Source of the DNA: Candidatus Woesebacteria bacterium | GTDB lineage: Bacteria; Patescibacteriota; Microgenomatia; UBA8517 | Length of the DNA: 64,000 bases | Direction of reading: 5' to 3' | Assembly (NCBI GenBank): GCA_016700095.1 | Contig: CP065002.1 | Location: 1,124,145-1,188,144 of the forward strand | Part shown: piece by piece, positions 1-64,000 of the stretch | Numbering within the stretch: position 1 is the stretch's first letter | How the letters are laid out: the number at the start of each line of letters is the position of its first letter | Notes under the pieces: generated by a model | Databases searched by the model: none | What the model saw: only the letters and a program-made list of their open reading frames with translations | Told to the model about the DNA's origin: nothing | Program-made: the position numbers and the translations under genes

Positions 1-273
1 TCGGGAAATCCGATAAGTATCACAAAGATTGCTTTGCTTATTTTTTATCCGGATCAAGTTACTTTCAGAAATAATATTGCTGATGTTGGCTTCCCGCCAA
101 AATGGTTAGAAGTTCCAATTGATGAAAGCACATTTTTTACATTCATCAAAGAAGTAGATAATTTACTAATAGGTCCACTGCCGAAAGAGAGTATTAATTG
201 CAAATGGTGTCAGTATAGACACATTAACGAAACACTTATTTCTGACAAAAATACACAAGATATTCCTTTTTGA
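1..273 (+). CDS. C-terminal fragment of a hypothetical protein; true 5' end lies upstream of the window. Contains a C-terminal CxxC motif (INCKWCQY).
   Basis: The open frame runs to the window edge. It has mixed amino-acid composition unlike the I/F/L-rich spurious ORFs of AT-rich DNA. The CxxC near the C-terminus is reminiscent of Cas4/RecB-like nuclease tails, but this cannot be confirmed. Confidence 0.35.
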   Translation, partial: SGNPISITKIALLIFYPDQVTFRNNIADVGFPPKWLEVPIDESTFFTFIKEVDNLLIGPLPKESINCKWCQYRHINETLISDKNTQDIPF

Positions 274-336
274 AATTAGCATTTAATTATTTACTACTTC
301 AATCGTGATACACTTTGAAAGATTTATCACACCACA

Positions 337-780
337 ATGGAAATAATAATTGAGTCTCAAATCGGCAAAACTAAAGGTGATAAATTTCTGATAGTATTGA
401 TTTTAGAGCTATACTACTTCGTACGACGCTACTCTCAGAATCTTTCTGAAAACTACAAAGAAATAAGATCAATGAGTGTTTTTTCCGAATTTAATTTTAA
501 TTACAATCAAGCAATTCACCCCTTTGTTTTGTATTCGCTGTTAATTCCGGTTGTTATAATTATTTTAGTATGGAGTTTTTTGTACTTTGAGTTAGGCCTC
601 TTGTTGGGTGTTTTATATTTTATTTTTATAATTATTGTACTAATTGCTAGCATGCTAATTATGAGCTTGAAGTTTATAATTGACACACTCATATCAAGCT
701 ATTGTTATTTTTTGAGTTTTATTATAACTAGCATTTCCGCCTTTAGTGATTTTATAAAAATGTTGAAAAGGATTATATGA
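337..780 (+). CDS. Hypothetical small membrane protein (very hydrophobic, I/L/F-rich).
   Basis: 147-aa ORF predicted to have multiple TM helices. It lies in an AT-rich region where such ORFs can be spurious, and no SD was seen. Confidence 0.3.
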   Translation: MEIIIESQIGKTKGDKFLIVLILELYYFVRRYSQNLSENYKEIRSMSVFSEFNFNYNQAIHPFVLYSLLIPVVIIILVWSFLYFELGLLLGVLYFIFIIIVLIASMLIMSLKFIIDTLISSYCYFLSFIITSISAFSDFIKMLKRII

Positions 781-883
781 CACACTTTTAAACACAATGG
801 CAATTTACACATTGGAAATTGGGAATAATATTTAAAAGAGTTATAAATTAAAAAGTGTCGGGGAGAAATAGTAAAAGAGATGT

Positions 884-1402
884 TTATATATTTAATATAG
901 AAAACATCTCTTTTTCGTAACCTGGACTAATCCAGTCCTCATGCTTTTTGTAAAGAAGATAGTTTCTTACAGTTTTTAAATCAAGAAACTTTACCGCTTC
1001 TACTTCATCTTCTTCGCGTACAATTTCATGAAGCTGAAAATCGGTTTTCCAATAGAATACCGCGCGATACTCTTTGTATTCGTTGGCTTTATAGATTTTG
1101 ACAAGTTGCAAATCAGATACATTCACAGGTAATCCGGTTTCTTCTTGAACTTCTCTCACTGCACCCGTAAAGTAATTATCGTCCGGTCCAATATGACCGC
1201 CAACGATAACTTCCCATTTACCGGCACCATTATCTTTTTTGAACGATCTTTGCTGACATAGCACCTGGTTCTTGTCATTTAATACCCAGACGTGAGCAGT
1301 TCTTCTCCAATAGTCATTGGAAAATACCTCATGTCTTGGTAGTGGTTTTTGTGGTGTGTCGTATTCATCAACAACACATAACAATTCATTTTTATTTATC
1401 AA
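884..1402 (-). CDS. Nudix hydrolase.
   Basis: Canonical Nudix box GGHIGPDDNYFTGAVREVQEETGL (Gx5Ex7REVxEETG). The start is a TTG placed 5 nt after GGAGGTGAT. Confidence 0.8.
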   Translation of the reverse strand: MINKNELLCVVDEYDTPQKPLPRHEVFSNDYWRRTAHVWVLNDKNQVLCQQRSFKKDNGAGKWEVIVGGHIGPDDNYFTGAVREVQEETGLPVNVSDLQLVKIYKANEYKEYRAVFYWKTDFQLHEIVREEDEVEAVKFLDLKTVRNYLLYKKHEDWISPGYEKEMFSILNI

Positions 1403-1701
1403 TTTTTATCACCTCCTTTTTGTGATTAAAAGGGTTTGAAGATAATTTCCTTCCGCATGTTCACATGCAGTAAATATCTTTATTCTTTTTATCTTTCGGT
1501 ATTGTAGCACATCCACCATACAATAAATCAAGTGACAAATTATTGACTCGATTACAGTCGTTAGATTGACGACACAAAAAAATCTCGACACAAGTCGGTT
1601 TTATAATTACATTGCATACCCCCAATTGTCATTGACAAATTACTTCGACAACAAAACAGGCATCGCAAACTAACGTATGGTAAGCGTTAACTTTCTATGA
1701 A

Positions 1702-1881
1702 TTATTTCTTCAGACGCTCTGCGTCTTCTTTTGAAAGAATTTTAAATAATTTAAGTTCCTTTCCATCTTTTGTAGTAACTGCTTTTGCGGCTAGTTTTCC
1801 GTTTTTCATTGTAACGACTTCAACTGCGCTTTCCGGAACTTCAACACTTTCTCTAATTTGTACACTGTAAAATTTAATCAT
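1702..1881 (-). CDS. Small 59-aa protein not in the ORF track (MIKFYSVQIRESVEVPESAVEVVTMKNGKLAAKAVTTKDGKELKLFKILSKEDAERLKK).
   Basis: Perfect SD AAGGAGGTGATAAAGC followed by ATG, clean ORF, lysine-rich with mixed composition. An imperfect 13-bp hairpin lies in its 5' leader (1896..1930). Function unknown. Confidence 0.5.
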   Translation of the reverse strand: MIKFYSVQIRESVEVPESAVEVVTMKNGKLAAKAVTTKDGKELKLFKILSKEDAERLKK

Positions 1882-2211
1882 GCTTTATCACCTCCTTTTA
1901 TTGGTGCACCACCACCTTGGGTAGTGGTGCACAATGTATTGTGAGAAATTGCGAGAATCTCGCTTTCTATTTATACGCAACCATGTTGCTTTTGTCAACT
2001 AAAAGAAAATGGTCATGCTTTCATGTAAGTTTAAATTGAATTTGAAAATCACTAACGATTGTAAACTGCAATAAAATATAGCTGATGAAATTCCGCTAAC
2101 GAAAGTTATATATACCAAACTAGATGGTTTTGATATTTAGTTTAAGTATCTAACCAAGGAGCAATCTAACATTCTTTAAAAACTACTTTAAGTAATAGTT
2201 ATTAGATCGAT

Positions 2212-2679
2212 CTACCTACGCACTTTACCAGAGATCCGTTGTTCGTATGCTTGATATATAAAATGTTTAATATCATCGGATATTTTCGGAAGTTGATCCG
2301 TTTTAAAAAGCTTAGCTTTAGCAACTTCGTTCGACTCTTTGAATTCTCCTCCTATAAATTCACCTGTGTATAATATTTCCAAACGTGCTGAATCTCTGTC
2401 AGTTCTTATTTTGAATTTTCTATCAACACTTACAACCAGTCCCGACTCTTCTGTTACCTCGCATTCGAGAGCATCTTTGGGATGTTCTTTGGAATTAATA
2501 TAACCCGAAGGAATTCCCCATTTATCACCATTTCTAAATTCATGCTTAAACAAAAGTACTCTATTTTTATTATCGAAAAATATTCCAGCGGTAGCTACCA
2601 AAAATTCATCATGAAATATTCTCATTATGAATAGTTGTAATTTTTTAAAAGGGAATATTTTCCAAATATATTTAAGCAT
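2212..2679 (-). CDS. Nudix-family hydrolase with a divergent Nudix box.
   Basis: GIPSGYINSKEHPKDALECEVTEESGL approximates Gx5Ex7REVxEExG, with the R replaced by C. Confidence 0.55.
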   Translation of the reverse strand: MLKYIWKIFPFKKLQLFIMRIFHDEFLVATAGIFFDNKNRVLLFKHEFRNGDKWGIPSGYINSKEHPKDALECEVTEESGLVVSVDRKFKIRTDRDSARLEILYTGEFIGGEFKESNEVAKAKLFKTDQLPKISDDIKHFIYQAYEQRISGKVRR

Positions 2680-2685
2680 GAGTTA

Positions 2686-3030
2686 TCATAAAGAATCTTC
2701 GTCATAGTCATTATTACCCGCTTTTGTCCTTAATCTTTCATTTTCCAATTCAATTTTATGCAAATCTTTAGTTAACTCTGCAATTCTTTTGTTGGCTTCT
2801 TTAATATCTTTCTCTTTACTACCAATGGTAAAGTAAGTCGACATGAAGCGAAGAAAATATAGAACTGCTGTCAACAGCATGCCTATTGCAGCAGATATAA
2901 GTACCACCAAATAGATGGGACTATTGGTAAGTTGATAAAAACCAAAATTTACACTAATTTGATTTGTATTAATTGTTGCAAAATAAGCAAAAACTACACC
3001 AAACACTACTACGAATATTGAAGTTAACAT
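2686..3030 (-). CDS. Small membrane protein with two N-terminal TM helices and a C-terminal coiled coil (LapA/DUF1049-like architecture).
   Basis: Hydrophobic N-terminus (FVVVFGVVFAYF..., LVVLISAAIGMLLTAVLYF) followed by a charged helical tail (KDLHKIELENERLRTKAG). Confidence 0.5.
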   Translation of the reverse strand: MLTSIFVVVFGVVFAYFATINTNQISVNFGFYQLTNSPIYLVVLISAAIGMLLTAVLYFLRFMSTYFTIGSKEKDIKEANKRIAELTKDLHKIELENERLRTKAGNNDYDEDSL

Positions 3031-3324
3031 TATAAGGTGATTATACTATACATTTTGAAATATTTATTTTGTTATGTAATATGATTAACACTTGGTATAA
3101 CTTGTACTTTCTTTTCTAAATTCGATGCAGCAGCAACATGTTTACGTATAAAAGCACGTGTGTTTTATTTTTCGTTAACTGTTTACCATGAAGTTAATAC
3201 TCCCTCAGATTGTCAAATATATACTCACCTTCTTTTTTAAAGTTTGAGGTGAAAATCACTTACCTAGTGAATGACTTGGTGCCGCCTTACGGGAACCATA
3301 TCTTTAATTAATTTATAGTTTGTT

Positions 3325-4269
3325 TTAGAACAATCCTTCCTTTAATTCCGCAATCGATAAGACAACTTCAAACGTAGCCATATCACCTACATTTACAAAA
3401 AGTGAAAGCGAGTCTTTATCACCTTTTTTAATTATTCCTCCGCACGAATACACGACACGTCGATGTGAATGTAATTCGTTAACCAGAGGCTTGCCATCAG
3501 CTTTGATAAAATTATCAGGAGTAATGATTGGATCTTCGGCCACTTTTACTTCAAATTTATCATTATTACGCGTGAGTTTTGCCCGTCCAATACTGTAAAT
3601 ATATTTTTTAATACCATGTATTTTATGTATTGAAATACCGTGAATAATGAATAGCGCCTCCGTTTCATTTATCCAAATAGGTGGCATGGTGGTTCCTATC
3701 CGCCATTTTGCCCAATATAAATCTTTCGGAAATTCGATATCACCAAGCTTACGAGGTAGTTGATGATGAAGTGCAAACGCCAATATTTTATGATTATACT
3801 TGCGATTCTCGGGTCGGAAAAAATAAGTCACATTATCTACTGGTGTCATATTTTTTCCCGGTCCGAATGTGTTGATAATTAAATAAGGAGGAAGTTCTTC
3901 TTTCCACGTACTGTGTGAATCGATTTTAATTATTGCGGGAAATGGAATAGGATGGCCTTTTTTGTCCCGTAAAACCGCTGTAACACCAATAAGAAGATTT
4001 TCATTTTGCAATTCGATTACTCTGGGATCCTCTAAATTTACACCTTCATACACAGGTTTCCAGATGAGACGCGTGTTAACAATTTTCCCTAAACTGTCTA
4101 ATTCAAACAATTTTAACACTCCCGTATCCGGTTCTCCCTCACCCCCTGCTTTTCTTACTTCTCTTCCTATAAAATATATTGATTCACCATGTAGACTCTG
4201 CCATGCTGCCATATTATAACGAGACACTTTGCTCTCTGGAAAAATATTCTTTATTTTCTTAATTTTCAT
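3325..4269 (-). CDS. Beta-propeller glycosidase/phosphorylase-like protein (GH130 / former DUF377-like, tentative).
   Basis: 314 aa with an EDPRV motif and a repeated beta-strand-like pattern. It is directly adjacent to the GT4 fusion gene. The family assignment comes from motif memory only. Confidence 0.5.
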   Translation of the reverse strand: MKIKKIKNIFPESKVSRYNMAAWQSLHGESIYFIGREVRKAGGEGEPDTGVLKLFELDSLGKIVNTRLIWKPVYEGVNLEDPRVIELQNENLLIGVTAVLRDKKGHPIPFPAIIKIDSHSTWKEELPPYLIINTFGPGKNMTPVDNVTYFFRPENRKYNHKILAFALHHQLPRKLGDIEFPKDLYWAKWRIGTTMPPIWINETEALFIIHGISIHKIHGIKKYIYSIGRAKLTRNNDKFEVKVAEDPIITPDNFIKADGKPLVNELHSHRRVVYSCGGIIKKGDKDSLSLFVNVGDMATFEVVLSIAELKEGLF

Positions 4270-4309
4270 ATATTATTTTTTTCAACTTGTTTTCTCACTT
4301 TCAATAAGT

Positions 4310-6538
4310 TTAATTGTTTTCATTTCCAATAAGACCAGAATTGTTATATAAATTAAGTTCCGATACTACAATCCGTGATAACAAATATGAAACTAACGAC
4401 TCCGCTCCTTGATTTAAATTGATCCTATCCGGATGAATACCATCATAACAGCCACCGTTTTGATAATTGTATAGCGGAAGATTCAAACTATTATTGCCCA
4501 AAAACCAACTAAAGGAAATTGCCATCAAATTTAGATAATTATCGTCATGTGTTATTTTATACGCTGTTGATAATGCCAATATCATAGCTGCAGGATCTTC
4601 GGGTTGTTGGTCAAAGTTGCTTCTTTTTTGATTGTTTTTGTACCAATAAGAATGGCCAATTGGAATGTATCGGTTAGACGAAAATGTTTTATTAATAAGA
4701 AATGTTAATGCAGCTATTCCTTTTTCAAGGTATATTTTTCTTCCCGTTATTTTACTTGCAATTAGTAACGCCTCAGGTATCACAGCATTGTTGTAGCCCA
4801 AATAATCCGCAAACCAATTCCAAGATTTAATCGAATTTTTCGAATATTGGGTAACCAGAGAATCCGCGTGATCAATTATTTTAATTAGTAGTTCTTTGCG
4901 AAACTTGGGATATGCAGTCGATACTAGTGCAAACGATTTAATGATGAAAGCCGACGAACGAACATGTCTTAGCTCTGGTGTCAAAGGAAGCGCTTTGATA
5001 AATATTTCCTTTGCCATATTTCGTATGACCAAAGAGTTGTTTTTGTTACTCATAACTTCACCGACAGCCCATATTGCTCGTGACGATGAATCGTCTAAAT
5101 CTTCACTTTTATTTTGGGGGGTCGCTTTTTTGTGTAAATAATCTAAATAATTGATAAAGCTACCGTCTTGCGATTGGCATTTTTTAATAAATGTAAGATA
5201 TTTTTTCATTTGTATTTCTAAATTATTCAACAAGCTAGTATTCATCCAACTACATATAACCAATGCGCGCGCGTTGTCATCCAACGTATAACCATATTCC
5301 TTGCTTGGTTTGTCTAGCTTCGCAAATTGAAACAGACCAAAACCGTCAGTCATATTATTAAGATGTGTAAAGTTTATCTCCGGTAATATATTTTGTTTTA
5401 ATAGATTCGAATATTGAAGTGCGACATTACTCCATAGCATAGAACGTGTTTGCATATAAGCGTTTTTATGTTTGTTTTCAAGTTCCAACTTGTCACTGAG
5501 TAAATTATTTAAAGCTTTGGTGTAGGCATCGGAATCCATAATGGGAACAAGAATTCCCGTATCTTCATTTACAATTTCTTTCGCCTGAGCGAATTCGGTA
5601 CTAACAACCGCTCTTCCCGTTCCTAGGGCATACGACAATGTTCCACTTACGGCTTGATTGACATTTATGGAAGTGGAAATGTAAATATCTGTTGCTTTCA
5701 AAAATTGAATTAGATCTTTTAATGTTAGGTACTGATTATAAAATCTAACATGATTTTCTAATTGTAATTCTGCAACAAGACTTACTAATTCTTTCCGGTA
5801 ACTTTCCCCTTCATTTTGTTGAACCACTGGATGAGTTTGTCCTAAAACCAGATATAATATATTCGGGTGTCTTTTTACAAGCTCGGGAAGTGCTTGTATT
5901 ACATATTCGATACCCTTTCCTCTACTTAATAACCCAAATGTCGACATGATACTCAAGTTACTTTTTAATTTCAGTTTCTGTTTGGCAGCCTTAGTTGTAG
6001 AAAAAGCAGCATAATGAACACCATGTGAAATTACATATACCTTTCCTTTCGATTTTGGATACAGTGTCTCCAATAAACTTTTTGAGCTTTGAGTCAAAAC
6101 GACGATAATGTTTGCACGATTAATTAATCTACCAGTAACACTTTTCATATTGTCGGAAGGGTTGGGTAAAACAGTGTGCAGCGTTATTAGTATGGGTTTT
6201 TCGCACGCTTCAATAAATGAAAGAATATATTCGCCGTCATTGCCACCGTAAATCCCATATTCATGTTGAATCATGACACCGCTAATCCCTGCATCATTAT
6301 TAAAAATTTGGGCTAGATTTTTATATTCGGCTATGGCGTTCTGATTAATTTCCCATTTTACTTCCGAAGGATATATAAATTTATCAAGAGGTGAAAAATT
6401 CATCGCCGCAACTTTGCATTGGACATCCTTCCCTAAAAGCTTTTGACTTGAGTTTAATAAATCCTGATTAAATGTTGCTATACCGCATTCACGGGGAGGA
6501 TATGTTCCCATGAAAACAACTGTGGGTTGTGTTATCAA
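4310..6538 (-). CDS. Bifunctional-architecture protein: N-terminal GT4 (group 1) glycosyltransferase fused to a C-terminal (alpha/alpha)6-barrel glycoside-hydrolase-like domain (GDE_C/GH63/GH15-like).
   Basis: N-terminus GTYPPRECGIATF and EYGIYGG typical of GT4 retaining transferases. The C-terminal 350 aa carries LDDNARALV and aromatic-rich toroid-like repeats. Total length 742 aa. Confidence 0.75.
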   Translation of the reverse strand: MITQPTVVFMGTYPPRECGIATFNQDLLNSSQKLLGKDVQCKVAAMNFSPLDKFIYPSEVKWEINQNAIAEYKNLAQIFNNDAGISGVMIQHEYGIYGGNDGEYILSFIEACEKPILITLHTVLPNPSDNMKSVTGRLINRANIIVVLTQSSKSLLETLYPKSKGKVYVISHGVHYAAFSTTKAAKQKLKLKSNLSIMSTFGLLSRGKGIEYVIQALPELVKRHPNILYLVLGQTHPVVQQNEGESYRKELVSLVAELQLENHVRFYNQYLTLKDLIQFLKATDIYISTSINVNQAVSGTLSYALGTGRAVVSTEFAQAKEIVNEDTGILVPIMDSDAYTKALNNLLSDKLELENKHKNAYMQTRSMLWSNVALQYSNLLKQNILPEINFTHLNNMTDGFGLFQFAKLDKPSKEYGYTLDDNARALVICSWMNTSLLNNLEIQMKKYLTFIKKCQSQDGSFINYLDYLHKKATPQNKSEDLDDSSSRAIWAVGEVMSNKNNSLVIRNMAKEIFIKALPLTPELRHVRSSAFIIKSFALVSTAYPKFRKELLIKIIDHADSLVTQYSKNSIKSWNWFADYLGYNNAVIPEALLIASKITGRKIYLEKGIAALTFLINKTFSSNRYIPIGHSYWYKNNQKRSNFDQQPEDPAAMILALSTAYKITHDDNYLNLMAISFSWFLGNNSLNLPLYNYQNGGCYDGIHPDRINLNQGAESLVSYLLSRIVVSELNLYNNSGLIGNENN

Positions 6539-6730
6539 AGTACTCCTTGATTATACCCCAGAACCCCAAATTAAACTAAATTTTCCATATATAAATTAGA
6601 ATATATCAATACTAGCTTGCGTTGTTACTTTATATTTGAATATTCGACCCGTCGAGGAATTTTTCTACTATTAGCCCTTAATTGTTGCATTGCAACTTTG
6701 CACTTACTTTATCTTGGGTATAATAAGAAA

Positions 6731-7294
6731 ATGGGACAAATTCCTTTCTTAACCTTGTTGGCGTTATTGTCATTTCTGGGTTATTTTTATACCAACAAAC
6801 GTCCGTATAAGTATGAATTTAAAACTAAAATTGACGATCGACTTAAACTAATTCCGGTATTTGTTATTCCATATCTATCACTGTTCCCGCTTCTTGTCGT
6901 TACGTATTTGTCTTTAGATCATATTTCTTTACTAAAGTTCTTATTGGCATTAATCGTGGTAAATGTTACGTCCTCACTCTTCTGGTTTTACATTCCCAAC
7001 GGAGTCAGACGTTACAAGGTCGACAAATACGATACCCTGTCAAAAATAATTAATTACATATATATCCACGATGGTGATACAAATGGCTTTCCGTCGGCAC
7101 ACGTTTTCTTAAGTACTATCTGCACATACTATTTATATAGTAATTACAACAATCTAGCGTACATTATTCTCGGTTTAATTATTATTCTCTCAACCGTATT
7201 TATAAAACAACACTACGTTGTCGACATACTGGGTGGATTGCTTTTTGCTACAATTGCACTGGTTACCTCCGGTTTACTATTGGCAAATTATTAG
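6731..7294 (+). CDS. PAP2-superfamily membrane phosphatase (phosphatidic acid phosphatase type 2-like).
   Basis: Motifs FPSAHV (PSGH-like) and QHYVVDILGG (SRx5Hx3D-like), about 5 TM helices. The start was moved to the ATG at 6731, preceded by TTGCAC-N15-TATAAT. The track ORF began at 6617. Confidence 0.65.
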   Translation: MGQIPFLTLLALLSFLGYFYTNKRPYKYEFKTKIDDRLKLIPVFVIPYLSLFPLLVVTYLSLDHISLLKFLLALIVVNVTSSLFWFYIPNGVRRYKVDKYDTLSKIINYIYIHDGDTNGFPSAHVFLSTICTYYLYSNYNNLAYIILGLIIILSTVFIKQHYVVDILGGLLFATIALVTSGLLLANY

Positions 7295-7381
7295 GACGAA
7301 CAAACAGTCATACTTTGGGATATTTGAAATTAATTTAAGCCTCTCTTTCATTGTCAATTGCCGGTACTGTATCATTAACGT

Positions 7382-8395
7382 ATGAAAATAAAAGTCCCAG
7401 GATATCTGACTGACAAATTCGTACCTGACTTAAACGCAGTTAATCTCTTAGAGTATTTTTTGATATCAGCTATCAGCGCGTTTCTTGTTATCCGGCTGTT
7501 TCTCGGACTTACAGGTTTTCCCATTATTGGTGGTGATGAACTCCATTTTGCACACATGCTCTGGGGCGGGATCTTTATGCTTCTTGCCATCATTGTGTAT
7601 TCGACATTTATAAATACCCACAGCAAAACAGTTGGGGCGATACTCGGAGGAATTGGATTTGGTACATTTATCGATGAATTGGGAAAATTCATAACTGCCG
7701 ACAACGATTACTTTTACAAACCGACAATTGCATTAATCTATATCATATTTATTTTTATCTTTCTTTTTATTCGTTGGATTTCCTCAATCAGTGAATACTC
7801 ATCAAAAACATATCTGGCAAATTCTATCGAGGTTCTGAGAGAATTGGTTATCTTGGATCTTGATATCAGCGAAAGAAAGCGAGCTTTAAAGTATTTAAAA
7901 AAGTGCGATTCTGGAAATTATATTGTCAATATGCTTAAAGACATTATCGAAAAAACTACAGCCGCACCCCCAAGTAAATCTTTCTATATTACAATTACGT
8001 TACTACTTTTCGGGTGGTACAAAAATACTCTCCATGCAAAGTTTATTTCACAAAGTCTAATACTATTCTTTATAATTACAACCCTCTCCAATTCATTTTT
8101 GGCAATTTATAGATTGTATTATTGGTCGGATCATTCTTTTAGTGACCTTGGGACTTTTTTCTCTTCGATAATCGTTGGTGTGTTTGTTGTTCTGGCTATC
8201 CGTTTTTATCTTAAGGGCAAACGTCTTCATATGTATTACTACCTCCAACACGCCTCACTAGTCGCCATCTTGTTTCTGCAATTCTTTCTATTTCTTCAAA
8301 ACGAAATGACAGCATTTTTTTCATTTGTTATGTTTCTCTCAATCTACCTTGTAATTAAATATGCAATCGAAGCTGAACGAAGATATAAGATTTGA
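7382..8395 (+). CDS. Polytopic integral membrane protein, function unknown.
   Basis: 337 aa with many TM helices. The overlapping antisense ORF 7375..7704 is rejected. Confidence 0.55.
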   Translation: MKIKVPGYLTDKFVPDLNAVNLLEYFLISAISAFLVIRLFLGLTGFPIIGGDELHFAHMLWGGIFMLLAIIVYSTFINTHSKTVGAILGGIGFGTFIDELGKFITADNDYFYKPTIALIYIIFIFIFLFIRWISSISEYSSKTYLANSIEVLRELVILDLDISERKRALKYLKKCDSGNYIVNMLKDIIEKTTAAPPSKSFYITITLLLFGWYKNTLHAKFISQSLILFFIITTLSNSFLAIYRLYYWSDHSFSDLGTFFSSIIVGVFVVLAIRFYLKGKRLHMYYYLQHASLVAILFLQFFLFLQNEMTAFFSFVMFLSIYLVIKYAIEAERRYKI

Positions 8396-8553
8396 ACTAT
8401 ACATTCTAGTTCGCTGCTAAATTAAAATTTCTAAAAAATACCATTTCACACGTACCCAGTGATGCAGATAACGGGTGTCGCGTAAATTACAAATGAAAAG
8501 AATATTTATTTTCATTAATTATTGCTTCTAACTTAAGCATCAAAAAGCCATTC

Positions 8554-11211
8554 ATGATAAAATTTTTTATGGCATACCATGGACTTACCAATCAAGAAGC
8601 TTTACAAAAACAAAAAGATTACGGTTTTAATGAAATACAAGACTATTTAAAGATTACTCCTTTCCAAATACTTGTAAGACAAATTAAAAGTAATTACATT
8701 ATTTACCTCCTAACATGTGCTTCTATTGTTTCATTCATCGTCGGAAAAGATTTCACTGCATATACGATCCTTGCAGTTGTTGCAACGGTAATATTTACAG
8801 GATTTATTCAAGAATTCAAAGCGGAAGGTTCGATCTCAGCATTAAAGAAAATGTTAATGCCCATTACCATTGTTATGCGAGATGGTAAAAAAACTGAACT
8901 ACCATCAAGAGAAATTGTACCCGATGACATCCTGCTTTTGGGAAATGGTGAGAAAATTCCCGCCGATTGCATACTAGTTGATTCGTATGAATTAAAGATT
9001 AATGAAGCAGCATTAACCGGCGAGTCGACTGAAGTCACAAAAAGTACACTTAAATCAGATGCATCATCACCTACCGATGAAAATAAGATTTTTATGGGTA
9101 CGTATATTGTGAATGGAAGATGTGTGGCAAAAGTCCAACACACGGGTATGAATACTAAATTTGGCAGGATTGCACATCTGATTTCTTCAGCAGAGAAATC
9201 GTTCCCACTGCAAGAAAAAATAAACTATATCACAAAGTATATGGTGATAATCGCTATCACCATGGCTGGTGCCACAAGTACACTAATGATACTAAGGGCA
9301 GATACTCTGGATACGGCAACAATATTGGAAATTCTGGTTCTTGCAATCGCGATTGCCGTATCGGCTTTTCCGGAAGGATTACCTGTCGTACTGATATCAA
9401 CTCTTGCGGTGGGAGCCAAAAGGATGTCGGAAAAAGATGCAATTGTAAACAGAATGTCAATAATAGAAGCATTGGGCGAAACAACTGTTGTATGCTCGGA
9501 TAAAACCGGAACTATAACCAGAGGCGAAATGACAGTCAAAAAAATATTTACCGGAGACAATATATATGAAGTTGAAGGAAGTGGATTTGTCGCACACGGA
9601 AGAATTTTGAAAGATTCGGTTTCTGTTGATTTGAAAGATTCTCCCGAACTTAGACAATTAATAAAAGCAGGCGTGTTATGTACCGATGCAGAGATTGAAC
9701 GATCTGGAACCGATAATGAGTATACAACCATTGGTTCCCCAACCGAGGCGGCTTTGTTAGTACTGGGAGCCAAAACTAATATTTTCAAGGAATCATTTAA
9801 ATCACAAAGGACAAACGAAACACCATTTAGCTCGGAAAGGAAAATGATGTCGGTTCTCCACAAGGAAAACGGTACGTATACAGTATATGTTAAGGGAGCT
9901 CCCGAAATTGTATTGGAAAAATGTGAATACTATTTGGCTAATGGTAAAAAGACCAAACTAAAGAAAGACAAGTTAACTGAAATACTCCAAATACAAAAAG
10001 GCTTGTCGGGAAACGCTTATCGAACATTAGTCGTAGCATATAAAGATATTTCAAACGCCAATAGTTACAATGAAGATAATTTAATATTTTTGGGATTAGT
10101 TGCCATGGAGGATCCTCCACGGGAAAATGTCAAGGAGTCGATAGACATCGCGAAAAGAGCAGGAATTAGAGTTATCATGATAACAGGTGATAACAAAGAT
10201 ACTGCAGTATCAATTGCCCATCAAATCGGTTTAGTCGGAAATGTCATAACAGGAATAGAACTTGACGAAATGTCAGAACGTGAAGTGTCTCTTTCGGTAA
10301 AACACACCAGTATATTTGCCCGAGTACGACCTGATCATAAAATAAAAATAATATCCGCTCTCAAATCAAATGGAGAAATTGTCACAATGACAGGTGACGG
10401 AGTTAATGATGCACCGGCACTAAAAGCAGCACATGTTGGAGTAGCAATGGGTATTAACGGCACCGATGTTTCAAGGTCCGCGTCCGATTTAATACTTAGA
10501 AATGATAGTTTTTCTACAATAATCGATGCTATCGCAGAGGGTAGAAATATATTCAATAACTTACGTAAATTTGTTACATATCAGTTAAGTTGTAACTTTG
10601 CTGAACTCATTACAATTTTTGTAGGTGTACTCTTTGCCCCATTTTTCGGCTGGGAAATACCGGTACTTGTTTCGATACAGATTCTTTTTATGAATCTTGT
10701 TACCGACAATCTTCCTGCAATTACCCTTGGTCTTAATCCCACCTCGAAAGACATTATGTTGACTCCTCCTAGAAAAGGTTCGAAAATTCTAAACGGGATT
10801 CTAATAAAGTTATTAATCGTTACCGGAAGTACAATGGCAGCCTTAACACTTATTGCCTTCTATGTTTCATATAATTTGATTGATTACACAACTCAGACAA
10901 GTCGAACTATCGCATTGGTTACATTGATATTACTTGAAATAGTATTTGCTTTTGGTTTTAGATCATTTAGAAAAGCGACATTGACTAGATCACCATTTGT
11001 AAACAAATATTTAGTATACGCATCCGCAGTTTCACTAATTCTAACTTTTGCAATTATCTACACACCGTTAAATAAGTATTTTGAAACCGTCCCCGTCACT
11101 TTTGCCGGTTGGGCAATTGCAATATCTTTGATGTTACTTGGACTTGTAATCCACGATCTACTCAAGAAATTTAATTTAAGAAACTCAAGATATTTAGAAA
11201 GTATAAATTAA
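8554..11211 (+). CDS. P-type cation-transporting ATPase (type II, Ca2+/Mg2+-like).
   Basis: DKTGTIT phosphorylation motif, TGDN, GDGVNDAPAL hinge, 10 predicted TM helices, 885 aa. The true start is possibly the ATG at 8569 (MAYHGLT). Confidence 0.9.
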   Translation: MIKFFMAYHGLTNQEALQKQKDYGFNEIQDYLKITPFQILVRQIKSNYIIYLLTCASIVSFIVGKDFTAYTILAVVATVIFTGFIQEFKAEGSISALKKMLMPITIVMRDGKKTELPSREIVPDDILLLGNGEKIPADCILVDSYELKINEAALTGESTEVTKSTLKSDASSPTDENKIFMGTYIVNGRCVAKVQHTGMNTKFGRIAHLISSAEKSFPLQEKINYITKYMVIIAITMAGATSTLMILRADTLDTATILEILVLAIAIAVSAFPEGLPVVLISTLAVGAKRMSEKDAIVNRMSIIEALGETTVVCSDKTGTITRGEMTVKKIFTGDNIYEVEGSGFVAHGRILKDSVSVDLKDSPELRQLIKAGVLCTDAEIERSGTDNEYTTIGSPTEAALLVLGAKTNIFKESFKSQRTNETPFSSERKMMSVLHKENGTYTVYVKGAPEIVLEKCEYYLANGKKTKLKKDKLTEILQIQKGLSGNAYRTLVVAYKDISNANSYNEDNLIFLGLVAMEDPPRENVKESIDIAKRAGIRVIMITGDNKDTAVSIAHQIGLVGNVITGIELDEMSEREVSLSVKHTSIFARVRPDHKIKIISALKSNGEIVTMTGDGVNDAPALKAAHVGVAMGINGTDVSRSASDLILRNDSFSTIIDAIAEGRNIFNNLRKFVTYQLSCNFAELITIFVGVLFAPFFGWEIPVLVSIQILFMNLVTDNLPAITLGLNPTSKDIMLTPPRKGSKILNGILIKLLIVTGSTMAALTLIAFYVSYNLIDYTTQTSRTIALVTLILLEIVFAFGFRSFRKATLTRSPFVNKYLVYASAVSLILTFAIIYTPLNKYFETVPVTFAGWAIAISLMLLGLVIHDLLKKFNLRNSRYLESIN

Positions 11212-11455
11212 GGTAGATTTATTAAGGATGTATCGCTTGATCAGATATTTCAATTTATACTTCGCGAAAAGTACGAGCTGAAAGCGCGGCCAAAGAAAAT
11301 CGGAGATCATACTTTTCCCTAGAATAGAATACTATGGACTTCCGGGCTGTGGTTCTTTTTTTATTAACCAAAGGGAATGGTTTAATCGTGACAACGCATC
11401 ATGATTTGTAAATTATATACTTAACTAACTGATATAGAGAGGAAATCGCCGATAT

Positions 11456-11746
11456 ATGACTTATTTCGTATACATTCTCAGAACTTCATCTAATACTTTA
11501 TATATTGGTCAAACAAATGATGTAAGAAGAAGAATTTCAGAACACAAAAAGAAAGGCAAAAAGTCTGCTAAGTACTTGCGATACTTTAAGTCAGTGGAAC
11601 TTATTCATCAAGAAAAATACAATACTAAAAGTCAGGCTTTAAAACGCGAGGCTGAACTGAAAAAATGGCCAAAAGCAAAAAAAGAGGAACTGTGTAAAAA
11701 CCGCATCCATGAAGTATTGTCAAATAATGAAAAAGACTTATCCTGA
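11456..11746 (+). CDS. GIY-YIG nuclease superfamily protein (YhbQ/UPF0213-like).
   Basis: YFVYILRTSSNTLYIGQTNDVRRRISEH matches the GIY-YIG core. Confidence 0.8.
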   Translation: MTYFVYILRTSSNTLYIGQTNDVRRRISEHKKKGKKSAKYLRYFKSVELIHQEKYNTKSQALKREAELKKWPKAKKEELCKNRIHEVLSNNEKDLS

Positions 11747-11797
11747 TAATGTTGATGGTGTATTATTTAAGTATTAGGTTAGGAGGTGACAATTACG

Positions 11798-11998
11798 ATG
11801 AAAATACTTCAAAATGAAAGTAAAGTAGATAGGGGTATACGCATGGTTCTCGGTATGGCTATAGCTTTAGTTAGCTTTACCTATCTGGAGGGAACATTAC
11901 AACTTATTGCTCTGATAATTTCTTTGGTACTATTAGTAACCGGCTTTACGGGTTTTTGTCTTTTGTACAAATTACTAGGCATTAATACCAAGAAATAA
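11798..11998 (+). CDS. DUF2892 (YgaP-like) small inner-membrane protein.
   Basis: RGIRMVLGMAIALVSF...LVTGFTGFCLLYKLLGINT matches the DUF2892 signature. The ATG at 11798 lies 8 nt after AGGAGGTGA. The track start at 11786 is a GTG inside the SD. Confidence 0.7.
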   Translation: MKILQNESKVDRGIRMVLGMAIALVSFTYLEGTLQLIALIISLVLLVTGFTGFCLLYKLLGINTKK

Positions 11999-12116
11999 TC
12001 TAGATAGTATAATTTACTTCGACTTAAGATCTTTTTGGCAGTGGTATGTTTACAAAATACTCAACCCTGTTGAGACACTTACCCGGAAGCGGATTTTTAG
12101 TGAGACTTCACGAACT

Positions 12117-12137
12117 AAAGTCCGTGGTGACTTTTTT
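12117..12137 (+). terminator. Intrinsic terminator after the DUF2892 gene (AAAGTC-cgtggt-GACTTT followed by TTT).
   Basis: 6-bp stem, 6-nt loop and a T-run read directly from the sequence. Confidence 0.4.
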
Positions 12138-12306
12138 CGTCTTCAGCGGTAAGGCAAATCTCTATCGACGCGATAGAACGCGTGGTATTACCGAAAAAAG
12201 AAAATAAAAAGAAGCTTTAAAAAGTAAAAATACACAACACCCTTGGATGTAGGAAGAAAAGAATTGATGCGATTGCGTATTTGTATTGGTATTTTTATAA
12301 ACAGTC

Positions 12307-12678
12307 TTATTTTACCGGTTTGAATTTTATACCGTATTGAATAATTCCCGAAGTGTCAAAGTCTGATATTTTTCTAAATACCGCCTCGACTTTTGTACCT
12401 ATTCTCACATCTTTCCTTTTATAATCCGTTAATTGCGACAACATCAGCGGTCCTTTGGTAAGTTTAATTATAACAATCGTATATGGAACAAACTTTTCAA
12501 AACCTGTCGGAGCAACATATACCTCACTTAGCGAAATTATTTTTCCGTAGGGTTGTAGTAAATAATCCTTTGTTTTTCCTATAGCTCTACACTTTGGACA
12601 AACGGTTTTTGCCGGATAGGTAATTAATTTACACTTCAAACAACATCCCCCAAGAAGTCTATATTTCGACTTCTGCAT
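12307..12678 (-). CDS. DUF35 zinc-ribbon/OB-fold protein, the scaffold of the archaeal-type thiolase/HMG-CoA synthase complex.
   Basis: CLKCKL...CPKC zinc ribbon followed by an OB-fold region, located immediately downstream of the thiolase. The start was moved to the ATG at 12678 (GGAG 4 nt upstream). The track start would overlap the thiolase. Confidence 0.8.
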   Translation of the reverse strand: MQKSKYRLLGGCCLKCKLITYPAKTVCPKCRAIGKTKDYLLQPYGKIISLSEVYVAPTGFEKFVPYTIVIIKLTKGPLMLSQLTDYKRKDVRIGTKVEAVFRKISDFDTSGIIQYGIKFKPVK

Positions 12679-12713
12679 TCTCCAATTTTTTGGTGGTAAA
12701 TTGTGCATGTTAT

Positions 12714-13865
12714 TTAAATTCCGAATATACTTACTACACAAGTTGAACCGGAACCTCCTACATTGTGTGTCAATCCGTATCTGACATTAGGTATTTGTCG
12801 ATCTCCCGCCGTTCCCTCTAGTTGGTGTACAATTTCTATGACTTGTTTAATACCAGTTGCGCCAACTGGATGACCACACCCTTTTAATCCGCCTGAAGTA
12901 TTAATTGGCAACTTTCCACTAAGTGTCGTTTCGGCATTTCTAATTCCCTTGAACGCCATACCTTTTTCATAAAAACCTAAATCTTCCATCGCAAACACTT
13001 CGGCTATAGTAAAGCAATCATGTACTTCGGCAACATTGATATCTTTCGGTTTTATATTTGCTTGTTGGTATGCATTTTTGGCAGCTAATCGAGCCGATTT
13101 TAAAGATGTTAGATCCTGTCGATTACATAAAGACAAACTGTCTGTTGCGGACGAAGATGCCAGAACCGAAACCTTCACTTTATTTTTAACAACATTTGTT
13201 TCACTAGTTAGTATTACAGCAGCAGCCCCGTCCGAAATTGGCGAACAATCAAAAAGCTTCAAAGGCGAAGCAACAGGTGCACTATTTAACACATCATCAA
13301 CTGTAATGCTGTTGTGAAAATGCGCGTTTGGATTAAGGCGTGCATTGTGATGATTTTTTACGGCAATAGTTGCCAAATCTTTCTGGGTTAAGCCATACTT
13401 ATCCATATATACAGTTGCCATTAAAGCATAAAGACCCGCAAAGTTTGCGCCATAAAAACTTTCCACTTCATCGTCGGAAGCTTGCATCAATGCCGCTGTG
13501 ATATCCGGAGTACTTAAATCCGTCATTTTTTCGACACCCACAACCAAAACCGTTTTGTTTTGTCCGCTTTTTATACTTTCAGCTGCCAATTGGATAGCCG
13601 TCCCACCGGATGCACATGCCGCCTCAATGTGTACTGCTTGTACATTAATTCCGAGTTCTCCAGTAACCAATGGACCAAGATGAGATTGTCCTGAGGTTGT
13701 TGGAGCAATCATATTGGCTACATAAACTCCGTCAATATCATCGGGCGATAAACCTGCGTCTTTTAATGCAAGAAGTGACGCTTCCAATGCCAATTGTCGA
13801 AGCGACTTCGACCACAGCTCTCCAAATTTTGTAATACCTGTACCTGCTACCAATATCTTGTTCAT
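12714..13865 (-). CDS. Acetyl-CoA C-acetyltransferase (archaeal/SCP-x-type thiolase).
   Basis: N-terminus MNKILVAGTGITKFGE and C-terminal catalytic-region motifs. It overlaps the HMGS stop by 4 nt. Confidence 0.85.
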   Translation of the reverse strand: MNKILVAGTGITKFGELWSKSLRQLALEASLLALKDAGLSPDDIDGVYVANMIAPTTSGQSHLGPLVTGELGINVQAVHIEAACASGGTAIQLAAESIKSGQNKTVLVVGVEKMTDLSTPDITAALMQASDDEVESFYGANFAGLYALMATVYMDKYGLTQKDLATIAVKNHHNARLNPNAHFHNSITVDDVLNSAPVASPLKLFDCSPISDGAAAVILTSETNVVKNKVKVSVLASSSATDSLSLCNRQDLTSLKSARLAAKNAYQQANIKPKDINVAEVHDCFTIAEVFAMEDLGFYEKGMAFKGIRNAETTLSGKLPINTSGGLKGCGHPVGATGIKQVIEIVHQLEGTAGDRQIPNVRYGLTHNVGGSGSTCVVSIFGI

Positions 13866-14905
13866 AGTACGATTTTGTTTTTTAATCTTAAATATGATGT
13901 ATAGGAAATGTATTTCTTGTTGACAAGAAGTGTCGAGGTTTTGGATGCTTTTCTTTGAATTTTAGTCAATTCACGCGTTGTCTCGAAAACAAACGCATCC
14001 GATCCGGATCCTGATCCATATGATGTTAACAATATATTTTGCCCTGGTTTAGCTATGTCAAAAACGCTACACAAACCAATCATTGACGAAGCCGAGTAGG
14101 TATTTCCTAAATTACCAACCACCAAACCGGCTTTCAATTGTTTTTCGGTAAAACCCATTTTAAGGGCAACGTTACCGGGAAACTTACCATTGGGCATATG
14201 AAATACGACATGATCATAATCACTTGGTTGAGTTTTTGTCTTTTCAAGAATGTTTTTTGTAGCCATCATAATATGCTTAAAATATGCAGGTTCACCGGTA
14301 AACCGCCCGGCATGTTTTGGACAAGTCTCACCTTCACGTCTCCAGAAGTCGGGTGCGTCCGAGGAGTAAGATAAGGTATCAATTATTTTTACTGCAATAT
14401 TTTTACGGCCGATGATTATCGCCGCTGATCCGGCTGCAGCGGTATATTCAAGTGCATCGCCGGCAGTACTTTGCGCACAATCAGTCCCGATGGCTAAACC
14501 ATTTTTAATCATTAGTGACGATACCAACCCGATCACAATTTGCATATTTGCCGTTCCTGCTTTGCAGGCAAATTGGGTATCAATTGCCATATAGTCATTT
14601 GTCATTCCAATTGCTTCGGCAACAATCGTTGATGATGGCTTGACCGCATATGGATGTGATTCAGATCCAATATATATTGCACCCACTTCATTTGATTGAA
14701 TTGTAGATCTTTCAAGTGCTCTTAATGCTGCTTCCACCGAAAGTGTAATCGTATCCTCATCGTAATTCGGTACCGATTTCTCATGTACACCCAAAGCTCT
14801 TCCGGGATTCATTGAACTGTTCCAAGCCCTGGCTATATTTTTGGTTTTAATACGCAAGTGAGGAATACTAACTCCGTATCCAACTATGCCAACATTTTTC
14901 ATCAC
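13862..14905 (-). CDS. Hydroxymethylglutaryl-CoA synthase (archaeal type).
   Basis: MMKNVGIVGYGVSIPHLRIK N-terminus typical of archaeal-type HMGS. It has a 4-nt overlap with each neighbouring gene. Confidence 0.9.
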   Translation of the reverse strand: MMKNVGIVGYGVSIPHLRIKTKNIARAWNSSMNPGRALGVHEKSVPNYDEDTITLSVEAALRALERSTIQSNEVGAIYIGSESHPYAVKPSSTIVAEAIGMTNDYMAIDTQFACKAGTANMQIVIGLVSSLMIKNGLAIGTDCAQSTAGDALEYTAAAGSAAIIIGRKNIAVKIIDTLSYSSDAPDFWRREGETCPKHAGRFTGEPAYFKHIMMATKNILEKTKTQPSDYDHVVFHMPNGKFPGNVALKMGFTEKQLKAGLVVGNLGNTYSASSMIGLCSVFDIAKPGQNILLTSYGSGSGSDAFVFETTRELTKIQRKASKTSTLLVNKKYISYTSYLRLKNKIVL

Positions 14906-16098
14906 ACTTGTCCTCCTCTTGCGTATTTCATATGTGCTTTAGCCAAATCATTAGATGACAACGCCGCAAGCAAAGATAATTCACCACAAAGAACTGCAGA
15001 TGCAACTATTTCAGCGAATTTCTTGGCATTAGTTCCTGAAGGTTTACCAGATCCTGCTATACCCATTATTGACAGAGCTTGACTCTGCGATGAAAGATTA
15101 GTTCCTCCTCCAATCGTTCCCAATATCAGACTTGGTAAATCAACACTTATATAAAGGTTGCTGTTATCGGCTTCTATGGAAGTCGTTCCCAAAGATCCTT
15201 CGACGACATGTGCCAAGTCTTGCCCCGTTGCCGCAAAAATAGCTGCTACTACATTTACATGATGTGCATTTACCCCCATCGCACCGGCTACCTGAGATCC
15301 GATCAATAATTTTCGAACATAAACTTCGTATATTTTTTGCGATGTAGTTTTCAGCGTTTTTACGAGAATATTTTTCGGTATAACTACTTCTGCATGGACA
15401 GTATGACCCCTGCCATGTAATTTATTTATCCATGCTGGTTTTTTGTCGGTGCACACGTTTCCACTCAACGAAATGCAATTTACTTGTGTTTTTGGTAAAA
15501 GAAATTTTCTTATAACATGATCACAAGCAAAGGTTGCCATATTCATCCCCATGGCATCATTGGTATCAAATCTAAATCTTAAATATACATTCCTTCCGGA
15601 TATATAAGGATCGATGGCGATAAGTTTGATGAATGGTGAAGTCTCGGTAACCAACTTTTCAATCCGTGTAATATTTTTTTGTACAAATTTAATAAAAGCT
15701 TGTGCTTCGTTATAACTATTAACACAAAAAACTGGCGCTCGCGTCATTTCACTTTTAACAATAGCAACCGACACTCCTCCCGCTGAAGTTGCCGCTTTAC
15801 ACCCCCTGTTTACACTTGCAACCAATGCACCTTCGGTTGTCGCAAGCGGTATATAATAATTTCCTTGCGCATATTTACCTCTAACGGTTAAGGGTCCGGC
15901 AACACCCAGGGGTATATCGACTTTTCCAATTAGATTCTCGCAGTTTTTAGTCGATACATCGTCAACATTAAAACTTGGATTTTCGATACTGTCTAATTTT
16001 ATATGAAGTTTTTTTTCTAAAACAGACCTTCTTTGGCCCATCGGATCACTTGAATTTATTATATTTTCCGTTGGGGTCTTGTTAACAATTTTTTGCAT
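14902..16098 (-). CDS. HMG-CoA reductase, class I (short archaeal-type).
   Basis: DAMGMN and GTIGGGT motifs, about 400 aa. It is the first gene of the operon, with a TATAAT box about 20 nt upstream and no SD. Confidence 0.9.
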   Translation of the reverse strand: MQKIVNKTPTENIINSSDPMGQRRSVLEKKLHIKLDSIENPSFNVDDVSTKNCENLIGKVDIPLGVAGPLTVRGKYAQGNYYIPLATTEGALVASVNRGCKAATSAGGVSVAIVKSEMTRAPVFCVNSYNEAQAFIKFVQKNITRIEKLVTETSPFIKLIAIDPYISGRNVYLRFRFDTNDAMGMNMATFACDHVIRKFLLPKTQVNCISLSGNVCTDKKPAWINKLHGRGHTVHAEVVIPKNILVKTLKTTSQKIYEVYVRKLLIGSQVAGAMGVNAHHVNVVAAIFAATGQDLAHVVEGSLGTTSIEADNSNLYISVDLPSLILGTIGGGTNLSSQSQALSIMGIAGSGKPSGTNAKKFAEIVASAVLCGELSLLAALSSNDLAKAHMKYARGGQV

Positions 16099-16415
16099 AT
16101 TAATATTTTTTCATTATACTCTCACCATTCAACTCTTTCCTTTTCAGTACTTTTTCCTTACAAAGGACACTGTCTGAGGTATATATCTAATTTAATAATG
16201 ACTTTGCCAACAGAAAACTAGATAAGTTAATTTTTGCCAATATTAATAATCCTCAACGCTTGTTTGCTTCACTCAGTGAAATCGAATAACCCAATATCAG
16301 TAATTGGTACCATCGACAAAGAAATGTTAACTTAATTAATTTCTTTAAGTATCACCAAATCGGAACGAATAAGAAAATCTGAAGAAGGCAAAAAAATACT
16401 ATTTAAATTATTTAC

Positions 16416-17546
16416 TTATCCAATTACTTTCTCCCAAGGAAATATATTTCTACCAAAATGCCCATATGAAGCCGTTTTTAGATAGATCGGATTTCTTAAG
16501 TTAAGACCACTTATGATTCCCTCAACTGATGTGTCTAATAACTTATGCATATACATTTTAATTTCTTTTTGTGAAGCTTTTTCTGTTCCGAAAGTTTCCA
16601 CGTCCTGCATGACAGGTTTTCTCGCACCGATGAAATACGCCAGTCTAACTTCTGCCCTTTGAGCAAGACCTTTAGCCACAATATTTTTAGCAAGAAATCT
16701 GGCTGCATATGCTCCGGATCGATCAACTTTTGTTGGGTCTTTACCGCTAAAAGCGCCACCCCCAAGACGGGCATAACTTCCATAACTATCCACTGCGATT
16801 TTTCGACCCGTAACCCCCGTGTCCGATGCCGGTCCTCCGATATGCCACACACCTGTTCCGTTAACAATCAAATCTTTTGGAGATATTTCAAATCCATATT
16901 TCAATAACACAGGGGAAACGACTTTTTTGTAAATGTCATCTTTTACTTTATTAAGTGCAACTTTAGGAGAATGTGGTACAGCAACCACGACATTTGTTAT
17001 TCGATATGGTTTACCATTTTTATATTCAACAGTCACTTGGCTTTTTCCGTCAGGACGAAGATACTTCAGTATATTTTTCTCTCTTACTTTATCTAATAAT
17101 TCACAAAGATTGTGTGCAATCATAATTGGAAGCGGCATAAATACTTTTGTTTCATTACATGCATATCCAAACATCATCCCCTGATCCCCGGCACCTTTTT
17201 TATTTACGCCCTGGGCAATTTCGCTTGATTGTTCATGAATATTTATAGAAATATCACTAGCAGGCGAAAAGCCCAATTCCGGCTCAATATAACCTAATCT
17301 TTTAATTTGTTTTTTAATTATTTTTTCGTAGTCAACCTTATAGTCGGAGGTAATTTCACCCGCAACAAACACTTTATTAGTCGTCACCATTGTTTCAACT
17401 GCTACTCTTCCAAACTCATCTTTTTTGTATACCTCATCAAGAATAGCGTCACTTATCTGATCGCATATTTTATCGGGGTGACCAGCACAAACAGACTCGG
17501 AGGTAAATAAATTTTTGGAGATGATTGTTTTTTGTCGACTGACCAT
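16416..17546 (-). CDS. metK: S-adenosylmethionine synthetase.
   Basis: FTSESVCAGHPDKICDQISD N-terminal signature. The start was reset to the ATG at 17544..17546 (RBS AAGGAAAG), because the upstream track extension overlaps the riboswitch. Confidence 0.95.
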   Translation of the reverse strand: MVSRQKTIISKNLFTSESVCAGHPDKICDQISDAILDEVYKKDEFGRVAVETMVTTNKVFVAGEITSDYKVDYEKIIKKQIKRLGYIEPELGFSPASDISINIHEQSSEIAQGVNKKGAGDQGMMFGYACNETKVFMPLPIMIAHNLCELLDKVREKNILKYLRPDGKSQVTVEYKNGKPYRITNVVVAVPHSPKVALNKVKDDIYKKVVSPVLLKYGFEISPKDLIVNGTGVWHIGGPASDTGVTGRKIAVDSYGSYARLGGGAFSGKDPTKVDRSGAYAARFLAKNIVAKGLAQRAEVRLAYFIGARKPVMQDVETFGTEKASQKEIKMYMHKLLDTSVEGIISGLNLRNPIYLKTASYGHFGRNIFPWEKVIG

Positions 17547-17554
17547 ATCTTTCC

Positions 17555-17645
17555 TTTTGGCCGGAATTAGCACCGTGTTTTAAATCGGTTGCTGGGTAGC
17601 TTAACAAGCCGGATCTTTAGCTACCTCTCTTGATACCTAAATAAA
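17555..17645 (-). ncRNA. SAM-I (S-box) riboswitch in the metK 5' leader.
   Basis: Reverse-strand sequence TATCAAGAGAGGTAGC...GCTACCCAGCAACC...ACGGTGCTAATTCCGG contains the S-box hallmarks (AUCAAGAGnGG, GCAACC, GGUGCUAAUUCC) directly upstream of metK. Confidence 0.8.
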
Positions 17646-17771
17646 AATAGCAAATTCCAATCCATTTGTAAATAGCATGTATGTCTAGATACGATAAATA
17701 CTCCTCACTACAAGTTAGAAATATTCACTTCATAACTTTCCCTGCTCCAGTACGGATTACAATTAATATTT

Positions 17772-18305
17772 CTAAATTAAGTCAGCCATTTTGTTTATGG
17801 CTGCGGAAAAAAGATACGACAATATCCCAATTAATCCAAGAAATAAAATAACCCACCAAATCGTTTTTGCACCAGCAGCCGCCTGTGGTAAAAACAAACT
17901 TGTCTCAGTAAAAATAACCAAAGCAACAATACACATAAGTCTGTGTTTATAGGTCCATTGGGGTAAATAATACCTGAGTTTATATTTTTTTCGTAGTGTG
18001 GCGTAAACATACGACATAAACCTGCTAATTATCATGATCGCGAATGACATTTTTGCAAAAACCGACAGAATATCCTTCTCGTCATAGACAGTGTCGCGTA
18101 AGATGTTTTGAAGGAAAAACTTGACTATTTGAACCGGAAAACCGTGTGACAATTCCAACACTTCTTCATCGGTTGTGTTAATAATTATTATCACAACAAA
18201 CGCTGCAAATATTACAATCGCAGGGGTTAGTATCATATAACCCAGATAATAGATAAAATATTTTACAAACAATTTTAACATCTCATAAGAGTTTACATTT
18301 TTCAT
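17772..18305 (-). CDS. Integral membrane protein, function unknown.
   Basis: Multiple TM helices. The start was moved to the ATG at 18305 (TATAAT 6 nt upstream, leaderless-like) to avoid the antisense overlap with 18372..19583 created by the track start. Confidence 0.45.
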   Translation of the reverse strand: MKNVNSYEMLKLFVKYFIYYLGYMILTPAIVIFAAFVVIIIINTTDEEVLELSHGFPVQIVKFFLQNILRDTVYDEKDILSVFAKMSFAIMIISRFMSYVYATLRKKYKLRYYLPQWTYKHRLMCIVALVIFTETSLFLPQAAAGAKTIWWVILFLGLIGILSYLFSAAINKMADLI

Positions 18306-18371
18306 ATCTGTATTATAAACATATTTAGACTTCATGTAACCCAGGCAAGCTGGTATACTTATTTTTAAAAT

Positions 18372-19583
18372 ATGGCAACCAATATTACATGTCCCTTTTG
18401 CAACAAACATTTTGAACCAAGTGATGCATACAAACACGAACTTGAAGAAAAATTAATTAGTGATATCAAAGCGAAATATAACGAGGAGCTTATTAAACTA
18501 AAGAAAGAAAAACAGGACATTCTTGTCAAAAGCGAAGAAAAATTGGAAGAAGTAAAAAATGAAATTACACTAAAGGCAAGAAAAGATGCGATCAATAAGG
18601 TTAGGTTGGAATACGATGCAAAAATTGCCTCCACAAAAGAGGAAAGTAAAGAGCAGGAATATAAAAATAAAGAGCTCCAGGAAGAAATTAAAAAATTATT
18701 TAAAGAACTTCGGGAAACAAAAGATACTAAAGATCGTTTAGAAATAGAATTCCAAAAGAAACTATTTGAAGAGCAAACAAAAATCAGAAACGTTGCAAGA
18801 CGTGAAGTCGAAAATGAATTTAATCTAGAGATTGCCAAGAAAGACAAAAAAATGCAAGATCTTCAAAAACAACTTCAAGAAGCACAACGCAAAGCGCAAG
18901 TCGGTTCCCAACAGCTACAAGGTGAATTGCAAGAATTAGCATTTGAGAAATCGCTCACAAGTGAATTTCCGTTCGATAAAATCCGCGAAGTCCCTAAGGG
19001 TGTCAATGGCGCAGATATAATCCAGGAAGTGTTTCATAGTTCAGGAACATTTTCAGGGACAATTGTATGGGAAATAAAAAATACCAAAAACTGGTCGAAC
19101 AAATGGATCGCAAAACTCAAACAAGACAAAAGAATGTTGAAAGCAGATCTTGCTGTCCTTGTCACTACGGCTCTTCCCGAAGGATCTTTGTCGTTTGAAT
19201 TAATTGATGGAATTCTTGTTACACAACCAGAAATCGCATTAGGTTTAAGCCATTTACTGCGGCAACAAATTATTCAAGTACACGCTGCAAACACTGCAAA
19301 CGAAGGAAAATCGGAGAAAGCTGAAATTGTATATAATTACTTAATAAGTAATGATTTCAAACAAAGAATAGAGGTATGGGTCGAATACTTCAAAAACCGT
19401 CGTGACGAGATCGACAAAGAAAGAGCTTATTATACTAAAAAATGGGAAAAGGAAGATAAAGACATTGTTCGTGTAATACAAAATACCGCCGGGATATATG
19501 GTGATTTGCAGGGGTTAATTGGCAATGCATTGCCGAAGGTTAGTTATTTGGAGCTGTCTGAGGGAGATAAGAAATTATCTTAA
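18372..19583 (+). CDS. DUF2130 family protein: N-terminal CPxC zinc finger, long coiled coil, C-terminal restriction-endonuclease-like (D...ExK) domain.
   Basis: CPFCNKHF, a K/E-rich coiled coil, then GADIIQEV...GTIVWEIKNTKNW...LVTQPEIALGLSHLLRQQIIQV matching DUF2130 C-terminal conservation. Confidence 0.8.
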   Translation: MATNITCPFCNKHFEPSDAYKHELEEKLISDIKAKYNEELIKLKKEKQDILVKSEEKLEEVKNEITLKARKDAINKVRLEYDAKIASTKEESKEQEYKNKELQEEIKKLFKELRETKDTKDRLEIEFQKKLFEEQTKIRNVARREVENEFNLEIAKKDKKMQDLQKQLQEAQRKAQVGSQQLQGELQELAFEKSLTSEFPFDKIREVPKGVNGADIIQEVFHSSGTFSGTIVWEIKNTKNWSNKWIAKLKQDKRMLKADLAVLVTTALPEGSLSFELIDGILVTQPEIALGLSHLLRQQIIQVHAANTANEGKSEKAEIVYNYLISNDFKQRIEVWVEYFKNRRDEIDKERAYYTKKWEKEDKDIVRVIQNTAGIYGDLQGLIGNALPKVSYLELSEGDKKLS

Positions 19584-19649
19584 CTAAAATCATCCGAGGT
19601 TAAACTCTACTGTCAAGTTCACGTAATATATATTTACTTTATGGTTCGC

Positions 19650-20510
19650 CTAAGCGTTATTGAAGGTATTTTGAAAGACTAAATCATACAAATACTTATT
19701 AAAATCGTCATAGTTGACAGATTTACTTATAGAAATAATATGTCCTCGTGGATTTTCATGTAATACGCCATACTTATCTACTATTACTTTTTTATCCTCA
19801 AAGGATACCCATTTACCAAATAAAACACTTAGAGCTAATACATCGTGTAAATAAGATACTGGATATTTGTATTTAAACCATTTTTTATAATTATCTAAAA
19901 TCAATCTATCTCCTTTATCTTTCGAATCAGTTAAATATTTTATTAACCAATGATTATCATCAACCGCCAAGGACGGATTAATGGTTATATCCGATACAAC
20001 TATTTTTAGCCGTTTACACTTTCGTAAAACCCTTTTAACTGCAGATACGTCATTTTTTGCGTTTGCTTCCGAAGCACCAAAATTTTTCTTCCAGGATGAA
20101 ACCATAGCTAGTACGAGTATCCTTTCTACGTCTCTAGGGTATTTTTTTATTAATTCGGATACATTTGTCAAACATCCCGAGCTCACAATAATCGTTAAAT
20201 CCTTATTAATAATCAGTTTATGAAGCTCACTTAACATAAAATCCGAATCTACATTCTTACAATCATTACATATTTTAAAGACAAAATTATTTCCACACCC
20301 TCGTTCAAAACCTGCAAATGTTGAAATATTCTGATTTGTTAATTGTAAATACTTATCTAATAACAATTTTCTATTTTGACCTATTTCGTTTGAGGTAATT
20401 ATCACATCCGGAATTACTTTTGTAAGTCGAAGAAAGTGTAGCATTGCCATATCATCGGGATCATAACCAATATCAGTACTAATCACCAACCCGATATTTT
20501 TCTTCCTCAT
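19650..20510 (-). CDS. Inosine-uridine nucleoside hydrolase (IUNH)-fold protein.
   Basis: N-terminal STDIGYDPDDMAMLHFL (the DxDxxxDD Ca-binding motif) and SSGCLTNVSELIKKYP (the GPLTN motif). It overlaps the upstream 724-aa gene by 32 nt. Confidence 0.7.
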   Translation of the reverse strand: MRKKNIGLVISTDIGYDPDDMAMLHFLRLTKVIPDVIITSNEIGQNRKLLLDKYLQLTNQNISTFAGFERGCGNNFVFKICNDCKNVDSDFMLSELHKLIINKDLTIIVSSGCLTNVSELIKKYPRDVERILVLAMVSSWKKNFGASEANAKNDVSAVKRVLRKCKRLKIVVSDITINPSLAVDDNHWLIKYLTDSKDKGDRLILDNYKKWFKYKYPVSYLHDVLALSVLFGKWVSFEDKKVIVDKYGVLHENPRGHIISISKSVNYDDFNKYLYDLVFQNTFNNA

Positions 20511-22653
20511 AAAATTTCTTCCATATCTTCAAGTTTTTTTCTTCTTCAATATACTCTCCAGGATACAACAACCTTACCGGTACAGCTTTTGCTTTGTACG
20601 CAGCCACCCAATCGACCTCATTATTTCCCACAAACGCAAACTGCTGTGGAATAATACCCAATTTATTAACCAACCTCAATACCGCTTGTTCACTGGGTTT
20701 TTTAACATTTTCCTCGCTTGATACCAAAACGTTATTAGAGTTAATTATATTACCAATATTACACTTATCAATGATTCTCATCACGAATTCTTTTGAATAG
20801 TGCGTATTAGTAAATATTGCAATTTGTATTCGTTTCTTCTTGAGATTTTTCAACATTTTTATTAATCCTTTCCTGGGTTTTGTAAAATTTATTTCCATTT
20901 GCATTTCTTTATCAAGTAGCATTCTGGCTAATTTTGGAGCAACATTTTTTTCAACACCAGCCTTCCTAACAACTTCTTCAATAATCATTATATAATCTAT
21001 CTCTTGGTACGCAATTTCTTTTGCCTTTTTTTCTTTTCCCCACAATTCCTTTAAACCGCTACTAAACAAATTATATTTATTTCCAAGTTGAAAATATTCA
21101 AATACTTTTTTATGTGTGTTGTGAATACTATTAGACCGTAAATTCTTATTCAAACCTGGTCTTTCCACTAAAGTCTCATAGAGATCAAACCCGACACCTT
21201 CAATTATTTTATGATCATGTAAGTTTACCAAGTATTCTTGAAGTTCATTGAAATTTATAAATGTCCTTTCGCATTGCATCAAGCTTAAGTTGATTATCTT
21301 CTCTGGTATATACGGACCGTTTAGCTTATACTTGGAGTCTTTTCCCAAAAACGAATCGGACACCGGACTAACTGCAAGTGCTTCTAAAGTCAAAAACTTT
21401 TCATACCTAATATTATTATCTTTCGCCCATTTAATATTTGCATAGACTGCAACAAAATCCAGATCAACGTTTTTCGTTAGATGTTTTTTCAACCATTTTC
21501 TGAACTTATCATATGTCTCAAATTTTCCAACCGAATCGTCCATCAACATAATTTTGTTAGCATTATTTATTTTATTAACAAGTTGTTCATTGGGCTCGAT
21601 GTCAATTGCATTATTCTCACTCTTTAAATCGGCAATTTCGGACCTTCTAAGAGGTCTCATTTTTACAATTCTTGTCAATACGTTTATTATTTCGATGTTA
21701 TCACAATGTACATGAACTCGAGATTGTCCCAAATACTTTGCAAGGTACTCTCTGTTTTGAAACACATAACGTAATGCCATGGCGACATCGATACCACCAT
21801 ACAAAGGTGCTAAAACCAAATCTACATCTTCCAATCTTCTTGTTTTAAAAAAGACATGTAATGCAAATAGTAAGCTTATGGGCGATGCCGCTTCTCTGTG
21901 ACTTCGTATTAAATCAAGTTCTGGATAATTTTCGACAGTCTCTACAGTTGTTAGTAGATCTTTAATCAATGATTCCAATCGGTATTGAATATTTTTTTGA
22001 TCAAGATTGGTTTTTGTAATATCCAAGAGGAGAAACAAATCAAAATACTCTTTGTATAGCATATTGAGTAGTTTATTATAGTCATCATTTTGCACTGAAT
22101 TAGTCAAGGCACTTTTGCATGCAATTAAGTAATATGCCACCACAACGTCATTGATTATGTAAAATAGTGATGCCAATTTGGCTAGCCACTCGCTTACATT
22201 AGAGGGTTTAAAATCATCGAGAAATACAAGAATATCACCATCTTCAGTGAGGTTATTCCTCAACATCGAAAGCGCGTGAATACCATTTGGACCCCATTCA
22301 AATTTTCCATCAAAATTGTAAAATTTCGGTCCTCTCAGTGCAACAAAACGTTCAGCGCCTTCTCTTGTGTGTAAGTCACTACTCTCTGACGAATTGTTCA
22401 GCCATATTTCGCGGTCTACCACAGGCATAATTCTTTCACTTAAGAAATATTTCCTTAGCCAATCTGGCAACTCCGCGAATGACTTTTTATCGATAATGGG
22501 ACTACCGTCTATTAAAAACAAATCACCTGTTATCGAATTAATTTTCTCTGGTACACTAAAGGTCTGTTCCACCCGCTTATCGATTATTGCCTGCCAATAA
22601 ATCAATTTTTTAGACATAATCTTCTCCACATCACAGTATTTGTATTTTTTCAT
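20479..22653 (-). CDS. 724-aa multidomain protein: unknown N-terminal region, degenerate PRTase-like middle domain, C-terminal HAD-like hydrolase domain.
   Basis: Middle region LVLAPLYGGIDVAMAL...KIMLMDDSVGKFET resembles the PRTase PPi-loop and hhhhDD PRPP motif. The C-terminus has GVGFDLYETLVERP (a DxYxT variant of HAD motif I) and FVGNNEVDWVAAYKAKAV (motif IV-like). Confidence 0.75.
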   Translation of the reverse strand: MKKYKYCDVEKIMSKKLIYWQAIIDKRVEQTFSVPEKINSITGDLFLIDGSPIIDKKSFAELPDWLRKYFLSERIMPVVDREIWLNNSSESSDLHTREGAERFVALRGPKFYNFDGKFEWGPNGIHALSMLRNNLTEDGDILVFLDDFKPSNVSEWLAKLASLFYIINDVVVAYYLIACKSALTNSVQNDDYNKLLNMLYKEYFDLFLLLDITKTNLDQKNIQYRLESLIKDLLTTVETVENYPELDLIRSHREAASPISLLFALHVFFKTRRLEDVDLVLAPLYGGIDVAMALRYVFQNREYLAKYLGQSRVHVHCDNIEIINVLTRIVKMRPLRRSEIADLKSENNAIDIEPNEQLVNKINNANKIMLMDDSVGKFETYDKFRKWLKKHLTKNVDLDFVAVYANIKWAKDNNIRYEKFLTLEALAVSPVSDSFLGKDSKYKLNGPYIPEKIINLSLMQCERTFINFNELQEYLVNLHDHKIIEGVGFDLYETLVERPGLNKNLRSNSIHNTHKKVFEYFQLGNKYNLFSSGLKELWGKEKKAKEIAYQEIDYIMIIEEVVRKAGVEKNVAPKLARMLLDKEMQMEINFTKPRKGLIKMLKNLKKKRIQIAIFTNTHYSKEFVMRIIDKCNIGNIINSNNVLVSSEENVKKPSEQAVLRLVNKLGIIPQQFAFVGNNEVDWVAAYKAKAVPVRLLYPGEYIEEEKNLKIWKKFYEEEKYRVGD

Positions 22654-23297
22654 ACTATATTAATAATTTTTGTCGCTTAAACGCGTAACAGCTTCGCATA
22701 CTTCTCGCACTTTTAAAAGAAGTTGGGGTTACATTTTATACTAAGGAAGTTTATATGCAAACAACTAATATATAAAAGAGTCATGTTGTTGAAATTACAT
22801 ATTCAATCAAACTATTAAAAATTTCTTTTCACAATAATATAAATAATATATATTACTTTATTGCCATACCTCGTCTTAATTTATGTGATATACTGAATAT
22901 ATAAATACTGATCCGAAACTGAAAAATCTCGTAGACAGGCTTGTCAAAAGAGGGGGTAGGGTTGACGCTTTTTATCTTCGTAACCAAAACAAAAACAAGC
23001 ATGCTATTGTTTACTTAAACGGGTGGATTGCAGGCAAAAACATCCGTGAGGCACTGCAAAAAGCATTGTTAAAATAGTCCGTATTTTTAGACTAATTTGA
23101 TAATTAGTAAATTCAGGTGTATAATAAAGATGTATTTCTAGATTGAAAGAATTACTTCTTAAAAAATTATAATATTTTAAGTTTTGTTAGATAAAAGATA
23201 CCCCAAGTTTTTAAACTATTATATTTGTATCTTTACTTCCTAAACCAATATCTTATTTTAAGGTAATAATTATCTTTCAATCTTAAATACTATTTAT

Positions 23298-24482
23298 ATG
23301 CATAACTATCGACAAAGAAATAGAGGAAGAAATTCCGGTAATTTTCGTGGTAATCAAAACGGACCACGCCGAACGGTTAAGTCATTTAATCCTTCCGGCA
23401 TGGTAAATTCGCCGCAAATACCCAGTGAAAAACAAAGTGAGTACGTTGCTAAACATTCGTTTTCTGATTTTGATATATCCAAGGAATTGAAACGCAATGT
23501 ATATTCAAAAGGTTACAAAATACCAACCCCCATCCAAGACCAAGCAATCGAACCAATTCTTTTGGGTCGTGACTTTGTTGGTATTGCCAACACCGGAACG
23601 GGGAAAACAGCTGCTTTCCTTATTCCTTTAATAAACAAAGTCCTTGTCGACCGTCATCAGCAAATATTAATTCTAACCCCGACACGTGAACTTGCAATTC
23701 AGATAAGAAATGAATTTTTGGATTTCTCGGAATATCTTGGACTGCATTCATGTTTGGCAATCGGTGGAGAAAATATCAAAAGACAAATTCGCGATTTAGA
23801 CTATAATCCGAATTTCGTTATTGCAACACCTGGAAGAATTATAGATTTACTGAATTCAAGAAAAATTAAACCGAGAAACTTTTCTACAGTTGTTCTTGAT
23901 GAGGCAGACAGAATGGTGGATATAGGCTTTATTAAAGATATTAAATATATTATTTCTTTGTTACCGTATAAACGTCAATCATTATTTTTCTCAGCAACCA
24001 TGACAGACGATGTACAAAAAGTATTAAGGGACTTTGTACGTAATCCAATTACCGTATCGGTAAAAAAAGCCGAAACAGCAGAGAATGTATTGCAACAAGT
24101 AATAAGCATTCAAAACAACAATAAGATAGACATATTACACAAATTACTTGTCAGCAAAGACTATGAAAAAGTTTTGGTATTTGGCCGGACGAAACATGGA
24201 GTCCAGAGACTTTCAGATGATTTGGTTAAAAGAGGGTTTAAATCAGGAGCAATACATGGAAACAAAAAACAAAATCAACGCAACAAAGTACTAGACTTGT
24301 TCAAACGCAATGAAATAAAAGTTCTTATAGCTACAGACGTAGCGTCCCGCGGACTTGATATTCCAAACGTCAGTCACGTAATCAATTACGATCTCCCTGA
24401 ATCAAAAGAAGCATATATTCACAGGATTGGAAGAACCGGAAGAGCAGATCAAAAAGGTGTTGCAGTTACTTTTGTCAATTAA
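23298..24482 (+). CDS. DEAD-box ATP-dependent RNA helicase.
   Basis: Q-motif region, AxxGTGKT, PTRELA, DEAD, SAT and HRIGRTGR motifs. It has a 640-bp upstream untranslated region. Confidence 0.92.
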   Translation: MHNYRQRNRGRNSGNFRGNQNGPRRTVKSFNPSGMVNSPQIPSEKQSEYVAKHSFSDFDISKELKRNVYSKGYKIPTPIQDQAIEPILLGRDFVGIANTGTGKTAAFLIPLINKVLVDRHQQILILTPTRELAIQIRNEFLDFSEYLGLHSCLAIGGENIKRQIRDLDYNPNFVIATPGRIIDLLNSRKIKPRNFSTVVLDEADRMVDIGFIKDIKYIISLLPYKRQSLFFSATMTDDVQKVLRDFVRNPITVSVKKAETAENVLQQVISIQNNNKIDILHKLLVSKDYEKVLVFGRTKHGVQRLSDDLVKRGFKSGAIHGNKKQNQRNKVLDLFKRNEIKVLIATDVASRGLDIPNVSHVINYDLPESKEAYIHRIGRTGRADQKGVAVTFVN

Positions 24483-25633
24483 ACAGTACTTCTTTTTATA
24501 GCTACTTTGTAAACTGCGGACGACACTTTCTCAACCACACCCACGTCAAACGGGCCTGGAATAATTTTGTTCGGTGTGGGATTTTTTACCATTGAAGAAA
24601 GAGCATGGGCTGCCGCTATTTTCATATCCATCGTAATTCTTTTAACTTTGGCATCCAGTGCGCCTTTAAATATTCCCGGGAAAGCCAATGAATTGTTTAC
24701 TTGGTTGGGAAAATCGGATCTACCGGTCGCGACAATAAAGGCACCTGCTTTTTTTGCATTCTCAGGCAGTATCTCAGGGATGGGATTTGCCAATGCAAAT
24801 ACAATTGCTCTATCTGCCATTAGTTGTATATCATTGTGACTAATTAAATTTGGACCCGATACTCCAACAAAAATATCAGCCCCCTTTATTGCATCACTAA
24901 GTTTTCCTGTTATATTATTTTTATTCGTTAGTTTTGCAAGTTCCTTCTTGTGAATATCTAAATCATTTCTTTTTATCGATAGTATTCCTTGTCTATCCAA
25001 AACTAAAATGTCTTGTACTTTATTAACAAATATTTTAGCGATCGCGTTTCCCGCTGCACCCGCTCCCAAAATAACCACCTTGGTTTTTTTAATATCTTTT
25101 TTTGCAACTTTTACGGCATTGATAATTCCGGCTAATACAACGACCGCAGTTCCATGCTGATCATCGTGCATTACAGGTACTCCAATATTTTGAAGGGACT
25201 TCTCTATATCAAAACACCTAGGGGCTGAGATATCTTCCAGGTTTATAGCTCCAAACACAGGAGAAATATATTTAACTGTTTTAATGATTTCATCGGGGTC
25301 TTGTGTATCTAGACATATAGGAAAAGCATCAAGATTCGCGAATGTTTTAAAAAGAACCGCCTTTCCCTCCATAACGGGAATAGCTGCCTTAGGACCAATA
25401 TTTCCAAGTCCCAGTACCGCAGATCCGTCGCTAACAATTGCTACTGTATGCGCTTTAATTGTGTAATCAAATACTCTATTACTATTTTTAGCAATTTCTT
25501 TTGAAACCTCACCAACACCCGGTGTATAAACCAGACTCATGTCTCTTTTGGTTTTAACCGGGGTTACAACACGTGTTGCCAATTTACCCTTGTATTTTTT
25601 GTGCAGAGATAGTGATGCCGTTTTATATTCCAT
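24479..25633 (-). CDS. NAD(P)-dependent malic enzyme (short form, no PTA domain).
   Basis: Malic-enzyme N-terminus ...LSLHKKYKGKL, Rossmann motif GAGAAG and overall collinearity over about 385 aa. The start was set at MEYKT (25633). The 11-codon track extension is hydrophobic junk. Confidence 0.85.
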   Translation of the reverse strand: MEYKTASLSLHKKYKGKLATRVVTPVKTKRDMSLVYTPGVGEVSKEIAKNSNRVFDYTIKAHTVAIVSDGSAVLGLGNIGPKAAIPVMEGKAVLFKTFANLDAFPICLDTQDPDEIIKTVKYISPVFGAINLEDISAPRCFDIEKSLQNIGVPVMHDDQHGTAVVVLAGIINAVKVAKKDIKKTKVVILGAGAAGNAIAKIFVNKVQDILVLDRQGILSIKRNDLDIHKKELAKLTNKNNITGKLSDAIKGADIFVGVSGPNLISHNDIQLMADRAIVFALANPIPEILPENAKKAGAFIVATGRSDFPNQVNNSLAFPGIFKGALDAKVKRITMDMKIAAAHALSSMVKNPTPNKIIPGPFDVGVVEKVSSAVYKVAIKRSTV

Positions 25634-25781
25634 GAATGAGATTTTACTGCAATATAAATAAAACATCTACCCGACAAATACCGGCAAAACTATTGCAATT
25701 TAGTAATTTCTAACATGCTTATTATGATAATTAATTTGCAACTCGCCAACAAAATTAATAATCTCCTAGTAGTTAAGTGGG

Positions 25782-26198
25782 TTAGAAATCGCGAAAACTG
25801 CTTGCCCCAACAGAAATCGATGTTGCGTTTATGGTACCACTATCCGCTTTCGTTCCAATAACCATTACGCTTTCACCGACGGCAAGATCGTCTTTTGACC
25901 CTTGCGATGTTTTATTTATCACAGTTGAATCGGAGAATACTACAATATTGTTGCCATCTTCAGACTTTACTGTAAGTGTATTATCATCCCCGTTAATAAT
26001 TTCACCTGCTATCGGTCTATTGAATTGACCATTGTCGCTTCTTGCCTGCATTCCATTCGGTCTATTTACGCCATCTGGAAAATTACGACCGGATACATTT
26101 GTCAATTTACTTTTTTGGTACTGCATTCCTCCGACAAAAGCTAAAGTCCCAACTATTATTACCGATGTAAATATGAGTAAAATATTTTTCTTCATCAT
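25782..26198 (-). CDS. Secreted small protein (DUF5666-like beta-rich domain), last gene of the ABC-exporter operon.
   Basis: Signal peptide MMKKNILLIFTSVIIVGTLAF. SD GGGGGTGATAAAAG. Confidence 0.6.
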   Translation of the reverse strand: MMKKNILLIFTSVIIVGTLAFVGGMQYQKSKLTNVSGRNFPDGVNRPNGMQARSDNGQFNRPIAGEIINGDDNTLTVKSEDGNNIVVFSDSTVINKTSQGSKDDLAVGESVMVIGTKADSGTINATSISVGASSFRDF

Positions 26199-26212
26199 CT
26201 TTTATCACCCCC

Positions 26213-27436
26213 TTATTCATATCTCAACGCTTCAATGGGTTGTAAATTTGCTGCTTTTTTTGCGGGATACCATCCGAATACTATCCCAATTCCAACAGAT
26301 ACAATAAATGCCAGAATTACCGACTGCCATGAAATCACAAATACAGAATTGTTAGTTGTAGAATAAACAAAAAAACCAAATATCCCGGATATTATTCCAA
26401 TCACGCCACCGATAAAAGTCAAAATTATTGCTTCAACCAAAAATTGCTGGATTATTGTTTTATTTTTTGCACCTATTGCTTTACGTAATCCTATTTCTCT
26501 TGTTCGTTCTGTAACAGACATTAACATAATATTCATTATTCCGATTCCACCCACCAATAATGAGATTGCTGCAATTCCTGTCAGCATACTTGTGAAAGTT
26601 CCAGTTACCGCTGTCGCCGTTTCCAGAATATCCGCCTGGGACATAATCCTAAAGTCCGCATTATTAACATCTGAAATATTATGTCTATCCAACAGTAGAT
26701 ACCCAACTTCATTTTGCGCTTTGGTCATTACATCCTCGCTTTTTGCCTCAAGTGCTATTGATGTTAAATTTTTTACACCAAATACTTGTTTCTGAGCAGT
26801 GGTTAAAGGAATATATATGCGGTCGTCTTGATTATCCATACCGCTTACACCTTTTGATTTAGTTACACCGATAATTTTAAAGTTCTTACCATTAATTCTA
26901 ATTGTTTGTCCGATTGAACTAACTCCCTCGCCAAATAAATCTTCTTCCAAACTTGGCCCTATAACAGCAACTTTAGATATGCTAGATAAATTTTGTTCGG
27001 TAATAAAATTCCCCAATGAAAGTGTCAATTTTCTTGTATCAGCGTAAATTGGCTCTACTCCAATAACTTGGGTATTAGCATTATTCCTGCCAGCAACAAC
27101 TTGAGCTCTCGCTGAATACTCCGGCGAAACACTCTTTATCGTCGTTATTTGCGAAGAATTACGAATCGCCGAAGCATCTTCATTGGTCAAAGTAGTAGCT
27201 CCCCCTACGGCTCCTCGAACATTTCCGGATGTCGAAAAACCGGGAGTAATTGTTAATAAATTTGACCCTATTGATTGAATTTGAGACTGAACCGAAGCCT
27301 TACTTGCTTCACCCATAGAAATTAAAGTAATTACACTTCCTATTCCAATAACAATTCCAAGAATAGCCAATCCAGACCTCATCTTGTTAATGATCAAGTT
27401 TTTAAATCCATTTCTTAAGAGTTTGAATAATTTCAT
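26213..27436 (-). CDS. ABC transporter permease, MacB/FtsX family.
   Basis: N-terminal TM helix, large periplasmic domain, and three C-terminal TM helices with the FtsX signature. Confidence 0.85.
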   Translation of the reverse strand: MKLFKLLRNGFKNLIINKMRSGLAILGIVIGIGSVITLISMGEASKASVQSQIQSIGSNLLTITPGFSTSGNVRGAVGGATTLTNEDASAIRNSSQITTIKSVSPEYSARAQVVAGRNNANTQVIGVEPIYADTRKLTLSLGNFITEQNLSSISKVAVIGPSLEEDLFGEGVSSIGQTIRINGKNFKIIGVTKSKGVSGMDNQDDRIYIPLTTAQKQVFGVKNLTSIALEAKSEDVMTKAQNEVGYLLLDRHNISDVNNADFRIMSQADILETATAVTGTFTSMLTGIAAISLLVGGIGIMNIMLMSVTERTREIGLRKAIGAKNKTIIQQFLVEAIILTFIGGVIGIISGIFGFFVYSTTNNSVFVISWQSVILAFIVSVGIGIVFGWYPAKKAANLQPIEALRYE

Positions 27437-27444
27437 TGTATTAT

Positions 27445-28152
27445 TTATCTCACAATACGTTGCCGATGGTCTGTACTATCTTTTATAATTTTTCCGTCTA
27501 ATATATGTATTATCCGTTTAGCGTGTTCGGCGATTTCCTTTTCGTGAGTAATCATGACGATCGTATGTCCGCTATTATTTAATTTTTGAAATATTTCCAT
27601 AATCTCTTCGGCTTGTTGTGATGCAATGTTTCCCGTGGGTTCATCAGCCAGAATTATTGCCGGTTGCATAACAAGTGCTCGAGCTATAGCGACTCTTTGT
27701 TGTTGTCCACCTGATAGTTTATTGGGGGGATAACTAACACGATCTGACAAACCAACCAATTCAAGCATCTTACTGGCCCTTCTCACCTGTTCATTGTATT
27801 GAATATCGGCATAATCCATCGGAAGCATTACATTGTCAATTGCTGACGTGCGAGGTAAGAGGTTATATGCTTGAAATATAAACCCAATTTTTTTATTCCT
27901 GGTTTCTGCAAGTTCATCGTCAACCAATTTCGATACATTTTGTCCATCTAGAATATATTCACCTTTTGAAGGTAAATCTAAAACGCCAAGTATGTGCATA
28001 AGAGTCGATTTTCCACTACCGGATGGTCCCATGATGGCAACAAACTCTCCCCTTGCTATCTCCATCGTAATATTTGCCAATACTTCTGTCTTAATATCAC
28101 CTGTCTGATATGATTTTGATACATGCTTTATTGATATGATTGGTTTCGTCAT
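27445..28152 (-). CDS. ABC transporter ATP-binding protein (MacB/LolD-type).
   Basis: Walker [10 protein letters not shown], signature [15 protein letters not shown], Walker [10 protein letters not shown]. Confidence 0.92.
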
Positions 28153-28302
28153 ATTAAATACGTACTGATGCTATTTGTTAGGTATATTTACTCATGGTTT
28201 GTTTATTTCAGTAAACTGTCGTCGCATGCGTTTTATATAAAATAGATGTCACATATATTTTGAAAATTTAGCAACGTGGTGAATACGAAATCGCAACTAT
28301 TG

Positions 28303-29781
28303 TCAAAAGCCGGGAGGGCTACCGGCAGGCATTGATACTCCACCACTTCGCCCTGTGTTACTTGATCCTGATCTTCCAATACCGCTAAATGGAGAAGTAG
28401 TGTTTGTATCACTTGTTTCATTAATCGAAGTTGTTGCGACAATTACTTTGACTCCCTCAGCTAATCCGGTAAGAATTTCTATGTGAGTATCGTTCTCTAA
28501 TCCCGTTTCAACAACTACATCTTTCACACCACTTTCTTCAAGCACTTGTACAATACCTTGCCCATTAGTCGTTTGAACCGCGGTAAGCGGCACAACAATT
28601 TTTCCAGTTGAAATCCCCGTGATAATCTCGGCATTAACCGCCATATTTGGATATATTTCCAAAGAAACGGGATCAATAAGTACTGAAACAGGATACGAAG
28701 TTACACCTGATGAAACACTTCCGCTAGTTATTACGGCCAAAACTTTCCCTGTAAACGACTTGTCCTCATAAGCATCCAGGGTTAAATTTACTTTTTGGTT
28801 AGCTTTAACATTGACAATGTCTATCTCGGTCAGATTAACTGTCGCGATAAGCTGTCCCTTTGGGTTACTAATTTTTGCAGCTGTTTGACCTTCCACTATA
28901 GTCGCACCATTAGTCGTACTCGTTGATGTACTGGCTGATACAATAATACCTTCGGCTAATGCCAAATCGGTAATAACCCCATCTGAAGGCGCAATTATGG
29001 TTGCAGAATTTTCCTGATAATCTTTGAGTGCGGTTACAATTTTCGCATTAGCGCTGACAATGTCGGCATCCGAGTTTTTATACCGACTCTCCGCAACACT
29101 AAAGGCAAGTCTTTTTTGATCAAGCGTTTTAGTAATAATCATACGTTCATTGTCTGTGTATACTTCGCGGGTCAAGGGATTTGTGTTATCGCTGGTCATA
29201 TCGTCCAATGCTTCTTGGGCATCCAACACTTCCTGTCGGGCGTTCCACATTGCAATATCTGCCAACGACTTACCGTTTAATACTTCCAAGTAGTTTTCCT
29301 GTGCTTCTAAATAAGCTACCCATGCGGTAGACTGACGTTCTTTTGCGTAATCATCCAGATTAACCTCGGCAATTTTTTGACCTTTTGCTACAGTATCTCC
29401 ATTAACAACATAAACCTTACTTACTACACCGGAAGTTTTAGTTGTGACATTTGTGTAATTTCCCGAAGTAATCGTTCCGGTAGCTGAAATTGTGCTAATC
29501 AAGTTACCAGTGCTTGCGATCTGTGTCTCGTAAGTAACGCTTTCCTTATTTGCTGCACCAACAAAATGTTTAATCAATAGAACACATAAAACAATCAGCA
29601 TTATTGCAATGAGCTTTATTTTCCATGAAGATTGTTTTCCCCAATAAAAACACTTTATTACTTTATCTTTGATGTTTAAGAGGGTGAATTTTCTTCGTGA
29701 TTTTTTTGCAATATCTCGACGTCTTTTTTTGTTACTTTGCTTTTCTTTTTCCTTGTTTATATAAACTTTACTTTTGGACAT
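28303..29781 (-). CDS. HlyD/MacA-family periplasmic adaptor (membrane fusion protein).
   Basis: K/R-rich cytoplasmic N-tail, single TM helix, long coiled-coil/lipoyl/beta-barrel region, G/S-rich C-terminus. Confidence 0.8.
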   Translation of the reverse strand: MSKSKVYINKEKEKQSNKKRRRDIAKKSRRKFTLLNIKDKVIKCFYWGKQSSWKIKLIAIMLIVLCVLLIKHFVGAANKESVTYETQIASTGNLISTISATGTITSGNYTNVTTKTSGVVSKVYVVNGDTVAKGQKIAEVNLDDYAKERQSTAWVAYLEAQENYLEVLNGKSLADIAMWNARQEVLDAQEALDDMTSDNTNPLTREVYTDNERMIITKTLDQKRLAFSVAESRYKNSDADIVSANAKIVTALKDYQENSATIIAPSDGVITDLALAEGIIVSASTSTSTTNGATIVEGQTAAKISNPKGQLIATVNLTEIDIVNVKANQKVNLTLDAYEDKSFTGKVLAVITSGSVSSGVTSYPVSVLIDPVSLEIYPNMAVNAEIITGISTGKIVVPLTAVQTTNGQGIVQVLEESGVKDVVVETGLENDTHIEILTGLAEGVKVIVATTSINETSDTNTTSPFSGIGRSGSSNTGRSGGVSMPAGSPPGF

Positions 29782-29800
29782 GATTTATTCTAGATTTTGT

Positions 29801-29821
29801 TTCTTAAGATTAACTTAAGTC
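29801..29821 (-). promoter_or_regulatory. Putative response-regulator box (direct repeat CTTAAGTTAATCTTAAGAAAC in gene orientation) upstream of the ABC-exporter operon.
   Basis: Half-sites have 11-bp periodicity. The same box occurs at 32443..32463 and a variant at 30699..30720. Confidence 0.5.
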
Positions 29822-30075
29822 CTACTTACCAAGACTTAGAAATAGTTACCTTTGTACTTCTGGTGTTTAAAGTTGGTGTGTTTAAACCCAACAATATTCG
29901 TAATATATATTCTAATCACATTTCGTCTTGGCATCAGATAGTTGATCCTTAATTTATCGAGTCAATGATACTCCAAGGACTAAAAGGCTATGTGTCTAAT
30001 AAATGCTCAATTCCTACTTCGCTAGACCATTACACAGATAACCCACGGTTTTACAATTGTTTATTAACACAAATA

Positions 30076-30093
30076 GCTCCCTTTTTTGGGAGC
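30076..30093. terminator. Bidirectional hairpin GCTCCC-TTTTTT-GGGAGC between the two-component operon and the ABC-exporter promoter.
   Basis: Perfect 6-bp GC-rich stem with a T/A-rich loop and T-rich flanks on both strands. Confidence 0.5.
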
Positions 30094-30139
30094 CATTTGT
30101 TACCATATCTAATCGTTTTACAATCCGTGATTGTCAACG

Positions 30140-30652
30140 TTATATCTCAGGTTTTCCACCATTTTGAAAACCATGTCTTGGCATTCCGATTTCATCCATC
30201 AGATATTTAACGTCTATTCCGTTTGACGTTGCCCACCCTACAAGTTCATTGTGTTCACTTTCCCTCGCATTAATTCTCTCTTGATGGGTGGATTTTACTG
30301 CATCTTGACGGTTAGTATGCAATTCCTTGCGTTTCTCTAGTATTAACGTCTTTTGCTCTTGTGTAATTTTTCCGTCAGCGACTTCTTTATTTAATGACTC
30401 TTCAAACAGAGCTTCCATTTCGGCTTGTCTTTCCTCTCTACTTTCTTTCATCTTGGCTTCATATTCATTTCTGTCTTCATCAACAACAGCCTGAACATCG
30501 TCTTTTTCTAAGCCAAATTTCGTTGCAATTTTATCAACAAGGTTTGCCATATGATTTTCGTTTGTGTTTTCAGCAAAAACTGTTTTCGTTGAAATTAATG
30601 ACAACCCCAAAGCAAGCATGGCAAACGCGCTAAATAATAATGTCTTTCTCAT
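30140..30652 (-). CDS. Secreted coiled-coil protein with an LTxxQ-like motif (CpxP/Spy-like periplasmic stress protein, tentative).
   Basis: Signal peptide, ITQEQK (LTxxQ-like), helical charged repeats. The ATG at 30652 lies 5 nt after AGGAGGTGATA. The track start is a GTG inside the SD. Confidence 0.55.
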   Translation of the reverse strand: MRKTLLFSAFAMLALGLSLISTKTVFAENTNENHMANLVDKIATKFGLEKDDVQAVVDEDRNEYEAKMKESREERQAEMEALFEESLNKEVADGKITQEQKTLILEKRKELHTNRQDAVKSTHQERINARESEHNELVGWATSNGIDVKYLMDEIGMPRHGFQNGGKPEI

Positions 30653-30698
30653 AATTATCACCTCCTTTCATTTTCTTCTCTCAAGTTACGCCACTTTT

Positions 30699-30720
30699 CT
30701 TAATAAACACTTAATATAAG
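30699..30720 (-). promoter_or_regulatory. Third copy of the response-regulator box (ATTAAGTGTTTATTAAGAAAA in gene orientation) upstream of the CpxP-like gene.
   Basis: Same half-site spacing as the other two boxes. Confidence 0.4.
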
Positions 30721-30724
30721 AATT

Positions 30725-31750
30725 TTAGTTTGAGGATATCAGCGGTAATTCGACACAAATTGAAGTTCCCTTTCCCGGTTTACTTTCGGCTTTAATTGTA
30801 CCTCGGTGGTTTACAACGATACTTTTTGCTATCGCCAATCCAAGTCCAAATCCTTCGGTTTCTGATCTTGATTTCTCGGCTCTATAAAAACGATCAAATA
30901 TTTTGGGAAGGTCGCTTTTTGAAATCCCGATACCTTGATCTGTAATTTTTACATTTATGTTATCCTTATTACGTTCACCCTTAATGCTAACTTTAGTATT
31001 AGACTTACTATATTTAATTGCGTTGTCAATAATTATCACAAATAATTCTTTCAGTTCATCTGGATTTCCGAGTACTTTAACTCTGGGAACATTATCGATA
31101 AGTTTGATCGATTTTACGGTTGCTTGAGTTGTCAATTTCCGGATTGCCGAAGAAATATCATCTCCAATGAAATGCTTGACATGTCCTTCGCTTGTTTTTT
31201 CATGATGTACTTTAGTCAAATGAAGTAAGCTATTTACCAATATATTAATATCGTTAATTTCTTCCAAATTACTTTTTATTAAGCTTTTCGCGCTTTCTTT
31301 CGTCAAATTATTTTCGAGTAGTGCCGCTTCCATTTCTGCTTTTAGAGTCGCAATTGGAGTTCGCAGTTCATGGGATGCATCCGAGATAAATTGATTTTGT
31401 TCACCAATCATCTTCCCTATAGGCTTTAACGTTTTCCCGGAAAGGAAATATGATGCGCCTCCGGCAACGGCTAAAATTGCCATGTTAATTAATGCAAGAG
31501 AAACAACAAGTTGTTTTTTTTGATATTTTAGTTCTTCGGAACTAATTGTAGGCGGTAATCCCATCGGTCTTGGCGGAGCATTCTCGAATCGTTCAAATTG
31601 AAAGTCTCTAAGTCTGTCGTTTTGAGCTCGTGTAAATCTTTCAATCTGTCGTGAGACATTGCCGTATATTGAAATGCTGAAAAGTAAACTTACGAACATT
31701 AGAATAACTACATACCAAGCAGTTAGTTTTAGGCGTGCTAAGTTAAACAT
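30725..31750 (-). CDS. Sensor histidine kinase (HisKA + HATPase_c).
   Basis: H-box SHELRTPI, N/G1/G2 boxes (DQGIGI, GLGL), two N-terminal TM helices. Confidence 0.9.
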   Translation of the reverse strand: MFNLARLKLTAWYVVILMFVSLLFSISIYGNVSRQIERFTRAQNDRLRDFQFERFENAPPRPMGLPPTISSEELKYQKKQLVVSLALINMAILAVAGGASYFLSGKTLKPIGKMIGEQNQFISDASHELRTPIATLKAEMEAALLENNLTKESAKSLIKSNLEEINDINILVNSLLHLTKVHHEKTSEGHVKHFIGDDISSAIRKLTTQATVKSIKLIDNVPRVKVLGNPDELKELFVIIIDNAIKYSKSNTKVSIKGERNKDNINVKITDQGIGISKSDLPKIFDRFYRAEKSRSETEGFGLGLAIAKSIVVNHRGTIKAESKPGKGTSICVELPLISSN

Positions 31751-31751
31751 A

Positions 31752-32423
31752 TTAATTATCCAGTATTACATAACCAAATCCACGTATCGTTTTAATTAAT
31801 TGTGTGTCAAATGGTTTGTCTATTTTATCTCGAAGATGTTTGATGTGTACCTCAGTCGTGGTTGGCAGTATATCTGCATCATAATTCCAAACAGACTGTA
31901 CAATCTGATCTCTTGTGACAGTCATATTTTTGTAGCGCATCAGATATTCTAATATCGAGAATTCTTTTAGTGACAACTGAATTGTTCTACCGGCTCTTGT
32001 GACAATGAAGTTTACCGGATCTAGCGTGAGATCTTTAATTGTTAGCACATTTTCCTGATTCTTGGACGATCTTCTAAGTAATGCTCTTACTCTTGCGAAT
32101 AGCTCTTCAAACGAAAACGGTTTTACCAAATAATCATCCGCTCCTGCGTCTAAACCGTTTATTTTATCTTTTGTTTGCCCTAACGCAGTTAACATAATAA
32201 TTGGAGTCGCAATTCTTTCATTCCTTACTTTTTTACTTATCTCAATTCCGCTGATCTTTGGAAGCATCACATCAAGAATGATCACATCATACTTTTCTCC
32301 AATCGCTAAATCTAAACCTTGCTCGCCGTCATATACAACATCAACTGTATATTTTTGTGTAATTAATGCGCGTTTTATCGCGTTGGCAAGTTTCTCTTCA
32401 TCCTCAACAAGTAGTATCCGCAT
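31752..32423 (-). CDS. OmpR/PhoB-family response regulator.
   Basis: Receiver domain (LLVEDE, IILDVMLP) plus a winged-helix trans_reg_C domain. Confidence 0.92.
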   Translation of the reverse strand: MRILLVEDEEKLANAIKRALITQKYTVDVVYDGEQGLDLAIGEKYDVIILDVMLPKISGIEISKKVRNERIATPIIMLTALGQTKDKINGLDAGADDYLVKPFSFEELFARVRALLRRSSKNQENVLTIKDLTLDPVNFIVTRAGRTIQLSLKEFSILEYLMRYKNMTVTRDQIVQSVWNYDADILPTTTEVHIKHLRDKIDKPFDTQLIKTIRGFGYVILDN

Positions 32424-32442
32424 GAAGCCATATTATAAACTT

Positions 32443-32463
32443 TTTCTTAAGATTAACTTAATA
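32443..32463 (-). promoter_or_regulatory. Response-regulator box upstream of its own operon (autoregulation site), abutting a TATAAT box.
   Basis: ATTAAGTTAATCTTAAGAAAA in gene orientation, an 18/18 core identity with the box at 29801. Confidence 0.5.
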
Positions 32464-32767
32464 TTTAATTTGAGTTAATGTCACTTAGTTGAAAAACCGA
32501 AAATATTTAAGTTCTTTCTATCATTCCTCCTTTTCCACAAGTATTACAAGTTATTGTCAGCTTGGCTACTCTTCCTAATTGTTGCGTTTCCCTAGTACCC
32601 GTTATACCTAGACATGGACGTCCACTTCCTGCTCTTATGTGTTCCAGAATTTCAACTTACGTTTTGGTATTCTCACCATCTGACCCAGAACTACTATATT
32701 TATGTGTAACTTAAGTACTATGTAAGATCTACAGGAAAGCTTCCAAAAGATTGCTATAATATTTTAT

Positions 32768-33829
32768 ATGGCAAGACTTACCTACGATGAATTAATAAAA
32801 AAGCATACAAGAATATTAAAAGGTCTCCAGCAGAAATCGGGTTTGTTTCTCGCCTCAAAAAAGAACGTCGAAACAGGGTACGACAAATCATGGTTAAGAG
32901 ATAATTTCTATGAAACCTTAGCATTTGAAGTAATTGGCGATTGGCATACGGTAGAGAAAACCTATCGTGCAATACTCAATGTCTTTCTTACTCACGAAAA
33001 GAAAATTGATTGGGCTATTGCCAATAAACCAACCGAAAGCTTTCAATACATTCACGCCAGATTTCACCCCGATAACTTTGGTGAATTCTGGGAATCCTGG
33101 GGCAACAAACAAAACGACGCTGTTGGCTGTATTCTTTTTCGCATTGGTGTTTTGGAGACTAGACTCAAAAGATCAATCATTAAAACACCGGATCACATTA
33201 GAATTGTCAATAAGTTGGTTAAATATCTGGAAGCAATTGAATATTGGAAAGACAGAGATTCGGGAATGTGGGAGGAAGAAGAAGAGCTTCACGCTTCAAG
33301 TGTCGGAGCATGTGTTGCAGGTCTTAAATCCATTTCGCAAGTTTCCACCATCGCGGTTCCCGTCTTATTAATAAAGAAAGGTGAAGATGCACTCAACAAT
33401 TTGTTACCCCGAGAATCAGACCGTAAATTTGTTGATTTATCACTTCTTTCACTTATATGGCCTTATGAAATCATCGACGAAAAGCAAAAACTCAAGATTC
33501 TCGAAAACATTGAATATCACCTTAAACGTGAGCGAGGAATTGTCAGATACAAAGGTGACAAGTACTACAATAAAAACAAAGACGGTGTAAGCGAGGAAGC
33601 AGAGTGGACTTTCGGACTTTCATGGCTTGCAATAATATACGAAAAAGGAGGAAACAAAGAAAAAGCCCAGGAATTACTCAAAGATCTTATCGCAATTGAT
33701 ACTCCGGAAGGCATGCCGGAATTATATTTTTCAAATTCTCCCGAGTTTAATGAAAACATTCCGCTTGGTTGGAGCGAATCGCTTTTCATCATTGCACTTT
33801 TTGACATGAATGAAAGATCTGAAAAGTGA
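32768..33829 (+). CDS. GH15-family (glucoamylase/trehalase-like) (alpha/alpha)6-barrel glycoside hydrolase, catalytic domain only.
   Basis: SWLRDNFYE and GMWEEEEE (the GH15 general-acid WEE motif) in correct order and spacing. Confidence 0.75.
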   Translation: MARLTYDELIKKHTRILKGLQQKSGLFLASKKNVETGYDKSWLRDNFYETLAFEVIGDWHTVEKTYRAILNVFLTHEKKIDWAIANKPTESFQYIHARFHPDNFGEFWESWGNKQNDAVGCILFRIGVLETRLKRSIIKTPDHIRIVNKLVKYLEAIEYWKDRDSGMWEEEEELHASSVGACVAGLKSISQVSTIAVPVLLIKKGEDALNNLLPRESDRKFVDLSLLSLIWPYEIIDEKQKLKILENIEYHLKRERGIVRYKGDKYYNKNKDGVSEEAEWTFGLSWLAIIYEKGGNKEKAQELLKDLIAIDTPEGMPELYFSNSPEFNENIPLGWSESLFIIALFDMNERSEK

Positions 33830-34137
33830 TGGCAGGCATTAAAGTTGAAAATAAAGCTTCGTTTTCCGCACGGTGTGTTGGCTTAATGTTTACACCCACC
33901 GTTCACCCTATATATTTCAAAACAAGGTTTGGCATTCATACTTTTTTTGTCCGAAATCCGATTGATGTCCTGATACTTGATAATGAATTTATTGTCAGAA
34001 AAATGATAGTTAATCTAAAACCCTGGAGAGTATTTTTATGGAATCCAAGGTACAATAACGTAATCGAACTGCCCGGTAGTAGTATTGTAAAGCAAAGAAT
34101 TAAGCTGGGAAGCAAAATTGAGGTACTATTTAAGTAG
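33826..34137 (+). CDS. DUF192 family protein.
   Basis: GLMF...GIHTFFVRNPIDVLILD...ELP pattern of DUF192/COG1430. Start overlaps the upstream stop by 4 nt. Confidence 0.7.
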   Translation: MMAGIKVENKASFSARCVGLMFTPTVHPIYFKTRFGIHTFFVRNPIDVLILDNEFIVRKMIVNLKPWRVFLWNPRYNNVIELPGSSIVKQRIKLGSKIEVLFK

Positions 34138-34233
34138 TGACCTATATCAAATTTGAAAGAAATTAAATTTTACTACAAAGTAATCCTATAAAAAAGAATT
34201 GCTTTTATCTTCATATATAACCAAAATCAGCAT

Positions 34234-34458
34234 ATGACACCTGAAAATCCTTTCTTGAAGAAAATGTTGCGTATATATGCTCAACCAACCAAACCAGATG
34301 AGGGGTCTTTAGAAGATTTAGGCGATGATGATTATGTGCCCAAACGATTTCCACCCAAATCACCACTAACTGGTAAACAAATACGTGAACGAGATGAGGA
34401 AAGGCAACGGCGAGTTAAACAACAAAATGCAGCCAGACAGCAAGCTCAAGGTGATTAA
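34234..34458 (+). CDS. Hypothetical small charged protein.
   Basis: 74-aa ORF, highly charged (RERDEERQRRVKQQNAARQQAQ). Confidence 0.35.
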   Translation: MTPENPFLKKMLRIYAQPTKPDEGSLEDLGDDDYVPKRFPPKSPLTGKQIRERDEERQRRVKQQNAARQQAQGD

Positions 34459-34541
34459 TAACTTCACAAGATATCCAATATCCGCAAATTCCTAATTTAC
34501 CCCTTGAACAAATTATTTTATTCTCATATATTGATAACACT

Positions 34542-35024
34542 ATGGATGATACCAATACGAACCCCGAAGACAAGGCTCGGGACAATACACTGCCCGATTC
34601 CCTCTCTACTTCAGATCCAAACGATGACACCAAAACACTAATTGCCGTCGAATCGCAAATTAAAATGAACATGGCAAAAATTGAACGAGTAAAAAAAGAT
34701 CTCCAGCCGGTCAATGAAATGTTAAAAAACTTACTCGAAAACGATGAGTCATATGTGAAACTTTCTGATATCGCCAAAAAGGCGGCTCGAGAAAAGTCCG
34801 CCAGGAAAAAAGATTTATTAAGTACCCAAAACGGGAAAGAGCTGTTGGGTAAAATTACCGCTTTTAAGGAAGAATTAGCTGACGCACAAGAAGCACTTTC
34901 TTACTATCTTTCCGAATACCAAAAATCAACTGGGCTAAACGAGTTTGAGGGTGAGGACGGCGAGTTAAGGCAAATTGTCTATGTCGCCAAATTGGTTCGT
35001 AAAACCAATCTCAATAGAGGTTAA
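34542..35024 (+). CDS. Hypothetical acidic coiled-coil protein.
   Basis: 160 aa of non-repetitive sequence. No family recognised. Confidence 0.45.
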   Translation: MDDTNTNPEDKARDNTLPDSLSTSDPNDDTKTLIAVESQIKMNMAKIERVKKDLQPVNEMLKNLLENDESYVKLSDIAKKAAREKSARKKDLLSTQNGKELLGKITAFKEELADAQEALSYYLSEYQKSTGLNEFEGEDGELRQIVYVAKLVRKTNLNRG

Positions 35025-36673
35025 TTTTGGCTGTATAAATATTTCTTGTATTCTTCGAGCATTCTTTTTGCACTAAAACCCTCAGCAATTTCAATTGACT
35101 TCCGCATTCTTTTTATCCATTTCAGCGGCAGACCATTTGTGCGGTCGTAATAACACGGCGCCATCTCGTTTTCGAGCAAAGAATAAAAATCATCGGCGAC
35201 ACTTTCAGGATTAAGTGTCCATCCCACACCCTCCCAATCAACTTCATAAGTCCATCCGTCCAAAACGGTACAATTTAAAACACCGTTTGATATTGCTTTC
35301 ATTCCCGAGGTGCCGCAAGCTTCCAAATTACCCTTAGGAGTGTTTAACCAAACGTCGGAGCCGGACGTCAAATGATTGGCAAGAGCAATATTGTAGTTTG
35401 GAATAAATATTGCATGTGAACTTAGTTTGGTGGAAAAAATATGTATTACTTCTTCGATTAATGCTTTTGATCCCATGTCTGCAGCATGTGAATTTCCTGC
35501 ATATAATATTTGAACCGGATGACTTGAATTACTTACTATTTCAATTAAACGATCTATGTCTTTTAATATTGCTTTGGGCTGCTTATAATCCGCCAAGCGT
35601 CGCGCCCACGTAATTACCAATTTATTGTCGTCGTAACCAAATCCTGTCCTTTTAATTACAGTCTCCATTAATTCATGTTTTTTAAGGCGATGGATATTCC
35701 ATAATTCTTCATCCGTAATAGTATCGTTCCTGAAATCACTATCTTGCCAACGGCGCAAAAAGACACCGTTGGTAATCGCAACCCAGTTATAATCGGGATA
35801 CTTTTTTCGTGCATAATCACCGTGTACCCGTGATACCGCGGATTGTTTACGAGAAATGTTAAGCGCATATTTCGTTATCGAAAAATCATTAAAAAAGTCT
35901 CCATCGCGAAGAAGCATTCCGCAATCGATACCGATTTGATCTGCATACGGTTTTGCCCAGTACTTTACGGTGTCGATTGTATAATTTGGATTACCGGCAT
36001 CAACTAAAGTGTGATTTGTATAGACAATATTTTCTTTCGCTTTCTGCCATGCTTCATCAAACTTCATTGCACCGTCTTTCATATATAATATAACCAATTC
36101 CCAAATACAAAACGCCGCACGCCCCTCATTTAAGTGATACACCTTCGGGTTAATACCCAATTCCTTAATTAACTTGGTTCCCCCAACGCCAAGAAGAATC
36201 TGCTGTCGTATTTGACTATCGTTATCACCTCCATAAATAGTATCCATATCATGTCTCCATTCATCTGGATTAGTATCAATGTCGGTTGACAGAAAAAAAA
36301 CTATTGTGGTATCCGATAATCGCAAGTGATACACCTTGACTGAAATTTCGCCTGTCGGAGTTGGAAGTTTAATAATTAACTCTTTTCCGTTTATGGTTGT
36401 AAGTCTTAGAAAAGATGTATCATGATCAAATTCACTATCTCTTTTTTCCTCCTTTCCGTCACCTGTAATGTGTTGGATATAATTCTTACCTTTGTATAAT
36501 ATTCCGACACCTATCGCCGGAAAATGTTCAAAAGCAGCTTCGTTAATAAAGTCACCGGCAAGAATTCCAAGACCACCTACGTAGGTTGGCAATTCACTAT
36601 CTAGAGCAAATTCATTACTAAAATATACAACCGGATCCTTAACCTCGGGTAACCGCATATATAAATCTAACAC
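35021..36673 (-). CDS. glgP: Alpha-glucan phosphorylase (GT35, short archaeal/bacterial form).
   Basis: LGGLGILAGDF..., PLP-lysine motif EACGTSGMKA, about 550 aa. Confidence 0.88.
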   Translation of the reverse strand: MLDLYMRLPEVKDPVVYFSNEFALDSELPTYVGGLGILAGDFINEAAFEHFPAIGVGILYKGKNYIQHITGDGKEEKRDSEFDHDTSFLRLTTINGKELIIKLPTPTGEISVKVYHLRLSDTTIVFFLSTDIDTNPDEWRHDMDTIYGGDNDSQIRQQILLGVGGTKLIKELGINPKVYHLNEGRAAFCIWELVILYMKDGAMKFDEAWQKAKENIVYTNHTLVDAGNPNYTIDTVKYWAKPYADQIGIDCGMLLRDGDFFNDFSITKYALNISRKQSAVSRVHGDYARKKYPDYNWVAITNGVFLRRWQDSDFRNDTITDEELWNIHRLKKHELMETVIKRTGFGYDDNKLVITWARRLADYKQPKAILKDIDRLIEIVSNSSHPVQILYAGNSHAADMGSKALIEEVIHIFSTKLSSHAIFIPNYNIALANHLTSGSDVWLNTPKGNLEACGTSGMKAISNGVLNCTVLDGWTYEVDWEGVGWTLNPESVADDFYSLLENEMAPCYYDRTNGLPLKWIKRMRKSIEIAEGFSAKRMLEEYKKYLYSQN

Positions 36674-36716
36674 GTTACAAATCTTAACTAAAGCATGTAG
36701 TTGTATCCAAGTAACT

Positions 36717-37088
36717 TTACGAAGTATTGCCTATTATCGGCAAATCTTTGAAGCTCACTTCTTTAAAGGTTGTGCAATCATCACCGATCGCAAAATATTT
36801 TATAAGCATTTTGAGATCTGTTGCCAGCTCGATTTCTTTCATAACGCCTGTAGATATTTCTCCAAAAACCCACAATTCATCGCTTCGTCTGATTAAATCA
36901 TTATTGGCCCGTATTAATTTTGCACGTTCGACAGTATCTAAAAGAAAATATGAATACATCATAAAAGCACAAGTTGGCGTAAATCCTTTATCTAATATGA
37001 ACCTGACAATGTGTTCGCGCAGAAAGAAATTTCGCTTGCTCATTGCTGCAAAAATTACAGCTTGTTCAGTATTAGTTACCTTTCTCAT
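36717..37088 (-). CDS. Hypothetical protein, possibly nucleoside 2-deoxyribosyltransferase-like fold.
   Basis: DELWVFGE-ISTGVMKEIELA resembles the D..hhh...S.G...E.G.A motif of YtoQ/NDT-like proteins. Weak call. Confidence 0.5.
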   Translation of the reverse strand: MRKVTNTEQAVIFAAMSKRNFFLREHIVRFILDKGFTPTCAFMMYSYFLLDTVERAKLIRANNDLIRRSDELWVFGEISTGVMKEIELATDLKMLIKYFAIGDDCTTFKEVSFKDLPIIGNTS

Positions 37089-37093
37089 GAGAG

Positions 37094-37432
37094 TTAACCT
37101 TTTCTAAATATATCCATAATTCTAGAAATTAATAATCGTGTCTTCTGCGTTTTTGGTCTCTGATTAACTTTTACCTTTCTACTCCATACCGATAGTATAA
37201 CCCATTCGTTCCTGTCATTTTTTGTGGCTACTACCTCAATAACAAGTTTGTGTTGTGGGGTGTTAGTCAAAGGCCACGTTTTGTAATACACTACCACCCC
37301 TTGTTTTTTTCCATTTTTGGAACTATCGGGTCTTCGAAAAGTTGCCCACGCATCTCCCTGTTTTATCTTGCGCGTCCTTAATCGCTCTATGGCATGATCT
37401 GTCCAAATAACTCCGCCATAGTGCTTATTCAT
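37094..37432 (-). CDS. DUF4258 family protein (RelE/ParE-superfamily-like small protein).
   Basis: WTDHAIERLRTRKI...VVVYYK...VIEVV...WVILSVWSRK matches the DUF4258 pattern (HAxERxxxRxI...V.Tvy). Confidence 0.65.
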   Translation of the reverse strand: MNKHYGGVIWTDHAIERLRTRKIKQGDAWATFRRPDSSKNGKKQGVVVYYKTWPLTNTPQHKLVIEVVATKNDRNEWVILSVWSRKVKVNQRPKTQKTRLLISRIMDIFRKG

Positions 37433-37527
37433 AACAACAGTATACTATCATTTTAGATAATATTTTTCCCCAGGAAGCGATTTAATACTATTTACTTTTA
37501 AAACGGCATGCGAAGCAAGTAGGGTGC

Positions 37528-37899
37528 TTATTGTTTCTTAGAACGTGCCTTCTTTTTGGATTTGACCTTACGTCCGTTGTGTGTTTTGAGATCCGCCAGA
37601 ATTTCACGGCTAATACTTTGAATTTCTTTTTTCAGAAATTCAGAAGCATCTTTTTTAATCTTGTCAGAAAGAAACTCCAGTAAGCCCTCGTCGTGCGGAC
37701 CACTCTCTAGTCGAACTAAGAATTCTTCATGATGTTTCTCGTCAAGTTCATCGAGAATACAATGTAGTACTTTATGGTGTACTATCTCATCGATTACTAT
37801 CCAGTATTCCTGTTTTTCTTGGGTATCTCGAACTAACTTGTTGAGTTTTTTTTCAATTTTATTGAAAGAGAATAATTTATCGTAAAAAAGTTTTGACAT
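37528..37899 (-). CDS. Hypothetical charged helical protein.
   Basis: 123 aa. Lies 2 nt downstream of the preceding gene. No family recognised. Confidence 0.5.
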   Translation of the reverse strand: MSKLFYDKLFSFNKIEKKLNKLVRDTQEKQEYWIVIDEIVHHKVLHCILDELDEKHHEEFLVRLESGPHDEGLLEFLSDKIKKDASEFLKKEIQSISREILADLKTHNGRKVKSKKKARSKKQ

Positions 37900-37900
37900 A

Positions 37901-38908
37901 TTAATTAAGACTTACCAACATATCAACATCAACCATATCATAATTCACAGGTCCAAGTGGTACCTCATTTTCCGGATCATCTACGAAAAATACCAAAACC
38001 GGACCCTTTTTGTATTTTTCTCCACCCAAATAATCCATAACCTCAGGACTACCACCAAAGTGTTTACCGGTCCACGCGGCAGGCCCCGAATCCGCTATTG
38101 ATGCAACAACCGCGTTTCCGTTATTGGTATTTACAATTAGAACTTTCCTGTACTTATACCAATTTTTTAAGTAAGGTTGTCTAGTGTTCCAATCCGGCAA
38201 ATACAGGGTTTGAACTACTGCATACCATCTTTCAATTTCCACAAGATCTTCACTTAGTTTTTCTTTCGAAGGAGCAAAATAACCCCATGACCCAAGCCCC
38301 GGTGCAATACCCTCTTTTATAGTTTCCCTATCTCCATGCAAGCTAAGGTCATCACCGGGAAAACGTCTCAAGTGCTGTTCTATTCCTATAATTCCATAAG
38401 TCGTATTCAAATGCTCACCCTCTAAACTTGCACGTACCTTTACCCCTGTCAAATCTGCAACCACCGCTTCCAAGAACTTTTCTTCGTTTCGGTAAAGTGG
38501 CCGAGTAACCGAAGGCAATACCGACCCAAGCACCTCAGATAATGATGCTTGAAAAGATTTTTCAAATGATTCTCTTTCTTTGTTTTTAACCTTCTCGATA
38601 AATTTGGCATTACGTATCGCATCCGATGGTGACATTAAAGCCGATACGTCGGTAGGTGGATTGAGCATAATTGACCCTGCAATTAAACCTGTTCCAAGTA
38701 ATTTTGCCGAGTGTCTTCGTAAATTTTCTGGTGCCAGTCCCTTATTTTCAAGAAACGTCAACGCTTTTGGATGCGCACTTTTCAGAGCGTTTTTAGTGTT
38801 GAAGTTACGTAGTTTTAGTTTGTTTCTAATTACTTCCGCATCAAAGCCGGAAGTACTTACTTTATTGTTACTTTTCATTTTGGGACAGTACATTGCTGAG
38901 TCTTTCAA
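37901..38908 (-). CDS. Membrane-anchored protein with a C-terminal double-psi beta-barrel (RlpA/3D-like) domain, possibly cell-wall binding or lytic.
   Basis: TM helix LLGTGLIAGSIML. C-terminus VVASIADSGPAAWTGKHFGGSPEVMDYLG resembles the RlpA/expansin DPBB core (DRGP...IDLS). The annotated start overlaps the gltX 3' end, so the true start is probably an internal ATG. Confidence 0.55.
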   Translation of the reverse strand: MKDSAMYCPKMKSNNKVSTSGFDAEVIRNKLKLRNFNTKNALKSAHPKALTFLENKGLAPENLRRHSAKLLGTGLIAGSIMLNPPTDVSALMSPSDAIRNAKFIEKVKNKERESFEKSFQASLSEVLGSVLPSVTRPLYRNEEKFLEAVVADLTGVKVRASLEGEHLNTTYGIIGIEQHLRRFPGDDLSLHGDRETIKEGIAPGLGSWGYFAPSKEKLSEDLVEIERWYAVVQTLYLPDWNTRQPYLKNWYKYRKVLIVNTNNGNAVVASIADSGPAAWTGKHFGGSPEVMDYLGGEKYKKGPVLVFFVDDPENEVPLGPVNYDMVDVDMLVSLN

Positions 38909-40208
38909 TTGTCTCTTTTTTGCCGATCACTTCAATCGACTCATTTATGGGAGGTGTAAATTTTTTACCGGTTATGGCGATACGCAAGTTCATGAAAAAC
39001 TCTCCTGTTTTATACGCCTTACTTTCAATTAGTTGATTAAGTTTTTCATTGATATTTTCTAATTCCCACTTATCAATATTTTTAAATGTCTCCAAAGCAT
39101 CACTTAAATGCGAAGCGTAATTTTCGCTTAGTAGATTGGTATCAACTCTGGGTTTATCAAAGAAAAATCCTGCAATTTCTTCAAAGTTTTTTAAGGTTTT
39201 AATTCTTGTCTGAATAAGTGGAACAATTGTCGCAACCGTGTTCTTGTCAAATTTACCTTTGAAAAAATCAGAAATTTTTGACCCCATATCTTCTACCGTT
39301 AATTTTTGCATGTACTGTCCATTCATCCAGTCAAGTTTATTTCTTAGAAATTTTGGGTTAGCTTCCTGAAAACCATGCACATCAAATGCTTGTGTAAATT
39401 CCGTCAAAGAATAGATTTCCCGATTGTCCTTTGGCGCCCAACCCAATAGCATAACGAAATTAAGTAAAGCTTCAGGCAAGTATCCCTCATCAATGAATTG
39501 TTCCACAAAAACACTGTCTCTTCTTTTGGATAACTTTTTTCCCGTATCGGAAGACAAAATGTCGGTAAGATGTCCAATTTCGGGTCGTTGTCCACCCAGA
39601 TACTCAAACACCAATAAATGTATCGGAGTCGAAGGCATCCAATCATGACCTCGGAGGATGTGAGTAATTTTCATATCAAGATCATCAACTGCAACAGCCA
39701 GATGATATGTAGGAAATCCATCAGATTTAAGCAAGGTCGCATCGTATACCGTATCTGTTTTCCAGGAAATTTCCTTTTTATGAACAAAATCGTAATAAGA
39801 AAGTAATTTGTTTTCCGGCACAAGTAATTTTACTGCCCCAGATGTGTAGTTTTTATCTCTGCACGGATCTCTTAATTCACTTGAATAACCTTTTTCTTTG
39901 GCATTTTTGGGATCACATTGACAATAAAAAGCATGACCTTCGGATAACAATTTTTGCGCTGCCGATTTATACAGACCAAGACGATCTGATTGAACAAAAT
40001 ATTCATCCCAGAAAAGTCCAAACTTTTCTAGTGTTTTTTTCAGTGCATCTACTGACCCCTCAACCTCTCTTTTCTGATCGGTGTCTTCAATTCTGAGCAC
40101 AAATACACCATTTTCACGCTTTGCTAAAGCATATGCATATAATGCCGTTCTTAAGCTTCCAATATGTAAAAAACCTGTCGGACTTGGTGCAAATCTTGTT
40201 CTTACCAT
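38868..40208 (-). CDS. gltX: Glutamyl-tRNA synthetase.
   Basis: HIGH motif (PSPTGFLHIGSLRTA) and KMSKS (KLSKR). The start was set at the ATG at 40208, 7 nt after a TATAAT box (leaderless-like). The track start lies 15 nt upstream. Confidence 0.93.
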   Translation of the reverse strand: MVRTRFAPSPTGFLHIGSLRTALYAYALAKRENGVFVLRIEDTDQKREVEGSVDALKKTLEKFGLFWDEYFVQSDRLGLYKSAAQKLLSEGHAFYCQCDPKNAKEKGYSSELRDPCRDKNYTSGAVKLLVPENKLLSYYDFVHKKEISWKTDTVYDATLLKSDGFPTYHLAVAVDDLDMKITHILRGHDWMPSTPIHLLVFEYLGGQRPEIGHLTDILSSDTGKKLSKRRDSVFVEQFIDEGYLPEALLNFVMLLGWAPKDNREIYSLTEFTQAFDVHGFQEANPKFLRNKLDWMNGQYMQKLTVEDMGSKISDFFKGKFDKNTVATIVPLIQTRIKTLKNFEEIAGFFFDKPRVDTNLLSENYASHLSDALETFKNIDKWELENINEKLNQLIESKAYKTGEFFMNLRIAITGKKFTPPINESIEVIGKKETIERLSNVLSQNEK

Positions 40209-40290
40209 ATAGTAATTATACATTTTTTAATCTGCTTGGCATAACAAGTGTGGCATTGAATGGAATATTTGTACAAGATATACTTAAACA

Positions 40291-41379
40291 ATGTTAACTT
40301 TAACAAGTGCTTCAATTGTTTCCAGAAAATTTATTCGTTATGCTGTAATTAGCATTATTGCAATTGTTATTATTCGTTTCACAATTTTAAGTGGAATAAA
40401 TCTTTATGAACGTTTTTTCCCCGATCCACCACCAGAGGCAACGGTAAAATTTGGAAAATTACCAGCACTTAGTCTTCCCAACAATGCTCAAAGCGAAGAA
40501 GATGTCTGCAGACTGGTCTACAATCTCGAAACAGCAAGCGGAAGTTTACCGGTTTTATACCAACAAACAAATGTTTACTATATGCCTAAACCAATTTCCA
40601 GCATTGGCGCACTCGAGAAGGCAAATACAATTGCCCGCGATTTGGGGTTCAATAGTGAAGGAAGAGAATTGGTTGAGACTGTATTTTTGTTTACCAAAGC
40701 AAATTCTCCTTCGTCGCTTAACATCAACATTGTGACACGGGCGTTTTCTATCAGTTACGATGTCAACTCCGATCCTCAGGTGTTTAACCAAATACCCCCC
40801 CAAGCGGAAAATGCCGTTAGTGCCGTCAAGGGTCTACTGGGTAGAGCCGGGTTAATTAATGATTACAAGTTAGGTCCGACAAAGACACAGTTACTCCGCG
40901 TCGAATCGGGAAAACTGGTCAAGGCAATATCTCAATCAGAGGCAAATATCGTAAAAGTAAATTTATATAGAGAAAAATACGGCGTCACACAATTTGAACT
41001 CCCGGCAGTTACTCCCGATCCCGATGAATCCAACGTCTGGTTTCTAATGAGTAATTCCTCTGGAAACGTCCAAATAATTGCAGGAGAATATCACTACTTC
41101 CCCCTTGATAAAAATAAGTTTTCGACATACCCCGTAAAAACCGCCGAGCAAGCGTTTGAAGATCTGAAAAACTGCAAGGGAGGTATTGCCAAAATAGGTG
41201 ACAATTACGATGGTGAAATAAAAATTAGAAATGTTTATCTTGCGTATTACGATTATGGTCAATATATCGAATATTATCAGCCAGTCGTGGTTTTTGAGGG
41301 CGAAAATGATTTTGTGGCATATGTTCCCGCGGTGACTGACGAGTTCTATGGAGCTAATCAGGTAGACCAGACTAAGTGA
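40291..41379 (+). CDS. Membrane-anchored extracytoplasmic protein, function unknown.
   Basis: N-terminal TM helix followed by a 330-aa soluble region. No recognisable family. Confidence 0.6.
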   Translation: MLTLTSASIVSRKFIRYAVISIIAIVIIRFTILSGINLYERFFPDPPPEATVKFGKLPALSLPNNAQSEEDVCRLVYNLETASGSLPVLYQQTNVYYMPKPISSIGALEKANTIARDLGFNSEGRELVETVFLFTKANSPSSLNINIVTRAFSISYDVNSDPQVFNQIPPQAENAVSAVKGLLGRAGLINDYKLGPTKTQLLRVESGKLVKAISQSEANIVKVNLYREKYGVTQFELPAVTPDPDESNVWFLMSNSSGNVQIIAGEYHYFPLDKNKFSTYPVKTAEQAFEDLKNCKGGIAKIGDNYDGEIKIRNVYLAYYDYGQYIEYYQPVVVFEGENDFVAYVPAVTDEFYGANQVDQTK

Positions 41380-41443
41380 CAGAGCTATATGTTATTTCAC
41401 ACACCTAACCAAGATAATATTTTCTAAACAATTATGGCGGCAA

Positions 41444-42520
41444 TCACTGAAGTGAATGTTCGTCATCTACAACCGGCACTTCGACCCATTCATAATTATC
41501 ATATACCCATGTAATCAATTCTTTTGTTTCACCAAACCTATCTTGACTTCCAAGAACTGCAATTAATATTTTTCTTCCTTTTCTATCAACATAAGTTACT
41601 AAATTTTCTCTAGCGTTTTTGGTCCAACCGGTCTTTACACCCTGTACACCTTCTACTTTTCCCAACAAATCATTCGTCGTGTGAAGCGTCCGAAAAAGTT
41701 CACCGTTTGCATTGTATATTTGAACATTTTCTTTGTTAACAATTTCGGCAAACTTTGGATTTGTAAGCGCATATTTAGAAAGCGCGATTAAATCGTGTGC
41801 AGAAGTTACTTGACTAGTTCCATCAATACCCGTTGGGTTAGTATAAATAGTATCACTTAGACCGAGATCTTTGATTTTACTATTCATGTCATTTACAAAT
41901 GCTTCTCTACCGCCTGCATAATTACTGGCTAAAACTTCAGCCGCATCATTTGCACTGTAAACAAGCAATGCCTTTACTAAATTATCTACGTTTATCTCCT
42001 GACCCTCATAAAGATTCATTTTCTGACCGTCGACATCAACTTCCCCGACTGTTATGGATTTTTCTCCCTGCATATTTTCAAGTGTTATCAAAGCAGTCAT
42101 TATCTTAACTGTTGATGCAGGCAAAAGAAGTTTATCGGAATTTTTGGCATACAGCTGTTCTCCCGAATCAAAGTCAATAACCAAAACACCTTGCGCGGAA
42201 ATTATCGGAAACGCCAAATCGTGATCGTTAATTAGGAGCGGACGTATTTCGGTTTGGATATTATATGCGGCAAGTACTTGAGTCGTTGGAGAAGTAGTAT
42301 GTCTTTTATTTTCTGTAGCACTCTCATTTAAAAGAATATTAACAGCAACCAAAAACACAAAAGTGTATATTGCCAGAAATAATACGTTTTGCTTAAGTGT
42401 ATACTTCAAAACACTGGGGAAATTTTTAGCCTTTGGTTTGGTCTTGTGTTTTACGGCCAGGGGTTTCTTTCGTAATTTCGGGGTGGATATGGTAACTTCT
42501 TTCATTTTGGAAAACATCAC
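41444..42520 (-). CDS. D-alanyl-D-alanine carboxypeptidase (PBP5/S11 family).
   Basis: SxxK (ASTVKIMTA), SxN (YSANDAA) and KTG (KTGWT) motifs in canonical order. Confidence 0.88.
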   Translation of the reverse strand: MMFSKMKEVTISTPKLRKKPLAVKHKTKPKAKNFPSVLKYTLKQNVLFLAIYTFVFLVAVNILLNESATENKRHTTSPTTQVLAAYNIQTEIRPLLINDHDLAFPIISAQGVLVIDFDSGEQLYAKNSDKLLLPASTVKIMTALITLENMQGEKSITVGEVDVDGQKMNLYEGQEINVDNLVKALLVYSANDAAEVLASNYAGGREAFVNDMNSKIKDLGLSDTIYTNPTGIDGTSQVTSAHDLIALSKYALTNPKFAEIVNKENVQIYNANGELFRTLHTTNDLLGKVEGVQGVKTGWTKNARENLVTYVDRKGRKILIAVLGSQDRFGETKELITWVYDNYEWVEVPVVDDEHSLQ

Positions 42521-42816
42521 TTGTTTACTAAAGGCATTACTTATCTTATCTGCTTTTTCATAATACGAAAGATGTAGTTTTATTTCAATTGTTTGTGTTG
42601 TTTAATATTTATTAATATAGCCAAAATTGAGCTTGGGGTATTAAATAAAGAGCTTTAACAAATTGCATAAGTCATAAGTAACATTTTCCCAACCGCAAAG
42701 TTATAACGCTACCTGGTGCAATATATTTTTAAGTTGTTTAAATGCGTAAACGATCCATTGAATTTTTAAATTGATATTAAAATATACTATAATATCAATC
42801 TATGCACAAAGTCACA

Positions 42817-42912
42817 AAGATTAATTCTCTCACTTGTTGCTTTCAAACGTAAACGAGAGATTTAACATGATTGTTGTCAAACCTCTCGAATTACGAGGGG
42901 TTTTTTATTTTT
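42817..42912 (+). promoter_or_regulatory. Candidate leader/attenuator: four mutually complementary segments (TCTCTC / CGAGAGA / CCTCTCG / CGAGGGG-U7) plus a 21-codon uORF overlapping the main start codon.
   Basis: Read directly from the sequence. The terminator-like 3:4 hairpin (42882..42900) plus TTTTTTATTTTT lies immediately 5' of the ATG at 42913. The uORF ATG at 42867 has a GAGAG SD. Confidence 0.3.
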
Positions 42913-43464
42913 ATGAAGGAAATACTTGAATCAATTCTTTTACTGGAAAGGGCTAAAGCTACCTTTGGATTACCCGAAGATGGTTTCACCATAGTTAACG
43001 GAATTATTGTACCTACTACACCTTGCATCCAACACTCGGGTTCGCGGTTTTTTTCAGAATATCCATGGAAATTTATTGGTGAGGACGGTAACAAAAGTGC
43101 ACTTGTACTATCACCCAGACAACAAGTAATTGTCGAGAATGCTTGGGGGTTAATAATAAATAGTGTCAGTCATATTACTAATCCCTACACCCCATTTCAT
43201 AATTTAGATGGTGGTGTATTGGAAGCATGTAAAGAACTTTATCTTGCGGGTACTCAGATAGCACATACCATTGAGGGTGCGCGCATTGTGTTACCGCCCA
43301 CCATAGGACTTAAACCTAGTTACACCGCGGCGAAAGTAATTGGACTTAATGGACTAACTCTAAAGTATAATTTATGGGTTCCACCAGACGTGCACAGTAA
43401 AAATGAGACAGTAGAAATCACAATTACTTCAACCGGAAGCAAAACCAGGTCGTTTAGAATTTAG
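42913..43464 (+). CDS. Hypothetical protein (183 aa).
   Basis: Clean ORF from the ATG at 42913. The track start at 42871 is a TTG in the leader. No family recognised. Confidence 0.6.
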   Translation: MKEILESILLLERAKATFGLPEDGFTIVNGIIVPTTPCIQHSGSRFFSEYPWKFIGEDGNKSALVLSPRQQVIVENAWGLIINSVSHITNPYTPFHNLDGGVLEACKELYLAGTQIAHTIEGARIVLPPTIGLKPSYTAAKVIGLNGLTLKYNLWVPPDVHSKNETVEITITSTGSKTRSFRI

Positions 43465-43557
43465 CGCTAGATTATAAACATATACAAAAAGCAAAAATAC
43501 CGTGGTGATATCGTATACTATCAACAAGTGCAGTTTGCTTATTTGAATACATAAGTA

Positions 43558-45051
43558 TTACTTTTTCGCTAATTCCTTGCGGATTTTATTTCTAGCTTTT
43601 ATAGTTTTAACAAATCTTTCCCAGTCTTTATTGGGTTTTTGAGGGTTTTTTGTTTTAGTTATTTCAACAACATCTCCGTTTGATAGCTTATGAGACAGCG
43701 ATGCTATTTTACCGTTTACCTTAATTGACTTTATATATTTACCAAGATCCGAATGTACCGCATATGCAAAATCAACAGGAGTTGAATTTGCAGGTAAGTC
43801 ATAAACATCACCTTGGGGAGAAAATACAAAAATTCGATGCATTAAAGCATCAAATTTCAAGGCTTCTATGTATGTTTCGGAGTCGGTTAATTCCTTTTGC
43901 CATTTTACAAGTTCTTTCACCCAGGATAATTTGTTTATTTGTTTTGTACTCGTACCTTGTGTTTCCAAAAACTCATCGCTTACACCCTTACTTTTCATCT
44001 CGTTATAGGATATATGTGATGCGGCTCCAAATTCCGCTTGTTTGTGCATAGTATGTGTTCTTATTTGCACTTCGGTAATACGCCCACCGGGTCCAAAGAC
44101 CTTTGTGTGAATTGACTGATATCCGTTGGGTTTCGGTTGAGCTATGTAATCAGAAATTCCCAAGTACGGAACCGGTTTATAATGTTTGTGAACCAGACCT
44201 AAAGCCAAATAACATTCCTCCGGTTTGTCCACAATTATGCGAAGAGCCACGATATCGTGTATTTTTGAATAATCCCAATTTATCTCTTCCCGTTGAAGTT
44301 TTTTCCATAATGAATATAACCTTTTTTCTCGTCCGATAACAGTAGGTTTGATATTTTCTTTTGAAAGATGTGTTAATATCACGGAACGCATTTTTCTTAT
44401 CTGTCTTTCCGCTTCTTTGTATACCAACTTCGATTTGGCTTCCACCTTGTCATAATCAGTCGGATACAGATACCTAAACGCCAAGTCATTCAATTCACCG
44501 TTTATCTCTCCCATACCAAGCCTTTCAGCAAGGGGCGCATAAATATTCAAGGTTTCGCGCGCTACACGTTTTTGTTTATCTATAGGTAAATATTCAAGGG
44601 TTCGCATGTTATGAAGTCTGTCGGCAATCTTTACAAAAACCACTCTGAGGTCTCTTGCCATTACCAATATTAGCTTTCGTAAGTTCTCAATGCTTTCCAC
44701 TTCTTTGTTGCCTCGCAACTTATAATCCGATACTTTGGTAACACCGTCAACCAAATTTGCAATGTCTTGACCGAATTCATTGACTAAATCATCTCGTTTG
44801 GCGGCACCATCATCGATCGTGTCGTGCAACAATCCTGCTAATACTGTCGATTCGTCTAACTTCCACTGAGCGAGAATAATAGCAACTTCCAATGGATGTA
44901 AAACAAACAATTCACCGCTTTTTCTTTTTTGTTCCTCGTGCGCAATTTTCGCGAACTCCCACGTTTTTGTCAACTTCAATACATCAAACTTATTATAAGT
45001 TTTAACTAAAGCTGTCAAATCAGTAAATCTTTTTTCTATTTGTTCATTCAT
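43558..45051 (-). CDS. rel: Small RelA/SpoT-homolog (p)ppGpp synthetase/hydrolase (HD + synthetase + TGS).
   Basis: HD motif LLHDTIDD, synthetase-domain conservation, C-terminal TGS-like region, 497 aa. Confidence 0.9.
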   Translation of the reverse strand: MNEQIEKRFTDLTALVKTYNKFDVLKLTKTWEFAKIAHEEQKRKSGELFVLHPLEVAIILAQWKLDESTVLAGLLHDTIDDGAAKRDDLVNEFGQDIANLVDGVTKVSDYKLRGNKEVESIENLRKLILVMARDLRVVFVKIADRLHNMRTLEYLPIDKQKRVARETLNIYAPLAERLGMGEINGELNDLAFRYLYPTDYDKVEAKSKLVYKEAERQIRKMRSVILTHLSKENIKPTVIGREKRLYSLWKKLQREEINWDYSKIHDIVALRIIVDKPEECYLALGLVHKHYKPVPYLGISDYIAQPKPNGYQSIHTKVFGPGGRITEVQIRTHTMHKQAEFGAASHISYNEMKSKGVSDEFLETQGTSTKQINKLSWVKELVKWQKELTDSETYIEALKFDALMHRIFVFSPQGDVYDLPANSTPVDFAYAVHSDLGKYIKSIKVNGKIASLSHKLSNGDVVEITKTKNPQKPNKDWERFVKTIKARNKIRKELAKK

Positions 45052-46720
45052 ATATCTTTATTATGTCAAGTAGTCTAATCTGCAAACTCTTCATTCCATT
45101 GAAGTTATTATCTTCAAAACAATACACAATATCAACCTTAGTGTTGTCTTTGAATTGACTAATCATATTGCCTAACCCAAAACCAATTCCATCAAGAGTA
45201 ATAGTATTTTTTGTCAATTTAAGTTTCAAATGTTTGTCCTCCTTCCCGATAGTACGAGCGTTCCACACCTCAACATTTTTGGTAATAAATATTGGATCGC
45301 TATTTCCGGCTCCAGTTGGTTTAAAACATTTTATTTCACGCAAGAAATCCCAATCCAGCAATGTAAAGTCTATCTCAATATCAATAATTGCGGTTGGAAT
45401 TAACATTTCTTCCGTTAAATGCTTCATTGCGTATTTAGCCAAGCCATTTTTAAATTTGACAAGATCTTTCGTTAAAATTGTCACACCTGCCGCCATTGGA
45501 TGTCCTCCGGCTTCAATCTTTATTTTCTTGACACTTCTTATTGCTTTAATAATATTAAAACCTTCAACCGAACGAGCACTTGCTTTTGAGTATTTCTTGC
45601 CCATGGAAAATACTATCGAAGGCCTGTAAAATTCTTCGACTAACTTCGATGCCGCAAGTCCCACAACTCCTTCGTGATATTTCTCGTCGGCAATAACAAT
45701 AATGTTTTCAATTTTGTTTTCGTCAAGTGTCATCTTGGCATGATCAAGTACCTTACTGACTATATTTTGACGGCGGGTATTTGTAACCGATAAACGAGAT
45801 GCTAATTCTTTTGCTCTGGCGCTACTGGTGGTACACAATAACCTGAGCGATTCGATCGCGTGTTCCAGACGTCCCATAGCATTAATGCGCGGGCCAATTA
45901 CAAAACCGATTGTAAAGGAATCTATCTCACCTACTTTAATGCCCGCTTCTTCATAAATTTTTGACAAGCCCAAACGCGTATTTTCATTGAGTATTTCAAG
46001 ACCATATTTGACAATCGATCGATTTACCCGAAAAAGAGGCATTTGATCACTAATTGTTCCAATAGCAGCCAAATCCAAACCGGTTACTTTTTTGTCACCG
46101 ATCGAATTGGATATCTCGCGTGCAAAAAACCACGCAACAGCTGCCCCACTTACTTGTTGTGTATGAATGATCGAATGTGCCTCGGGATATTTTTCACCTG
46201 GTTCATGATGATCCGTAATTATTACATCGATCCCCAATTCATTGCACTTTGCGACAGCATCGTTAGCAACGATTCCGTTGTCGACTGTCAGTAAAACCTT
46301 GAAGTTTTCGTCATCTTTTTTCATTTCCTGTATACTTTTGCTTTTTAGACCGTATCCTTCCGAAAAGCGATCAGGTATATACGGACTAACATCAAAACCC
46401 ATCCGATATAGCGTTTCCCAGAGGATTGCCGTCGCACACACACCATCGGCATCATAATCTCCAAAGATAACAATTTTTTCCCTTTTGTCTTTTGCTTGTA
46501 TCAATCTGCCTATTGCTTGCCCAACTTCTTTTGGATTTAAACCAACATCTTTAAGAGGTACTAAAGTTGGGTCAACGCTATTGAAAAATTCACGTCTTTT
46601 TTTATCCGTATTCAAATCTCGATTCGCTAGCAAAATATTAATAACGTCTTCTTTATTTAGTTTCGCTGGAAGTTTTTTACTTTTCCCAACAACAATCCAT
46701 TTTTTTCGCATCTTTGTCAT
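45044..46720 (-). CDS. recJ: Single-stranded-DNA-specific exonuclease RecJ (DHH + DHHA1).
   Basis: GDYDADGVCATAIL, ITDHH and GGHPMAAG motifs. The stop overlaps the rel start by 8 nt. Confidence 0.92.
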   Translation of the reverse strand: MTKMRKKWIVVGKSKKLPAKLNKEDVINILLANRDLNTDKKRREFFNSVDPTLVPLKDVGLNPKEVGQAIGRLIQAKDKREKIVIFGDYDADGVCATAILWETLYRMGFDVSPYIPDRFSEGYGLKSKSIQEMKKDDENFKVLLTVDNGIVANDAVAKCNELGIDVIITDHHEPGEKYPEAHSIIHTQQVSGAAVAWFFAREISNSIGDKKVTGLDLAAIGTISDQMPLFRVNRSIVKYGLEILNENTRLGLSKIYEEAGIKVGEIDSFTIGFVIGPRINAMGRLEHAIESLRLLCTTSSARAKELASRLSVTNTRRQNIVSKVLDHAKMTLDENKIENIIVIADEKYHEGVVGLAASKLVEEFYRPSIVFSMGKKYSKASARSVEGFNIIKAIRSVKKIKIEAGGHPMAAGVTILTKDLVKFKNGLAKYAMKHLTEEMLIPTAIIDIEIDFTLLDWDFLREIKCFKPTGAGNSDPIFITKNVEVWNARTIGKEDKHLKLKLTKNTITLDGIGFGLGNMISQFKDNTKVDIVYCFEDNNFNGMKSLQIRLLDIIKIYE

Positions 46721-47106
46721 GATCTCTACTATAACAGATTAGGTAATTAAGACATGTTATTAATTAATGCACCTAAACATTCCCAATCGGAAACGAGAAG
46801 TTGATTTCACACACACCAGTAAATAATTTCTTGAATGTCTAATGGTGACTAAAAAGTCTATAGATTTCTAGAAAGTTAGTTTATTTGCTGCATGCGAATT
46901 AAGCACTAAAGGTACGTATTTTTCTACAAAGTTTGTTAAAGTGGTATACATCTTAGTGTTTAGAAATTTTCCAAAATTAATTTTTAAAAACATACTGCAT
47001 GTTTACATAATGATAGAAAGTCACACATTAATAATTAAAGATTGAATTATTAAGTTGTATTTTTCGCACATATCCTATTAATTAAAAAAATATCTCAATA
47101 ACAGTT

Positions 47107-48483
47107 TTGATTAGTATGTATAATAAAGCAATGGAAATTAATATTCCTGATGAGGTTAAAAATGTTTTGGAAGTTACCAAAAATGCCGGTTACGAAATCT
47201 ATATCGTTGGTGGAAGTGTCAGAGATGCAATAATGAAAAAAGATACCAATGATTGGGACTTCACCACAAACGCCACACCGCAAGACATACAAAATCTCTT
47301 TCCGGATTCGTTTTACGATAACGTATTTGGTACGGTCGGTATTTCTTACAAAGACAATGAAAAACCATTGGAAATTACGACATTTCGTACTGAACATGGC
47401 TATACAGATTCAAGGCGTCCCGACACCGTCACGTGGGGCAAAACATTACTGGAAGATGTAAAAAGACGCGATTTCACAATTAATGCACTCGCATTAAAAC
47501 ATGTGAAAGGGAATAACTTTGAAGTGATCGACTATTTTTCCGGTCACGATGATTTGGAAAATAAAATTATTAAAGCCGTGGGAGACGCTAATGAACGTTT
47601 CGCCGAAGATGCCCTAAGGATGATGCGTGCGATTAGAATTGCCAGTGAACTTAATTTCAAAATTGAGAGTGCAACGAAAAATGCGATATATGCCAACAAA
47701 TCAAGGATACACAATATCGCCAAAGAGCGAGTACGTGACGAATTTCTCAAACTAATATCTTCACCCCATGCTTATAATGGCATGTTACTGTTTAAAGAGG
47801 TTGGTTTGTTGGAAGAAATACTTCCCGAACTCGAAAAATGTTTTGGTGTAGAACAAAAATCTCCGGGAAGACACCATATATATGACGTGGGGACGCACTT
47901 ATTGATGTCTTTAAAATATTGTCCGTCCAACAATCCGATAGTCAGGTTTGCAACACTCATTCATGATATCGGAAAAGCACAAACTTATAAAAAATTAGAT
48001 AGTGGTGTAATCACTTTCTATAACCATGAAGTACTTGGGGCGAAGATGGCAAAAAATATTTCCGACCGCTTGAGGCTTTCCAACAAAGATAAAGATATTT
48101 TGTGGAAGTTAGTCCGTTTCCATCAGTTTAGTGTAAACGAAAATCAAACCGACAAAGCGATTCGGAGATTTATTGTAAATGTTGGTTTATCAAACGTTAA
48201 CAATATGCTCGATCTCAGAACAGCCGACAGACTGGGCGGAGGTGCTACGGAGACTTCTTGGAGAACCGAAGAATTCAAAAAACGTATTGTTGAAGTTCAA
48301 AAACAACCTTTCGCTATACGCGATATTAAAATATCAGGAAACGATATTATGGAAATACTAAAAATTCAACCCGGACCAAAAGTTGGATTAATTTTACAAG
48401 AACTTTTTGAAAAAGTTGTAAACAAAGAACTAGAAAACGAAAGGGATGCTTTAATCAAAGAAATTAGTAAATATTTGAAATGA
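47107..48483 (+). CDS. cca: CCA-adding tRNA nucleotidyltransferase with HD domain.
   Basis: Pol-beta-like head domain GGSVRDAIM...DWDF, plus an HD domain HHIYDVGTHLL...HDIGK. Confidence 0.9.
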   Translation: MISMYNKAMEINIPDEVKNVLEVTKNAGYEIYIVGGSVRDAIMKKDTNDWDFTTNATPQDIQNLFPDSFYDNVFGTVGISYKDNEKPLEITTFRTEHGYTDSRRPDTVTWGKTLLEDVKRRDFTINALALKHVKGNNFEVIDYFSGHDDLENKIIKAVGDANERFAEDALRMMRAIRIASELNFKIESATKNAIYANKSRIHNIAKERVRDEFLKLISSPHAYNGMLLFKEVGLLEEILPELEKCFGVEQKSPGRHHIYDVGTHLLMSLKYCPSNNPIVRFATLIHDIGKAQTYKKLDSGVITFYNHEVLGAKMAKNISDRLRLSNKDKDILWKLVRFHQFSVNENQTDKAIRRFIVNVGLSNVNNMLDLRTADRLGGGATETSWRTEEFKKRIVEVQKQPFAIRDIKISGNDIMEILKIQPGPKVGLILQELFEKVVNKELENERDALIKEISKYLK

Positions 48484-48800
48484 CTTTAGAATTAATATTT
48501 GACTCCCTAAGTCGTTTAATTAAACCGATATGTTTATTCGATGCGTACCTTACAGCGAGAATTGATAAATTTCTAATTTATTATCTAACCGTTCCCCAAC
48601 TCCCATTTCTTGCTTATTATTTACCGGCGTACTTCAAAATTGCGTTTTATGGTGTTTTTCTGTTTATCTTATCTGGATTATTAAAAATAACTCACAGTGA
48701 AAGTGAGGCTTATTCTTTACTCTTCTATGTTTTATTTTTCGTATTATTCTTCTCCATCGTACTTATCTTTTTTGGGTTTTTCGTCCTGCTTTTTACTTAG
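48480..48800 (+). CDS. Hypothetical small membrane protein.
   Basis: Hydrophobic 106-aa ORF overlapping the cca stop by 4 nt. AT-rich, so it could be spurious. Confidence 0.4.
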   Translation: MTLELIFDSLSRLIKPICLFDAYLTARIDKFLIYYLTVPQLPFLAYYLPAYFKIAFYGVFLFILSGLLKITHSESEAYSLLFYVLFFVLFFSIVLIFFGFFVLLFT

Positions 48801-49345
48801 TATTTCTCACACATCTCCCATAATCCAAGAAGATTTTCCCGAGCCGTTTTTTGCGCATGCAGGAACTCGGTTTGGTGATAAACATCGGGTGGATAACTCG
48901 TTGCATACGCATAACCTTGATCAACGATGTGCAAGTTTACAAAAATATTTTCTACATAAACATATCTCAACAACCTTCCATACCTATCTGTATCTGATAT
49001 GTCTTTTTCTAATCTCACCTTTCGTCCTTCAACCAACTTTCTGTTGAATTCCTTTGCTTCTTTCCCGAAGCACTCGGTTTTACTTTGCGGATCATTCGTT
49101 TCCGGTGTATCTATACCTATATATCTTACCTTCTCTCCGGTTTCCAATTCTATTGTGTCTCCATCAATTACGCGGGTTACTAGAGCTTCTTGTGTTTGAG
49201 CATTCAATACATCTTGAGATACATTAATTTGGTCAATATCAGTAGTAAGAAGCATGTCGTCTTCAAATAATTCAGATGTATTTATTCCAAATACACTTGC
49301 AAGAATAAACAAAACGACAACAAATAATAATCTTCTTTTCACCAA
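48797..49345 (-). CDS. Secreted thermonuclease (staphylococcal nuclease/SNase-like).
   Basis: Signal peptide. VTRVIDGDTIELETGEKVRYIGIDTPET matches the SNase active-site region. Confidence 0.85.
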   Translation of the reverse strand: MVKRRLLFVVVLFILASVFGINTSELFEDDMLLTTDIDQINVSQDVLNAQTQEALVTRVIDGDTIELETGEKVRYIGIDTPETNDPQSKTECFGKEAKEFNRKLVEGRKVRLEKDISDTDRYGRLLRYVYVENIFVNLHIVDQGYAYATSYPPDVYHQTEFLHAQKTARENLLGLWEMCEKY

Positions 49346-49378
49346 TTAAACATAACAAGATGTTATGATTATTGCAAC

Positions 49379-49810
49379 ATGGATCACATAGCAATAATGA
49401 AACCACAATGGCACTTAATTCCCAAAATATTGGGTGGAGAGAAAACCGTCGAAAGCAGGTGGTACACAACACGACGAAACCCCTGGGACAAAGTAAATAT
49501 CGGTGATACGTTATATTTCAAGAATTCTTCAAGTCCAATCGAGGTTTTGGCCGAAGTAACCGATGTTGTGCAGTTTGTCGTAAAAACAAACGCACATGCG
49601 ATGCGGATAATGAAACAATATGCCAAAAAGGACTTGGGAATTAGCACAATACCAGACGAGGTGAAAATATATATAACAAATAAAAGATATGCAATATTTA
49701 TAAGCTTTTCAAACGTAAAAAAAGTTGAAGCGTTCAACATCGACAAAACAGGCTTTGGTGCTATGTCAGCGTGGATTTGTATAAAAGATATTAGAAAAAT
49801 TATTTCTTAG
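49379..49810 (+). CDS. ASCH domain protein.
   Basis: MKPQWHLIPKILGGEKTVESRW N-terminal ASCH pattern. Confidence 0.7.
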   Translation: MDHIAIMKPQWHLIPKILGGEKTVESRWYTTRRNPWDKVNIGDTLYFKNSSSPIEVLAEVTDVVQFVVKTNAHAMRIMKQYAKKDLGISTIPDEVKIYITNKRYAIFISFSNVKKVEAFNIDKTGFGAMSAWICIKDIRKIIS

Positions 49811-50684
49811 TTTTTTTGTATTTTTCGATTATGTTGTTAAATACTATAAGTAGTGGAACGGCAATAAATGGCGAAGAATATGTTCCCAATACTGTACCGA
49901 TCAAAAGTGCAACAGCAAACCACTTAATCGTAATTCCTCCGAGAAGCAATAACGATGAAAGCATAAAAATAATTGTCAGTGAATTGTTCAATGAACGCAC
50001 CATTGTTTCCGTCAATGCTATGTTGGCAATTTCTTCCAACTCTCCGCCGTTGTTTCTTTTCACTTCCCTTATTCTGTCAAAGACGACTATAGTGTCATGA
50101 ACCGAAAAAGAGAGAGTCGTTAAAAGCGCAGTTACAAAAAGAAAATCAACCTCGGCTCCAAAATATTTTCCTAGAACAGAAAAGGCGCCAATCAATATAA
50201 AGCTATCATGAAACATGGCAAGTATCGCGCTCAATCCAAACTTGATACTTTTGAATTGATACGCAACCCAAAGCAAAATAACAATTGCGGCAAACAAAGC
50301 TGCATAAGCCGTCTTTTTAATGAGTTCAGGTCCGATCGACGGCCCAACGGTTTCAAATCTTTGCTCACTTGATTCACCTTTAAAAATATTTTCTTTAAAT
50401 ATTTTATCAACTTTAATTTTTTGGTCTTGAGATATTGCTTTGAGTCGAAACAAATAAGTGTTATCACCTGTTTGTTGAATTGAATTAACCTCGACATCGT
50501 TTATGGCAAATTCGTTAATAGCATCTTCGCTTGATATTTCACCTTCATATTTATACTCAATTAATGTTCCACCCGTAAAATCTAAACCCAGTTTTAGTTT
50601 CCACGAAACAAGAGCAAATATACAAAACACGATTACACCCAAAGAAAGTGATAAATAAACGTATTTGTATTTTAGCCAATTCAT
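49800..50684 (-). CDS. secF: Protein-export membrane protein SecF.
   Basis: Six TM helices with SecF conservation, immediately downstream of secD. Confidence 0.9.
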   Translation of the reverse strand: MNWLKYKYVYLSLSLGVIVFCIFALVSWKLKLGLDFTGGTLIEYKYEGEISSEDAINEFAINDVEVNSIQQTGDNTYLFRLKAISQDQKIKVDKIFKENIFKGESSEQRFETVGPSIGPELIKKTAYAALFAAIVILLWVAYQFKSIKFGLSAILAMFHDSFILIGAFSVLGKYFGAEVDFLFVTALLTTLSFSVHDTIVVFDRIREVKRNNGGELEEIANIALTETMVRSLNNSLTIIFMLSSLLLLGGITIKWFAVALLIGTVLGTYSSPFIAVPLLIVFNNIIEKYKKTKK

Positions 50685-50685
50685 A

Positions 50686-51996
50686 TTATTTTTCTTTAAT
50701 AAATACTCTTAATAAATTGCGAGTAACAACTATTCCCGTGAATAAACTGATAGCAATACCAAGTGCCAGAGTAATTGCAAAACCTCTTACTGGTCCTGAG
50801 GTATGCAAAAACGACCAATCTAAAGGATTTGCCAAAATAAATGCGGTAACCAGTGTGGCTACATTCGCGTCACGGATTGAATCCCATGCTCTTCCAAAGG
50901 ATATTTCCATTGCATCAAGATAAGAATGATTATCTTTTTCTTCCTTGAAACGTTCAAAGATTAAAATATTACTATCGACAGCCATCCCAACCGACAATAA
51001 AAATCCGGCAATTCCGGGCAAAGTAAGTACAACAGGAATAAGTTTGTAAAGCGCTAGCGTGATTACACCAAAGACAATCAAACCAACATCGGCAATTAAC
51101 CCAAATTTTTTATACACTAAAACCATAAATACTAAAACCGCACCCAAACCGACCAAGCCTGCCATTACACTTTTTTCTACCGACTCTGCGCCTAAAGTTG
51201 CACCTACTGTGCGCTCTTCTACTAATTTAATTGGTACCGGAAGTGCTCCTGCATTCAGTTGTATGGTTAAATTCTTGGCACTTTCAAGTGTAAACTCTCC
51301 ATCAATTACGGCACTTCCATTGGTTATATGTGCGGACACAACCGGTGCAGAAACCACTTCATTATCAAGAATCATTGCAAGTCTTTTACCGACATTTCTT
51401 GCTGTTATGTCTGAAAACTTTTTGGCGCCATCTTCCGTGAACTCCAGCGCTACAACCGGTTTGGCGTCAACATTATCATTTGTAACATAAGAACTTTTTA
51501 GATCTGCTCCTGTCAAATCCGTTGGCACCAAACTCGGCTCATCACCTTCAACCACTTCAACGAATGAAAGTTGTGCAGTTTGCCCAATTAAATCAATAGC
51601 TTCGGTTGTGTTACTGACACCTGGTAATTCGACAATTATTCTATCTTTTCCTTCAAATGTTGAACTCTGTACGTTGGGTTCGGATATCCCAAAGAAATTT
51701 ACTCTACTTTCAATAACAGATTTCAAAGAAGTTAAAGCAGTAGATTTTTTATCCTCAGAGAGATTACTCGTATCCGCCTCAAACACGAGATGACTTCCAC
51801 CTGCCAAATCAAGCCCTAAAGCTAAGTCGAAGTTTTTTTGTAAGTTTATGTTATTTAAGGAGATATTTATATCATGTCTTGTGACAGTACGGTCAATCGG
51901 ACCGATATTTACACGCATCTCTCTTGGGAGACTGATATAGCACGCAATAAGTGATATTACAAAAATAATTATGACTTTTTTTAGTGGAGTAAACAT
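50686..51996 (-). CDS. secD: Protein-export membrane protein SecD.
   Basis: N-terminal TM helix, periplasmic domain, C-terminal six-TM bundle (GLDLAGG). Confidence 0.92.
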   Translation of the reverse strand: MFTPLKKVIIIFVISLIACYISLPREMRVNIGPIDRTVTRHDINISLNNINLQKNFDLALGLDLAGGSHLVFEADTSNLSEDKKSTALTSLKSVIESRVNFFGISEPNVQSSTFEGKDRIIVELPGVSNTTEAIDLIGQTAQLSFVEVVEGDEPSLVPTDLTGADLKSSYVTNDNVDAKPVVALEFTEDGAKKFSDITARNVGKRLAMILDNEVVSAPVVSAHITNGSAVIDGEFTLESAKNLTIQLNAGALPVPIKLVEERTVGATLGAESVEKSVMAGLVGLGAVLVFMVLVYKKFGLIADVGLIVFGVITLALYKLIPVVLTLPGIAGFLLSVGMAVDSNILIFERFKEEKDNHSYLDAMEISFGRAWDSIRDANVATLVTAFILANPLDWSFLHTSGPVRGFAITLALGIAISLFTGIVVTRNLLRVFIKEK

Positions 51997-51998
51997 GG

Positions 51999-52583
51999 TT
52001 AACCAATAAGATCTTCTTCATCTCCTATTATCATTACACGACTTTCCGCTAATATCCCAAGAAGAAATGGATCACGGCGCTTTTTTCTAAAAGTAAATTC
52101 GTCTCTGCTCATAACAGTATAGTTAATTTCAAATCCTCTCGTCGATTCTTCTTTGCGTATCAAGGCAGCAATTTCAGGTAAAACTACATTTCCAACCACA
52201 AGAATATCAACTTCATCTTCCCTTTTTCTTTTCTTACGTCGAACAAATTTTCCGGAGAACATTACAAAGGATAAATTTCCCACTTTGTTTTTATTTTCAA
52301 TAATGTCTTTGCCGATTCCCTTTGATTTGGCGACAATTGATAAAAGATCACCGAAGTAAGGATAGTCTTTTCTAACCCAATAATACAATCTGTTGCCACG
52401 ATTTTCATTTTTAATAAGGCCAATATCTTCCAATCTGTCAAGTTCACGTCGGACAGCATTTATCTCTTCACCCGTCTCTCGTGTTATCCCACGTACATGA
52501 TATATTTCCGTTACATCAGACAAAAAAAGCTCTATGAGTTTGACCCTAACCCGTGAAGTTATAATGTCGTTTAAATCAGCCAT
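51999..52583 (-). CDS. Winged-helix DNA-binding protein with an uncharacterised C-terminal domain.
   Basis: N-terminal wHTH-like region (VRVKLIELFLSD...TGEEINAVRRELDRLEDIGLI). C-terminal function unknown. Confidence 0.5.
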   Translation of the reverse strand: MADLNDIITSRVRVKLIELFLSDVTEIYHVRGITRETGEEINAVRRELDRLEDIGLIKNENRGNRLYYWVRKDYPYFGDLLSIVAKSKGIGKDIIENKNKVGNLSFVMFSGKFVRRKKRKREDEVDILVVGNVVLPEIAALIRKEESTRGFEINYTVMSRDEFTFRKKRRDPFLLGILAESRVMIIGDEEDLIG

Positions 52584-52621
52584 TTAATTGGGGCAGGCGT
52601 ACAAGAAATTCCGATAAACAT

Positions 52622-53860
52622 TTAATACTCAACGTCGTTTGTGCTCGGAATTCCTTCGATCCAAATTTCGCCTCGTACAAATGAAATTTCTTTGCCATCC
52701 TCGTTGTAAAATTTAGTTCTTCCTCGTGTTGATTCTTTCTCCCATGTAGCCTTTATTGCATCTCCATTTTGGAATACAATTGCCTCACCAGTCCCGACGG
52801 TTTTGTAAAACATATGTTTCTCTGTATCAACTGGACCTAACTCTTCCACGTACTGAATAACTACGTTTTTTGCCGTAACCTGCTCTCCGCTCGAGAGATC
52901 TTTCACTTCAATACCACCATTAATACGCTTATATGAATTGGATGCCTTGTCATACGTCCAACTAACTCCATATTGCTTATAATCAGCCCAAAATTCAAAA
53001 GAGATATCTGAGGCTTTGGGAGAAGCAAGCGGTGATTCGTCAACGAAAGACCAAGCTTCGTAGTTGTCAGACCATTCATTTCCTTCATCGTCCTTAAAGG
53101 AAAAACCTCTATCTTTGGCTTGGTCAAATATTGCATCTGTTGTGGAAACCATTGTATGTTCTGTGGCTATTGGTTTACCCAATCTCTCTGGATCTCTGAA
53201 AAGAACAGGGAATCCTGTGTCATAGGTGGTATCAAAATCATTTCCACGCGCCTTACGCCAATCAAGATCGACAAGCATCTCAATTGCTCTTACGCGTGGA
53301 TCAACTTGTCCTTTGTATTTCACTCCACCGGGACAATTCCCACATATGTTATTCGCTCCTCCTACATGAACAAATATCGGGTAATCTCCATATTCTGCTG
53401 CCCAATTGACGAAATGTACTCTAGCCGACCTGATCGGAGCTACTCGGACATCTTCGGCACTGGCACCACAGTAATAAATCGCCAGATGTCTGGTGACTCC
53501 ACCTTCCGCCACAGCTTCATAAACAATATCTGCTCTATGGAGACCTTCGACAGGACGCGAGTCTTCATGATTTTCTATAACTGCGGCGATTGGCCGTCTT
53601 GTTTCCCAAATACTCTTTTCAGCCTCTGTATACATTTTCCCGTTCACGGGGCATTCGGCTGTTTTGGGTTTACTTAAATCAATCTTCGACCTGGTGTCTC
53701 CGAGATCCCCGGAATTGTAAATAACTTCAGGATCACCGTTTAAGTATGAAAAAACCGCCCACGAACTCCCGGTGGACAAAAGATACAAGCCAAAAAAACT
53801 TATAAAAATCATGAAGGCCTTTGATGAAGTTAATTTAGAAAATTTTGATGTATGTTCCAT
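52622..53860 (-). CDS. DUF3048 (YerB-like) secreted/lipoprotein-type protein.
   Basis: RPIAAVIENHEDSRPVEGLHRADIVYEAVAEGGVTRHLAIYY...PIRSARVHFVNWA matches the DUF3048 N-domain pattern. Confidence 0.75.
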   Translation of the reverse strand: MEHTSKFSKLTSSKAFMIFISFFGLYLLSTGSSWAVFSYLNGDPEVIYNSGDLGDTRSKIDLSKPKTAECPVNGKMYTEAEKSIWETRRPIAAVIENHEDSRPVEGLHRADIVYEAVAEGGVTRHLAIYYCGASAEDVRVAPIRSARVHFVNWAAEYGDYPIFVHVGGANNICGNCPGGVKYKGQVDPRVRAIEMLVDLDWRKARGNDFDTTYDTGFPVLFRDPERLGKPIATEHTMVSTTDAIFDQAKDRGFSFKDDEGNEWSDNYEAWSFVDESPLASPKASDISFEFWADYKQYGVSWTYDKASNSYKRINGGIEVKDLSSGEQVTAKNVVIQYVEELGPVDTEKHMFYKTVGTGEAIVFQNGDAIKATWEKESTRGRTKFYNEDGKEISFVRGEIWIEGIPSTNDVEY

Positions 53861-53861
53861 G

Positions 53862-54329
53862 TTATTTATTAATTGCTAATTTTAACGCTTTTTTCTCTTC
53901 ATTTGAAAGACTGTATTGGGTTTTTCCTTTTTCTATGTCTTTCAAGTATACTCTTGTCCTCTCTCTCGTATGCAATCCAGTTAGTATTATGCCCGTATTT
54001 TCTTTATCAAGCAATGCCAAAGAAAAACTGTGATCTCCGCCAAGTTCTTTGAACGGATTGAACCTGACAACTCCCACCTTTTGTACAGCAAATAGTGATT
54101 GCTGAGTTAAGTTATTTAAATCGTGTGCAACTCTAGCTATTTTTTCGTCGTTATTTTTTTCTTTCTCGAAAATTTTATGCAATACCTTTGTAATGTCGGA
54201 AACATTTACTCCTTTTGACAAAAAACTAATAGACGCATAAGTCTTATACAAAAAATAACTGGCTACGAATAGCCATATCGTCAACAACGAGAAATATACT
54301 AATGTAAAGAGAACAATATTTTGATCCAA
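53862..54329 (-). CDS. DUF4446 family protein.
   Basis: N-terminal TM helix. VGVVRFNPFKELGGDHSFSLALLDKENTGIILTGLHTRERTRVYLK matches the DUF4446 core. Confidence 0.75.
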   Translation of the reverse strand: MDQNIVLFTLVYFSLLTIWLFVASYFLYKTYASISFLSKGVNVSDITKVLHKIFEKEKNNDEKIARVAHDLNNLTQQSLFAVQKVGVVRFNPFKELGGDHSFSLALLDKENTGIILTGLHTRERTRVYLKDIEKGKTQYSLSNEEKKALKLAINK

Positions 54330-54468
54330 CTTATATTTATATGATTAGTAATTTATTCTGTCGAAAATAAATCCCCTGCAATCAGTTAAATCCATCAAGG
54401 GTGAGCAAATAATTACCTCAAACATTTTTACATCTTGAAGAATTAGTGTCAAGGAGATATAAATCGAA

Positions 54469-54756
54469 TTGCAAATGACTCATCGCAGGACAAGAAAACA
54501 AAAGAGTTTGGCCAAACATCAATTTACTGTAAGTTGGACCGGAAACGATAGTTCCGACAAGAGCAGTGGAGCTGTCAAGGGGGAAAAGAAAATAAATACC
54601 ACGCACACCTCAAGCCTAATTAAAACTAATAAAAATGCCGTCTCTTTGGCAAAAGCCAAGAAACTTGGTTTAATCAAGAAAGATATAATTAAGACATTAT
54701 TTGTAGCTAGCCTCATTTTGAGTTTGGAGCTAGTGATATACTTGGTTTTGCGATAA
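54469..54756 (+). CDS. Hypothetical small basic protein with a C-terminal TM helix.
   Basis: ORF with an AAGGAG 12 nt upstream of a TTG start. Uncertain. Confidence 0.3.
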   Translation: MQMTHRRTRKQKSLAKHQFTVSWTGNDSSDKSSGAVKGEKKINTTHTSSLIKTNKNAVSLAKAKKLGLIKKDIIKTLFVASLILSLELVIYLVLR

Positions 54757-54804
54757 AGCAGACCGAGTTTAATTATTTTAAACTCTGAGGGGAGGTGATT
54801 AATT

Positions 54805-54954
54805 GTGGACGGAAATAAAAAAATGTATTGTGTGAAATGCCGCGAGAAACGTGAAGGTAAGGATTTAGAACCTTACACCATGAAAAACGGTAAAAAAGCT
54901 ACAAAAGCAACTTGTGAAGTTTGTGGCACAAAAATGTTTAAGATCGGCGGCTAA
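54805..54954 (+). CDS. Small zinc-ribbon protein (DUF5679-like), 49 aa, not in the ORF track.
   Basis: GGGGAGGTGA SD 6 nt before a GTG. MYCVKCREKRE...CEVCGTKMFKIGG has two CxxC pairs. Followed by hairpins at 54970..54990. Confidence 0.7.
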   Translation: MDGNKKMYCVKCREKREGKDLEPYTMKNGKKATKATCEVCGTKMFKIGG

Positions 54955-55023
54955 CTGTCGGTCTTTTTTCTTGGGTTTTTACCCAAAAAGCGAAAGGGAA
55001 TTTCCGTTTATACGGGTTCCCTT

Positions 55024-55644
55024 TTGTTATTTAAACGCATGAATTACGAACAAGTATTTAAAATATTTAGAAGCAAGTATCAACATGTTCCGCTTGAAGT
55101 ATTTGTTGGCGATCCGTATAAGATTCTGGTTTCTACATTATTGTCCTCTCGCACCAAAGATGAAACGACGCTCAAAGCTGCAAATAGATTATTTCTTAAA
55201 GCAAACACTGTAACTAAGCTTAATCTACTAACAGAACATGAAATAGCCAGGTTGATTTATCCGGTGGGCTTTTACAAAACAAAAGCACGACATCTTAAAA
55301 TGCTATCTCAAATTCTTATCGACAAGTATAACGGTAGCATCCCGAAAACCAGAAACCACCTAATGACTTTACCTGGCGTTGGAAGAAAAACGGCAAACTT
55401 GGTTTTAAATCGAGCATTTAGCATTCCCGCAATAGCGGTTGACACGCATGTACATAAAATTGCCAATTTACTAGGCTGGGTAAAAACAACTACCCCCGAA
55501 AAGACGGAAATAGAATTACTTAAAATCCTTCCCCAACAATTCTGGAGCCAAACCAACAAATTGTTTGTTTCAATCGGGAGACAATTCACAACGAGAAAAA
55601 AATTAACACAATTCCTGGTAGAAAACAAACTACGCACCCCGTAA
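55024..55644 (+). CDS. nth: Endonuclease III-like HhH-GPD DNA glycosylase (no C-terminal Fe-S cysteine cluster).
   Basis: HhH-GPD motif LPGVGRKTANLVL with a catalytic Lys/Asp arrangement. Confidence 0.85.
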   Translation: MLFKRMNYEQVFKIFRSKYQHVPLEVFVGDPYKILVSTLLSSRTKDETTLKAANRLFLKANTVTKLNLLTEHEIARLIYPVGFYKTKARHLKMLSQILIDKYNGSIPKTRNHLMTLPGVGRKTANLVLNRAFSIPAIAVDTHVHKIANLLGWVKTTTPEKTEIELLKILPQQFWSQTNKLFVSIGRQFTTRKKLTQFLVENKLRTP

Positions 55645-55709
55645 GAGCAAATATCGACTATCGCTATCGAAACATTGAAAAGCCCGTGACACTGACGACA
55701 GTAAAAAAG

Positions 55710-56315
55710 TCATGTATACCTTAAGTATTTTGTAATTAACTTTTTTAATGCATTTTCGGATATCAAATCGATTGACAAATTTACGTCTTCGTTCCACTTC
55801 AGCCAAAAATCAACATCGGTTTTCTTTATATACTTTGCCAATCCGTTCTTGTTAACAAATTCTTGCAAACTTCTTTCTCCTACTTTTTCTATTTCGAAAA
55901 GGTATTTTTCGGACCTACCAAATTGTTTTGATAATTTAATTTCAAAATCCTTAGAGTAATAAATTTTATTTTTATGTTGAATTATTCTGGGCGCTATACC
56001 GGTTTCACACAAATTGGAAAGTATAAGAAATAATGAATAGATCTCGTTCACCCCGCCTCGAATCGGGCAAGATATTTCTTGTAACTTGAACGACTTCTTA
56101 TTTTCCCATTCTCCCACTTTCTGCATCAACTCCGCTTCACCATTTGTAATCCTTATTCTTGTTTCAACGTTTTTTATATCAGGATTCCAGAAAGAAATGG
56201 CAATTCTTTTTTTTATAGAGGGTGGTCCATATTGTTCTTTTAATTGCTTACTTAATTTAGTGTAGAGTTTCTTATCAATATGTCCCAATACTTCGTGTTC
56301 GATCACTATTTTCAT
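55710..56315 (-). CDS. CYTH-like (triphosphate tunnel metalloenzyme) domain protein, tentative.
   Basis: MKIVIEHEVLG N-terminus resembles the CYTH EIERKFL start. The ATG lies 2 nt after the upstream stop, suggesting translational coupling. Confidence 0.5.
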   Translation of the reverse strand: MKIVIEHEVLGHIDKKLYTKLSKQLKEQYGPPSIKKRIAISFWNPDIKNVETRIRITNGEAELMQKVGEWENKKSFKLQEISCPIRGGVNEIYSLFLILSNLCETGIAPRIIQHKNKIYYSKDFEIKLSKQFGRSEKYLFEIEKVGERSLQEFVNKNGLAKYIKKTDVDFWLKWNEDVNLSIDLISENALKKLITKYLRYT

Positions 56316-56317
56316 AA

Positions 56318-56956
56318 TTAGAAGGCGGTGATAGCTACAGCAAAGGAATTCTGTGCATATATACACCCCCACACATATTCTCCACCCGTTAGTAGTTTTT
56401 TGTGACCCAAACTATTCTCCCACATCGAAACAGTTTCTTGAGGACTTTCGCCTCCTGCTGCTAAAAATTCTGCTACGGTTGAATAATTACTAAAAATACT
56501 TTGCAGGTCGGGGCGTTTCTCGGTCATATTACTGAAACCCTCGTGTCCATCTAATTTCCCAAGTTCCAGTAGTTCATTCAAACGAATCGATGCAATCGTA
56601 CACAATTCATCCTTCTGGTTTAACGGATTTACGCCCATTTCTTGACGCCTCTTATTGACAGCATCCCAAAGATCAGGACCCCCCCAGTTTGAATTTCTAA
56701 TATAAGTGATTTCTTTTGTTTCTTCTTTGAAATTATTCGTAATTTCAACCGGTGTTGGAGTAACTTCAATATTCGTAAAGGCGTTAAGAATAGAAGAAAC
56801 CTGTTGAGCATAAAAGTTATCAGACTTCTCTTGTCCATAATTTATTCCCTGGTAAAACCCCAAGGTATAGGTGGCACCGATTAAAGCAATAGCAAGAACC
56901 AGAGTAAAAACTCCGGAAAATACTTTCAGCACATTTTGAAATACAATTTTATTCAT
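56318..56956 (-). CDS. CAP/SCP/PR1-like domain secreted protein (YkwD-like).
   Basis: N-terminal TM/signal sequence. GHKKLLTGGEYVWGCIYA is a CAP signature. Confidence 0.8.
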   Translation of the reverse strand: MNKIVFQNVLKVFSGVFTLVLAIALIGATYTLGFYQGINYGQEKSDNFYAQQVSSILNAFTNIEVTPTPVEITNNFKEETKEITYIRNSNWGGPDLWDAVNKRRQEMGVNPLNQKDELCTIASIRLNELLELGKLDGHEGFSNMTEKRPDLQSIFSNYSTVAEFLAAGGESPQETVSMWENSLGHKKLLTGGEYVWGCIYAQNSFAVAITAF

Positions 56957-57396
56957 TGTTTGGTATCAATTATTATCGTAACTGGACCGTCAAGTGTTGT
57001 GTTAATTTGCATATATTCACCAAACTTGCCAGTCTTGACGTTTATACCATATCCAACTAGTTTGTCAACAAAATACCGATATATTTTTTCGGCATGTGAT
57101 GAATCGGCTGCATCAACAAACGACGGTCGATTACCCTTTTTAGTATTGGCAAAAAGCGTAAATTGAGAAACTACCAAAACCGACTCGTTCGCATCTATTA
57201 AAGACAGATTCATTTTACCCTCACTATCTGAAATTATTCTTAACTTCACAATCTTTTCCGCAAGGATATTAGCATCAATCACTGTGTCGTTTTGAGTAAT
57301 ACCCACAAGTATAAAAAACCCTTTATTAATTTCACCAACAACTTCATCGTCGACACTAACCGATGCTTCAAGTACTCTTTGTACGACAATTTTCAT
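56953..57396 (-). CDS. dtd: D-aminoacyl-tRNA deacylase.
   Basis: MKIVVQRV..., SQFTL motif (VVSQFTLFANTKKGNRPSF), 147 aa. Confidence 0.92.
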   Translation of the reverse strand: MKIVVQRVLEASVSVDDEVVGEINKGFFILVGITQNDTVIDANILAEKIVKLRIISDSEGKMNLSLIDANESVLVVSQFTLFANTKKGNRPSFVDAADSSHAEKIYRYFVDKLVGYGINVKTGKFGEYMQINTTLDGPVTIIIDTKQ

Positions 57397-57414
57397 TGAT
57401 AATTATTATAGAAA

Positions 57415-57660
57415 TTACAAACTAAAAACGCTAAAACCTATTTGCTTAAACAGTAATGCATATATATATCCCCAAGAAAGCGCGGTCAATGCCCACAATC
57501 CGATAAGTATCAACCAATCAAAGCGTTTCTTGCCTTGAATGCGTATCTTATATTCTCGATAGACGATACTCATCGCAGCAGCAGTCGAAGCCAGATAACC
57601 CGACAAAAGTGTGACTCTGACTAAGTTCGAAAACAATGACACCAGTGTGTTTAACGTCAT
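57415..57660 (-). CDS. Small two-TM membrane protein.
   Basis: 81-aa hydrophobic ORF immediately upstream of dtd. Confidence 0.45.
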   Translation of the reverse strand: MTLNTLVSLFSNLVRVTLLSGYLASTAAAMSIVYREYKIRIQGKKRFDWLILIGLWALTALSWGYIYALLFKQIGFSVFSL

Positions 57661-57828
57661 AACCCTATTTGTATCAAAATATGTACCTTAGGTGAAGACG
57701 TGTTATTAATACCTCATCGCAAAGGATCTTAGTATTTGATAATCAGTTTCTCAATTTGTGAAGGTGATATATAAAGCCGTGCACCTATGCCTAACGCTTT
57801 GGCAACGTCGACGTTTTTTTGATCATCA

Positions 57829-58590
57829 TCAAAATACGCAATCTCGTGCATACTTTTGATCGAAGATATCTATTAATTCCGATTCTTTGCCGATTATATT
57901 AATACCAATATTTTTTACTTCATCTTTATTACCAAAAAATAAATTTTTCAACTCTGAATCATTTCTCTTTTTAAATCGGGAAACAACTTCATCTTTTGTC
58001 AACTTCAATTTGCAGTAAAAAATGAATGCGACGTTATACGATTTTGTTCTAAACGCTCCGATTAATTCTATCTTCTCAATATCGCTTTCCACCACACCCG
58101 TTTCTTCGAGCACTTCATTTTGAGCTGATTTGAACAAATCAACATCTTTTCTATGTTGCGGTTTGTTAAATACTCCACCGATATAACTATACTTTCTACT
58201 TGCTGCAAAAAAATCTGATTTTTCACCAAATACAAACATGGCATTACTTGTCTCGATAAAAATTGAAGAATAAGTCGCCATGGGCAAGTATTCATCTCCC
58301 TTTCTTATTAATTCATCGGTAAAATCTCCAATCGAAGATCTGATACTAAACGGAACTGTCGAAAATTCTAGTTTACATTTATTGTCGTGAATGACATACC
58401 CATCCAATCTACAAACTGGCTGATCCCACATTTTTTTACCGTTTTTCAGCGCCTCTTCAAGTTTCAATTGCCAGATCTGCTGTGCTTTATTTTCAATATT
58501 TTTATCTATCTTTCGCGACGATACACTGCTATACGTACAAGAAACACTGTCTTTTGGAAACACTCCTTGAAATAAAATCTTACCGTCCAT
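57829..58590 (-). CDS. Nudix-domain protein with an N-terminal extension. The C-terminus is probably truncated by a frameshift (see findings).
   Basis: AQNEVLEETGV Nudix-box core. The ORF ends in TGATGATGA, and the +1 frame continues with a HAD-motif-like peptide. Confidence 0.6.
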   Translation of the reverse strand: MDGKILFQGVFPKDSVSCTYSSVSSRKIDKNIENKAQQIWQLKLEEALKNGKKMWDQPVCRLDGYVIHDNKCKLEFSTVPFSIRSSIGDFTDELIRKGDEYLPMATYSSIFIETSNAMFVFGEKSDFFAASRKYSYIGGVFNKPQHRKDVDLFKSAQNEVLEETGVVESDIEKIELIGAFRTKSYNVAFIFYCKLKLTKDEVVSRFKKRNDSELKNLFFGNKDEVKNIGINIIGKESELIDIFDQKYARDCVF

Positions 58591-58770
58591 AGCTTTTATG
58601 GAATTTTACCATCTAATTATTATTATCAAACGTGCTAAGTATTTGACCAACGTACATCATTAGAAATGTACAATTATGGTTTTATGAAATTATTATTTCC
58701 TGTTTCAATACCGTTTTGACATTACCGCAAATTCCAACCAATTATTTATTTATAATCAATTGACTTTTGT

Positions 58771-59290
58771 CTACACATCCTCCTTTGGTCTATACTGCAG
58801 CGCCTCTGCTATATGATTGGTAGATACTTCCTTTGTTTCTTCTAAATCCGCTATTGTTCGGGAAATTTTTATTACCTTAAAATAACTTCGAGCTGACAAA
58901 TTCATGGAAGATATTGCACTTCTTAGTATTGTTCGACAGTCAGCATTTAGCAGACAAAATTCTTTCACGGTATTGGAACTCATTTCGCCATTTGATACAA
59001 TTTTTAATCCCTTAAACCTCTTTAGTTGAGCATCCCGTGCTTTTTGTATTCGCCGTTGTATAGATTTCGAGTTTTCGTTTTCATTGGTTTGTTTTCCAAT
59101 TAGTTTGTATGTGTCAACCGATGGAACCCACACATGAATATCGATTCTGTCAAGAAGAGGTCCGGAAATTCGTTTAGCATAGCGTGAGATCTGTCCCGGT
59201 AAACACTTACATGGCCGTTTGGGGTCTTTGTAATATCCACACGGGTGGGGGTGTACATTGTTTTCAACAAGGACACCATCTAATACATCA
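58771..59290 (-). pseudogene. comM: 3' fragment of comM/yifB (Mg-chelatase-like AAA+ ATPase C-terminal domain), separated from its 5' part by the inserted element.
   Basis: HPCGYYKDPKRPCKCLPGQISRYAKRISGPLLDRIDIHVWVP...LSARSYFKVIKISRTIADLEETKEVSTNHIAEALQYR is collinear with the ComM C-terminus (NPCPCGYY...QRYxxRISGPLLDRIDL...LSARAYxRILKVARTIADL...HLAEALQYR). Confidence 0.75.
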
Positions 59291-60921
59291 TCAACAATAA
59301 ACTCTATATGAACCTCACCCTTGTCTCCTACAACAACCCTCTTTATGAATTGCTGCAAAACCTTCTTTTTCTTAGCCAAATCCCCATTATTGAAGTGTTC
59401 GTCAAACTTCATAAGGAACTTCCTCTTTTTATCAAGTAAAGCATTGTTTTCCTCTATAGAGGCAAGGCTACGCTCTAATTTTGTCAGTTCTTCTTTGGCT
59501 GTCTTTAGTGCCATCTCAACTTCTTTTGAGCGTTCATAGTAAGTTTGAGGAGTAACAAAGCCCTCCTGAAATGCACTGTCCCACCTATCTTTTGCAAAAT
59601 TGAGCTTAAAGATTTCCTTTTTCTTGGCTGCAACCTGATGCTTCAGGCTCTCAATAAACTTATCAATCGATAACCTCTCAAATGCTTCTTTAACTTCAGC
59701 ATTTTGTGCCAATTCATGAATCCTCTGTATTATCACTCCTTCCAGTTTAGCAGCTGACATTTTGTAAGTGTTGCATGGACAGACTTTGACACCGCTAATA
59801 TGATTGCATGGACAACCATAGTGTATTCGTGGTTTGGCATTAGGTGACCTCTTGAGAGTTGAGGGAGTAGGGTTTTGTCGCTTGTAGTGTAGTCTGTGCC
59901 CACAGTGGCAATATGCCAGAGGTATTAATAATCCCTCACTCGCAATAGCCCTGCCTCTGAAAATATACCGCTGTCTCATCCGTTCCTGGGCTACCTTGAA
60001 TGTATCTTCATCAATCAGTTTTGGGATTTTCTCGTTAGGCACTAATATCCATTCTTCTGGTGAGGTTTGCTTTCGCTTACCTCTGAAAACAGGTCTATGG
60101 TTATGCCTTACTATGCCTATATAAAAAGGGTTTGCCAAGATTTTCCTAACGCTGGGAGGTCTCCACAACCCTCCCATAGGAGCTGGAATTTTTTCCTTGT
60201 TCAAGACAGTGCAAATTTTGCGGTAAGAATAATCCTCCCTGACAAAGTGTTTGAATATTCTCTTTACCACCTCAGACTGCGCCTCATTCACCAAGATGTC
60301 AAATTCTACTGTTGGATGTATCCGCTTATAATCTTTGTTTAAACCATAAGGAACATTGTGAGGGTCACCCCTTAAAGCTCTCTTCCTCGCACCTTGCCTT
60401 ACTTTTCTCCTTATACCTTTAACATCTATGTCAGCTTTTATATCGACTATCGCCTCATGGATAACCTCTGAATCATCCTGCTGGGGGTCATAGAGTCTTG
60501 GGTCAACAATTTCCCTGGGTTGGTTATAGGAATAAAATTGGATAAAGTTCTTTTTTAATGTTTGCCTAACAAGTAAAGCTGTATCCCTATCCCTGCTAAA
60601 CCTATCTGCGTCATACACAACTAAAACATCAAATTCCCCTTTGTTGGCAGCGTCCATCATTGCCATCAACCCCTCTCGGCTTTCGATGCGGTGACCTTTC
60701 TGTACATCCTTAAAAACCAAATCAACAAACTTCCAGTGGTGGTTGTCTATCGCTTGCAAACACCTTTTTTTCTGTTCATCGAGGCTTCCCTTTGTAGGGT
60801 CTGCCTGGTCATCTGTTGATACTCGGATATAGTAGGCTGCCCTTACTTCTACTTCCTCAATTTCAACCTTCGGTGTAACTGAATTTAGACCTAATTTGTT
60901 AAGCAGTTTTGTGTTTTCCAT
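58771..60921 (-). CDS. Large serine recombinase (about 555 aa of recombinase proper) whose ORF reads through the attachment junction into the comM 3' fragment.
   Basis: Resolvase catalytic domain YYIRVSTDDQ...RFSRD, recombinase domain, zinc-ribbon cysteines (CHCGH...CPCNHISGVKVCPC), coiled coil. There is no stop codon before the comM-derived 160 aa. Confidence 0.9.
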   Translation of the reverse strand: MENTKLLNKLGLNSVTPKVEIEEVEVRAAYYIRVSTDDQADPTKGSLDEQKKRCLQAIDNHHWKFVDLVFKDVQKGHRIESREGLMAMMDAANKGEFDVLVVYDADRFSRDRDTALLVRQTLKKNFIQFYSYNQPREIVDPRLYDPQQDDSEVIHEAIVDIKADIDVKGIRRKVRQGARKRALRGDPHNVPYGLNKDYKRIHPTVEFDILVNEAQSEVVKRIFKHFVREDYSYRKICTVLNKEKIPAPMGGLWRPPSVRKILANPFYIGIVRHNHRPVFRGKRKQTSPEEWILVPNEKIPKLIDEDTFKVAQERMRQRYIFRGRAIASEGLLIPLAYCHCGHRLHYKRQNPTPSTLKRSPNAKPRIHYGCPCNHISGVKVCPCNTYKMSAAKLEGVIIQRIHELAQNAEVKEAFERLSIDKFIESLKHQVAAKKKEIFKLNFAKDRWDSAFQEGFVTPQTYYERSKEVEMALKTAKEELTKLERSLASIEENNALLDKKRKFLMKFDEHFNNGDLAKKKKVLQQFIKRVVVGDKGEVHIEFIVDDVLDGVLVENNVHPHPCGYYKDPKRPCKCLPGQISRYAKRISGPLLDRIDIHVWVPSVDTYKLIGKQTNENENSKSIQRRIQKARDAQLKRFKGLKIVSNGEMSSNTVKEFCLLNADCRTILRSAISSMNLSARSYFKVIKISRTIADLEETKEVSTNHIAEALQYRPKEDV

Positions 60922-60924
60922 AAG

Positions 60925-61806
60925 TTACCAAGTTATTACTGTCCTTTGACCTGTAATCTCATCATGGGCAATAGTGCCAATCATCGAACCAACTGATGTT
61001 AGGTCAATTTTCTGCAAAGAGTTTTCCCATATCTCTTTTAACTTTTTCCCTTCTTGGGTCTCATTAATGAATTTCTGGGCTTCCCATTCGCCAAAGGGTT
61101 CTTTCAAAACCCCATCCAAACCCCTTCCTATAAAAGATTCAAAGCTAAGGCATGACAGGCCAACTAAGTGCATTATGTCAACCTGTGTTAGTGGAGATGC
61201 CTTCGATATTATTGGTGACAGGTGTCTAAGCCACCAGTCCCTTGACACAGTGTTTATTTGCTCTGGGGTTAATAGTTCTTTCTTTACATTCAGTGGTCTG
61301 ATTGAGAAGATTGTGACAGCCAACGCCAAGTACCTTATGTGCTTTGGACTCAAGTTAGAAATTGAGTCTATTGCTTGAGGTGACACAAGAGATATTAGAC
61401 TATCCTCATTCGCAATTAGCCTCTCAGATATAACCCTCGCTAATAATTTATGCCTTTCTTCATTCGATGTCTTTGATGCTGCATATAATGCATCCTGGAA
61501 GGTTGCAGAAAAAGCTGGGTCTCTAAACGCTGACTTAACTAATGCGGCAGTAACTGGGTTGTCTTTGCTTGATTCCTCAATTTTCTTAATTTTCTCTGCA
61601 ATATCTTCCAGATAATGTAGTGTGTTTTCCTCAGCTTTCTTTTGGACTTCCTTTTGGTGAGGTCTCCATTTATCCTTTAACCACTTAATCGCTGGACTTA
61701 GTGCAGCCTTGACCACCATTGAACCTGCCTCAGAAGCCCCACTTTTAGCGATTTCCTCTACACCTTTTGTCAATACATCTGTTACTGGTTTTGGGTCTAT
61801 TGCCAT
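60925..61806 (-). CDS. Hypothetical 293-aa cargo protein of the element (no family recognised).
   Basis: Clean ORF between the HTH gene (shared ATGA overlap) and the recombinase (3-nt gap). Predominantly helical composition. Confidence 0.7.
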   Translation of the reverse strand: MAIDPKPVTDVLTKGVEEIAKSGASEAGSMVVKAALSPAIKWLKDKWRPHQKEVQKKAEENTLHYLEDIAEKIKKIEESSKDNPVTAALVKSAFRDPAFSATFQDALYAASKTSNEERHKLLARVISERLIANEDSLISLVSPQAIDSISNLSPKHIRYLALAVTIFSIRPLNVKKELLTPEQINTVSRDWWLRHLSPIISKASPLTQVDIMHLVGLSCLSFESFIGRGLDGVLKEPFGEWEAQKFINETQEGKKLKEIWENSLQKIDLTSVGSMIGTIAHDEITGQRTVITW

Positions 61807-62075
61807 TACTTACCACCTATCCTTTCCTTAATTTCAGTGATACTAAGCCTTTTAGACTGATACCTTTTAACTTCAGATATTATCTTTAGGCTCTTGTCCT
61901 CATCAAATAACTGGTAACCTCCAGGAGTTTTTTCCACCACCTCAAGCAAGCCTTCTTTTGCGTAGTAACGGATAGTAGAAGGGAGCACCCCTGCCTTTAA
62001 TGCTAATTGTCCAACTTTAACCTTTTTCATAATTTTTTTCCGCAAAATTTTTTCCTTACCAGTCCCAAATGTCAT
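61806..62075 (-). CDS. MerR-family HTH DNA-binding protein (excisionase/regulator-like).
   Basis: VKVGQLALKAGVLPSTIRYYAKEGLL is a MerR-type HTH. Confidence 0.75.
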   Translation of the reverse strand: MTFGTGKEKILRKKIMKKVKVGQLALKAGVLPSTIRYYAKEGLLEVVEKTPGGYQLFDEDKSLKIISEVKRYQSKRLSITEIKERIGGK

Positions 62076-62152
62076 TTTGGTTCTGGACTACCACCCATAA
62101 AAGAGTCTCATAAATTTAATGGTTGGTTGGAAACCCATACCCCCCTTGGCTA

Positions 62153-62350
62153 TTATGGATTTGTCCTACCCCCATCTTTGTTCTCAACTGCTAAATCTTT
62201 ATCCAGGCGTTCCTTTTCTCGCATAGCCCTAATGTTCTGAGCTGCTATCGTAAAGATGCGGTTATAGGCAGTCGTCAAAGCCCTATCAATCTCCTCTGGA
62301 GTGCCTACTTGCTTAAATACTATGTTAGGTGGAACTACTTTTCTTCCCAT
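62153..62350 (-). CDS. Hypothetical 65-aa protein.
   Basis: Lies 4 nt downstream of the integrase gene. No family recognised. Confidence 0.4.
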   Translation of the reverse strand: MGRKVVPPNIVFKQVGTPEEIDRALTTAYNRIFTIAAQNIRAMREKERLDKDLAVENKDGGRTNP

Positions 62351-62354
62351 AATT

Positions 62355-63311
62355 TCAACTTCCTGTATTTATGATTATCGGAACTTCAGGTGGGCTTTCG
62401 CTAAAAGCAACCCCATCAAAAGCGTTGTAATACCTTGGCAAATCCGCTTGCTTCTTGATGCTATCGTTGTACACTTGCAACATTTCTAAGCTGCGGTGTC
62501 TGGTATATTGTGCAACCTCAAGCAAGTCTCCTTTATATGTCTTAATGAGCTTGGTGGTGAAGTAGTGCCTAAACCCATGTGTGGACTTCTCGATATCTAA
62601 ACCCTTGAGAACAGTAGTCACAATTTCCCTGATTGCTCTTGTGGTAAGTCTCTGGTTATTGCGGTTGTTGCTTATAGAAGTAAACAATGCACCAGAGGCT
62701 TTTCTGTTTGATTTTATGTAATCCAAAAGCACTCTTACTGATTCAGGGTGTAGGTCAATCGGTTCTTTGTCATCCCTGCCTTTTCCCTGGATTAGTGCTG
62801 TCATATTTGATAAATCCAAGTCCTCTACATCAAGCCTCACAATTTCAACTTGCCTCAAGCCCTGCAATGCCAGTAGGCTCATTATCGCTTTGACTCGTGT
62901 GTTCTGTGGAGTAGGGTCAAGAGACCTGAGGTAACTTACAAGCCTTGCCATTTCAATCTCGCTAACCCCTGTCCTTTTATGCTTTTTCTCTTGGGTGAAT
63001 GTCTTTATGTTTTGGGTTATATCAACTGGTAATACTCCTTGTCGATTCAACTCCTTGAGGAATATCCTGGCAGCAGCAAGATATTTATTCTTTGTTGAGG
63101 TGCTTAAATCAGTCCTTCCTATCAAATATCTCTTAAATTCTAAGAATGTGTTATGAGTAAATCCATTACCCTGGAGAAAATCTAAAAATAGTCCAATGCG
63201 ATACTTGTAGTCTATGCGTGTACTTTCGGCTACATCAAGAAGGTCAAATATCTTCTGTGCGCTCAAATGTGGGTTATTTATCGTCAAATCTAAATCGTTG
63301 TTCATGGTCAT
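62355..63311 (-). CDS. Tyrosine recombinase/phage-type integrase.
   Basis: N-terminal SAM-like domain. Catalytic R...HGFRHYF...RHRSLEMLQVY (R-H-R-Y) signature. Confidence 0.88.
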   Translation of the reverse strand: MTMNNDLDLTINNPHLSAQKIFDLLDVAESTRIDYKYRIGLFLDFLQGNGFTHNTFLEFKRYLIGRTDLSTSTKNKYLAAARIFLKELNRQGVLPVDITQNIKTFTQEKKHKRTGVSEIEMARLVSYLRSLDPTPQNTRVKAIMSLLALQGLRQVEIVRLDVEDLDLSNMTALIQGKGRDDKEPIDLHPESVRVLLDYIKSNRKASGALFTSISNNRNNQRLTTRAIREIVTTVLKGLDIEKSTHGFRHYFTTKLIKTYKGDLLEVAQYTRHRSLEMLQVYNDSIKKQADLPRYYNAFDGVAFSESPPEVPIIINTGS

Positions 63312-63358
63312 TAAAGTTCGTGACTCACAGTCTCATCCTTAAAGTATCACTTTAAGGT

Positions 63359-63943
63359 TTAAGAGTCAAGTGTTTTGTTTTTTCTCACATAAAAAACCAT
63401 TCCAGGTAAGGCATCTATGAAACTGGCAAACCGTTTGCCACCCTGTTTCTTGATATGAGGCAGTTCGCTCCATATCCTGGCAGCCTCAATCACCTCATAC
63501 TCGGTATAATTATTTGCCAATAGTTCCTTGAATAACCTAACCTCCTTGATAAGGATTCCAATATCTTTGGGCTTTCTGCTTGGGAAAATCTCGTAGTATT
63601 GGTCAAGCAGCTTTGCCTCTTGGTGCATCCGATATCTTTCCTTTTGGGTTCTAAGCAATGCGGTTCTCCTACTTAGAAACTTCTCAAATACCCTTTTTCT
63701 ACTCAAAATGTTTGCTGCACCTTTTTCCTTAATCCATTTAGCTGCCCTGCGTGCCTCTTTGACAGTGTCTATCTCTGGATACTCATCAATCATCTCTTTT
63801 AAGAATTGCTTATCGTCTATGGAGAGTAGAGCCTTTAAGTAATTTATCTTTTCCTCCTTAGTAGAGAAGCCACCAAAAGGAACTTTTGGTACTCCTTTAG
63901 GAGTATCATCCTTTTTATAATCCTTTATATTAGTGTGTGCCAT
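63359..63943 (-). CDS. Hypothetical 194-aa protein in the element.
   Basis: Clean ORF. Basic N-terminus. No family recognised. Confidence 0.6.
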   Translation of the reverse strand: MAHTNIKDYKKDDTPKGVPKVPFGGFSTKEEKINYLKALLSIDDKQFLKEMIDEYPEIDTVKEARRAAKWIKEKGAANILSRKRVFEKFLSRRTALLRTQKERYRMHQEAKLLDQYYEIFPSRKPKDIGILIKEVRLFKELLANNYTEYEVIEAARIWSELPHIKKQGGKRFASFIDALPGMVFYVRKNKTLDS

Positions 63944-64000
63944 TTTGTCTCGACTGGTAGAGTCATTATGTCCTGACTCAGTGGTAGTTGAGCCAATTTG

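Follow-up and report, generated by a model that had tools for sequence, protein, structure and literature searches.

A predicted upper mevalonate pathway operon of archaeal type, with a DUF35 gene, in Candidatus Woesebacteria

The thiolase, the HMG-CoA synthase (HMGS) and a DUF35 protein of archaea reportedly form a complex, which Vögeli is said to have described in PNAS in 2018. Among the bacteria of the CPR, the majority of Microgenomates carry archaeal AACT, HMGS and HMGR-I, which form CPR-specific clades close to archaea, and the MVA genes of CPR are usually syntenic with late-step genes, IPK and cis-prenyltransferase (Hoshino & Gaucher 2018, PMC6107057). DUF35 has no occurrence in that paper (PMC6107057). 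PhlACB of Pseudomonas (PDB 5M3K) and MucABC/SmaATase of Streptococcus (PDB 9VBO) are Friedel-Crafts acyltransferases, without the E-C-H-N tetrad and HDxF, and make no HMG-CoA (PMC12960953).

The window, i.e. the whole 64-kb stretch of DNA that was analysed, represents 5% of the genome, the source contig measuring 1,274,238 bp. Four co-directional genes are found at 12307-16098 on its minus strand, in the order HMG-CoA reductase (HMGR), HMGS, thiolase and DUF35 (Table 1). The four open reading frames lie exactly where the first-pass annotation had placed them, and GenBank already carries all four genes (accessions in Table 1). The host had been taken for a bacterium, and this is borne out both by the operon proteins, which are 100% identical to GenBank proteins of Candidatus Woesebacteria (CPR/Patescibacteria, Microgenomates), and by bacterial markers across the window: a SAM-I/IV riboswitch with a bacterial metK immediately upstream, and genes for SecDF, RelA/SpoT, RecJ, a D-Ala-D-Ala carboxypeptidase, MacB/HlyD and an OmpR-type two-component system. 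The window also encodes glycosyltransferases and a PAP2 phosphatase that weakly matches undecaprenyl-PP phosphatase.

Table 1. Features of the operon region, in window coordinates.
Feature	Coordinates	Strand	Accession	Length	Basis or remark
Class I (NADPH-type) HMG-CoA reductase	14902..16098	-	QQS38844	398 aa	PF00368 411 bits
Archaeal-type HMG-CoA synthase	13862..14905	-	QQS38843	346 aa from ATG 14902, or 347 aa from GTG 14905	
SCP-x/archaeal-type acetoacetyl-CoA thiolase	12714..13865	-	QQS38842	383 aa	Thiolase_C_1 161 bits, Thiolase_N 102 bits
DUF35 zinc-ribbon/OB-fold protein	12307..12708	-	QQS38841	133 aa	PF01796 56 bits, PF12172 27 bits
Shine-Dalgarno GGAGG	14913..14917	-			Within HMGR 3' end, 7-10 nt ahead of HMGS start; direct sequence reading
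Two weak terminator-like hairpins	12060..12178	-			130-250 nt past DUF35 stop; consensus scan

The junction between HMGS and thiolase is a true ATGA, with a 4-nt overlap. That between HMGR and HMGS depends on the start of HMGS: the overlap is 4 nt (GTGTGA) only if translation begins at the GTG 14905, and 1 nt (TGATG) with the ATG at 14902, which is the GenBank choice and fits the archaeal N-terminus. Thus the 4-nt overlaps proposed among the first three genes hold at the second junction and, at the first, only with the GTG start. The thiolase stop and the DUF35 ATG (12708) are separated by a gap of 5 nt, without overlap. The overlaps (ATGA, and TGATG or GTGTGA) together with this gap point to HMGR, HMGS, thiolase and DUF35 forming one operon. 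Bacterial Shine-Dalgarno signals had also been proposed; a clear one precedes HMGS, while reading of the regions upstream of HMGR, thiolase and DUF35 gave no obvious one, so that the proposal stands for HMGS only.

The promoter scan returned 22 sites versus 21.7 expected from shuffled sequence; as such sites are no commoner than in shuffled sequence, promoter assignments are unsupported. One promoter-like site, TTAACA-16-TATAAT (16085-16058, 11/12 match), lies inside the annotated N-terminus of HMGR. Because of this site, and because HMGR is 379 aa long in one relative (L084), the start of HMGR is uncertain, either 16098 or Met20 at 16041. The open reading frame of DUF35 extends over 12307-12741 and its start is most likely the ATG 12708, which is the GenBank call and the point from which the 130-aa chain 6ESQ_E aligns end to end. 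The genes beyond the operon end (11456-11746, and a P-type ATPase, 8554-11211) belong to the other strand. The two hairpins past DUF35 possibly mark the end of the transcription unit, an assignment to which we attach low confidence.

HMGR scores 432 bits with TIGR00533 (NADPH, class I), just below the equivalog cut-off of 441.8, versus 56 bits with TIGR00532 (class II). It is thus a class I enzyme and not of the MvaA type (class II). Its top PDB match is 6HR7, the HMGR of Methanothermococcus thermolithotrophicus (343 bits). The conserved motifs ENxIG, TTEGALVAS, DAMGMN, DKKPA and GTxGGGT and the C-terminal His389 were found, and the regions of the catalytic Glu, Lys, Asp and His are present. 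For HMGS the archaeal model TIGR00748 (HMG_CoA_syn_Arc) gives 448 bits (cut-off 353) versus 114 bits for the bacterial MvaS model TIGR01835, which places it outside the ordinary bacterial MvaS type; NF003274 gives 492 bits. Compared directly, it scores 391 bits with 6ESQ_I, 204 bits with PhlA and about 63 bits with bacterial MvaS. Its tetrad, E82-C114-H236-N268, is invariant (77/77 aligned sequences).

The thiolase reaches 499 bits with NF004720 and 448 bits with NF053570 (the AACT of M. thermolithotrophicus), versus 110 bits with the thiolase II model TIGR01930; it is therefore, by these models, of the archaeal AACT type and not a thiolase II. Among structures and related proteins the scores are 332 bits for 7YVY, 312 bits for 6ESQ_A and about 105 bits for PhlC. 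The motifs C84-A-S86 (CxS), H282-D283-C-F285 (HDxF) and G331-H332-P333 (GHP) are present. The small protein carries both DUF35 domains (PF01796 and PF12172) and matches over residues 7-132 the chain 6ESQ_E, which is the scaffold in the archaeal complex (E=2.4e-28, 102 bits); with PhlB the values are 1e-11 to 1e-12 and 49 bits. At its four zinc Cys (C23, C26, C37, C40) all sequences agree (67/67). In all, the four proteins have solved-structure matches in M. thermolithotrophicus (6ESQ complex and 6HR7 reductase), and none of their catalytic or zinc-binding motifs is disrupted. The first-pass annotation had named them as class I HMGR, HMGS, SCP-x-type thiolase and DUF35 protein, and each of these names can be kept.

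We read the locus as the upper mevalonate pathway (acetyl-CoA to mevalonate) of Candidatus Woesebacteria, probably encoded by one translationally coupled operon whose genes belong to a CPR-specific enzyme lineage, old residents of the phylum and not a recent archaeal import. To this reading we give a probability of about 0.9. By homology with the complex of M. thermolithotrophicus, DUF35 would hold thiolase and HMGS together and is presumed to be the scaffold of a thiolase/HMGS complex. The conversion of two acetyl-CoA to acetoacetyl-CoA, which is unfavourable, would be pulled forward by the immediate and favourable HMGS reaction, the two sharing a CoA-binding site. The class I reductase would convert HMG-CoA to mevalonate, and mevalonate would presumably lead to IPP for undecaprenyl-type lipid carriers. 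Thus we infer complex formation, substrate channelling, the use of NADPH and the fate of mevalonate; homology suggests an assembly with a fused CoA-binding site and channelling of the intermediate.

Reference loci were gathered with the patterns ESHPYAVK and [ST]DTPDFWR. Among the matches listed, which are mostly archaea and include no Woesebacteria, the order HMGS-thiolase-DUF35 is found in 64 of the 80 loci from GTDB genomes; this order is near-universal across archaea. The CPR relatives (L068, L072, L081, L084 and L085/86) were sampled individually, outside the pattern scan, and all of them have the four-gene order with HMGR first. In each of the complete CPR loci examined, DUF35 accompanies thiolase and HMGS. 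HMGR directly upstream of HMGS is encountered in CPR loci only, in none of the archaeal loci sampled. Hence the arrangement, first described as the one characterised in archaea, deserves this description for the HMGS-thiolase-DUF35 core but not for the HMGR in front of it. In most relatives the operon goes on to include MVK, MVD, IPK and IDI, the late-step genes coming directly after DUF35 in L068, L072, L081, L083 and L085/86, whereas the Woesebacteria locus and L084 end at DUF35. No flanking gene is common to the window and L084 at E<=1e-3, so that a shared origin of the break finds no support.

The lower-pathway genes had been noted as missing from the window, and two approaches agree with this. 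Pfam/NCBIfam scans of all window ORFs of at least 150 aa gave no MVK, PMVK, MVD/MPD, IPK or IDI, and tblastn of the window with CPR MVK, PMVK, MVD, IPK, IDI-1, IDI-2 and prenyltransferases gave no lower-pathway gene. One NUDIX ORF (884-1402), for which IDI-1 is the best NCBIfam match, was rejected as IDI-1: it scores 43 bits with NF002995 (cut-off 127) and 27 bits with TIGR02150 (cut-off 106), and it reads IVGGHI, with no Cys, where the IDI-1 of the L083 operon has NAVCSHP (xxCxHP motif). The Cys of this motif is catalytic in IDI-1 (E. coli Idi). A second NUDIX ORF (2212-2679) has no similarity to IDI-1.

The affinity of the enzymes, archaeal or bacterial, was assessed on a neighbour-joining tree of HMGS plus thiolase (725 columns, 77 taxa), made from tblastn segments and midpoint-rooted without outgroups. 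The enzymes are archaeal-type, yet they fall in a CPR-only clade (bootstrap 100/100) with no archaeon inside, and within no archaeal group; the window groups with Microgenomates (100/100) and with Daviesbacteria (100/100). In this midpoint-rooted tree the CPR clade adjoins L014 and L047, two contigs of uncultured archaea (bootstrap 85), and the best matches, whether to structures or to models, are all archaeal, as would be expected if the operon had been recently acquired by horizontal transfer from an archaeon, e.g. a DPANN neighbour, and were foreign to the genome. We consider this very improbable: besides the grouping with Microgenomates, protein identity is higher to CPR relatives (60-64%) than to archaea (about 50-58%), the HMGR-first order distinguishes the sampled CPR loci from the archaeal ones, and published trees match the CPR species tree (PMC6107057). 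The GC3 of the operon (0.29-0.33) is moreover that of the housekeeping genes (0.27-0.34), mobile-element genes having 0.37-0.43, which makes a recent transfer from archaea unlikely. Hardly credible is the idea of a repurposed complex, which would make no HMG-CoA and act as a PhlACB/MucABC-like Friedel-Crafts C-acyltransferase for a secondary metabolite, or as a BbsAB/ChsH2-type thiolase. Bacterial HMGS/ACAT/DUF35 trios of the same architecture that have lost HMG-CoA synthesis do exist (PMC12960953), and PhlA/B/C and BbsA/B are among the weaker matches of our proteins. But the E-C-H-N tetrad of HMGS and the HDxF of the thiolase, reported lost in these trios, are both kept here, and the scores with 6ESQ are about 2-3 times those with Phl (391 vs 204, 312 vs 105 and 102 vs 49 bits). 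The HMGR translationally coupled directly upstream and the extension of the operon into MVK, MVD, IPK and IDI in relatives also argue against such a function.

The end of the operon at DUF35 bears on a further reading, in which the pathway would consist of its upper half only: the Woesebacteria lineage, and the relative L084, would be without the kinases and the decarboxylase, either lost or never had, and in a reduced episymbiont mevalonate or HMG-CoA would be an end product, or be traded with a host or partner, and not serve for its own IPP. This is unlikely. The clean end of the operon, followed by convergent genes, in L084 as well, and the 64 kb devoid of any lower-pathway gene would agree with it; but the window is a small part (5%) of the genome. 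When MVK and MVD of L081, the closest relative, were used as queries, no protein of the Woesebacteria source genome appeared among the best 120 of about 3000 matches, despite the upper enzymes of the window being 62-64% identical to those of L081; such a non-appearance nevertheless proves little. The D-Ala-D-Ala carboxypeptidase, PAP2 phosphatase and glycosyltransferases of the window, which are peptidoglycan- or lipid-carrier-related, point to a requirement for IPP; all the catalytic residues are under purifying selection, as suits a working pathway, and early-step and late-step genes are identically distributed in CPR (PMC6107057).

An upper mevalonate pathway at this locus is known biology, because archaeal AACT, HMGS and HMGR-I have already been reported for most Microgenomates (PMC6107057). 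[quoted passage not shown] As none of the complete CPR loci examined has thiolase and HMGS without DUF35, the CPR pathway too probably includes the channelling complex. In the Woesebacteria genome and one relative the upper half is uncoupled from the late-step genes, which matters only if the late steps are absent from the genome.

Compared with known systems, the locus shares with the classical bacterial upper pathway (PhaA/MvaE-N thiolase II, MvaS and class II MvaA, of Gram-positive cocci) the chemistry from acetyl-CoA to mevalonate. That pathway has, to our knowledge, no DUF35 partner, and the window proteins score 114 (HMGS), 56 (class II HMGR) and 110 bits (thiolase II) on its models, versus 432-499 bits on the archaeal, class I and SCP-x-type models. 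PhlACB and MucABC/SmaATase have the same tripartite architecture (HMGS-like, thiolase-like and DUF35), homologous in all three subunits; the window proteins differ by keeping the tetrad and HDxF, by scoring far lower against them and by their link to HMGR. The CPR clusters of Hoshino & Gaucher (PMC6107057) have the same enzyme set in a CPR host, and the window falls in that CPR clade, but in its case the late-step genes either stand apart from the cluster or are lacking. Relative to the 6ESQ-type archaeal complex, the window differs by its CPR host, by its separate clade and by HMGR in the same operon, and the assembly is here a predicted one; the same three proteins are nevertheless found, with the same lengths and gene order and full-length matches (391, 312 and 102 bits), and they preserve the tetrad, the HDxF/GHP/CxS motifs and the four Cys of the zinc ribbon.

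The four co-directional ORFs of the operon encode a class I HMG-CoA reductase (HMGR), an HMG-CoA synthase (HMGS), an SCP-x-like thiolase and a DUF35 protein. These are the identities proposed by the first-pass annotation, and both family and structure scores bear them out (see table). The three enzymes are of archaeal rather than ordinary bacterial type: bacterial HMGS (TIGR01835), thiolase II and class II HMGR models give only 114, 110 and 56 bits respectively, below the values in the table. The chains of the thiolase/HMGS/DUF35 complex of Methanothermococcus thermolithotrophicus (6ESQ) match the window proteins with 391 (HMGS), 312 (thiolase) and 102 bits (DUF35), the last confirming, with the zinc ribbon and OB fold, that the small ORF is DUF35. 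The reductase of the same organism (6HR7) matches HMGR with 343 bits. The HMGS has a 100% identical GenBank counterpart from Candidatus Woesebacteria, and the GenBank entries of the four proteins (QQS38841-QQS38844) carry the expected product names.

Features of the window, and late-step clusters in the coordinates of the reference loci
Feature	Position	Strand	Remarks
HMGR, class I, 398 aa	14902-16098	-	PF00368 411 bits; TIGR00533 (NADPH type) 432 bits
HMGS, archaeal type	13862-14905	-	TIGR00748 HMG_CoA_syn_Arc 448 bits, exceeds model cut-off
SCP-x-like thiolase, 383 aa	12714-13865	-	NF004720 499 bits; M. thermolithotrophicus acetyl-CoA acetyltransferase model 448 bits
DUF35 protein, 133 aa	12307-12708	-	ChsH2-type zinc ribbon + OB fold, family profiles
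metK, bacterial type	16416-17573	-	immediately precedes operon; riboswitch directly upstream
SAM-I/IV riboswitch	17518-17641	-	49.5 bits, exceeds gathering score
NUDIX ORF	884-1402	-	
Second NUDIX hydrolase gene	2212-2679	-	
Serine recombinase-ComM/YifB ORF, 716 aa	58771-60921	-	Resolvase + Recombinase domains (residues 28-318)
LPO_1073/Vpar_1526 family gene	60925-61806	-	
Xer-like tyrosine recombinase	62355-63311	-	
Late-step cluster, L081	12571-15311		
Late-step cluster, L083	6070-9456		
Late-step cluster, L085	12615-16056		
Late-step cluster, L072	8372-11102		
Late-step cluster, L068	9373-13260		

The HMGS tetrad E-C-H-N and the thiolase motif HDxF, alongside CxS and GHx, separate true HMG-CoA-forming complexes from repurposed bacterial Friedel-Crafts acyltransferases (PMC12960953). 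All these features are kept in the window proteins: the tetrad E82, C114, H236, N268 is invariant in 77/77 aligned homologues, and the thiolase has C84-x-S86, H282-D283-x-F285 and G331-H332-P333. In contrast, the Phl-type acyltransferases are repurposed; their subunits PhlA, PhlC and PhlB match HMGS, thiolase and DUF35 with 204, about 105 and 49 bits, below the 6ESQ scores. The zinc cysteines of DUF35 (C23, C26, C37, C40) are invariant in 67/67 sequences, and the class I motifs of HMGR are conserved. Through this strong homology we infer a putative mechanism for the operon.

The scan of GTDB species genomes gave at least 80 loci, mostly archaeal; the rest included Ignavibacteria, Stahlbacteria, Acidobacteria and Gemmatimonadetes, together with two contigs labelled as CPR. 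Microgenomates contigs (L081, L082/83, L084, L085/86) were added individually. HMGS-thiolase-DUF35 occurs in the same order at 64 of the 80 loci listed by tblastn with the four window proteins, the exceptions being mostly truncated contigs. Among the sampled loci, HMGR lies directly upstream on the same strand in CPR only, i.e. in these Microgenomates contigs, L068 (Daviesbacteria) and L072. Thus only the core trio follows the archaeal arrangement, which had been claimed for the whole operon, whereas the HMGR-first layout is, in the present sample, CPR-specific. DUF35 immediately follows the thiolase in every complete CPR locus analysed, which makes the channelling complex a likely component of the pathway in CPR too. 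The archaeal-type trio is also present at nine loci in MAGs of the other bacterial phyla named above, with no HMGR near it in flanks of up to 10 kb (shorter on some contigs). The PNAS paper of 2018 that described the archaeal complex reportedly noted the trio in some bacteria too.

A simple neighbour-joining tree of concatenated HMGS and thiolase (725 columns, 77 taxa, 100 bootstraps, midpoint-rooted), made from tblastn segments, unites the window with the Microgenomates contigs (bootstrap 100%), and this group with Daviesbacteria and L072 (100%); both groupings accord with published Bayesian trees. The CPR group adjoins two uncultured archaeal contigs (85%). The other bacterial phyla form their own clade (100%) elsewhere in the tree, among archaeal sequences. 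The GC3 of the operon (0.29-0.33) is that of the housekeeping genes of the window (0.27-0.34), against 0.37-0.43 for mobile-element genes at its right end. Membership of the CPR clade and this GC3 argue against a recent acquisition from archaea. Two labels disagree with the tree: L041 (Saccharimonadales) falls inside Micrarchaeota (100%), and L072 (uncultured Gammaproteobacteria), which has a full CPR-style mevalonate cluster, pairs with Daviesbacteria (100%). Both are probably mis-binned contigs, otherwise transfers.

DUF35 is followed directly by MVK in L068, L072, L081, L083 and L085/86, then by PMVK-MVD or MVD-IPK and IDI-1, with prenyltransferases close by. L083 and L068 have the classical MVK-PMVK-MVD-IDI1 set; L081, L085/86 and L072 have MVK-MVD-like-IPK and no PMVK, a set similar to the decarboxylase-then-IPK route of haloarchaea and Chloroflexi. 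Upstream, L081 has in addition a type 2 IDI (FMN_dh). The operon of the window, like that of its relative L084, stops at DUF35. Family scans and tblastn with CPR proteins found no late-step gene within the 64 kb, as the first reading had it, and with MVK and MVD of L081 as queries none from the 1,274,238-bp source contig was among the best 120 matches listed, which hints only weakly at their absence from the genome. A pathway genuinely reduced to its upper half would account for this and is very improbable: the window encodes peptidoglycan-related and lipid-carrier-related proteins, and the late-step genes are therefore expected elsewhere in the genome. For the NUDIX ORF 884-1402 the top NCBIfam match is IDI-1, yet its 43 bits fall far short of the cut-off (127), and the protein does not have the catalytic Cys present in the operon-encoded IDI-1 of L083; it is thus an IDI-like Nudix protein, not an IDI.

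Overlaps of 4 nt had been described among the first three genes. That of HMGS and thiolase (ATGA) stands; that of HMGR and HMGS is 4 nt with GTG 14905 and 1 nt (TGATG) with ATG 14902, which is the GenBank choice and fits the archaeal N-terminus. A bacterial Shine-Dalgarno signal precedes HMGS (GGAGG, 14913-14917, 7-10 nt 5' of the start), but none is evident in the sequence upstream of HMGR, thiolase or DUF35. DUF35 most likely starts at ATG 12708, 5 nt past the thiolase stop, the mechanical ORF list giving TTG 12741 as alternative. The HMGR start is uncertain because a TTAACA-16-TATAAT site sits within the annotated N-terminus and the HMGR of L084 has 379 aa, which would correspond to Met20; overall the promoter scan did no better than on shuffled sequence. 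Two weak hairpins, then opposite-strand genes, lie 3' of DUF35.

The window is bacterial throughout (SecD/SecF, RelA/SpoT, RecJ, D-Ala-D-Ala carboxypeptidase, MacB/HlyD, an OmpR-type two-component pair, bacterial GluRS, CCA-adding enzyme). Since the mechanical metK ORF, called from a GTG, overlaps the riboswitch at its 5' end, the true metK start must be further downstream. GC skew is persistently negative across most of 1-64000 (cumulative -3.26), and by far the most genes lie on the minus strand, which fits a single replichore that is read against the leading strand. At the right end, where GC3 is 0.37-0.43 versus about 0.29 elsewhere, the 716-aa ORF consists of a large serine recombinase fused in frame with the C-terminal portion of a Mg-chelatase-like ATPase of the ComM/YifB type (residues 556-711), and lies beside the two further genes of the table. 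The region 58771-63311 has the look of a mobile element that was inserted into comM and whose other end may lie beyond the window.

In CPR an archaeal AACT replaces thiolase II, and the AACT, HMGS and HMGR-I clades are congruent with the CPR species tree, near archaea; most Microgenomates have these three enzymes (Hoshino & Gaucher 2018, PMC6107057). That paper does not mention DUF35. Its picture is that drawn from the sequence by the first-pass annotation: the observation holds and its interpretation is supported, and the finding is thus real but already known, with little new in an enzyme set described for this bacterial group. In PMC6107057 the CPR mevalonate genes usually stand in synteny with those of the late steps, IPK and a cis-prenyltransferase, whereas the operon of the window ends at DUF35.

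Follow-up and report, generated by a model that had tools for sequence, protein, structure and literature searches.

A rare gene pair encoding an orphan-domain, phosphoribosyltransferase-like and HAD fusion protein and a nucleoside hydrolase: a candidate nucleotide-salvage module in a Candidatus Woesebacteria genome

The standard route of purine salvage in trypanosomatids combines a hydrolase with a phosphoribosyltransferase (PRTase). Plant RNA salvage runs from a phosphatase through a nucleoside hydrolase to a PRT (PMC12369478). In the gPRT-PRP pairs (T. composti 7SHG and K. pneumoniae O4/O7, and CriT-CrpP of H. influenzae Bcs3), a PRPP-dependent ribofuranosyltransferase is accompanied by a HAD phosphatase that takes the 5-phosphate off the transferred ribose (PMC10299916, PMC11231755). 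The angustmycin route combines base release by N-glycoside cleavage, a PRTase and a HAD phosphatase, but its genes lie in an actinobacterial natural-product cluster that also encodes sugar-modifying enzymes, its proteins are separate, and its AgmA is a LOG-family phosphoribohydrolase and not an IUNH-type enzyme (PMC8599513). The gene pair described here, which lies in a 64-kb window (the whole stretch of DNA analysed) of the 1.27 Mb genome of a Candidatus Woesebacteria bacterium, resembles the angustmycin triad in its predicted activities. As in the gPRT-PRP pairs, a PRT-like domain with helical bundles is combined with a HAD domain, here in one polypeptide, and the HAD parts superpose; unlike them, the PRT parts have no detectable sequence similarity, the vicinal Asp pair is kept here and split in CriT, and the context is one of nucleotide metabolism rather than a polysaccharide-assembly locus. 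We give a probability of about one-half to the reading that the two genes form the core of a module for salvaging nucleosides or nucleobases, one that is rare and conserved in small-genome uncultured bacteria. The features of the pair are as follows.

20479..22653, minus strand: gene for a 724 amino acid protein (QQS38848.1) with N-domain, PRT-like core and HAD domain; its database label is merely "HAD family hydrolase"
21919..22653, minus strand: N-domain, amino acids 1-245, mostly alpha-helical (AlphaFold2 model, family alignment)
21214..21918, minus strand: divergent type-I phosphoribosyltransferase-like core, amino acids 246-480 (family profile, Pfam matches of relatives, Foldseek)
21892..21915, minus strand: family-invariant DxxRxxRE segment opening the PRT core, amino acids 247-254
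21787..21810, minus strand: APLYGGID loop past the first core strand, amino acids 282-289, at the position of the PRTase PPi-binding loop
21514..21552, minus strand: predicted PRPP-binding loop IMLMDDSVGKFET, amino acids 368-380 (profile and family alignments)
20479..21213, minus strand: HAD domain with helical C1-type cap, amino acids 481-724 (Pfam, Foldseek)
21169..21189, minus strand: HAD motif I, FDLYETL, amino acids 489-495 (D490-L-Y492-E-T494), with Tyr two residues after the Asp (D+2)
within 20803..20814, minus strand: HAD motif II, T615-N616 (translation)
within 20692..20703, minus strand: HAD motif III, K651/K652 (translation)
20611..20628, minus strand: HAD motif IV, GNNEVD, with N677 at the first acidic position and the last Asp, D681, present
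20479..20510, minus strand: 32-nt overlap of the two genes
19650..20510, minus strand: IUNH-family N-ribohydrolase gene, 286 amino acids (QQS38847.1)
20451..20477, minus strand: IUNH Asp cluster TDIGYDPDD, amino acids 12-20 (translation and alignment to RihA)
20061..20069, minus strand: IUNH E148-x-N150, aligned with AEFN of RihA
19842..19847, minus strand: IUNH H222-D223, aligned with LHDP of RihA

The coordinates were rechecked, and the positions and lengths of the ORFs and their overlap are as the preliminary description gave them; the motifs that it quoted (APLYGGID, IMLMDDSVGKFET, FDLYETL, and TDIGYDPDD) were all found on translation. The anatomy had likewise been read correctly: an orphan N-region, then a PRTase-like core whose PRPP loop is degenerate, then a DxY HAD domain, and a coupled IUNH-like gene. 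Both ORFs are real genes rather than chance frames because homologues that are only 17-38% identical, from independent samples, share the architecture. Translational coupling is indicated by the 32-nt overlap, and an RBS-like GGAAGAA lies directly 5' of the ATG of the 286 amino acid ORF; the corresponding overlaps at other loci are 20, 4, 4, 8, 8, 4, 8, and 4 nt. The larger product may be a 712 amino acid protein, because M13 (ATG at 22617) is preceded by the Shine-Dalgarno sequence GGAGAAG with a 6-nt spacer, a much better site than that of M1.

The N-domain had been described as a region of roughly 300 residues without a recognisable family; the lack of a family stands, but the length is about 245 residues. 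Residues D49-G50, R107-G108, and W156 are conserved across the family. The domain has no Pfam and no NCBIfam match, and its profile, built from 15 sequences, found no credible match among PDB sequences (best E 0.5).

The assignment of the PRT core, which bears out the proposed PRTase-like core with a degenerate loop, is visible only at the level of the family. The window protein itself gave no match to PF00156 (Pribosyltran) at E<=1 and fell below every Pfam PRT threshold; its relatives match Pfam Pribosyltran, UPRTase, and PRTase-CE, with Pribosyltran scores of 26.5 bits for P0008 (threshold 26.3) and 20.7 bits for P0013. Type-I PRTases, matched at the PRPP loop, made up 45 of the 47 PDB matches of the family profile, from which 7SHG and 8A0M were absent, and the profile aligned the IMLMDDSVGKFET loop with those of PurF and APRT. 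Foldseek retrieved viral adenine/guanine PRTases (one at probability 0.99, E 0.076), and the order of secondary-structure elements fits a five-stranded parallel alpha/beta PRT core in the AlphaFold2 model of the 724 amino acid protein, which was computed from an 18-sequence alignment (pLDDT 86, pTM 0.87) and superseded a model from three sequences that, at pLDDT 56, was too poor.

As in type-I PRTases (APRT, HGPRT, UPRT, OPRT, and the C-domain of PurF; PF00156), a hydrophobic strand and a vicinal Asp pair precede the predicted PRPP loop, a loop containing Gly comes after the first strand, and in the model the core strands and helices appear to run in the same order. All 18 sequences have D372-D373 and, in APLYGGID, G286 and D289; these residues, together with R250 and E254, are constant in a family spanning 17-38% identity, and the terminal T/S of the PRPP loop is conserved. 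The type-I PRPP-loop pattern consists of four hydrophobic residues, D-[DE], two or three residues of any kind, and [TS]-G-x-[TS]; a pattern search for canonical PRPP loops in all ORFs of the 64-kb window found none. The T-G position is K-F in the window protein, whereas the full motif with (T/S)-G occurs in 10/18 relatives, and degenerate variants (KF, RF, TL, TF, and TM) are found in the window protein and several relatives. The 245-residue orphan helical domain, the invariant DxxRxxRE segment, and the HAD fusion also set the window protein apart from type-I PRTases, as does a base specificity that is not readable from its sequence.

The degenerate loop of the window protein and several relatives, and the lack of a Pfam PRT match for the window protein itself, would suit a core that acts as a non-catalytic PRPP or nucleotide sensor regulating a HAD nucleotidase, much as the PRT-like core of B. 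subtilis PurR is a non-catalytic sensor. The operon would then be nucleotide-catabolic, consisting of a ribose-releasing nucleotidase and a nucleoside hydrolase, and HAD and IUNH enzymes alone do form a coherent nucleotide-to-ribose route of a kind known from yeast. We nevertheless regard a sensor as improbable: the residues expected to be catalytic (the Asp pair, G286, D289, R250, and E254) are the invariant ones, and the positions that have relaxed are those of the HAD domain, not of the PRT core. Furthermore, members without a HAD domain keep the pairing of N-PRT and IUNH genes, and the PRT part therefore has a role independent of the fused HAD.

The C-terminal domain, claimed to be HAD-like with a DxYxT variant of motif I, passed the Pfam thresholds for HAD_2 (51.3 bits against 23.8) and Hydrolase (44.9 bits against 26.4), and the motif reads DLYET. 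Fold and cap type are those of the subfamily IA C1-cap phosphatases (NANP/HDHD4, CTE7 TIGR02253, and phosphoglycolate phosphatase) and the L-2-haloacid dehalogenases; the Asp nucleophile is present here too, as are Thr in motif II, Lys in motif III, and the final Asp of motif IV. Unlike the IA phosphatases, the domain has Tyr at D+2, as in dehalogenases, and Asn at the first acidic position of motif IV; its motif I departs from the HAD-phosphatase form DxDx(T/V) at D+2, a residue that serves as general acid/base in HAD phosphatases (PMC10541634). This residue is Tyr in the seven closest members, Phe in a distant clade, and Asp solely in P0008 and P0009, so that DxD is kept in 2/15 fused HADs. 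With Tyr/Phe at D+2 and Asn in motif IV, the domain may be a slow or atypical phosphatase.

These same two motifs, DLYET and GNNEVD, could instead mean that the domain has switched to a non-phosphatase chemistry in which the Asp nucleophile attacks carbon, as in L-2-haloacid dehalogenases. A weak NCBIfam HAD_type_II match covers the whole domain (E 5e-4). Foldseek matched it to NANP, PH0459, and haloacid dehalogenases, the last of which rank with the closest structures (3VAY, TM-score 0.67 normalised to the target). However, TIGR01428 scored only 20 bits against its 125.4-bit cutoff, what the domain has in common with that family is the DxY form of motif I, the phosphatase DxD is present in P0008, P0009, and the stand-alone HADs of loci L014 and L015, the motif IV GD is kept in the distant clade, and the nucleotide context offers no halogenated substrate; we therefore judge such a switch very unlikely.

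A riboside or nucleoside synthase, the logic of which would be shared with the gPRT-PRP and Bcs3 CriT-CrpP ribofuranosyltransferases and with angustmycin biosynthesis (AgmA, AgmE, and AgmB), is a less far-fetched alternative, though still an unlikely one. The PRT core would take ribose-5-phosphate from PRPP and place it on an acceptor (a base or another nucleophile) selected by the N-domain, the HAD domain would strip the 5'-phosphate to release a free riboside, and the IUNH enzyme would only supply free base. About 15 members keep the fusion of PRT and HAD, which was modelled as one confident unit, Foldseek matched the protein to 7SHG (E 7.5e-5) and to Bcs3 (8A0M/8A0C), and the mechanisms invoked are documented (CriT/CrpP and gPRT/PRP, PMC10299916, PMC11231755; angustmycin, PMC8599513). 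Those Foldseek matches, however, fit the HAD part only (247 columns, target-normalised TM-score 0.17-0.30), the domains of Bcs3 stand in the opposite order, and the Asp pair that is invariant in this family is absent from CriT. Tyr or Phe at D+2 weakens hydrolysis of a sugar 5-phosphate monoester, members without a HAD domain exist, and genes for glycans or natural products occur in none of about 12 loci; more specifically, glycosyltransferase and capsule/O-antigen export genes flank the pair at no locus examined.

The 286 amino acid partner passed Pfam IU_nuc_hydro (PF01156) narrowly, at 38.6 bits against 34.2, and the profile of the IUNH partners matched E. coli RihA over its full length (E 3.4e-15). 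D13, D17, D19, and D20 of the Asp cluster are invariant in 6/6 partners, as E148, N150, H222, and D223 are among the partners. The label non-canonical is not borne out for this protein, because all of its catalytic residues are conserved: the Asp cluster, E-x-N, and H-D are kept as in the His-containing IUNH hydrolases (E. coli RihA and C. fasciculata IU-NH). It differs from RihA-type enzymes in two extra residues within the Asp cluster (TDxGxDPDD in place of DxDxxxDD), its shortness (~285 amino acids), its marginal Pfam score, and its being always paired with an N-PRT gene.

Upstream of the pair, the preliminary description had placed a 640-bp regulatory region, and the following features lie there.

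22654..23297, no strand: AT-rich divergent spacer of 644 bp, from the operon to the DEAD-box helicase gene
22889..23074, plus strand: start-less 62-codon open frame inside the spacer

No conserved regulatory element emerged from this spacer. An Rfam scan of 17000..24000 found no known RNA family in it, a promoter and terminator scan of 19500..23400 gave 24 promoter-like sites where 20.4 were expected from shuffled sequence, which is no excess, and blastn and tblastx comparison with the other loci revealed no similarity. The SAM riboswitch before metK was the sole match of the Rfam scan.

The family is very rare, with 18 sequences among 1.84 billion cluster representatives. A final profile search of a 5.8-billion-sequence set added two members, both without a HAD domain; scanning genome contigs yielded nothing beyond the L007 genome, and scanning metagenome contigs yielded nothing. 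The gene immediately after the N-PRT gene is the IUNH gene, usually overlapping it, in 11/12 informative loci (the window, L001, L003, L006, L007, L009, L011, L012, L013, L014, and L015), and the linkage persists in relatives of only 17-21% identity and in those that lack a fused HAD. At L014 and L015 a stand-alone HAD gene takes the place of the fused domain, and L015 carries two N-PRT paralogues, as expected if their base specificities differ. A deoxynucleoside kinase (dNK) gene lies no more than three genes away in six loci (L003, L006, L007, L013, L014, and L015). Further neighbours are thymidylate synthase, dCTP deaminase, and an NDT-thymidylate kinase fusion at L007; GMP synthase, PNP, a deaminase, ribonucleotide reductase (RNR), and PfkB at L013; and CTP synthase and Ham1 at L014. 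A 91 amino acid fragment 3' of the IUNH gene at L011 resembled by eye the start of OMP decarboxylase, but Pfam gave no confirmation and it was set aside. When dNK, thymidylate synthase, dCTP deaminase, NDT-TMK, and the other neighbour proteins were compared with the 64-kb window by tblastn, no match was found.

These neighbourhoods bear directly on the proposal that the pair is a nucleotide-depleting defence effector, an anti-phage or toxin module acting on nucleotides or PRPP. Retrons include PRTase effectors. The distant member P0013 (L004/L005), which has no IUNH neighbour, is surrounded by unannotated genes with H-NS and HTH genes nearby, and HAD phosphatases and PRTase-like proteins occur in defence systems (PMC12715507). 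However, when both proteins and two neighbours were searched against PADLOC-DB v2, no family matched either of the pair at E<=1, the PHROGs match was to a generic HAD only, and no defence-island context was found: the neighbours are metK, a DEAD-box helicase, and malic enzyme in the window, core nucleotide-metabolism and translation genes at other loci, and the composition of the locus is not atypical for the window. A defence role is thus extremely unlikely. Because the same two genes turn up next to nucleotide-recycling genes in other uncultured bacteria, they most likely serve an undescribed nucleotide-recycling route rather than act as a defence weapon. The preliminary description had held that its proposals would be refuted by a match of the N-terminal and middle regions to a well-characterised biosynthetic enzyme family in a conserved housekeeping context; the housekeeping context was found, but neither the N-domain nor the PRT region matched a well-characterised enzyme family.

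Nucleotide salvage or modification, the other option offered at the outset, is supported by the strongly conserved neighbourhoods: the IUNH gene, dNK, the stand-alone HAD, and nucleotide-metabolism genes. What was observed is which domains are present, that catalytic residues are conserved, and that the genes are linked; we infer that the PRT and HAD domains are catalytically active, and the substrates, direction, and step order of a salvage route would be these. The IUNH-type enzyme would split scavenged ribonucleosides into ribose and free base, and the PRT core, with the novel N-domain as its hood and base-binding part, would join the freed base to PRPP and so yield a usable 5'-nucleotide. 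The HAD domain would be a nucleotidase, either feeding the route from nucleotides that are not directly usable or draining a surplus, and the deoxynucleoside kinase often encoded nearby would treat deoxynucleosides in parallel. A fusion of PRT and HAD normally denotes consecutive steps, the PRT reaction and then 5'-dephosphorylation, and with a hydrolase this would close a futile cycle, which counts against the salvage module. The K-F PRPP loop, the atypical HAD domain, the failure to find a dNK or any other salvage gene in the 64-kb window, and the divergent P0013 without IUNH also count against it.

A more speculative and rather improbable version would make the hydrolase, the N-domain-PRT, the atypical HAD, and the dNK-type kinase a machine for transplanting a base from one nucleoside to another. 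The hydrolase would take the base off a scavenged nucleoside and the orphan N-domain-PRT would attach this base, or a different heterocycle, to an activated pentose. From that product the HAD domain with Tyr at D+2 would yield a nucleoside that is free and may be non-canonical, to be activated by the linked kinase. In a variant, the PRT reaction would run in reverse on surplus nucleotides to give PRPP, allowing base exchange at the nucleotide level in cells without de novo synthesis.

Candidate Phyla Radiation bacteria are thought to make no nucleotides de novo and to depend on scavenged parts of nucleic acids, and the ways in which they restore balanced nucleotide pools are poorly defined. 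The locus points to an unannotated family, an orphan N-domain with a divergent PRTase, whose genes are linked to those for a nucleoside hydrolase, a HAD phosphatase, and a dNK, and it offers a concrete, cloneable four-enzyme set for testing base salvage in such cells. Given how seldom the family occurs, its importance is local rather than general, yet new substrate recognition or new chemistry could come to light in the orphan domain and the Tyr-type HAD.

Translation of the exact sub-ranges recovered all of the motifs quoted in the preliminary description, and its 724-aa ORF was found where it had been placed. Both proteins are encoded on a 1.27-Mb contig of Candidatus Woesebacteria bacterium; the large protein comprises a helical N-domain (aa 1-245), a type-I phosphoribosyltransferase-like (PRT) core, and a HAD domain, and the small protein belongs to the nucleoside hydrolase (IUNH) family.

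Genes and motifs of the module
20479..22653 (-), large-protein gene, 724-aa ORF, QQS38848.1, annotated 'HAD family hydrolase'
19650..20510 (-), small-protein gene, 286-aa ORF, QQS38847.1, annotated 'nucleoside hydrolase'
Large protein aa 282-289, APLYGGID
Large protein aa 368-380 (PRPP loop), IMLMDDSVGKFET
Large protein aa 489-495, FDLYETL
Small protein aa 12-20, TDIGYDPDD

The two ORFs overlap by 32 nt, and GGAAGAA precedes the small-protein ATG inside the large-protein gene. The start of the 724-aa ORF may need a small correction: a good Shine-Dalgarno sequence (GGAGAAG, 6-nt spacer) precedes M13 (ATG at 22617) and none precedes M1, so the large protein may be 712 aa long.

The gene neighborhoods are the decisive evidence on what the module does. 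Working through the loci of other sequences that carry large-protein relatives (L001-L015), the IUNH gene comes next after the gene for the N-domain and PRT core (N-PRT, with HAD fused or not) at all those listed here, with overlaps, where they exist, of 4-32 nt.

Loci with N-PRT followed by IUNH
Window, 32-nt overlap
L001, 20-nt overlap
L003
L006
L007/L008/L010, one and the same genome
L009
L011
L012, relative without HAD, Ham1 among the neighbors
L013, 25-nt gap, relative at just 21% identity
L014, 11-nt gap, relative without HAD
L015, relative without HAD

The IUNH neighbor is absent only at L004/L005, and the L002 sequence stops too early to judge. The member at L004 and L005 (P0013) is divergent, and its host genome is 3 Mb at 55% GC; many genes around it are unannotated, H-NS-like, HTH, and Tle1-like genes lie close by, and its role may be different.

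A PF01712 deoxynucleoside kinase (dNK) lies no more than three genes away in L003, L006, L007, L013, L014, and L015, overlapping the start of the PRT-HAD gene in L007 and the end of the IUNH gene in L013. Where HAD is unfused in L014 and L015, a stand-alone HAD with the canonical motif I FDVDDLL lies between IUNH and dNK; these two proteins are 33% identical to each other.

Further genes in the L014 and L015 clusters
L015, 3877..4737 (-), stand-alone HAD, canonical DxD motif I
L014, 7853..8818 (-), stand-alone HAD, canonical DxD motif I
L015, 5425..6681, second N-domain-PRT paralogue

Other neighbors also handle nucleotides: an MtrA-thymidylate synthase-pterin-binding fusion, dCTP deaminase, and an NDT-thymidylate kinase fusion at L007; GMP synthase, PNP/UDP phosphorylase, a deaminase, ribonucleotide reductase, and a PfkB kinase at L013; CTP synthase and Ham1 at L014. 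The L007 fusions (3967..5565 and 8093..9193) are unusual, combining MtrA-like, thymidylate synthase, and PterinBD-DUF4346 parts, and nucleoside 2-deoxyribosyltransferase-like and thymidylate kinase parts. A 380-aa protein after the L007 IUNH gene (13212..14354) has faint UPRTase similarity (E 0.0096). At L013, where distant member P0015 is encoded, there is one more HAD-like gene immediately upstream (7032..7889, -; motif I DLDDT), and dNK is followed by a large protein of 821 aa with multiple ATP-grasp parts (11551..14016, +).

The large protein itself had no Pfam PRT match; its relative P0008 exceeded the Pribosyltran threshold (26.5 bits vs 26.3), and P0013, P0017, and P0009 gave weaker matches to Pribosyltran, UPRTase, and PRTase-CE. 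An aa 240-480 profile matched 47 PDB sequences at E<=10 (best E 0.0045), aligning at the PRPP loop throughout, and 45 of the 47 are type-I PRTases or PRPP synthetases. Across an 18-sequence alignment, D372-D373, G286, D289, R250, and E254 are invariant and the final S/T of the PRPP loop is always kept; the canonical (T/S)-G occurs in 10 of the 18, with K-F at that place in the large protein. The AlphaFold2 model built from this alignment (pLDDT 86, pTM 0.87) has the strand and helix order of a PRTase core over aa 257-480, and Foldseek against viral models returned adenine/guanine PRTases (probability 0.99, E 0.076). We conclude that aa 246-480 form a predicted, divergent PRT core of type I, in which the acidic pair that binds ribose is intact and the 5-phosphate loop is altered. 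That the core is instead a non-catalytic PRPP sensor controlling a nucleotidase is improbable: the catalytic-type residues are invariant, and members lacking HAD are still paired with IUNH.

Pfam HAD_2/Hydrolase was matched at aa 485-690 well over both thresholds (51.3 and 44.9 bits). Foldseek matches to the HAD part were of C1-capped subfamily IA (NANP, PH0459 derivatives, phosphoglycolate phosphatase, and several L-2-haloacid dehalogenases), and structural matches extended to the HAD parts of Bcs3 (8A0M/8A0C) and of 7SHG, a ribofuranosyltransferase from T. composti. Catalytic residues D490 (the nucleophile), T494, T615, K651/K652, and D681 are kept, and two positions deviate: D+2, the general acid/base, is Tyr, and motif IV has Asn in place of its first acidic residue. 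Across the family, the seven closest members have Tyr at D+2 and the distant clade has Phe, with Asp at that position only in P0008 and P0009. "Dehalogenase-style" was an apt description of motif I; dehalogenase-like chemistry is very unlikely. Membership of the dehalogenase family TIGR01428 was ruled out, because the domain scores 20 bits, far under the cutoff of 125.

The small protein matched Pfam IU_nuc_hydro at 38.6 bits (threshold 34.2), and E. coli RihA was matched along its whole length by a profile of six partner proteins (E 3.4e-15). Profile and RihA line up at the Asp cluster, TN, AEFN, and LHDP segments, the sole difference within them being a two-residue insertion in the partners' Asp cluster; D13, D17, D19, D20, N116, E148, N150, D174, H222, and D223 are invariant in all six. 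The small protein thus appears to be an active, His-containing type of N-ribohydrolase rather than a degenerate one.

What the analysis shows is the identity of the domains, the conservation of residues, and the linkage of the genes. The conserved set of N-PRT, IUNH, HAD, and dNK is the nucleoside/nucleobase salvage inventory of organisms lacking de novo nucleotide synthesis. Hydrolase plus PRTase is the classic purine route of trypanosomatids. A plant RNA-salvage route running from phosphatase through nucleoside hydrolase to PRT is reported in PMC12369478. Given the four-enzyme set and these precedents, a salvage scheme is therefore favored, at a probability of about 0.5; its activities, substrates, and step order we infer. 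The hydrolase would release the base from ribonucleosides, the PRT core would remake a 5'-nucleotide from base and PRPP, the HAD would act as a nucleotidase feeding or balancing pools, and dNK would handle deoxynucleosides in parallel. The scheme's chief weakness is that fusion of PRT to HAD as a rule denotes consecutive steps, which together with the hydrolase would be futile; a further one is that the HAD, judged by its residues, is without the usual general acid.

An alternative is a riboside or nucleoside synthase, with PRPP-dependent transfer and then 5'-dephosphorylation, as in gPRT-PRP and CriT-CrpP (PMC10299916, PMC11231755) and, as precedent, angustmycin AgmA/AgmE/AgmB (PMC8599513). 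By analogy this is conceivable but unlikely: there is no glycan or natural-product context, the domain order is reversed, the vicinal DD, lost from CriT, is retained in the family, and members without HAD exist. Of the two functions first proposed, salvage is the one favored by the nucleotide-gene neighborhoods; a defense or toxin module is extremely unlikely, since neither protein has a PADLOC match and the context is housekeeping throughout.

Within the window, the module sits among housekeeping genes unrelated to it (a DUF2130 gene, metK and its SAM riboswitch, malic enzyme, and a DEAD-box helicase), and the 64 kb hold no dNK or canonical PRTase. The riboswitch (RF00162, 17542..17639, -) scored 39 bits, under the 44.4-bit gathering score (E 3e-6), directly upstream of metK (ORF 16416..17573); because the aptamer and the listed GTG start overlap, the true start is probably further downstream. 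The DUF2130 protein (18372..19583, +; 206.9 bits) begins with a zinc-ribbon-like CxxC element and has a long coiled coil; it is encoded convergently with IUNH, an adjacency not conserved at other loci. Genes for thiolase, an HMG-CoA synthase-like protein, and HMG-CoA reductase follow one another and overlap at their ends (12714..16098, -); they make up the upper part of the mevalonate pathway, here in a CPR genome.

Features upstream of the large-protein gene
22654..23297, spacer, 644 bp, AT-rich, divergent
22889..23074 (+), 62-codon frame without ATG, GTG, or TTG start, ending ...KLKNLVDRLVKRGGRVDAFYLRNQNKNKHAIVYLNGWIAGKNIREALQKALLK and a stop

The suggestion that some 640 bp here form a regulatory region did not hold up: the spacer had no Rfam match and no similarity to other loci, promoter-like sites across 19500..23400 showed no excess over shuffles, and a dedicated element is not evident. 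Leaders at other loci range from overlapping genes up to 790 bp. The 62-codon frame (GC 0.40-0.44, flanking spacer 0.12-0.26; no Pfam match) is possibly a gene remnant.

The large-protein family is rare. Among 5.8 billion proteins, a word-indexed search turned up just two relatives, at 38% and 30% identity, and a single relative of the small protein. When 1.84 billion cluster representatives were searched exhaustively by HMMER with an aa 1-480 profile, the total was 18 proteins; two further members came from a later profile search, and pattern scans over 185,579 genomes representing species yielded one genome. Our literature searches found no description of an N-domain-PRT-HAD family. The catalytic folds are each already known; what is new is the orphan N-domain, the N-domain-PRT-HAD architecture, the variant catalytic positions, and the tight four-gene association. 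Rare, and involving no new principle, the module offers a clean lead, open to testing, on how CPR-type bacteria scavenge nucleotides.

Follow-up and report, generated by a model that had tools for sequence, protein, structure and literature searches.

A TTAAG direct repeat as the probable operator of an OmpR-type two-component system encoded with a MacB-type exporter and a small secreted protein in Woesebacteria

Three copies of a direct repeat, TTAAGT-N5-TTAAGAAA, lie on the minus strand of the 64-kb stretch of Woesebacteria DNA analyzed here (the window), and a pattern scan finds none elsewhere in it. We suggest, with a probability of about 0.8, that the OmpR/PhoB-family two-component system encoded next to these three boxes uses them as its operator, and the box is very probably an activator site for that system's regulator. 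The proposed regulon is well supported by the sequence and would be mechanistically ordinary. The evidence that argues decisively for a function of the box is comparative, and comes from its conservation among Microgenomates relatives. The boxes and the genes around them are as follows.

29800..29818, minus strand: box 1, TTAAGTTAATCTTAAGAAA, in front of the exporter operon (ranked third in the window, PWM score 18.3)
32443..32461, minus strand: box 2, TTAAGTTAATCTTAAGAAA, in front of the regulator-kinase operon (ranked first in the window, PWM score 20.5)
30696..30714, minus strand: box 3, TTAAGTGTTTATTAAGAAA, in front of the gene for the small secreted protein (ranked second in the window, PWM score 19.9)
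31752..32423, minus strand: OmpR/PhoB-family response regulator, 223 aa (Pfam Response_reg 7.7e-30, Trans_reg_C 1.8e-23)
30725..31750, minus strand: sensor histidine kinase, 341 aa (Pfam HisKA 5.6e-11, HATPase_c 8.4e-28)
30140..30652, minus strand: small secreted all-helical protein of an unnamed family, 170 aa, with a signal peptide
30076..30093, no strand assigned: GC-rich hairpin GCTCCC-N6-GGGAGC from a terminator scan, likely the terminator after the small-protein gene
28303..29781, minus strand: membrane-anchored periplasmic adaptor (membrane fusion protein, MacA/YknX-like), 492 aa (Pfam HlyD_D23 1.3e-12, HlyD_3)
27445..28152, minus strand: ABC ATPase subunit, 235 aa (Pfam ABC_tran 2.8e-34)
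26213..27436, minus strand: MacB-type permease, 407 aa (Pfam MacB_PCD 3.9e-44, FtsX 3.9e-23)
25782..26198, minus strand: DUF5666 protein, 138 aa, with an N-terminal hydrophobic segment (Pfam DUF5666 at 1.2e-05, narrowly missing the cut-off)

The domain matches agree with the preliminary description of this DNA, which had placed boxes upstream of a regulator-kinase unit and an exporter unit. The regulator has a receiver domain (Response_reg over residues 3-113), in whose translation the acidic pocket E7/D8, the phospho-acceptor aspartate D51 (IILDVMLP) and the conserved T79 and K101 can be read, and a winged-helix DNA-binding domain (Trans_reg_C over residues 145-219). Its best solved relative is DrrD (1kgs), matched over the full length at 2.3e-61; among NCBIfam models, RppA and the CopR subfamily score best without reaching their cut-offs, and the PhoB models score far below theirs. 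A database protein named Candidatus Woesebacteria (P0001) is 100% identical to it. The kinase, read by eye from its translation, has two membrane segments enclosing a loop of ~50 aa outside the cell, and Pfam finds no HAMP domain in it. The adaptor matches NCBIfam RND_mfp (1.8e-25) and MacA (1e-15), neither of which reaches its cut-off, and its orthologues in relatives match YknX barrel domains. The permease matches NCBIfam MacB (1.4e-71), the alignment covering the permease half. With one MacB_PCD and one FtsX domain in the permease, and with ATPase and adaptor in the same operon, the system has the composition of a MacB-type exporter. The DUF5666 gene is the last of this operon, and it also follows the permease in L004/L046, L122, L126 and L128. 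Adaptor, ATPase and 4-helix MacB permease together form the Gram-positive layout known from YknXYZ (PMC5985334), and the exporter would be YknXYZ-like, in a cell without an outer membrane.

The within-genome scan covers the window, ~5% of a genome of ~1.27 Mb with 36% G+C. The pattern TTAAGTNNNNNTTAAGAAA has exactly three matches there, all on the minus strand and all listed above, and the extended motif gives 0 matches in 100 dinucleotide-preserving shuffles of the window. Boxes 1 and 2 are one identical 19-mer, reading TTTCTTAAGATTAACTTAA on the plus strand. The preliminary description had correctly noticed an exact repeat at these two places, taking it for an 18-mer at 29801-29818 and 32443-32460, one base out of register; it had set the third copy at 30699..30720, and the actual match, at 30696-30714, lies 10 nt after the kinase stop codon. 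A PWM built from other genomes only, with the window excluded, ranks the three boxes 1-3 in the 64 kb. One further site, at 57243 on the minus strand (PWM 17.9), was considered as a fourth member of the regulon and dismissed as chance: it lies inside a 147-aa ORF, which we take to encode a D-aminoacyl-tRNA deacylase, and shuffles equal its score.

Each box is followed by a -10 hexamer in a fixed register.

29787..29792, minus strand: -10 TAGAAT of the exporter promoter, with the ATG 5 nt downstream
30683..30688, minus strand: -10 TAACTT of the small-protein promoter, at the fixed N10 spacing
32430..32435, minus strand: -10 TAATAT of the regulator promoter, overlapping a TATAAT at 32432-32437, with the ATG 6 nt downstream

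All three hexamers begin exactly 10 nt past the proximal TTAAG, and do not overlap the motif as was first thought. The start codon follows the box after 18 nt at the adaptor gene (ATG 29781), 19 nt at the regulator gene (ATG 32423) and 43 nt at the small-protein gene (ATG 30652), in keeping with the 20 to 40 bp reported before. Because their ATGs stand only 6 and 5 nt past the -10, the regulator and exporter transcripts appear to be leaderless, whereas the small-protein gene has a leader of ~24 nt with the Shine-Dalgarno sequence GGAGGTG at 30659-30665. Relative to its predicted transcription start, box 2 would extend from about -38 to -20, the 16-bp TTAAG-N6-TTAAG spanning about -38 to -23. 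The boxed promoters have no usable -35 element: taken as a -35, the half-sites would stand 20 and 9 nt from the -10, which disqualifies both. A consensus promoter scan called none of the three promoters, since they lack a -35.

The same geometry is apparent in an alignment of 24 sites, the three of the window and 21 from relatives, which were picked for the core repeat only. TAnnnT stands at +26 to +31 (T 20/24, A 21/24, T 20/24) between columns that are almost without information, and this -10 is of the housekeeping type, not the ECF type. The base preceding TTAAG is C at the first half-site in 12 of the 24 and shows no preference at the second. All 24 sites have direct-repeat half-sites with the 10-11 bp period of an OmpR/PhoB class II box, and these hold a fixed place in the -35 region without a canonical -35, with N10 kept in 20-21 of the 24. 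The earlier proposal that an 11-bp direct repeat at the -35 region represents OmpR/PhoB activation geometry finds strong support in the comparison of genomes.

The box and its synteny recur in 11 distinct Microgenomates relatives with regulators that are 65-72% identical, and the conserved gene order is regulator - kinase - (small protein) - adaptor - ABC - MacB/FtsX - DUF5666. In these relatives TTAAG-N6-TTAAG is again found before each of the three unit types, oriented with the genes throughout and with TAnnnT exactly 10 nt on. At the regulator-gene promoter the box is exact in 10 of the 11 (L118, L119, L121, L123, L125, L126, L128, L129, L130 and L131), and the eleventh (L127) has one mismatch. 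The small-protein promoter carries the same box at the same position in L001, L002, L119, L123, L125 and L130, and the adaptor-gene promoter carries it exactly in L119, L123, L126 and L128 and with one mismatch in L118 and L121/L122. Position, orientation and register of the box are kept across at least 12 genomes, while the flanking bases are unconserved. In ~130 kb of close-relative loci there are 24 distinct sites on the gene strand, whereas 1.07 Mb of distant-regulator loci has 2 matches, an enrichment of roughly 100-fold, and one of those two matches, in L074, likewise marks a regulator promoter whose -10 stands at N10. Regulators having the box share the recognition helix LPxTVEVH(I/M)KHLRDK(I/V)D, whereas more distant ones differ both in the helix and in the repeats upstream of their genes. 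The two relatives that diverge most have, at their own regulator promoters and in the same register, TTCAG x2 (L001) and CTTAG x2 (L002), so half-site specificity is looser than the consensus suggests; their recognition helices are divergent, yet TTAAG repeats are retained before the small-protein gene.

At the pho boxes of PhoB, a direct repeat with an 11-bp period stands in for the -35, ~10 bp before the -10; the phosphorylated protein binds its two half-sites as a head-to-tail dimer and brings in RNA polymerase, in what is known as class II activation. The half-site sequence and the regulon differ from those of the window, but we propose a comparable course of events here. The kinase would phosphorylate the regulator, which would then bind the two TTAAG half-sites, 11 bp or one helical turn apart, as a head-to-tail dimer. 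Since the repeat takes the place of the -35 and neither half-site is usable as one, the bound regulator would recruit RNA polymerase by class II activation, as at pho boxes and CiaR boxes. Three promoters would respond: that of the regulator-kinase operon itself, giving positive autoregulation and a leaderless mRNA; that of the small secreted helical protein, which is strongly translated and encoded next after the kinase; and that of the leaderless operon for adaptor, ABC ATPase, MacB/FtsX permease and DUF5666 protein. This is the arrangement suggested at the outset, with the adjacent regulator as the likely binder, governing its own operon along with the exporter and the secreted protein, and the comparative data now lend it strong support. 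The regulon likely serves to defend the cell envelope or to detoxify, in answer to a putative extracytoplasmic signal.

The adjacent regulator might instead bind the box as a repressor, covering -38 to -23 and blocking RNA polymerase until its release turns the genes on. The repeat does overlap the core promoter region, where such a site could in principle repress, and some OmpR-family regulators, CiaR included, act as repressors at a minority of promoters. We nevertheless consider repression improbable. Without a usable -35, the promoters look activator-dependent; the rigid N10 register seen over the 24 sites speaks of a need to recruit polymerase, which steric blocking would not impose; and two-component operons autoregulated with such geometry typically show positive autoregulation (PhoB/PhoP/CiaR). 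The same register is, moreover, the activating arrangement for CiaR (PMC3091779). Slightly less probable again is that the box is read by some other factor, such as a response regulator encoded elsewhere or an alternative sigma factor, and that its adjacency to this regulator is coincidental. Speaking for this reading, the window takes in 5% of the genome, and L001 and L002 keep TTAAG boxes before the small-protein gene despite their divergent helices. Against it, 10 of 11 relatives have the box at the promoter of the regulator itself, and the eleventh has it with one mismatch, across varying neighborhoods, and it co-occurs with a specific recognition helix. The 11-bp head-to-tail repeat is the signature of an OmpR/PhoB dimer, and the -10 belongs to the housekeeping TAnnnT type and not to an ECF type.

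That the boxes are chance AT-rich repeats or remnants of local duplication, without regulatory function, is very improbable and is already refuted in practice by the comparative data. At 36% G+C the bare core is weak evidence alone: about 0.5 exact matches to its 10 nt are expected by chance per 64 kb, as estimated from the window's base composition, and with up to one mismatch TTAAG-N6-TTAAG has 15 matches in the window against 12 expected, which is background level. The coding-region site at 57243 likewise has a score that shuffles can reach. The significance of the boxes comes from the extended motif, which is absent from shuffles, from their clustering in 2.7 kb, from their constant orientation and, above all, from cross-genome conservation. 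Position, orientation and register persist amid randomized flanks, and the ~100-fold enrichment, with 2 matches in 1.07 Mb of distant-regulator loci, speaks against a motif frequent at random positions, a concern raised in the preliminary description.

The closest precedent for the box is the streptococcal CiaR box, NTTAAG-N5-TTTAAG, which lies 10 nt from a TATAAT and is activating (PMC3091779). TTAAG core, 11-bp head-to-tail period and the 10 nt to the -10 are identical, and CiaR is an OmpR-family activator with a cell-envelope-related regulon (PMC3091779), as the window regulator would be. The proteins and their settings differ, however. The T before TTAAG is not conserved in the 24 aligned sites, and the window helix TTEVHIKHLRDKI differs from CiaR's VVEVYVSKVRKKL at 9/13 positions and is identical at 4/13, so that the CiaR recognition helix VVEVYVSK(V/I)RKKL is not found in the window regulator, which scores best against DrrD, RppA and CopR-type models. 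Its targets appear to be a MacB-type exporter and a small secreted protein rather than CiaR's small RNAs and HtrA, two of the three transcripts appear leaderless, and the host is a CPR bacterium. The window regulator is thus not a CiaR orthologue; its box would work like a CiaR box, a precedent by analogy. In Bacillus anthracis, the autoregulated OmpR-family regulator BAS0540 binds NTTAAG-N5-TTTAAG in gel shifts, and its predicted regulon includes the membrane-fusion-protein (adaptor) gene BAS5106 (PMC4938410). Compared by box and targets, BAS0540-BAS0541 shares box geometry with the window and, under the regulon proposed here, would also share autoregulation and an adaptor target, whereas its other regulon members differ and no conserved small secreted protein is reported there (PMC4938410). 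The SaeR site of Staphylococcus aureus, GTTAA-N6-GTTAA, is bound by a phosphorylated OmpR-family regulator, and the sae operon also carries genes for small auxiliary proteins (PMC5083920). Compared by site, it shares the direct repeat, TTAA core and 11-bp periodicity (PMC5083920), but its conserved G is on the opposite side of TTAA and SaeR targets virulence factors.

HssRS-HrtBA, PhoPQ-MacAB and BceRS-BceAB are cases in which a two-component system induces a neighboring or dedicated MacB-type ABC system (PMC11237747, PMC5985334). A BceRS-BceAB-type module is ruled out for the window: the Bce permease BceB has ten helices and a large extracellular domain, and its intramembrane-sensing kinase is almost without an extracellular loop (PMC5985334), whereas here a 407-aa permease with one MacB_PCD and one FtsX domain accompanies a kinase with a loop of ~50 aa. 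The exporter differs from HrtBA in including an adaptor, and none of these three systems or YknXYZ has a known counterpart to the DUF5666 gene or the small secreted protein. Among the papers listed by a search on Microgenomates, two-component systems and MacB, none mentions Microgenomates.

The small protein had been labeled CpxP-like, a label for which the searches give no support. Pfam assigns the protein to no family and gives no LTXXQ match for 14 members of its family at E<=1, a profile search of PDB sequences at E<=10 brings up no CpxP, Spy or ZraP, and Foldseek finds no match to its model in the PDB below E=1. The AlphaFold model has four helices at a mean pLDDT of 76. The protein has only 10 database relatives, and its aligned homologues hold the same gene position in relatives. 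Its resemblance to CpxP, Spy and ZraP (LTXXQ) appears to be one of context only, in that it is small, secreted and all-helical and is encoded beside, and apparently controlled by, an envelope two-component system; it is not demonstrably CpxP/Spy. By eye, it contains one LTXXQ-like stretch, KITQEQK.

Since most CPR/Patescibacteria are uncultivated, their gene regulation is, to our knowledge, almost unexplored. With its textbook OmpR/PhoB arrangement and a box that is nearly a copy of the CiaR box, the system described here carries known biology into a new lineage and does not change it. It does yield a prediction that can be tested in vitro, namely a regulator, a 16-bp operator in fixed -10 register and a three-promoter regulon conserved across many Microgenomates, and it delimits a family of small secreted proteins, so far unannotated, that always travels with the two-component/exporter system. 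The predicted leaderless transcripts suggest that leaderless transcription is widespread in this Woesebacteria genome. A broader joint reading is tentative, and we would place it well short of even odds: that this is a signature Microgenomates envelope-defence regulon with a new accessory protein family and an ancient TTAAG-reading branch of OmpR regulators. If so, two-component system, TTAAG box, small protein and MacB exporter would mark the Microgenomates (CPR), organisms with very few regulators. The small protein would represent an unrecognized kinase-feedback or chaperone accessory family, functionally parallel to CpxP/SaeP and unrelated in sequence, and the likeness to CiaR, BAS0540 and SaeR sites would reflect an ancient OmpR branch tied to envelope stress and adaptor/ABC exporters.

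An Rfam search of 29000-33000 gave no RNA element match at E<=1. A plus-strand near-box at 32711-32726, upstream of a divergent GH15-like gene, is probably chance; it has no -10 at N10 and a score of 7.2. Additional half-sites lie upstream of box 1.

29825..29839, minus strand: two degenerate half-sites, GTAAG (29825-29829) and CTAAG (29835-29839)

These could possibly form a second, weaker dimer site, a suggestion that is speculative because the half-sites show no conservation in relatives. GTAAG sits 11 bp from the distal TTAAG of box 1, and CTAAG 10 bp further.

We read the box, a direct repeat of TTAAG-N6-TTAAG, as a class II activator site of the response regulator encoded beside it, and we give this reading of the whole regulon, which rests on sequence comparison, a probability of about 0.8. 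The preliminary description likewise took the motif for an operator of the adjacent regulator, and that functional reading is supported by conservation across genomes, a fixed register to the -10 element, and a matching recognition helix.

Features of the locus
25782-26198, minus: DUF5666 protein (DUF5666 match just under cut-off)
26213-27436, minus: MacB-type permease (MacB_PCD and FtsX)
27445-28152, minus: ABC ATPase (ABC_tran)
28303-29781, minus: membrane-fusion adaptor (HlyD_D23)
29787-29792, minus: -10 TAGAAT, exporter promoter
29800-29818, minus: box, exact pattern match
30076-30093: hairpin from the terminator scan
30140-30652, minus: 170-aa secreted protein with signal peptide and strong Shine-Dalgarno GGAGGTG
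30683-30688, minus: -10 TAACTT, small-protein promoter
30696-30714, minus: box, exact pattern match
30725-31750, minus: histidine kinase (HisKA and HATPase_c)
31752-32423, minus: OmpR/PhoB-type response regulator (Response_reg and Trans_reg_C)
32430-32435, minus: -10 TAATAT, regulator promoter
32443-32461, minus: box, exact pattern match

The extended motif TTAAGT-N5-TTAAGAAA has three exact matches in the 64-kb window, all on the minus strand, and occurs in 0 of 100 dinucleotide-preserving shuffles; the motif thus stands as initially described, but its coordinates had been placed 1-3 nt off. The copies at 29800-29818 and 32443-32461 share an exact 19-mer, spacer included. By itself the bare core, allowing at most one mismatch, is not rare (15 matches in the window vs 12 expected), and what carries the case is therefore the extended motif, the grouping of the copies within 2.7 kb, their orientation, and, most of all, conservation in other genomes. 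A position weight matrix made from other genomes only places the three boxes at ranks 1-3 of the 64 kb (20.5, 19.9, and 18.3). Its next match (17.9, a score that shuffles also reach) lies inside an ORF that we take to be a D-aminoacyl-tRNA deacylase gene.

Candidatus Woesebacteria is the label on a protein 100% identical to the regulator, encoded on a 1.27-Mb contig, and Microgenomates-type CPR bacteria account for more than 100 relatives at 63-74% identity. We drew 117 loci around regulator relatives (L-numbers) from genome and metagenome collections, and then, as the close set, the contexts of 11 further relatives with regulators 65-72% identical. The order regulator, kinase, (small protein), adaptor, ABC, MacB/FtsX, DUF5666 recurs in L118, L119, L122, L123, L126, and L128, and in the more distant L004/L046 exporter genes still adjoin the regulator.

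Boxes in the loci of relatives
Before the regulator gene, exact: L118, L119, L121/122, L123/124, L125, L126, L128, L129, L130, L131; one mismatch: L127
Before the small-protein gene, exact: L001, L002, L119, L123, L125, L130; one mismatch: none
Before the adaptor gene, exact: L119, L123, L126, L128; one mismatch: L118, L121/122

All of these matches lie on the gene strand, those on the minus strand being mirror matches of the palindromic CTTAAG. The close loci (~130 kb) hold 24 distinct gene-strand sites, and 1.07 Mb of distant-regulator loci hold 2 matches, one of which (L074) is a regulator promoter of the same architecture. For all the frequency of the bare core, chance is an extremely improbable source of the box.

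When the 24 sites, selected by the core repeat alone, are aligned, T stands at +26 in 20/24, A at +27 in 21/24, and T at +31 in 20/24, which amounts to a -10 hexamer of the form TAnnnT, set exactly 10 nt past the proximal TTAAG, with adjoining columns nearly information-free. If the hexamer is placed at -12 to -7, the repeat spans ~-38 to -23. Because the spacers are 20 and 9 nt, neither half-site is usable as a -35, and the promoters therefore look activator-dependent; that the same regulator represses through the box is unlikely. The regulators with the box at their loci share the recognition helix LPxTVEVH(I/M)KHLRDK(I/V)D; at 42-50% identity the helices differ, the box is absent, and the regulators have different upstream repeats of their own. 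L001 (59% identity) and L002 (54%) have divergent recognition helices; their own promoters carry TTCAG twice and CTTAG twice, respectively, in the same register (N6, then N8-9 to TATAAT), and both retain TTAAG twice before the small-protein gene. The geometry is therefore more conserved than the exact half-site. Given the matching helix, some other factor is quite improbable as the binder of the box.

An activator site of the adjacent regulator also has precedents. PhoB pho boxes are laid out in broadly the same way. The activating streptococcal CiaR box, NTTAAG-N5-TTTAAG followed after 10 nt by TATAAT (PMC3091779), has the same architecture as the window's box, but the recognition helices are identical at only 4/13 positions; judged by its sequence, the regulator is no orthologue of CiaR, and the profiles it matches best are RppA, CopR-type models, and DrrD. 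B. anthracis BAS0540 has the same box, with gel-shift binding, autoregulation, and predicted targets that include an adaptor gene (PMC4938410), and the SaeR site is GTTAA-N6-GTTAA (PMC5083920).

At the box, the regulator would activate its own gene, drive expression of a small secreted accessory protein, and switch on the operon of the MacB-type exporter, a response that probably serves envelope defence. We infer regulator-box binding, activation, transcription starts, signal, and substrate alike. The mechanism is unsurprising; the value lies in a clean, testable regulon prediction for an uncultivated lineage. The exporter shares the adaptor, ATPase, and four-helix MacB permease layout of YknXYZ, and a BceAB type was rejected. 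The kinase has a ~50-residue loop between two hydrophobic segments.

With only 10 relatives in the databases, the 170-aa protein represents a small family, whose members occupy the same position in relatives' loci (alignment A1). It had been labelled CpxP-like, a label that is not supported: the LTXXQ/CpxP Pfam family is matched by 0/14 family members, a profile of the family retrieves neither CpxP nor Spy nor ZraP from PDB sequences, and the AlphaFold model, four helices of which the core is confident, has no Foldseek match in the PDB below E=1. KITQEQK is the sole stretch recalling LTXXQ. The likeness to CpxP appears to lie in the setting, with a small, helical, secreted product encoded beside an envelope two-component system, and not in membership of a common family.

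Start codons of the regulator and adaptor lie 5-6 nt past the -10, implying leaderless mRNAs, and most relatives' regulator genes share this geometry. The small-protein gene, by contrast, is preceded by a leader, and its strong Shine-Dalgarno (AAAGGAGGTGA, 30659-30665), one of few, is conserved at the same position in L001, L002, L119, L125, and L130, which suggests high translation. In a rough survey of the window's 48 long ORFs, with start codons unrefined, 12 lack a Shine-Dalgarno and show TAnnnT at 4-9 nt upstream of the earliest possible start codon, and only 5 have a Shine-Dalgarno-like sequence; leaderless-like geometry thus seems common in the genome. At the GH15-like gene (32768), TATAAT (32755-32760) precedes the ATG by 7 nt. 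Facing this divergent gene, in the intergenic region common with the regulator, a plus-strand near-box, TTAAGT-N5-GTAAGA (32711-32726), lacks a -10 at N10, scores 7.2 with the matrix, and is probably due to chance.

At the exporter promoter, GTAAG 11 bp upstream of the box and CTAAG 10 bp beyond are degenerate half-sites roughly in phase (29825-29839, minus); they have no counterpart in relatives and could be a second weak dimer site. Between the adaptor stop and the ABC ATPase start lies a 150-nt untranslated gap (28153-28302) without a Shine-Dalgarno, which could contain an internal promoter or be a decayed adaptor 3' end; in relatives the two genes overlap or lie only 3-8 nt apart.

Spacers vary from genome to genome, but the regulator and exporter boxes share the 6-nt TTAATC in the window (32448-32453 and 29805-29810) and CAAAAC in L119 (4966-4971 and 7229-7234), suggesting that the spacer contributes to binding or that the sites evolve in concert. 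Extra boxes with the N10 -10 precede a short uncalled ORF directly 3' of the kinase gene in L125 (6691-6706) and, in L130 (10239-10254), a gene at 10265 that has a Shine-Dalgarno; the regulon thus includes further, lineage-specific members. Upstream of related regulators, other clades have conserved repeats of their own as candidate operators: TTTCATAAAAT twice, 22 bp apart, ~60-25 nt before the ATG (L011, L047, L048, L055, L088); the conserved repeat GAGTGAATTTTAAT (L003, L010, L057, L062); and CAGxxTATCAGCAGATTTT in the Saccharimonadia-type loci (L013, L016, L052, L054, L097).

Follow-up and report, generated by a model that had tools for sequence, protein, structure and literature searches.

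A large serine recombinase element in comM of a Candidatus Woesebacteria bacterium, with an integrase reading frame that is completed by the host gene

In this study, we analysed a window of 64,000 nucleotides from a Candidatus Woesebacteria genome (GCA_016700095.1, CP065002.1:1124145-1188144) and found that its right-hand end very probably represents 4.76 kb of a ~9.6-kb element inserted into comM by a large serine recombinase (LSR), with the 716-aa fusion of recombinase and ComM arising as a by-product of the att geometry. A preliminary description of this DNA had already proposed a mobile element in comM whose LSR frame is completed by the 3' end of the host gene. This core reading is now supported by both junctions in homologous loci, by an empty site with a 2-bp overlap in a close relative, and by the rejoined comM genes of two homologous loci, which score above the YifB cut-off. 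All window features given with coordinates below lie on the minus strand.

The read-through ORF (58771..60921) is present as it had been described, and its 716-aa product is identical to the NCBI protein QQS38888.1, which is annotated as one 'recombinase family protein'. The earlier division into about 555 aa of canonical LSR and about 160 aa of the ComM/YifB C-terminus, without a stop between them, could be refined to an LSR of aa 1-560 followed in frame by the 156 C-terminal residues of the host ComM and the host stop codon. The element-derived part (59243..60921) encodes the resolvase catalytic and recombinase domains, a Cys4 zinc-ribbon region, a coiled coil and a 17-residue tail, which is encoded across the P arm of the attachment site. 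The host part (58771..59242) encodes the AAA+ lid and the Mg_chelatase_C domain. Pfam placed Resolvase (PF00239) on aa 28-186 (4e-22), Recombinase (PF07508) on aa 214-318 (5e-24) and a Mg_chelatase tail on aa 556-604 (2e-13). The profile comparison with ComM that had been proposed for the 3' part of the ORF revealed homology, as Mg_chelatase_C was found on aa 616-711 (2e-28). In NCBIfam, aa 31-533 correspond to positions 4-464 of the 465 in the XisF model, and aa 556-711 to positions 345-499 of the 499 in the YifB model TIGR00368; the comM part scored 144 bits against a cut-off of 362, with only model positions 345-499 held in the window. The LSR part also matched the phrog_95 integrase (1.4e-80). 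It carries the catalytic YIRVST motif with the nucleophile S35; R33, S35, D106, R107 and R110 are invariant across 7 homologues, and C338, C340, C370 and C372 are four invariant cysteines. PF13408 was not detected in the window LSR, and among the LSRs searched only the relatives P0006 and P0007 match it. The closest solved structures are those of SPbeta SprA/YokA and the TP901-1 integrase. By its catalytic domain, its recombinase domain and its zinc-ribbon and coiled-coil region, this protein belongs to the LSRs, and its LSR part is predicted to recombine attP with attB.

The att anatomy was worked out on related loci, and the window holds attR only. The crossover dinucleotide CC is located at 59243..59244, where it forms the first two bases of a Pro codon both in ComM (N-P-C-P|C-G) and at the last Pro of the integrase gene (int). 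The same CC was found in 5/5 fused loci and in the unfused locus L029. On the element side, the P arm AAAACAATGTACACCCCCAC (59245..59264) codes for ...NNVHPH at the end of int, and over its last 18 nt, AACAATGTACACCCCCAC, it is identical to the P arm of L001. On the host side, the B' arm GTGTGGATATTACAAAGACCCC (59221..59242) is comM sequence encoding CGYYKDP. In the reconstructed attP, read directly from the sequences, the arms are symmetric about CC at 16/22 positions in L001 and 15/22 in L002. There, int would end with ...HPHP-TAG (L001) or ...NPHPQGLS-TAG (L002), and in both loci this TAG also closes the comM 5' ORF. The sites predicted on the related loci thus show the anatomy expected of a serine integrase: the dyad symmetry is imperfect, the core is non-palindromic and 2 bp long, and only this core is duplicated.

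The preliminary description had placed the junction at ~59280..59310, from a sharp climb in GC content at ~59290, but the CC at 59244/59243 is ~40-60 nt further left and no sharp step was observed. GC content was rejected as a junction marker, because 100-bp windows around the junction are noisy and cannot place it. Over its full length, the element part (59244-64000) has a GC content of 40.6% versus 36.1% in the remaining window, and it exceeds all host windows of equal size (maximum 38.8%). Scans of 58400-64000 for repeats, promoters and terminators gave nothing above chance. We also considered that a metal site might be kept in HPHPCG, where His stands for the first Cys in the Cys motif of ComM; this was rejected, as P0219 has Gln and the non-coding arm of L029 reads Tyr at this position.

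The element had been described as unfamiliar, but it does not stand alone: elements of ~9.6 kb from genomes of the Woesebacteria/Levybacteria type form a family with it. Four homologues with 54-64% identity carry the identical fusion, the gene order is conserved among their loci, and at least five assemblies, independent of each other and drawn from four data sources, show the fused junction. In two loci (L001 and L002) both ends are visible, with a comM 5' part of 352-355 aa, then the element of 9,605 or 9,694 bp, and then the fusion of LSR and comM 3' part. The empty site is found in locus L031, which encodes a ComM of 87% identity and has flanks syntenic with those of L001. It aligns to L001 at 2-2098 and 11702-12169 with an overlap of 2 nt (CC); host homology picks up again exactly at CC, and the divergence there equals that of the flanks. 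Rejoining the comM halves at CC in silico gave uninterrupted ORFs of 509 and 516 aa for L001 and L002, respectively. These scored 564 bits (positions 3-499 of 499) and 622 bits (1-499 of 499) against TIGR00368, whose cut-off is 362, and they align end to end with the solved ComM structure 8rxd. Precise excision thus recreates an intact host comM ORF in silico.

More distant relatives show how the fusion is distributed. Unfused relatives (43% identity) have an unchanged target site and a similar but non-coding P arm, and they have the LSR and the site in common with the fused clade without the tyrosine recombinase that is described below. P0197, from a distant lineage (34% identical), is fused at the same site with the junction ...NPHP|CG, and P0259, P0271 and P0308 are in-frame LSR-ComM fusions at other comM positions. 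None of the copies has a broken ORF in the comM 3' part. Integration is the only state known for the fused clade, the P0005 element being found integrated in several samples, and a metagenome scan added just extra copies of known members (L008 and L009). A search of a viral contig collection with the LSR profile and with a degenerate 38-nt attP pattern did not detect an excised or circular form with intact attP. A 157-aa ComM C-terminal query returned short proteins only, many with an intact NPCPCG and an internal Met start, so this result does not serve as a count of occupied sites. In the window itself, tblastn with three comM 5' fragments gave noise only, and the sole match to the P'-arm motif was the P arm; the other end of the element is therefore not in the window. 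We presume that it resembles the far end seen in the relatives.

These observations lead us to propose the following mechanism. Window positions 59243-64000 would be the right-hand 4.76 kb of an integrative element put into the host comM by its LSR, whose attB would span the codons for ...A-x-N-P-C-P-C-G-Y..., with strand exchange at the central CC. The int gene would lie at the extreme edge of the element and read outwards, so that the P arm of attP consists of its last 6-7 codons, with the int stop codon across the crossover in the P' arm. Integration would split comM between the AAA+ core and the lid/C-terminal domain; the 5' fragment (...N-P-C-P-stop) would then end at the stop codon of the P' arm, which is expected to look like TTAGGGGTGTACATAG. 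At the other junction, int would lose its stop codon and continue in frame, from its own Pro codon to that of comM, through 156 comM 3' codons. With a 3' end of int that overlaps attP and an int stop codon in the P' arm, the fusion would be a geometric by-product of integration. ComM would be inactive during residence of the element, and precise LSR-mediated excision would restore it. The element is presumably still active, and the loss of ComM may benefit it through less transformation-mediated curing.

The neighbouring genes named in the preliminary description, a MerR-type HTH protein, a 293-aa protein and a tyrosine recombinase, were all confirmed. The 293-aa cargo gene (60925..61806) belongs to the LPO_1073/Vpar_1526 family (NCBIfam, 2e-46) with no function assigned, and PADLOC gave no match for it. 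It occupies a variable slot directly upstream of int, which in related elements holds an SNase-type nuclease or is empty. The MerR-type HTH protein (61806..62075) shows 67-76% identity and is kept in all related elements. This small protein of the MerR/HTH_17 type is a candidate excision or directionality factor or regulator, and it may aid excision. A conserved 65-aa ORF (62153..62350) is 68-71% identical in L001 and L004. The second recombinase, an XerC/D-like tyrosine recombinase (62355..63311), is 83% identical in L001 and L004, and in L002 and L005 a small serine recombinase sits in its place. It is probably the resolvase of a circular form and not the integrase. A 194-aa ORF (63359..63943), for which domain, phage-family and related-locus searches detected no relatives, also lies inside the element, which runs on past the right window edge.

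It could be argued that the tyrosine recombinase is the integrase of this element and that the serine recombinase serves, for example, inversion or resolution, as the former is a full-length and well-conserved enzyme. The junctions, however, have the anatomy of a serine integrase, with a 2-bp core, symmetric arms of ~20 bp and no longer direct repeat. In addition, L002 and L005 use the same att sites without the tyrosine enzyme, and the unfused relatives keep the LSR and the site and not the tyrosine recombinase. We regard this explanation as very improbable. Slightly less credible still is that the 716-aa protein reflects no insertion junction at all, but a fusion gene that has become stable and domesticated, or else a misassembly. 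The annotation as a single protein and the failure to find an excised form would fit it, but the same junction recurs in the independent assemblies, both loci long enough to show it have the matching comM 5' fragment 9.6-9.7 kb upstream, and the empty site of a relative shows the 2-bp overlap with host homology restarting exactly at CC at the divergence of the flanks. Somewhat more room is left for an immobile remnant fixed in the lineage, with comM lost for good, which would agree with the finding of integrated copies only and of one element (P0005) in several samples. We consider it unlikely, as the catalytic residues are invariant in LSR ORFs that are themselves intact, the att arms have been kept on both sides together with their symmetry, the two comM halves have no interruption in their ORFs and fit together perfectly, and close relatives have empty sites.

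A further question is whether the read-through itself has been selected as a state-dependent device, in which the integrated 716-aa and the excised 560-aa integrase differ in activity, stability or directionality and thereby help to lock or time excision. The geometry is kept among elements of just 54% identity and recurs at the same site in the distant P0197, in-frame fusions exist at other comM positions, the comM 3' ORF is intact in every copy, and an int ORF crossing attP has a precedent in phage Mx8 (PMC6070905). On the other hand, the whole fused clade is accounted for by a single ancestral arrangement, which had a 1-in-3 chance of falling in frame; the Pro codon that int and comM each carry at the CC core then fixes the reading frame. 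The nearest unfused relatives share the site without the fusion, which is thus not needed for function, and a recent insertion, or selection for a restorable comM, would leave the comM 3' part intact just as well. We doubt that the read-through is a selected device. We likewise think it improbable that capture of the ComM C-terminus is a selected integration-state sensor, a serine counterpart of Mx8 IntP/IntX that arose repeatedly at several comM positions. The by-product reading remains our preferred one.

LSR elements that split a gene are well known from SPbeta/SprA in spsM, skin/SpoIVCA in sigK, the fdxN element/XisF and the Listeria A118-type prophages in comK. As here, an LSR element interrupts a host gene in these systems and precise excision restores it. 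The window LSR matches the XisF model of the fdxN element over its full length, whereas its identity to the SprA, SpoIVCA, XisF and A118-type enzymes is low, with scores far under the curated cut-offs. The likeness does not so far extend to developmentally or physiologically timed excision, of which no sign was seen here. The earlier remark that comM is a known integration hot-spot holds for LSRs, whose integration there is documented and very common: of the predicted site-specific LSRs, 12.4% target ComM-type (Mg-chelatase-like) genes (Durrant et al. 2022, PMC10083194), and competence genes are enriched among LSR targets (PMC10083194). Those elements share with ours an LSR of resolvase, recombinase, zinc-ribbon and coiled-coil parts, site-specific insertion in comM/YifB and a dinucleotide core. 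Different here are the CPR/Patescibacteria hosts (Woesebacteria and Levybacteria), the compact 9.6-kb unit and the int ORF crossing attP.

For this last feature, the nearest parallel is Myxococcus phage Mx8, in which the attP core lies inside the int ORF and integration generates a recombinant int with a new 3' end (PMC6070905); changed Int activity is documented for its IntP and IntX forms (PMC6070905). In our element, the attP core is likewise within the int ORF, with the P arm coding for the int tail and the stop codon in the P' arm, and the integrated ORF gains 156 residues. Mx8 Int, however, is a tyrosine recombinase, and the C-terminus that it gains does not represent a folded domain of its target, while here a serine recombinase acquires the ComM lid/C-terminal domain. 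The present system is thus an analogue of Mx8 and not a member of its family.

Mobile elements that disrupt comM have been reported in Proteobacteria, including the AbaR islands and islands of Aggregatibacter, Mannheimia, Francisella and Pseudomonas, and blocking of transformation-mediated element removal was proposed as their benefit (PMC4774983, PMC12378983). They share the comM target and the proposed benefit with our element, but the recombination machinery, the insertion positions and the host phyla all differ. The AbaR islands are Tn7-like transposons. The other islands share a CF65_00446-like integrase (PMC4774983, PMC12378983), an enzyme unrelated to the window LSR.

The related elements also resemble PICI-like satellites in their size of ~10 kb, an integrase at one end, a divergent HTH_3 repressor, and small-terminase-like and Rep-like proteins. 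The TerS match covers the N-terminal DNA-binding part only (PF03592, 6e-10; phrog_51, 2e-14), and the Rep assignment comes from weak RepO/HTH_36 matches. Capsid, portal and large-terminase genes were absent from the related elements, neither a primase nor a helicase could be identified in the fused clade, and the viral contig collection gave no matches to the family by LSR profile or attP pattern. To our knowledge, there is no helper phage for these elements. The resemblance may be taken as a lead only, and to see in the 9.6-kb elements the first phage-satellite-like elements described in CPR bacteria would be a weaker reading of the data.

Targeting of comM by LSRs (PMC10083194) and an int ORF over attP, as in phage Mx8, were already known, and our element is a clean new example of them and not a new mechanism. 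What is new is an element family in CPR Microgenomates, with att sites that are placed to the nucleotide. Users of the deposited record should note that its 716-aa 'recombinase family protein' comes from a chimeric read-through ORF, and the annotation should list the comM of this genome as disrupted. The recurring in-frame LSR-ComM fusions also pose the small question of whether they occur above chance. The attP/attB/integrase set could be tried as a genetic tool in Microgenomates, for which we know of very few such tools. CPR/Patescibacteria have tiny genomes, DNA uptake is thought to be important for them, and their mobile elements are poorly catalogued. With our finding, they join the bacteria in which serine-integrase elements and competence genes are in conflict.

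The preliminary description of the 716-aa ORF (58771..60921, minus strand) as a serine recombinase joined to the C-terminal part of ComM was borne out, since both Pfam and NCBIfam recovered its two parts. A Resolvase domain (aa 28-186, 4e-22) and a Recombinase domain (aa 214-318, 5e-24) are followed by a Mg_chelatase tail (aa 556-604, profile positions 156-204/207, 2e-13) and Mg_chelatase_C (aa 616-711, 2e-28). The whole XisF large serine recombinase (LSR) model (positions 4-464/465) was matched by aa 31-533, and in the HMM comparison proposed for the 3' part, aa 556-711 covered the final 155 positions (345-499/499) of the YifB/ComM model TIGR00368. NCBI carries an identical protein, QQS38888.1, from Candidatus Woesebacteria bacterium, annotated as 'recombinase family protein' and encoded on a 1,274,238-bp contig. 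Four relatives, P0002-P0005 (722-725 aa, 54-64% identical), have the same Resolvase, Recombinase and Mg_chelatase_C architecture, and the next relatives, P0006 and P0007 (43%), are ordinary LSRs of 510-512 aa. In the alignment, the unfused proteins stop at '...V.I.F(I/V)', about residue 543 of the 716-aa protein, and the fused proteins run on through a conserved linker of 10-16 residues, e.g. DDVLDGVLVENNVH, after which ComM homology begins at PHPCGY.

Both ends of the insertion could be seen in the two related loci long enough to show them, L001 and L002, where element genes spanning about 9.6 kb lie between a comM 5' ORF and the fusion ORF. The 5' ORF of L001 (353 aa, ChlI + Mg_chelatase, 1041-2102) lies downstream of dprA and its fusion ORF is at 10001-12175; the 355-aa equivalent in L002 is at 134-1201 and the fusion ORF at 9210-11378. 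Joined at the crossover dinucleotide CC, the comM halves form a single open frame in each locus, 509 aa in L001 and 516 aa in L002, scoring 564 bits (positions 3-499/499) and 622 bits (1-499/499) against TIGR00368, whose cut-off is 362 bits. The rejoined proteins aligned end to end with the solved ComM 8rxd (394 bits), and the database proteins closest to them were ComMs of 509 aa, intact and at most 87% identical. The top match is encoded in locus L031, which shares the neighbours of L001: dprA upstream, and UPF0102, Fic and a tRNA synthetase on the downstream side. BLASTN aligned L031 4948-7058 with L001 2-2098 and L031 7057-7524 with L001 11702-12169, and the two alignments overlap by exactly 2 nt, CC. 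The flanks are 74-78% identical and the comM 3' part 76%; this agreement and the empty-site alignment show that the 3' part is host DNA. A further LSR gene (L031 1-1714; 575 aa, cut off at the locus edge) lies on the empty-site contig, some 4 kb upstream of dprA-comM.

The insertions of L001 and L002 measure 9,605 and 9,694 bp, respectively. The window holds 4,757 bp of its element and contains neither comM 5' sequence nor the P' arm within its 64 kb; if size is conserved, the far end is expected some 4.8-5 kb beyond base 64000. The GC content of the element part (40.6%) exceeds that of the rest of the window (36.1%) and of every equal-sized host window (maximum 38.8%), which upholds the reported rise, but the sharp step at 59290 was absent in 100-bp windows. 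The claim of a mobile element in comM whose recombinase ORF is completed by the comM 3' end was thus essentially correct, with the junction moved from 59280..59310 to CC at 59244/59243, about 40-60 nt further left.

The crossover explains how the fusion arises. On the comM side, L001 reads ...ATC AAT CCC TGT CC/T TAG GGGTGTACATAG..., and on the int side ...AACAATGTACACCCC CAC CC/C TGC GGG TAT... (the slash marks the breakpoint); only CC is common to both, likewise in L002, and all five fused loci are arranged alike. Rebuilding attP from the int-side left half and the comM-side right half gave AACAATGTACACCCCCAC-CC-TTAGGGGTGTACATAGTT for L001, with arms symmetric about CC (16/22 positions complementary; 15/22 in L002). 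In the rebuilt attP, int of L001 ends ...N-N-V-H-P-H-P-TAG, directly past the crossover, and that of L002 ...N-P-H-P-Q-G-L-S-TAG, so the int stop codon lies in the P' arm. The same TAG closes the truncated comM 5' ORF (...N-P-C-P-stop). Integration moves the P' arm, with this stop codon, to the other end of the element; at the int end a comM base completes the Pro codon of int, and the frame runs Pro-to-Pro into the comM 3' codons. The chimeric ORF is therefore accounted for by int having its stop codon in the attP P' arm, and its 716-aa product is Int (560 aa) plus 156 host-encoded residues, made by insertion. As the final 18 nt of the window P arm (AACAATGTACACCCCCAC) are the same as in L001, we infer the same ending for int in the excised form of the window element. 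Searches of a viral contig collection gave no match to the LSR profile and, with the attP pattern added, no excised form.

The unfused P0006 and P0007 also sit in elements that split comM. In one such element, L029, the comM-side junction is ...AAT CCT TGT CC/A TAG GGATAGACATTGTT and the other AAACAATGCTTACCCATAC CC/A TGC GGT. Site and CC are identical to those of the fused loci and the P arm is similar but does not code for protein, stop codons occurring 12 codons upstream; the LSR gene has another place in the element and the opposite orientation. From this we conclude that targeting of this comM site characterizes the wider LSR clade, that P-arm conservation reflects recombinase recognition, and that fusion is specific to lineages in which the int 3' end overlaps attP. 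In these sister elements a PIF1-type helicase, not the integrase, adjoins the comM 3' junction (L029 3296-5304), and in L029 the comM 3' part is annotated as an ORF of its own, 140 aa long and starting at an internal Met. In the fused proteins His (HPHPCG or NPHPCG; window 59245-59250 and equivalents) stands in place of the first Cys of the ComM Cys-rich motif (NPCPCG...CxC); the residue is Gln in P0219 and Tyr in the non-coding L029 arm, and the His probably does no more than mirror the P-arm sequence.

Further LSR + ComM-C proteins, each with its architecture confirmed by Pfam, came from distant LSR lineages in an exhaustive search of 1.84 billion representatives. P0197 (623 aa, 34% identical to the query, ...NPHP/CGYFG) and P0219 (320-aa fragment, 32%, ...KPQP/CG) join at the same comM site; P0308 (669 aa, 27%) reads ...PHG/CPCG and P0271 (726 aa, 31%) ...QGCNCG, and P0259 (832 aa, 31%) has its junction at another comM site, within the Walker A region. 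The site shared by P0197 and P0219 also has unfused junctions, in P0347/P0348 (MNNNVYSYP/CGYY) and P0376 (...NNVNPLP/CGYY). LSR read-through into comM is thus recurrent, though perhaps no more often in frame than the one in three expected by chance. Besides the in-frame fusion of P0259 at the Walker A motif, comM is apparently split at other positions in P0372 and P0400, ComM 3' ORFs with foreign N-termini joined at FLDEFPEF and at QP(I/M)EDG, which points to several distinct putative insertion hot-spots within comM. With a 157-aa ComM C-terminal query, the best 120 matches were all short (129-272 aa) and included no full-length ComM; full-length ComMs of similar identity exist in the exhaustive search, and the ranking may favour short targets.

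The 2-bp core and dyad-symmetric arms of about 20 bp are serine-integrase anatomy. The element also encodes a tyrosine recombinase (window 62355-63311), 83% conserved across the window, L001 and L004. In L002 (6769-7572) and L005 (2367-3215) an unrelated serine recombinase of 267-282 aa takes its position between the Rep-like and MerR-like genes, and the att sites are the same as in the tyrosine-recombinase loci. This non-orthologous replacement suggests a common accessory role, e.g. multimer resolution of a circular form.

Gene order in the backbone is conserved: an HTH_3 repressor transcribed divergently, a protein of 131-135 aa that matches small terminases in their N-terminal DNA-binding part (PF03592 6e-10; phrog_51 2e-14), an 82-aa ORF, a SpoVG-like protein, a protein of 308-343 aa whose N-terminus weakly matches RepO/HTH_36, the second recombinase, a 65-aa ORF, a MerR-like protein (67-76% identical; MerR-type HTH at window 61806-62075), a variable cargo slot and the LSR. 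The cargo of the window is a 293-aa LPO_1073/Vpar_1526 family protein (60925-61806, NCBIfam 2e-46; also phrog_19542); the slot holds an SNase nuclease in L002 and L005 and is empty in L001 and L004, and L001 has a DUF5655 ORF further upstream, after the tyrosine recombinase. The MerR HTH, the 293-aa protein and the tyrosine integrase, as originally named, were each matched by Pfam/NCBIfam. SNase-type nuclease cargo (L001 2911-3861; L002 8161-9174; L005 3801-4808) matches, at up to 6e-48, the PADLOC candidate defence model C3a212 'SNc+LTD'. The backbone lacks capsid, portal and large-terminase genes, and the element bears a weak resemblance to a PICI-like satellite or small integrative replicon. 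Elsewhere in the window, a single Rfam family was matched, a SAM-I/IV riboswitch aptamer at 17518-17641 (minus strand; RF01725, 49.5 bits, gathering score 41.1), and no tRNA gene was detected in the whole 64 kb.

In Proteobacteria there are well-documented cases of mobile elements disrupting comM, which is interpreted there as shielding the element from transformation-mediated curing (PMC4774983, PMC12378983). According to Durrant et al., 12.4% of predicted site-specific LSRs insert into Mg-chelatase-like/ComM genes, and DNA competence genes are enriched among LSR targets (PMC10083194). In Myxococcus phage Mx8, attP lies inside the int ORF and integration gives int a new 3' end, but that integrase is a tyrosine recombinase (PMC6070905), whereas the one in the window is a serine recombinase. 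Neither this element family nor LSR read-through into comM was found described in the literature searched, the coverage of which was incomplete. The hosts are named by their sources as Woesebacteria (window) and Levybacteria (L006, MFOV01000013.1), and the element is of the serine-integrase kind that resides in comM, in this case in CPR Microgenomates.
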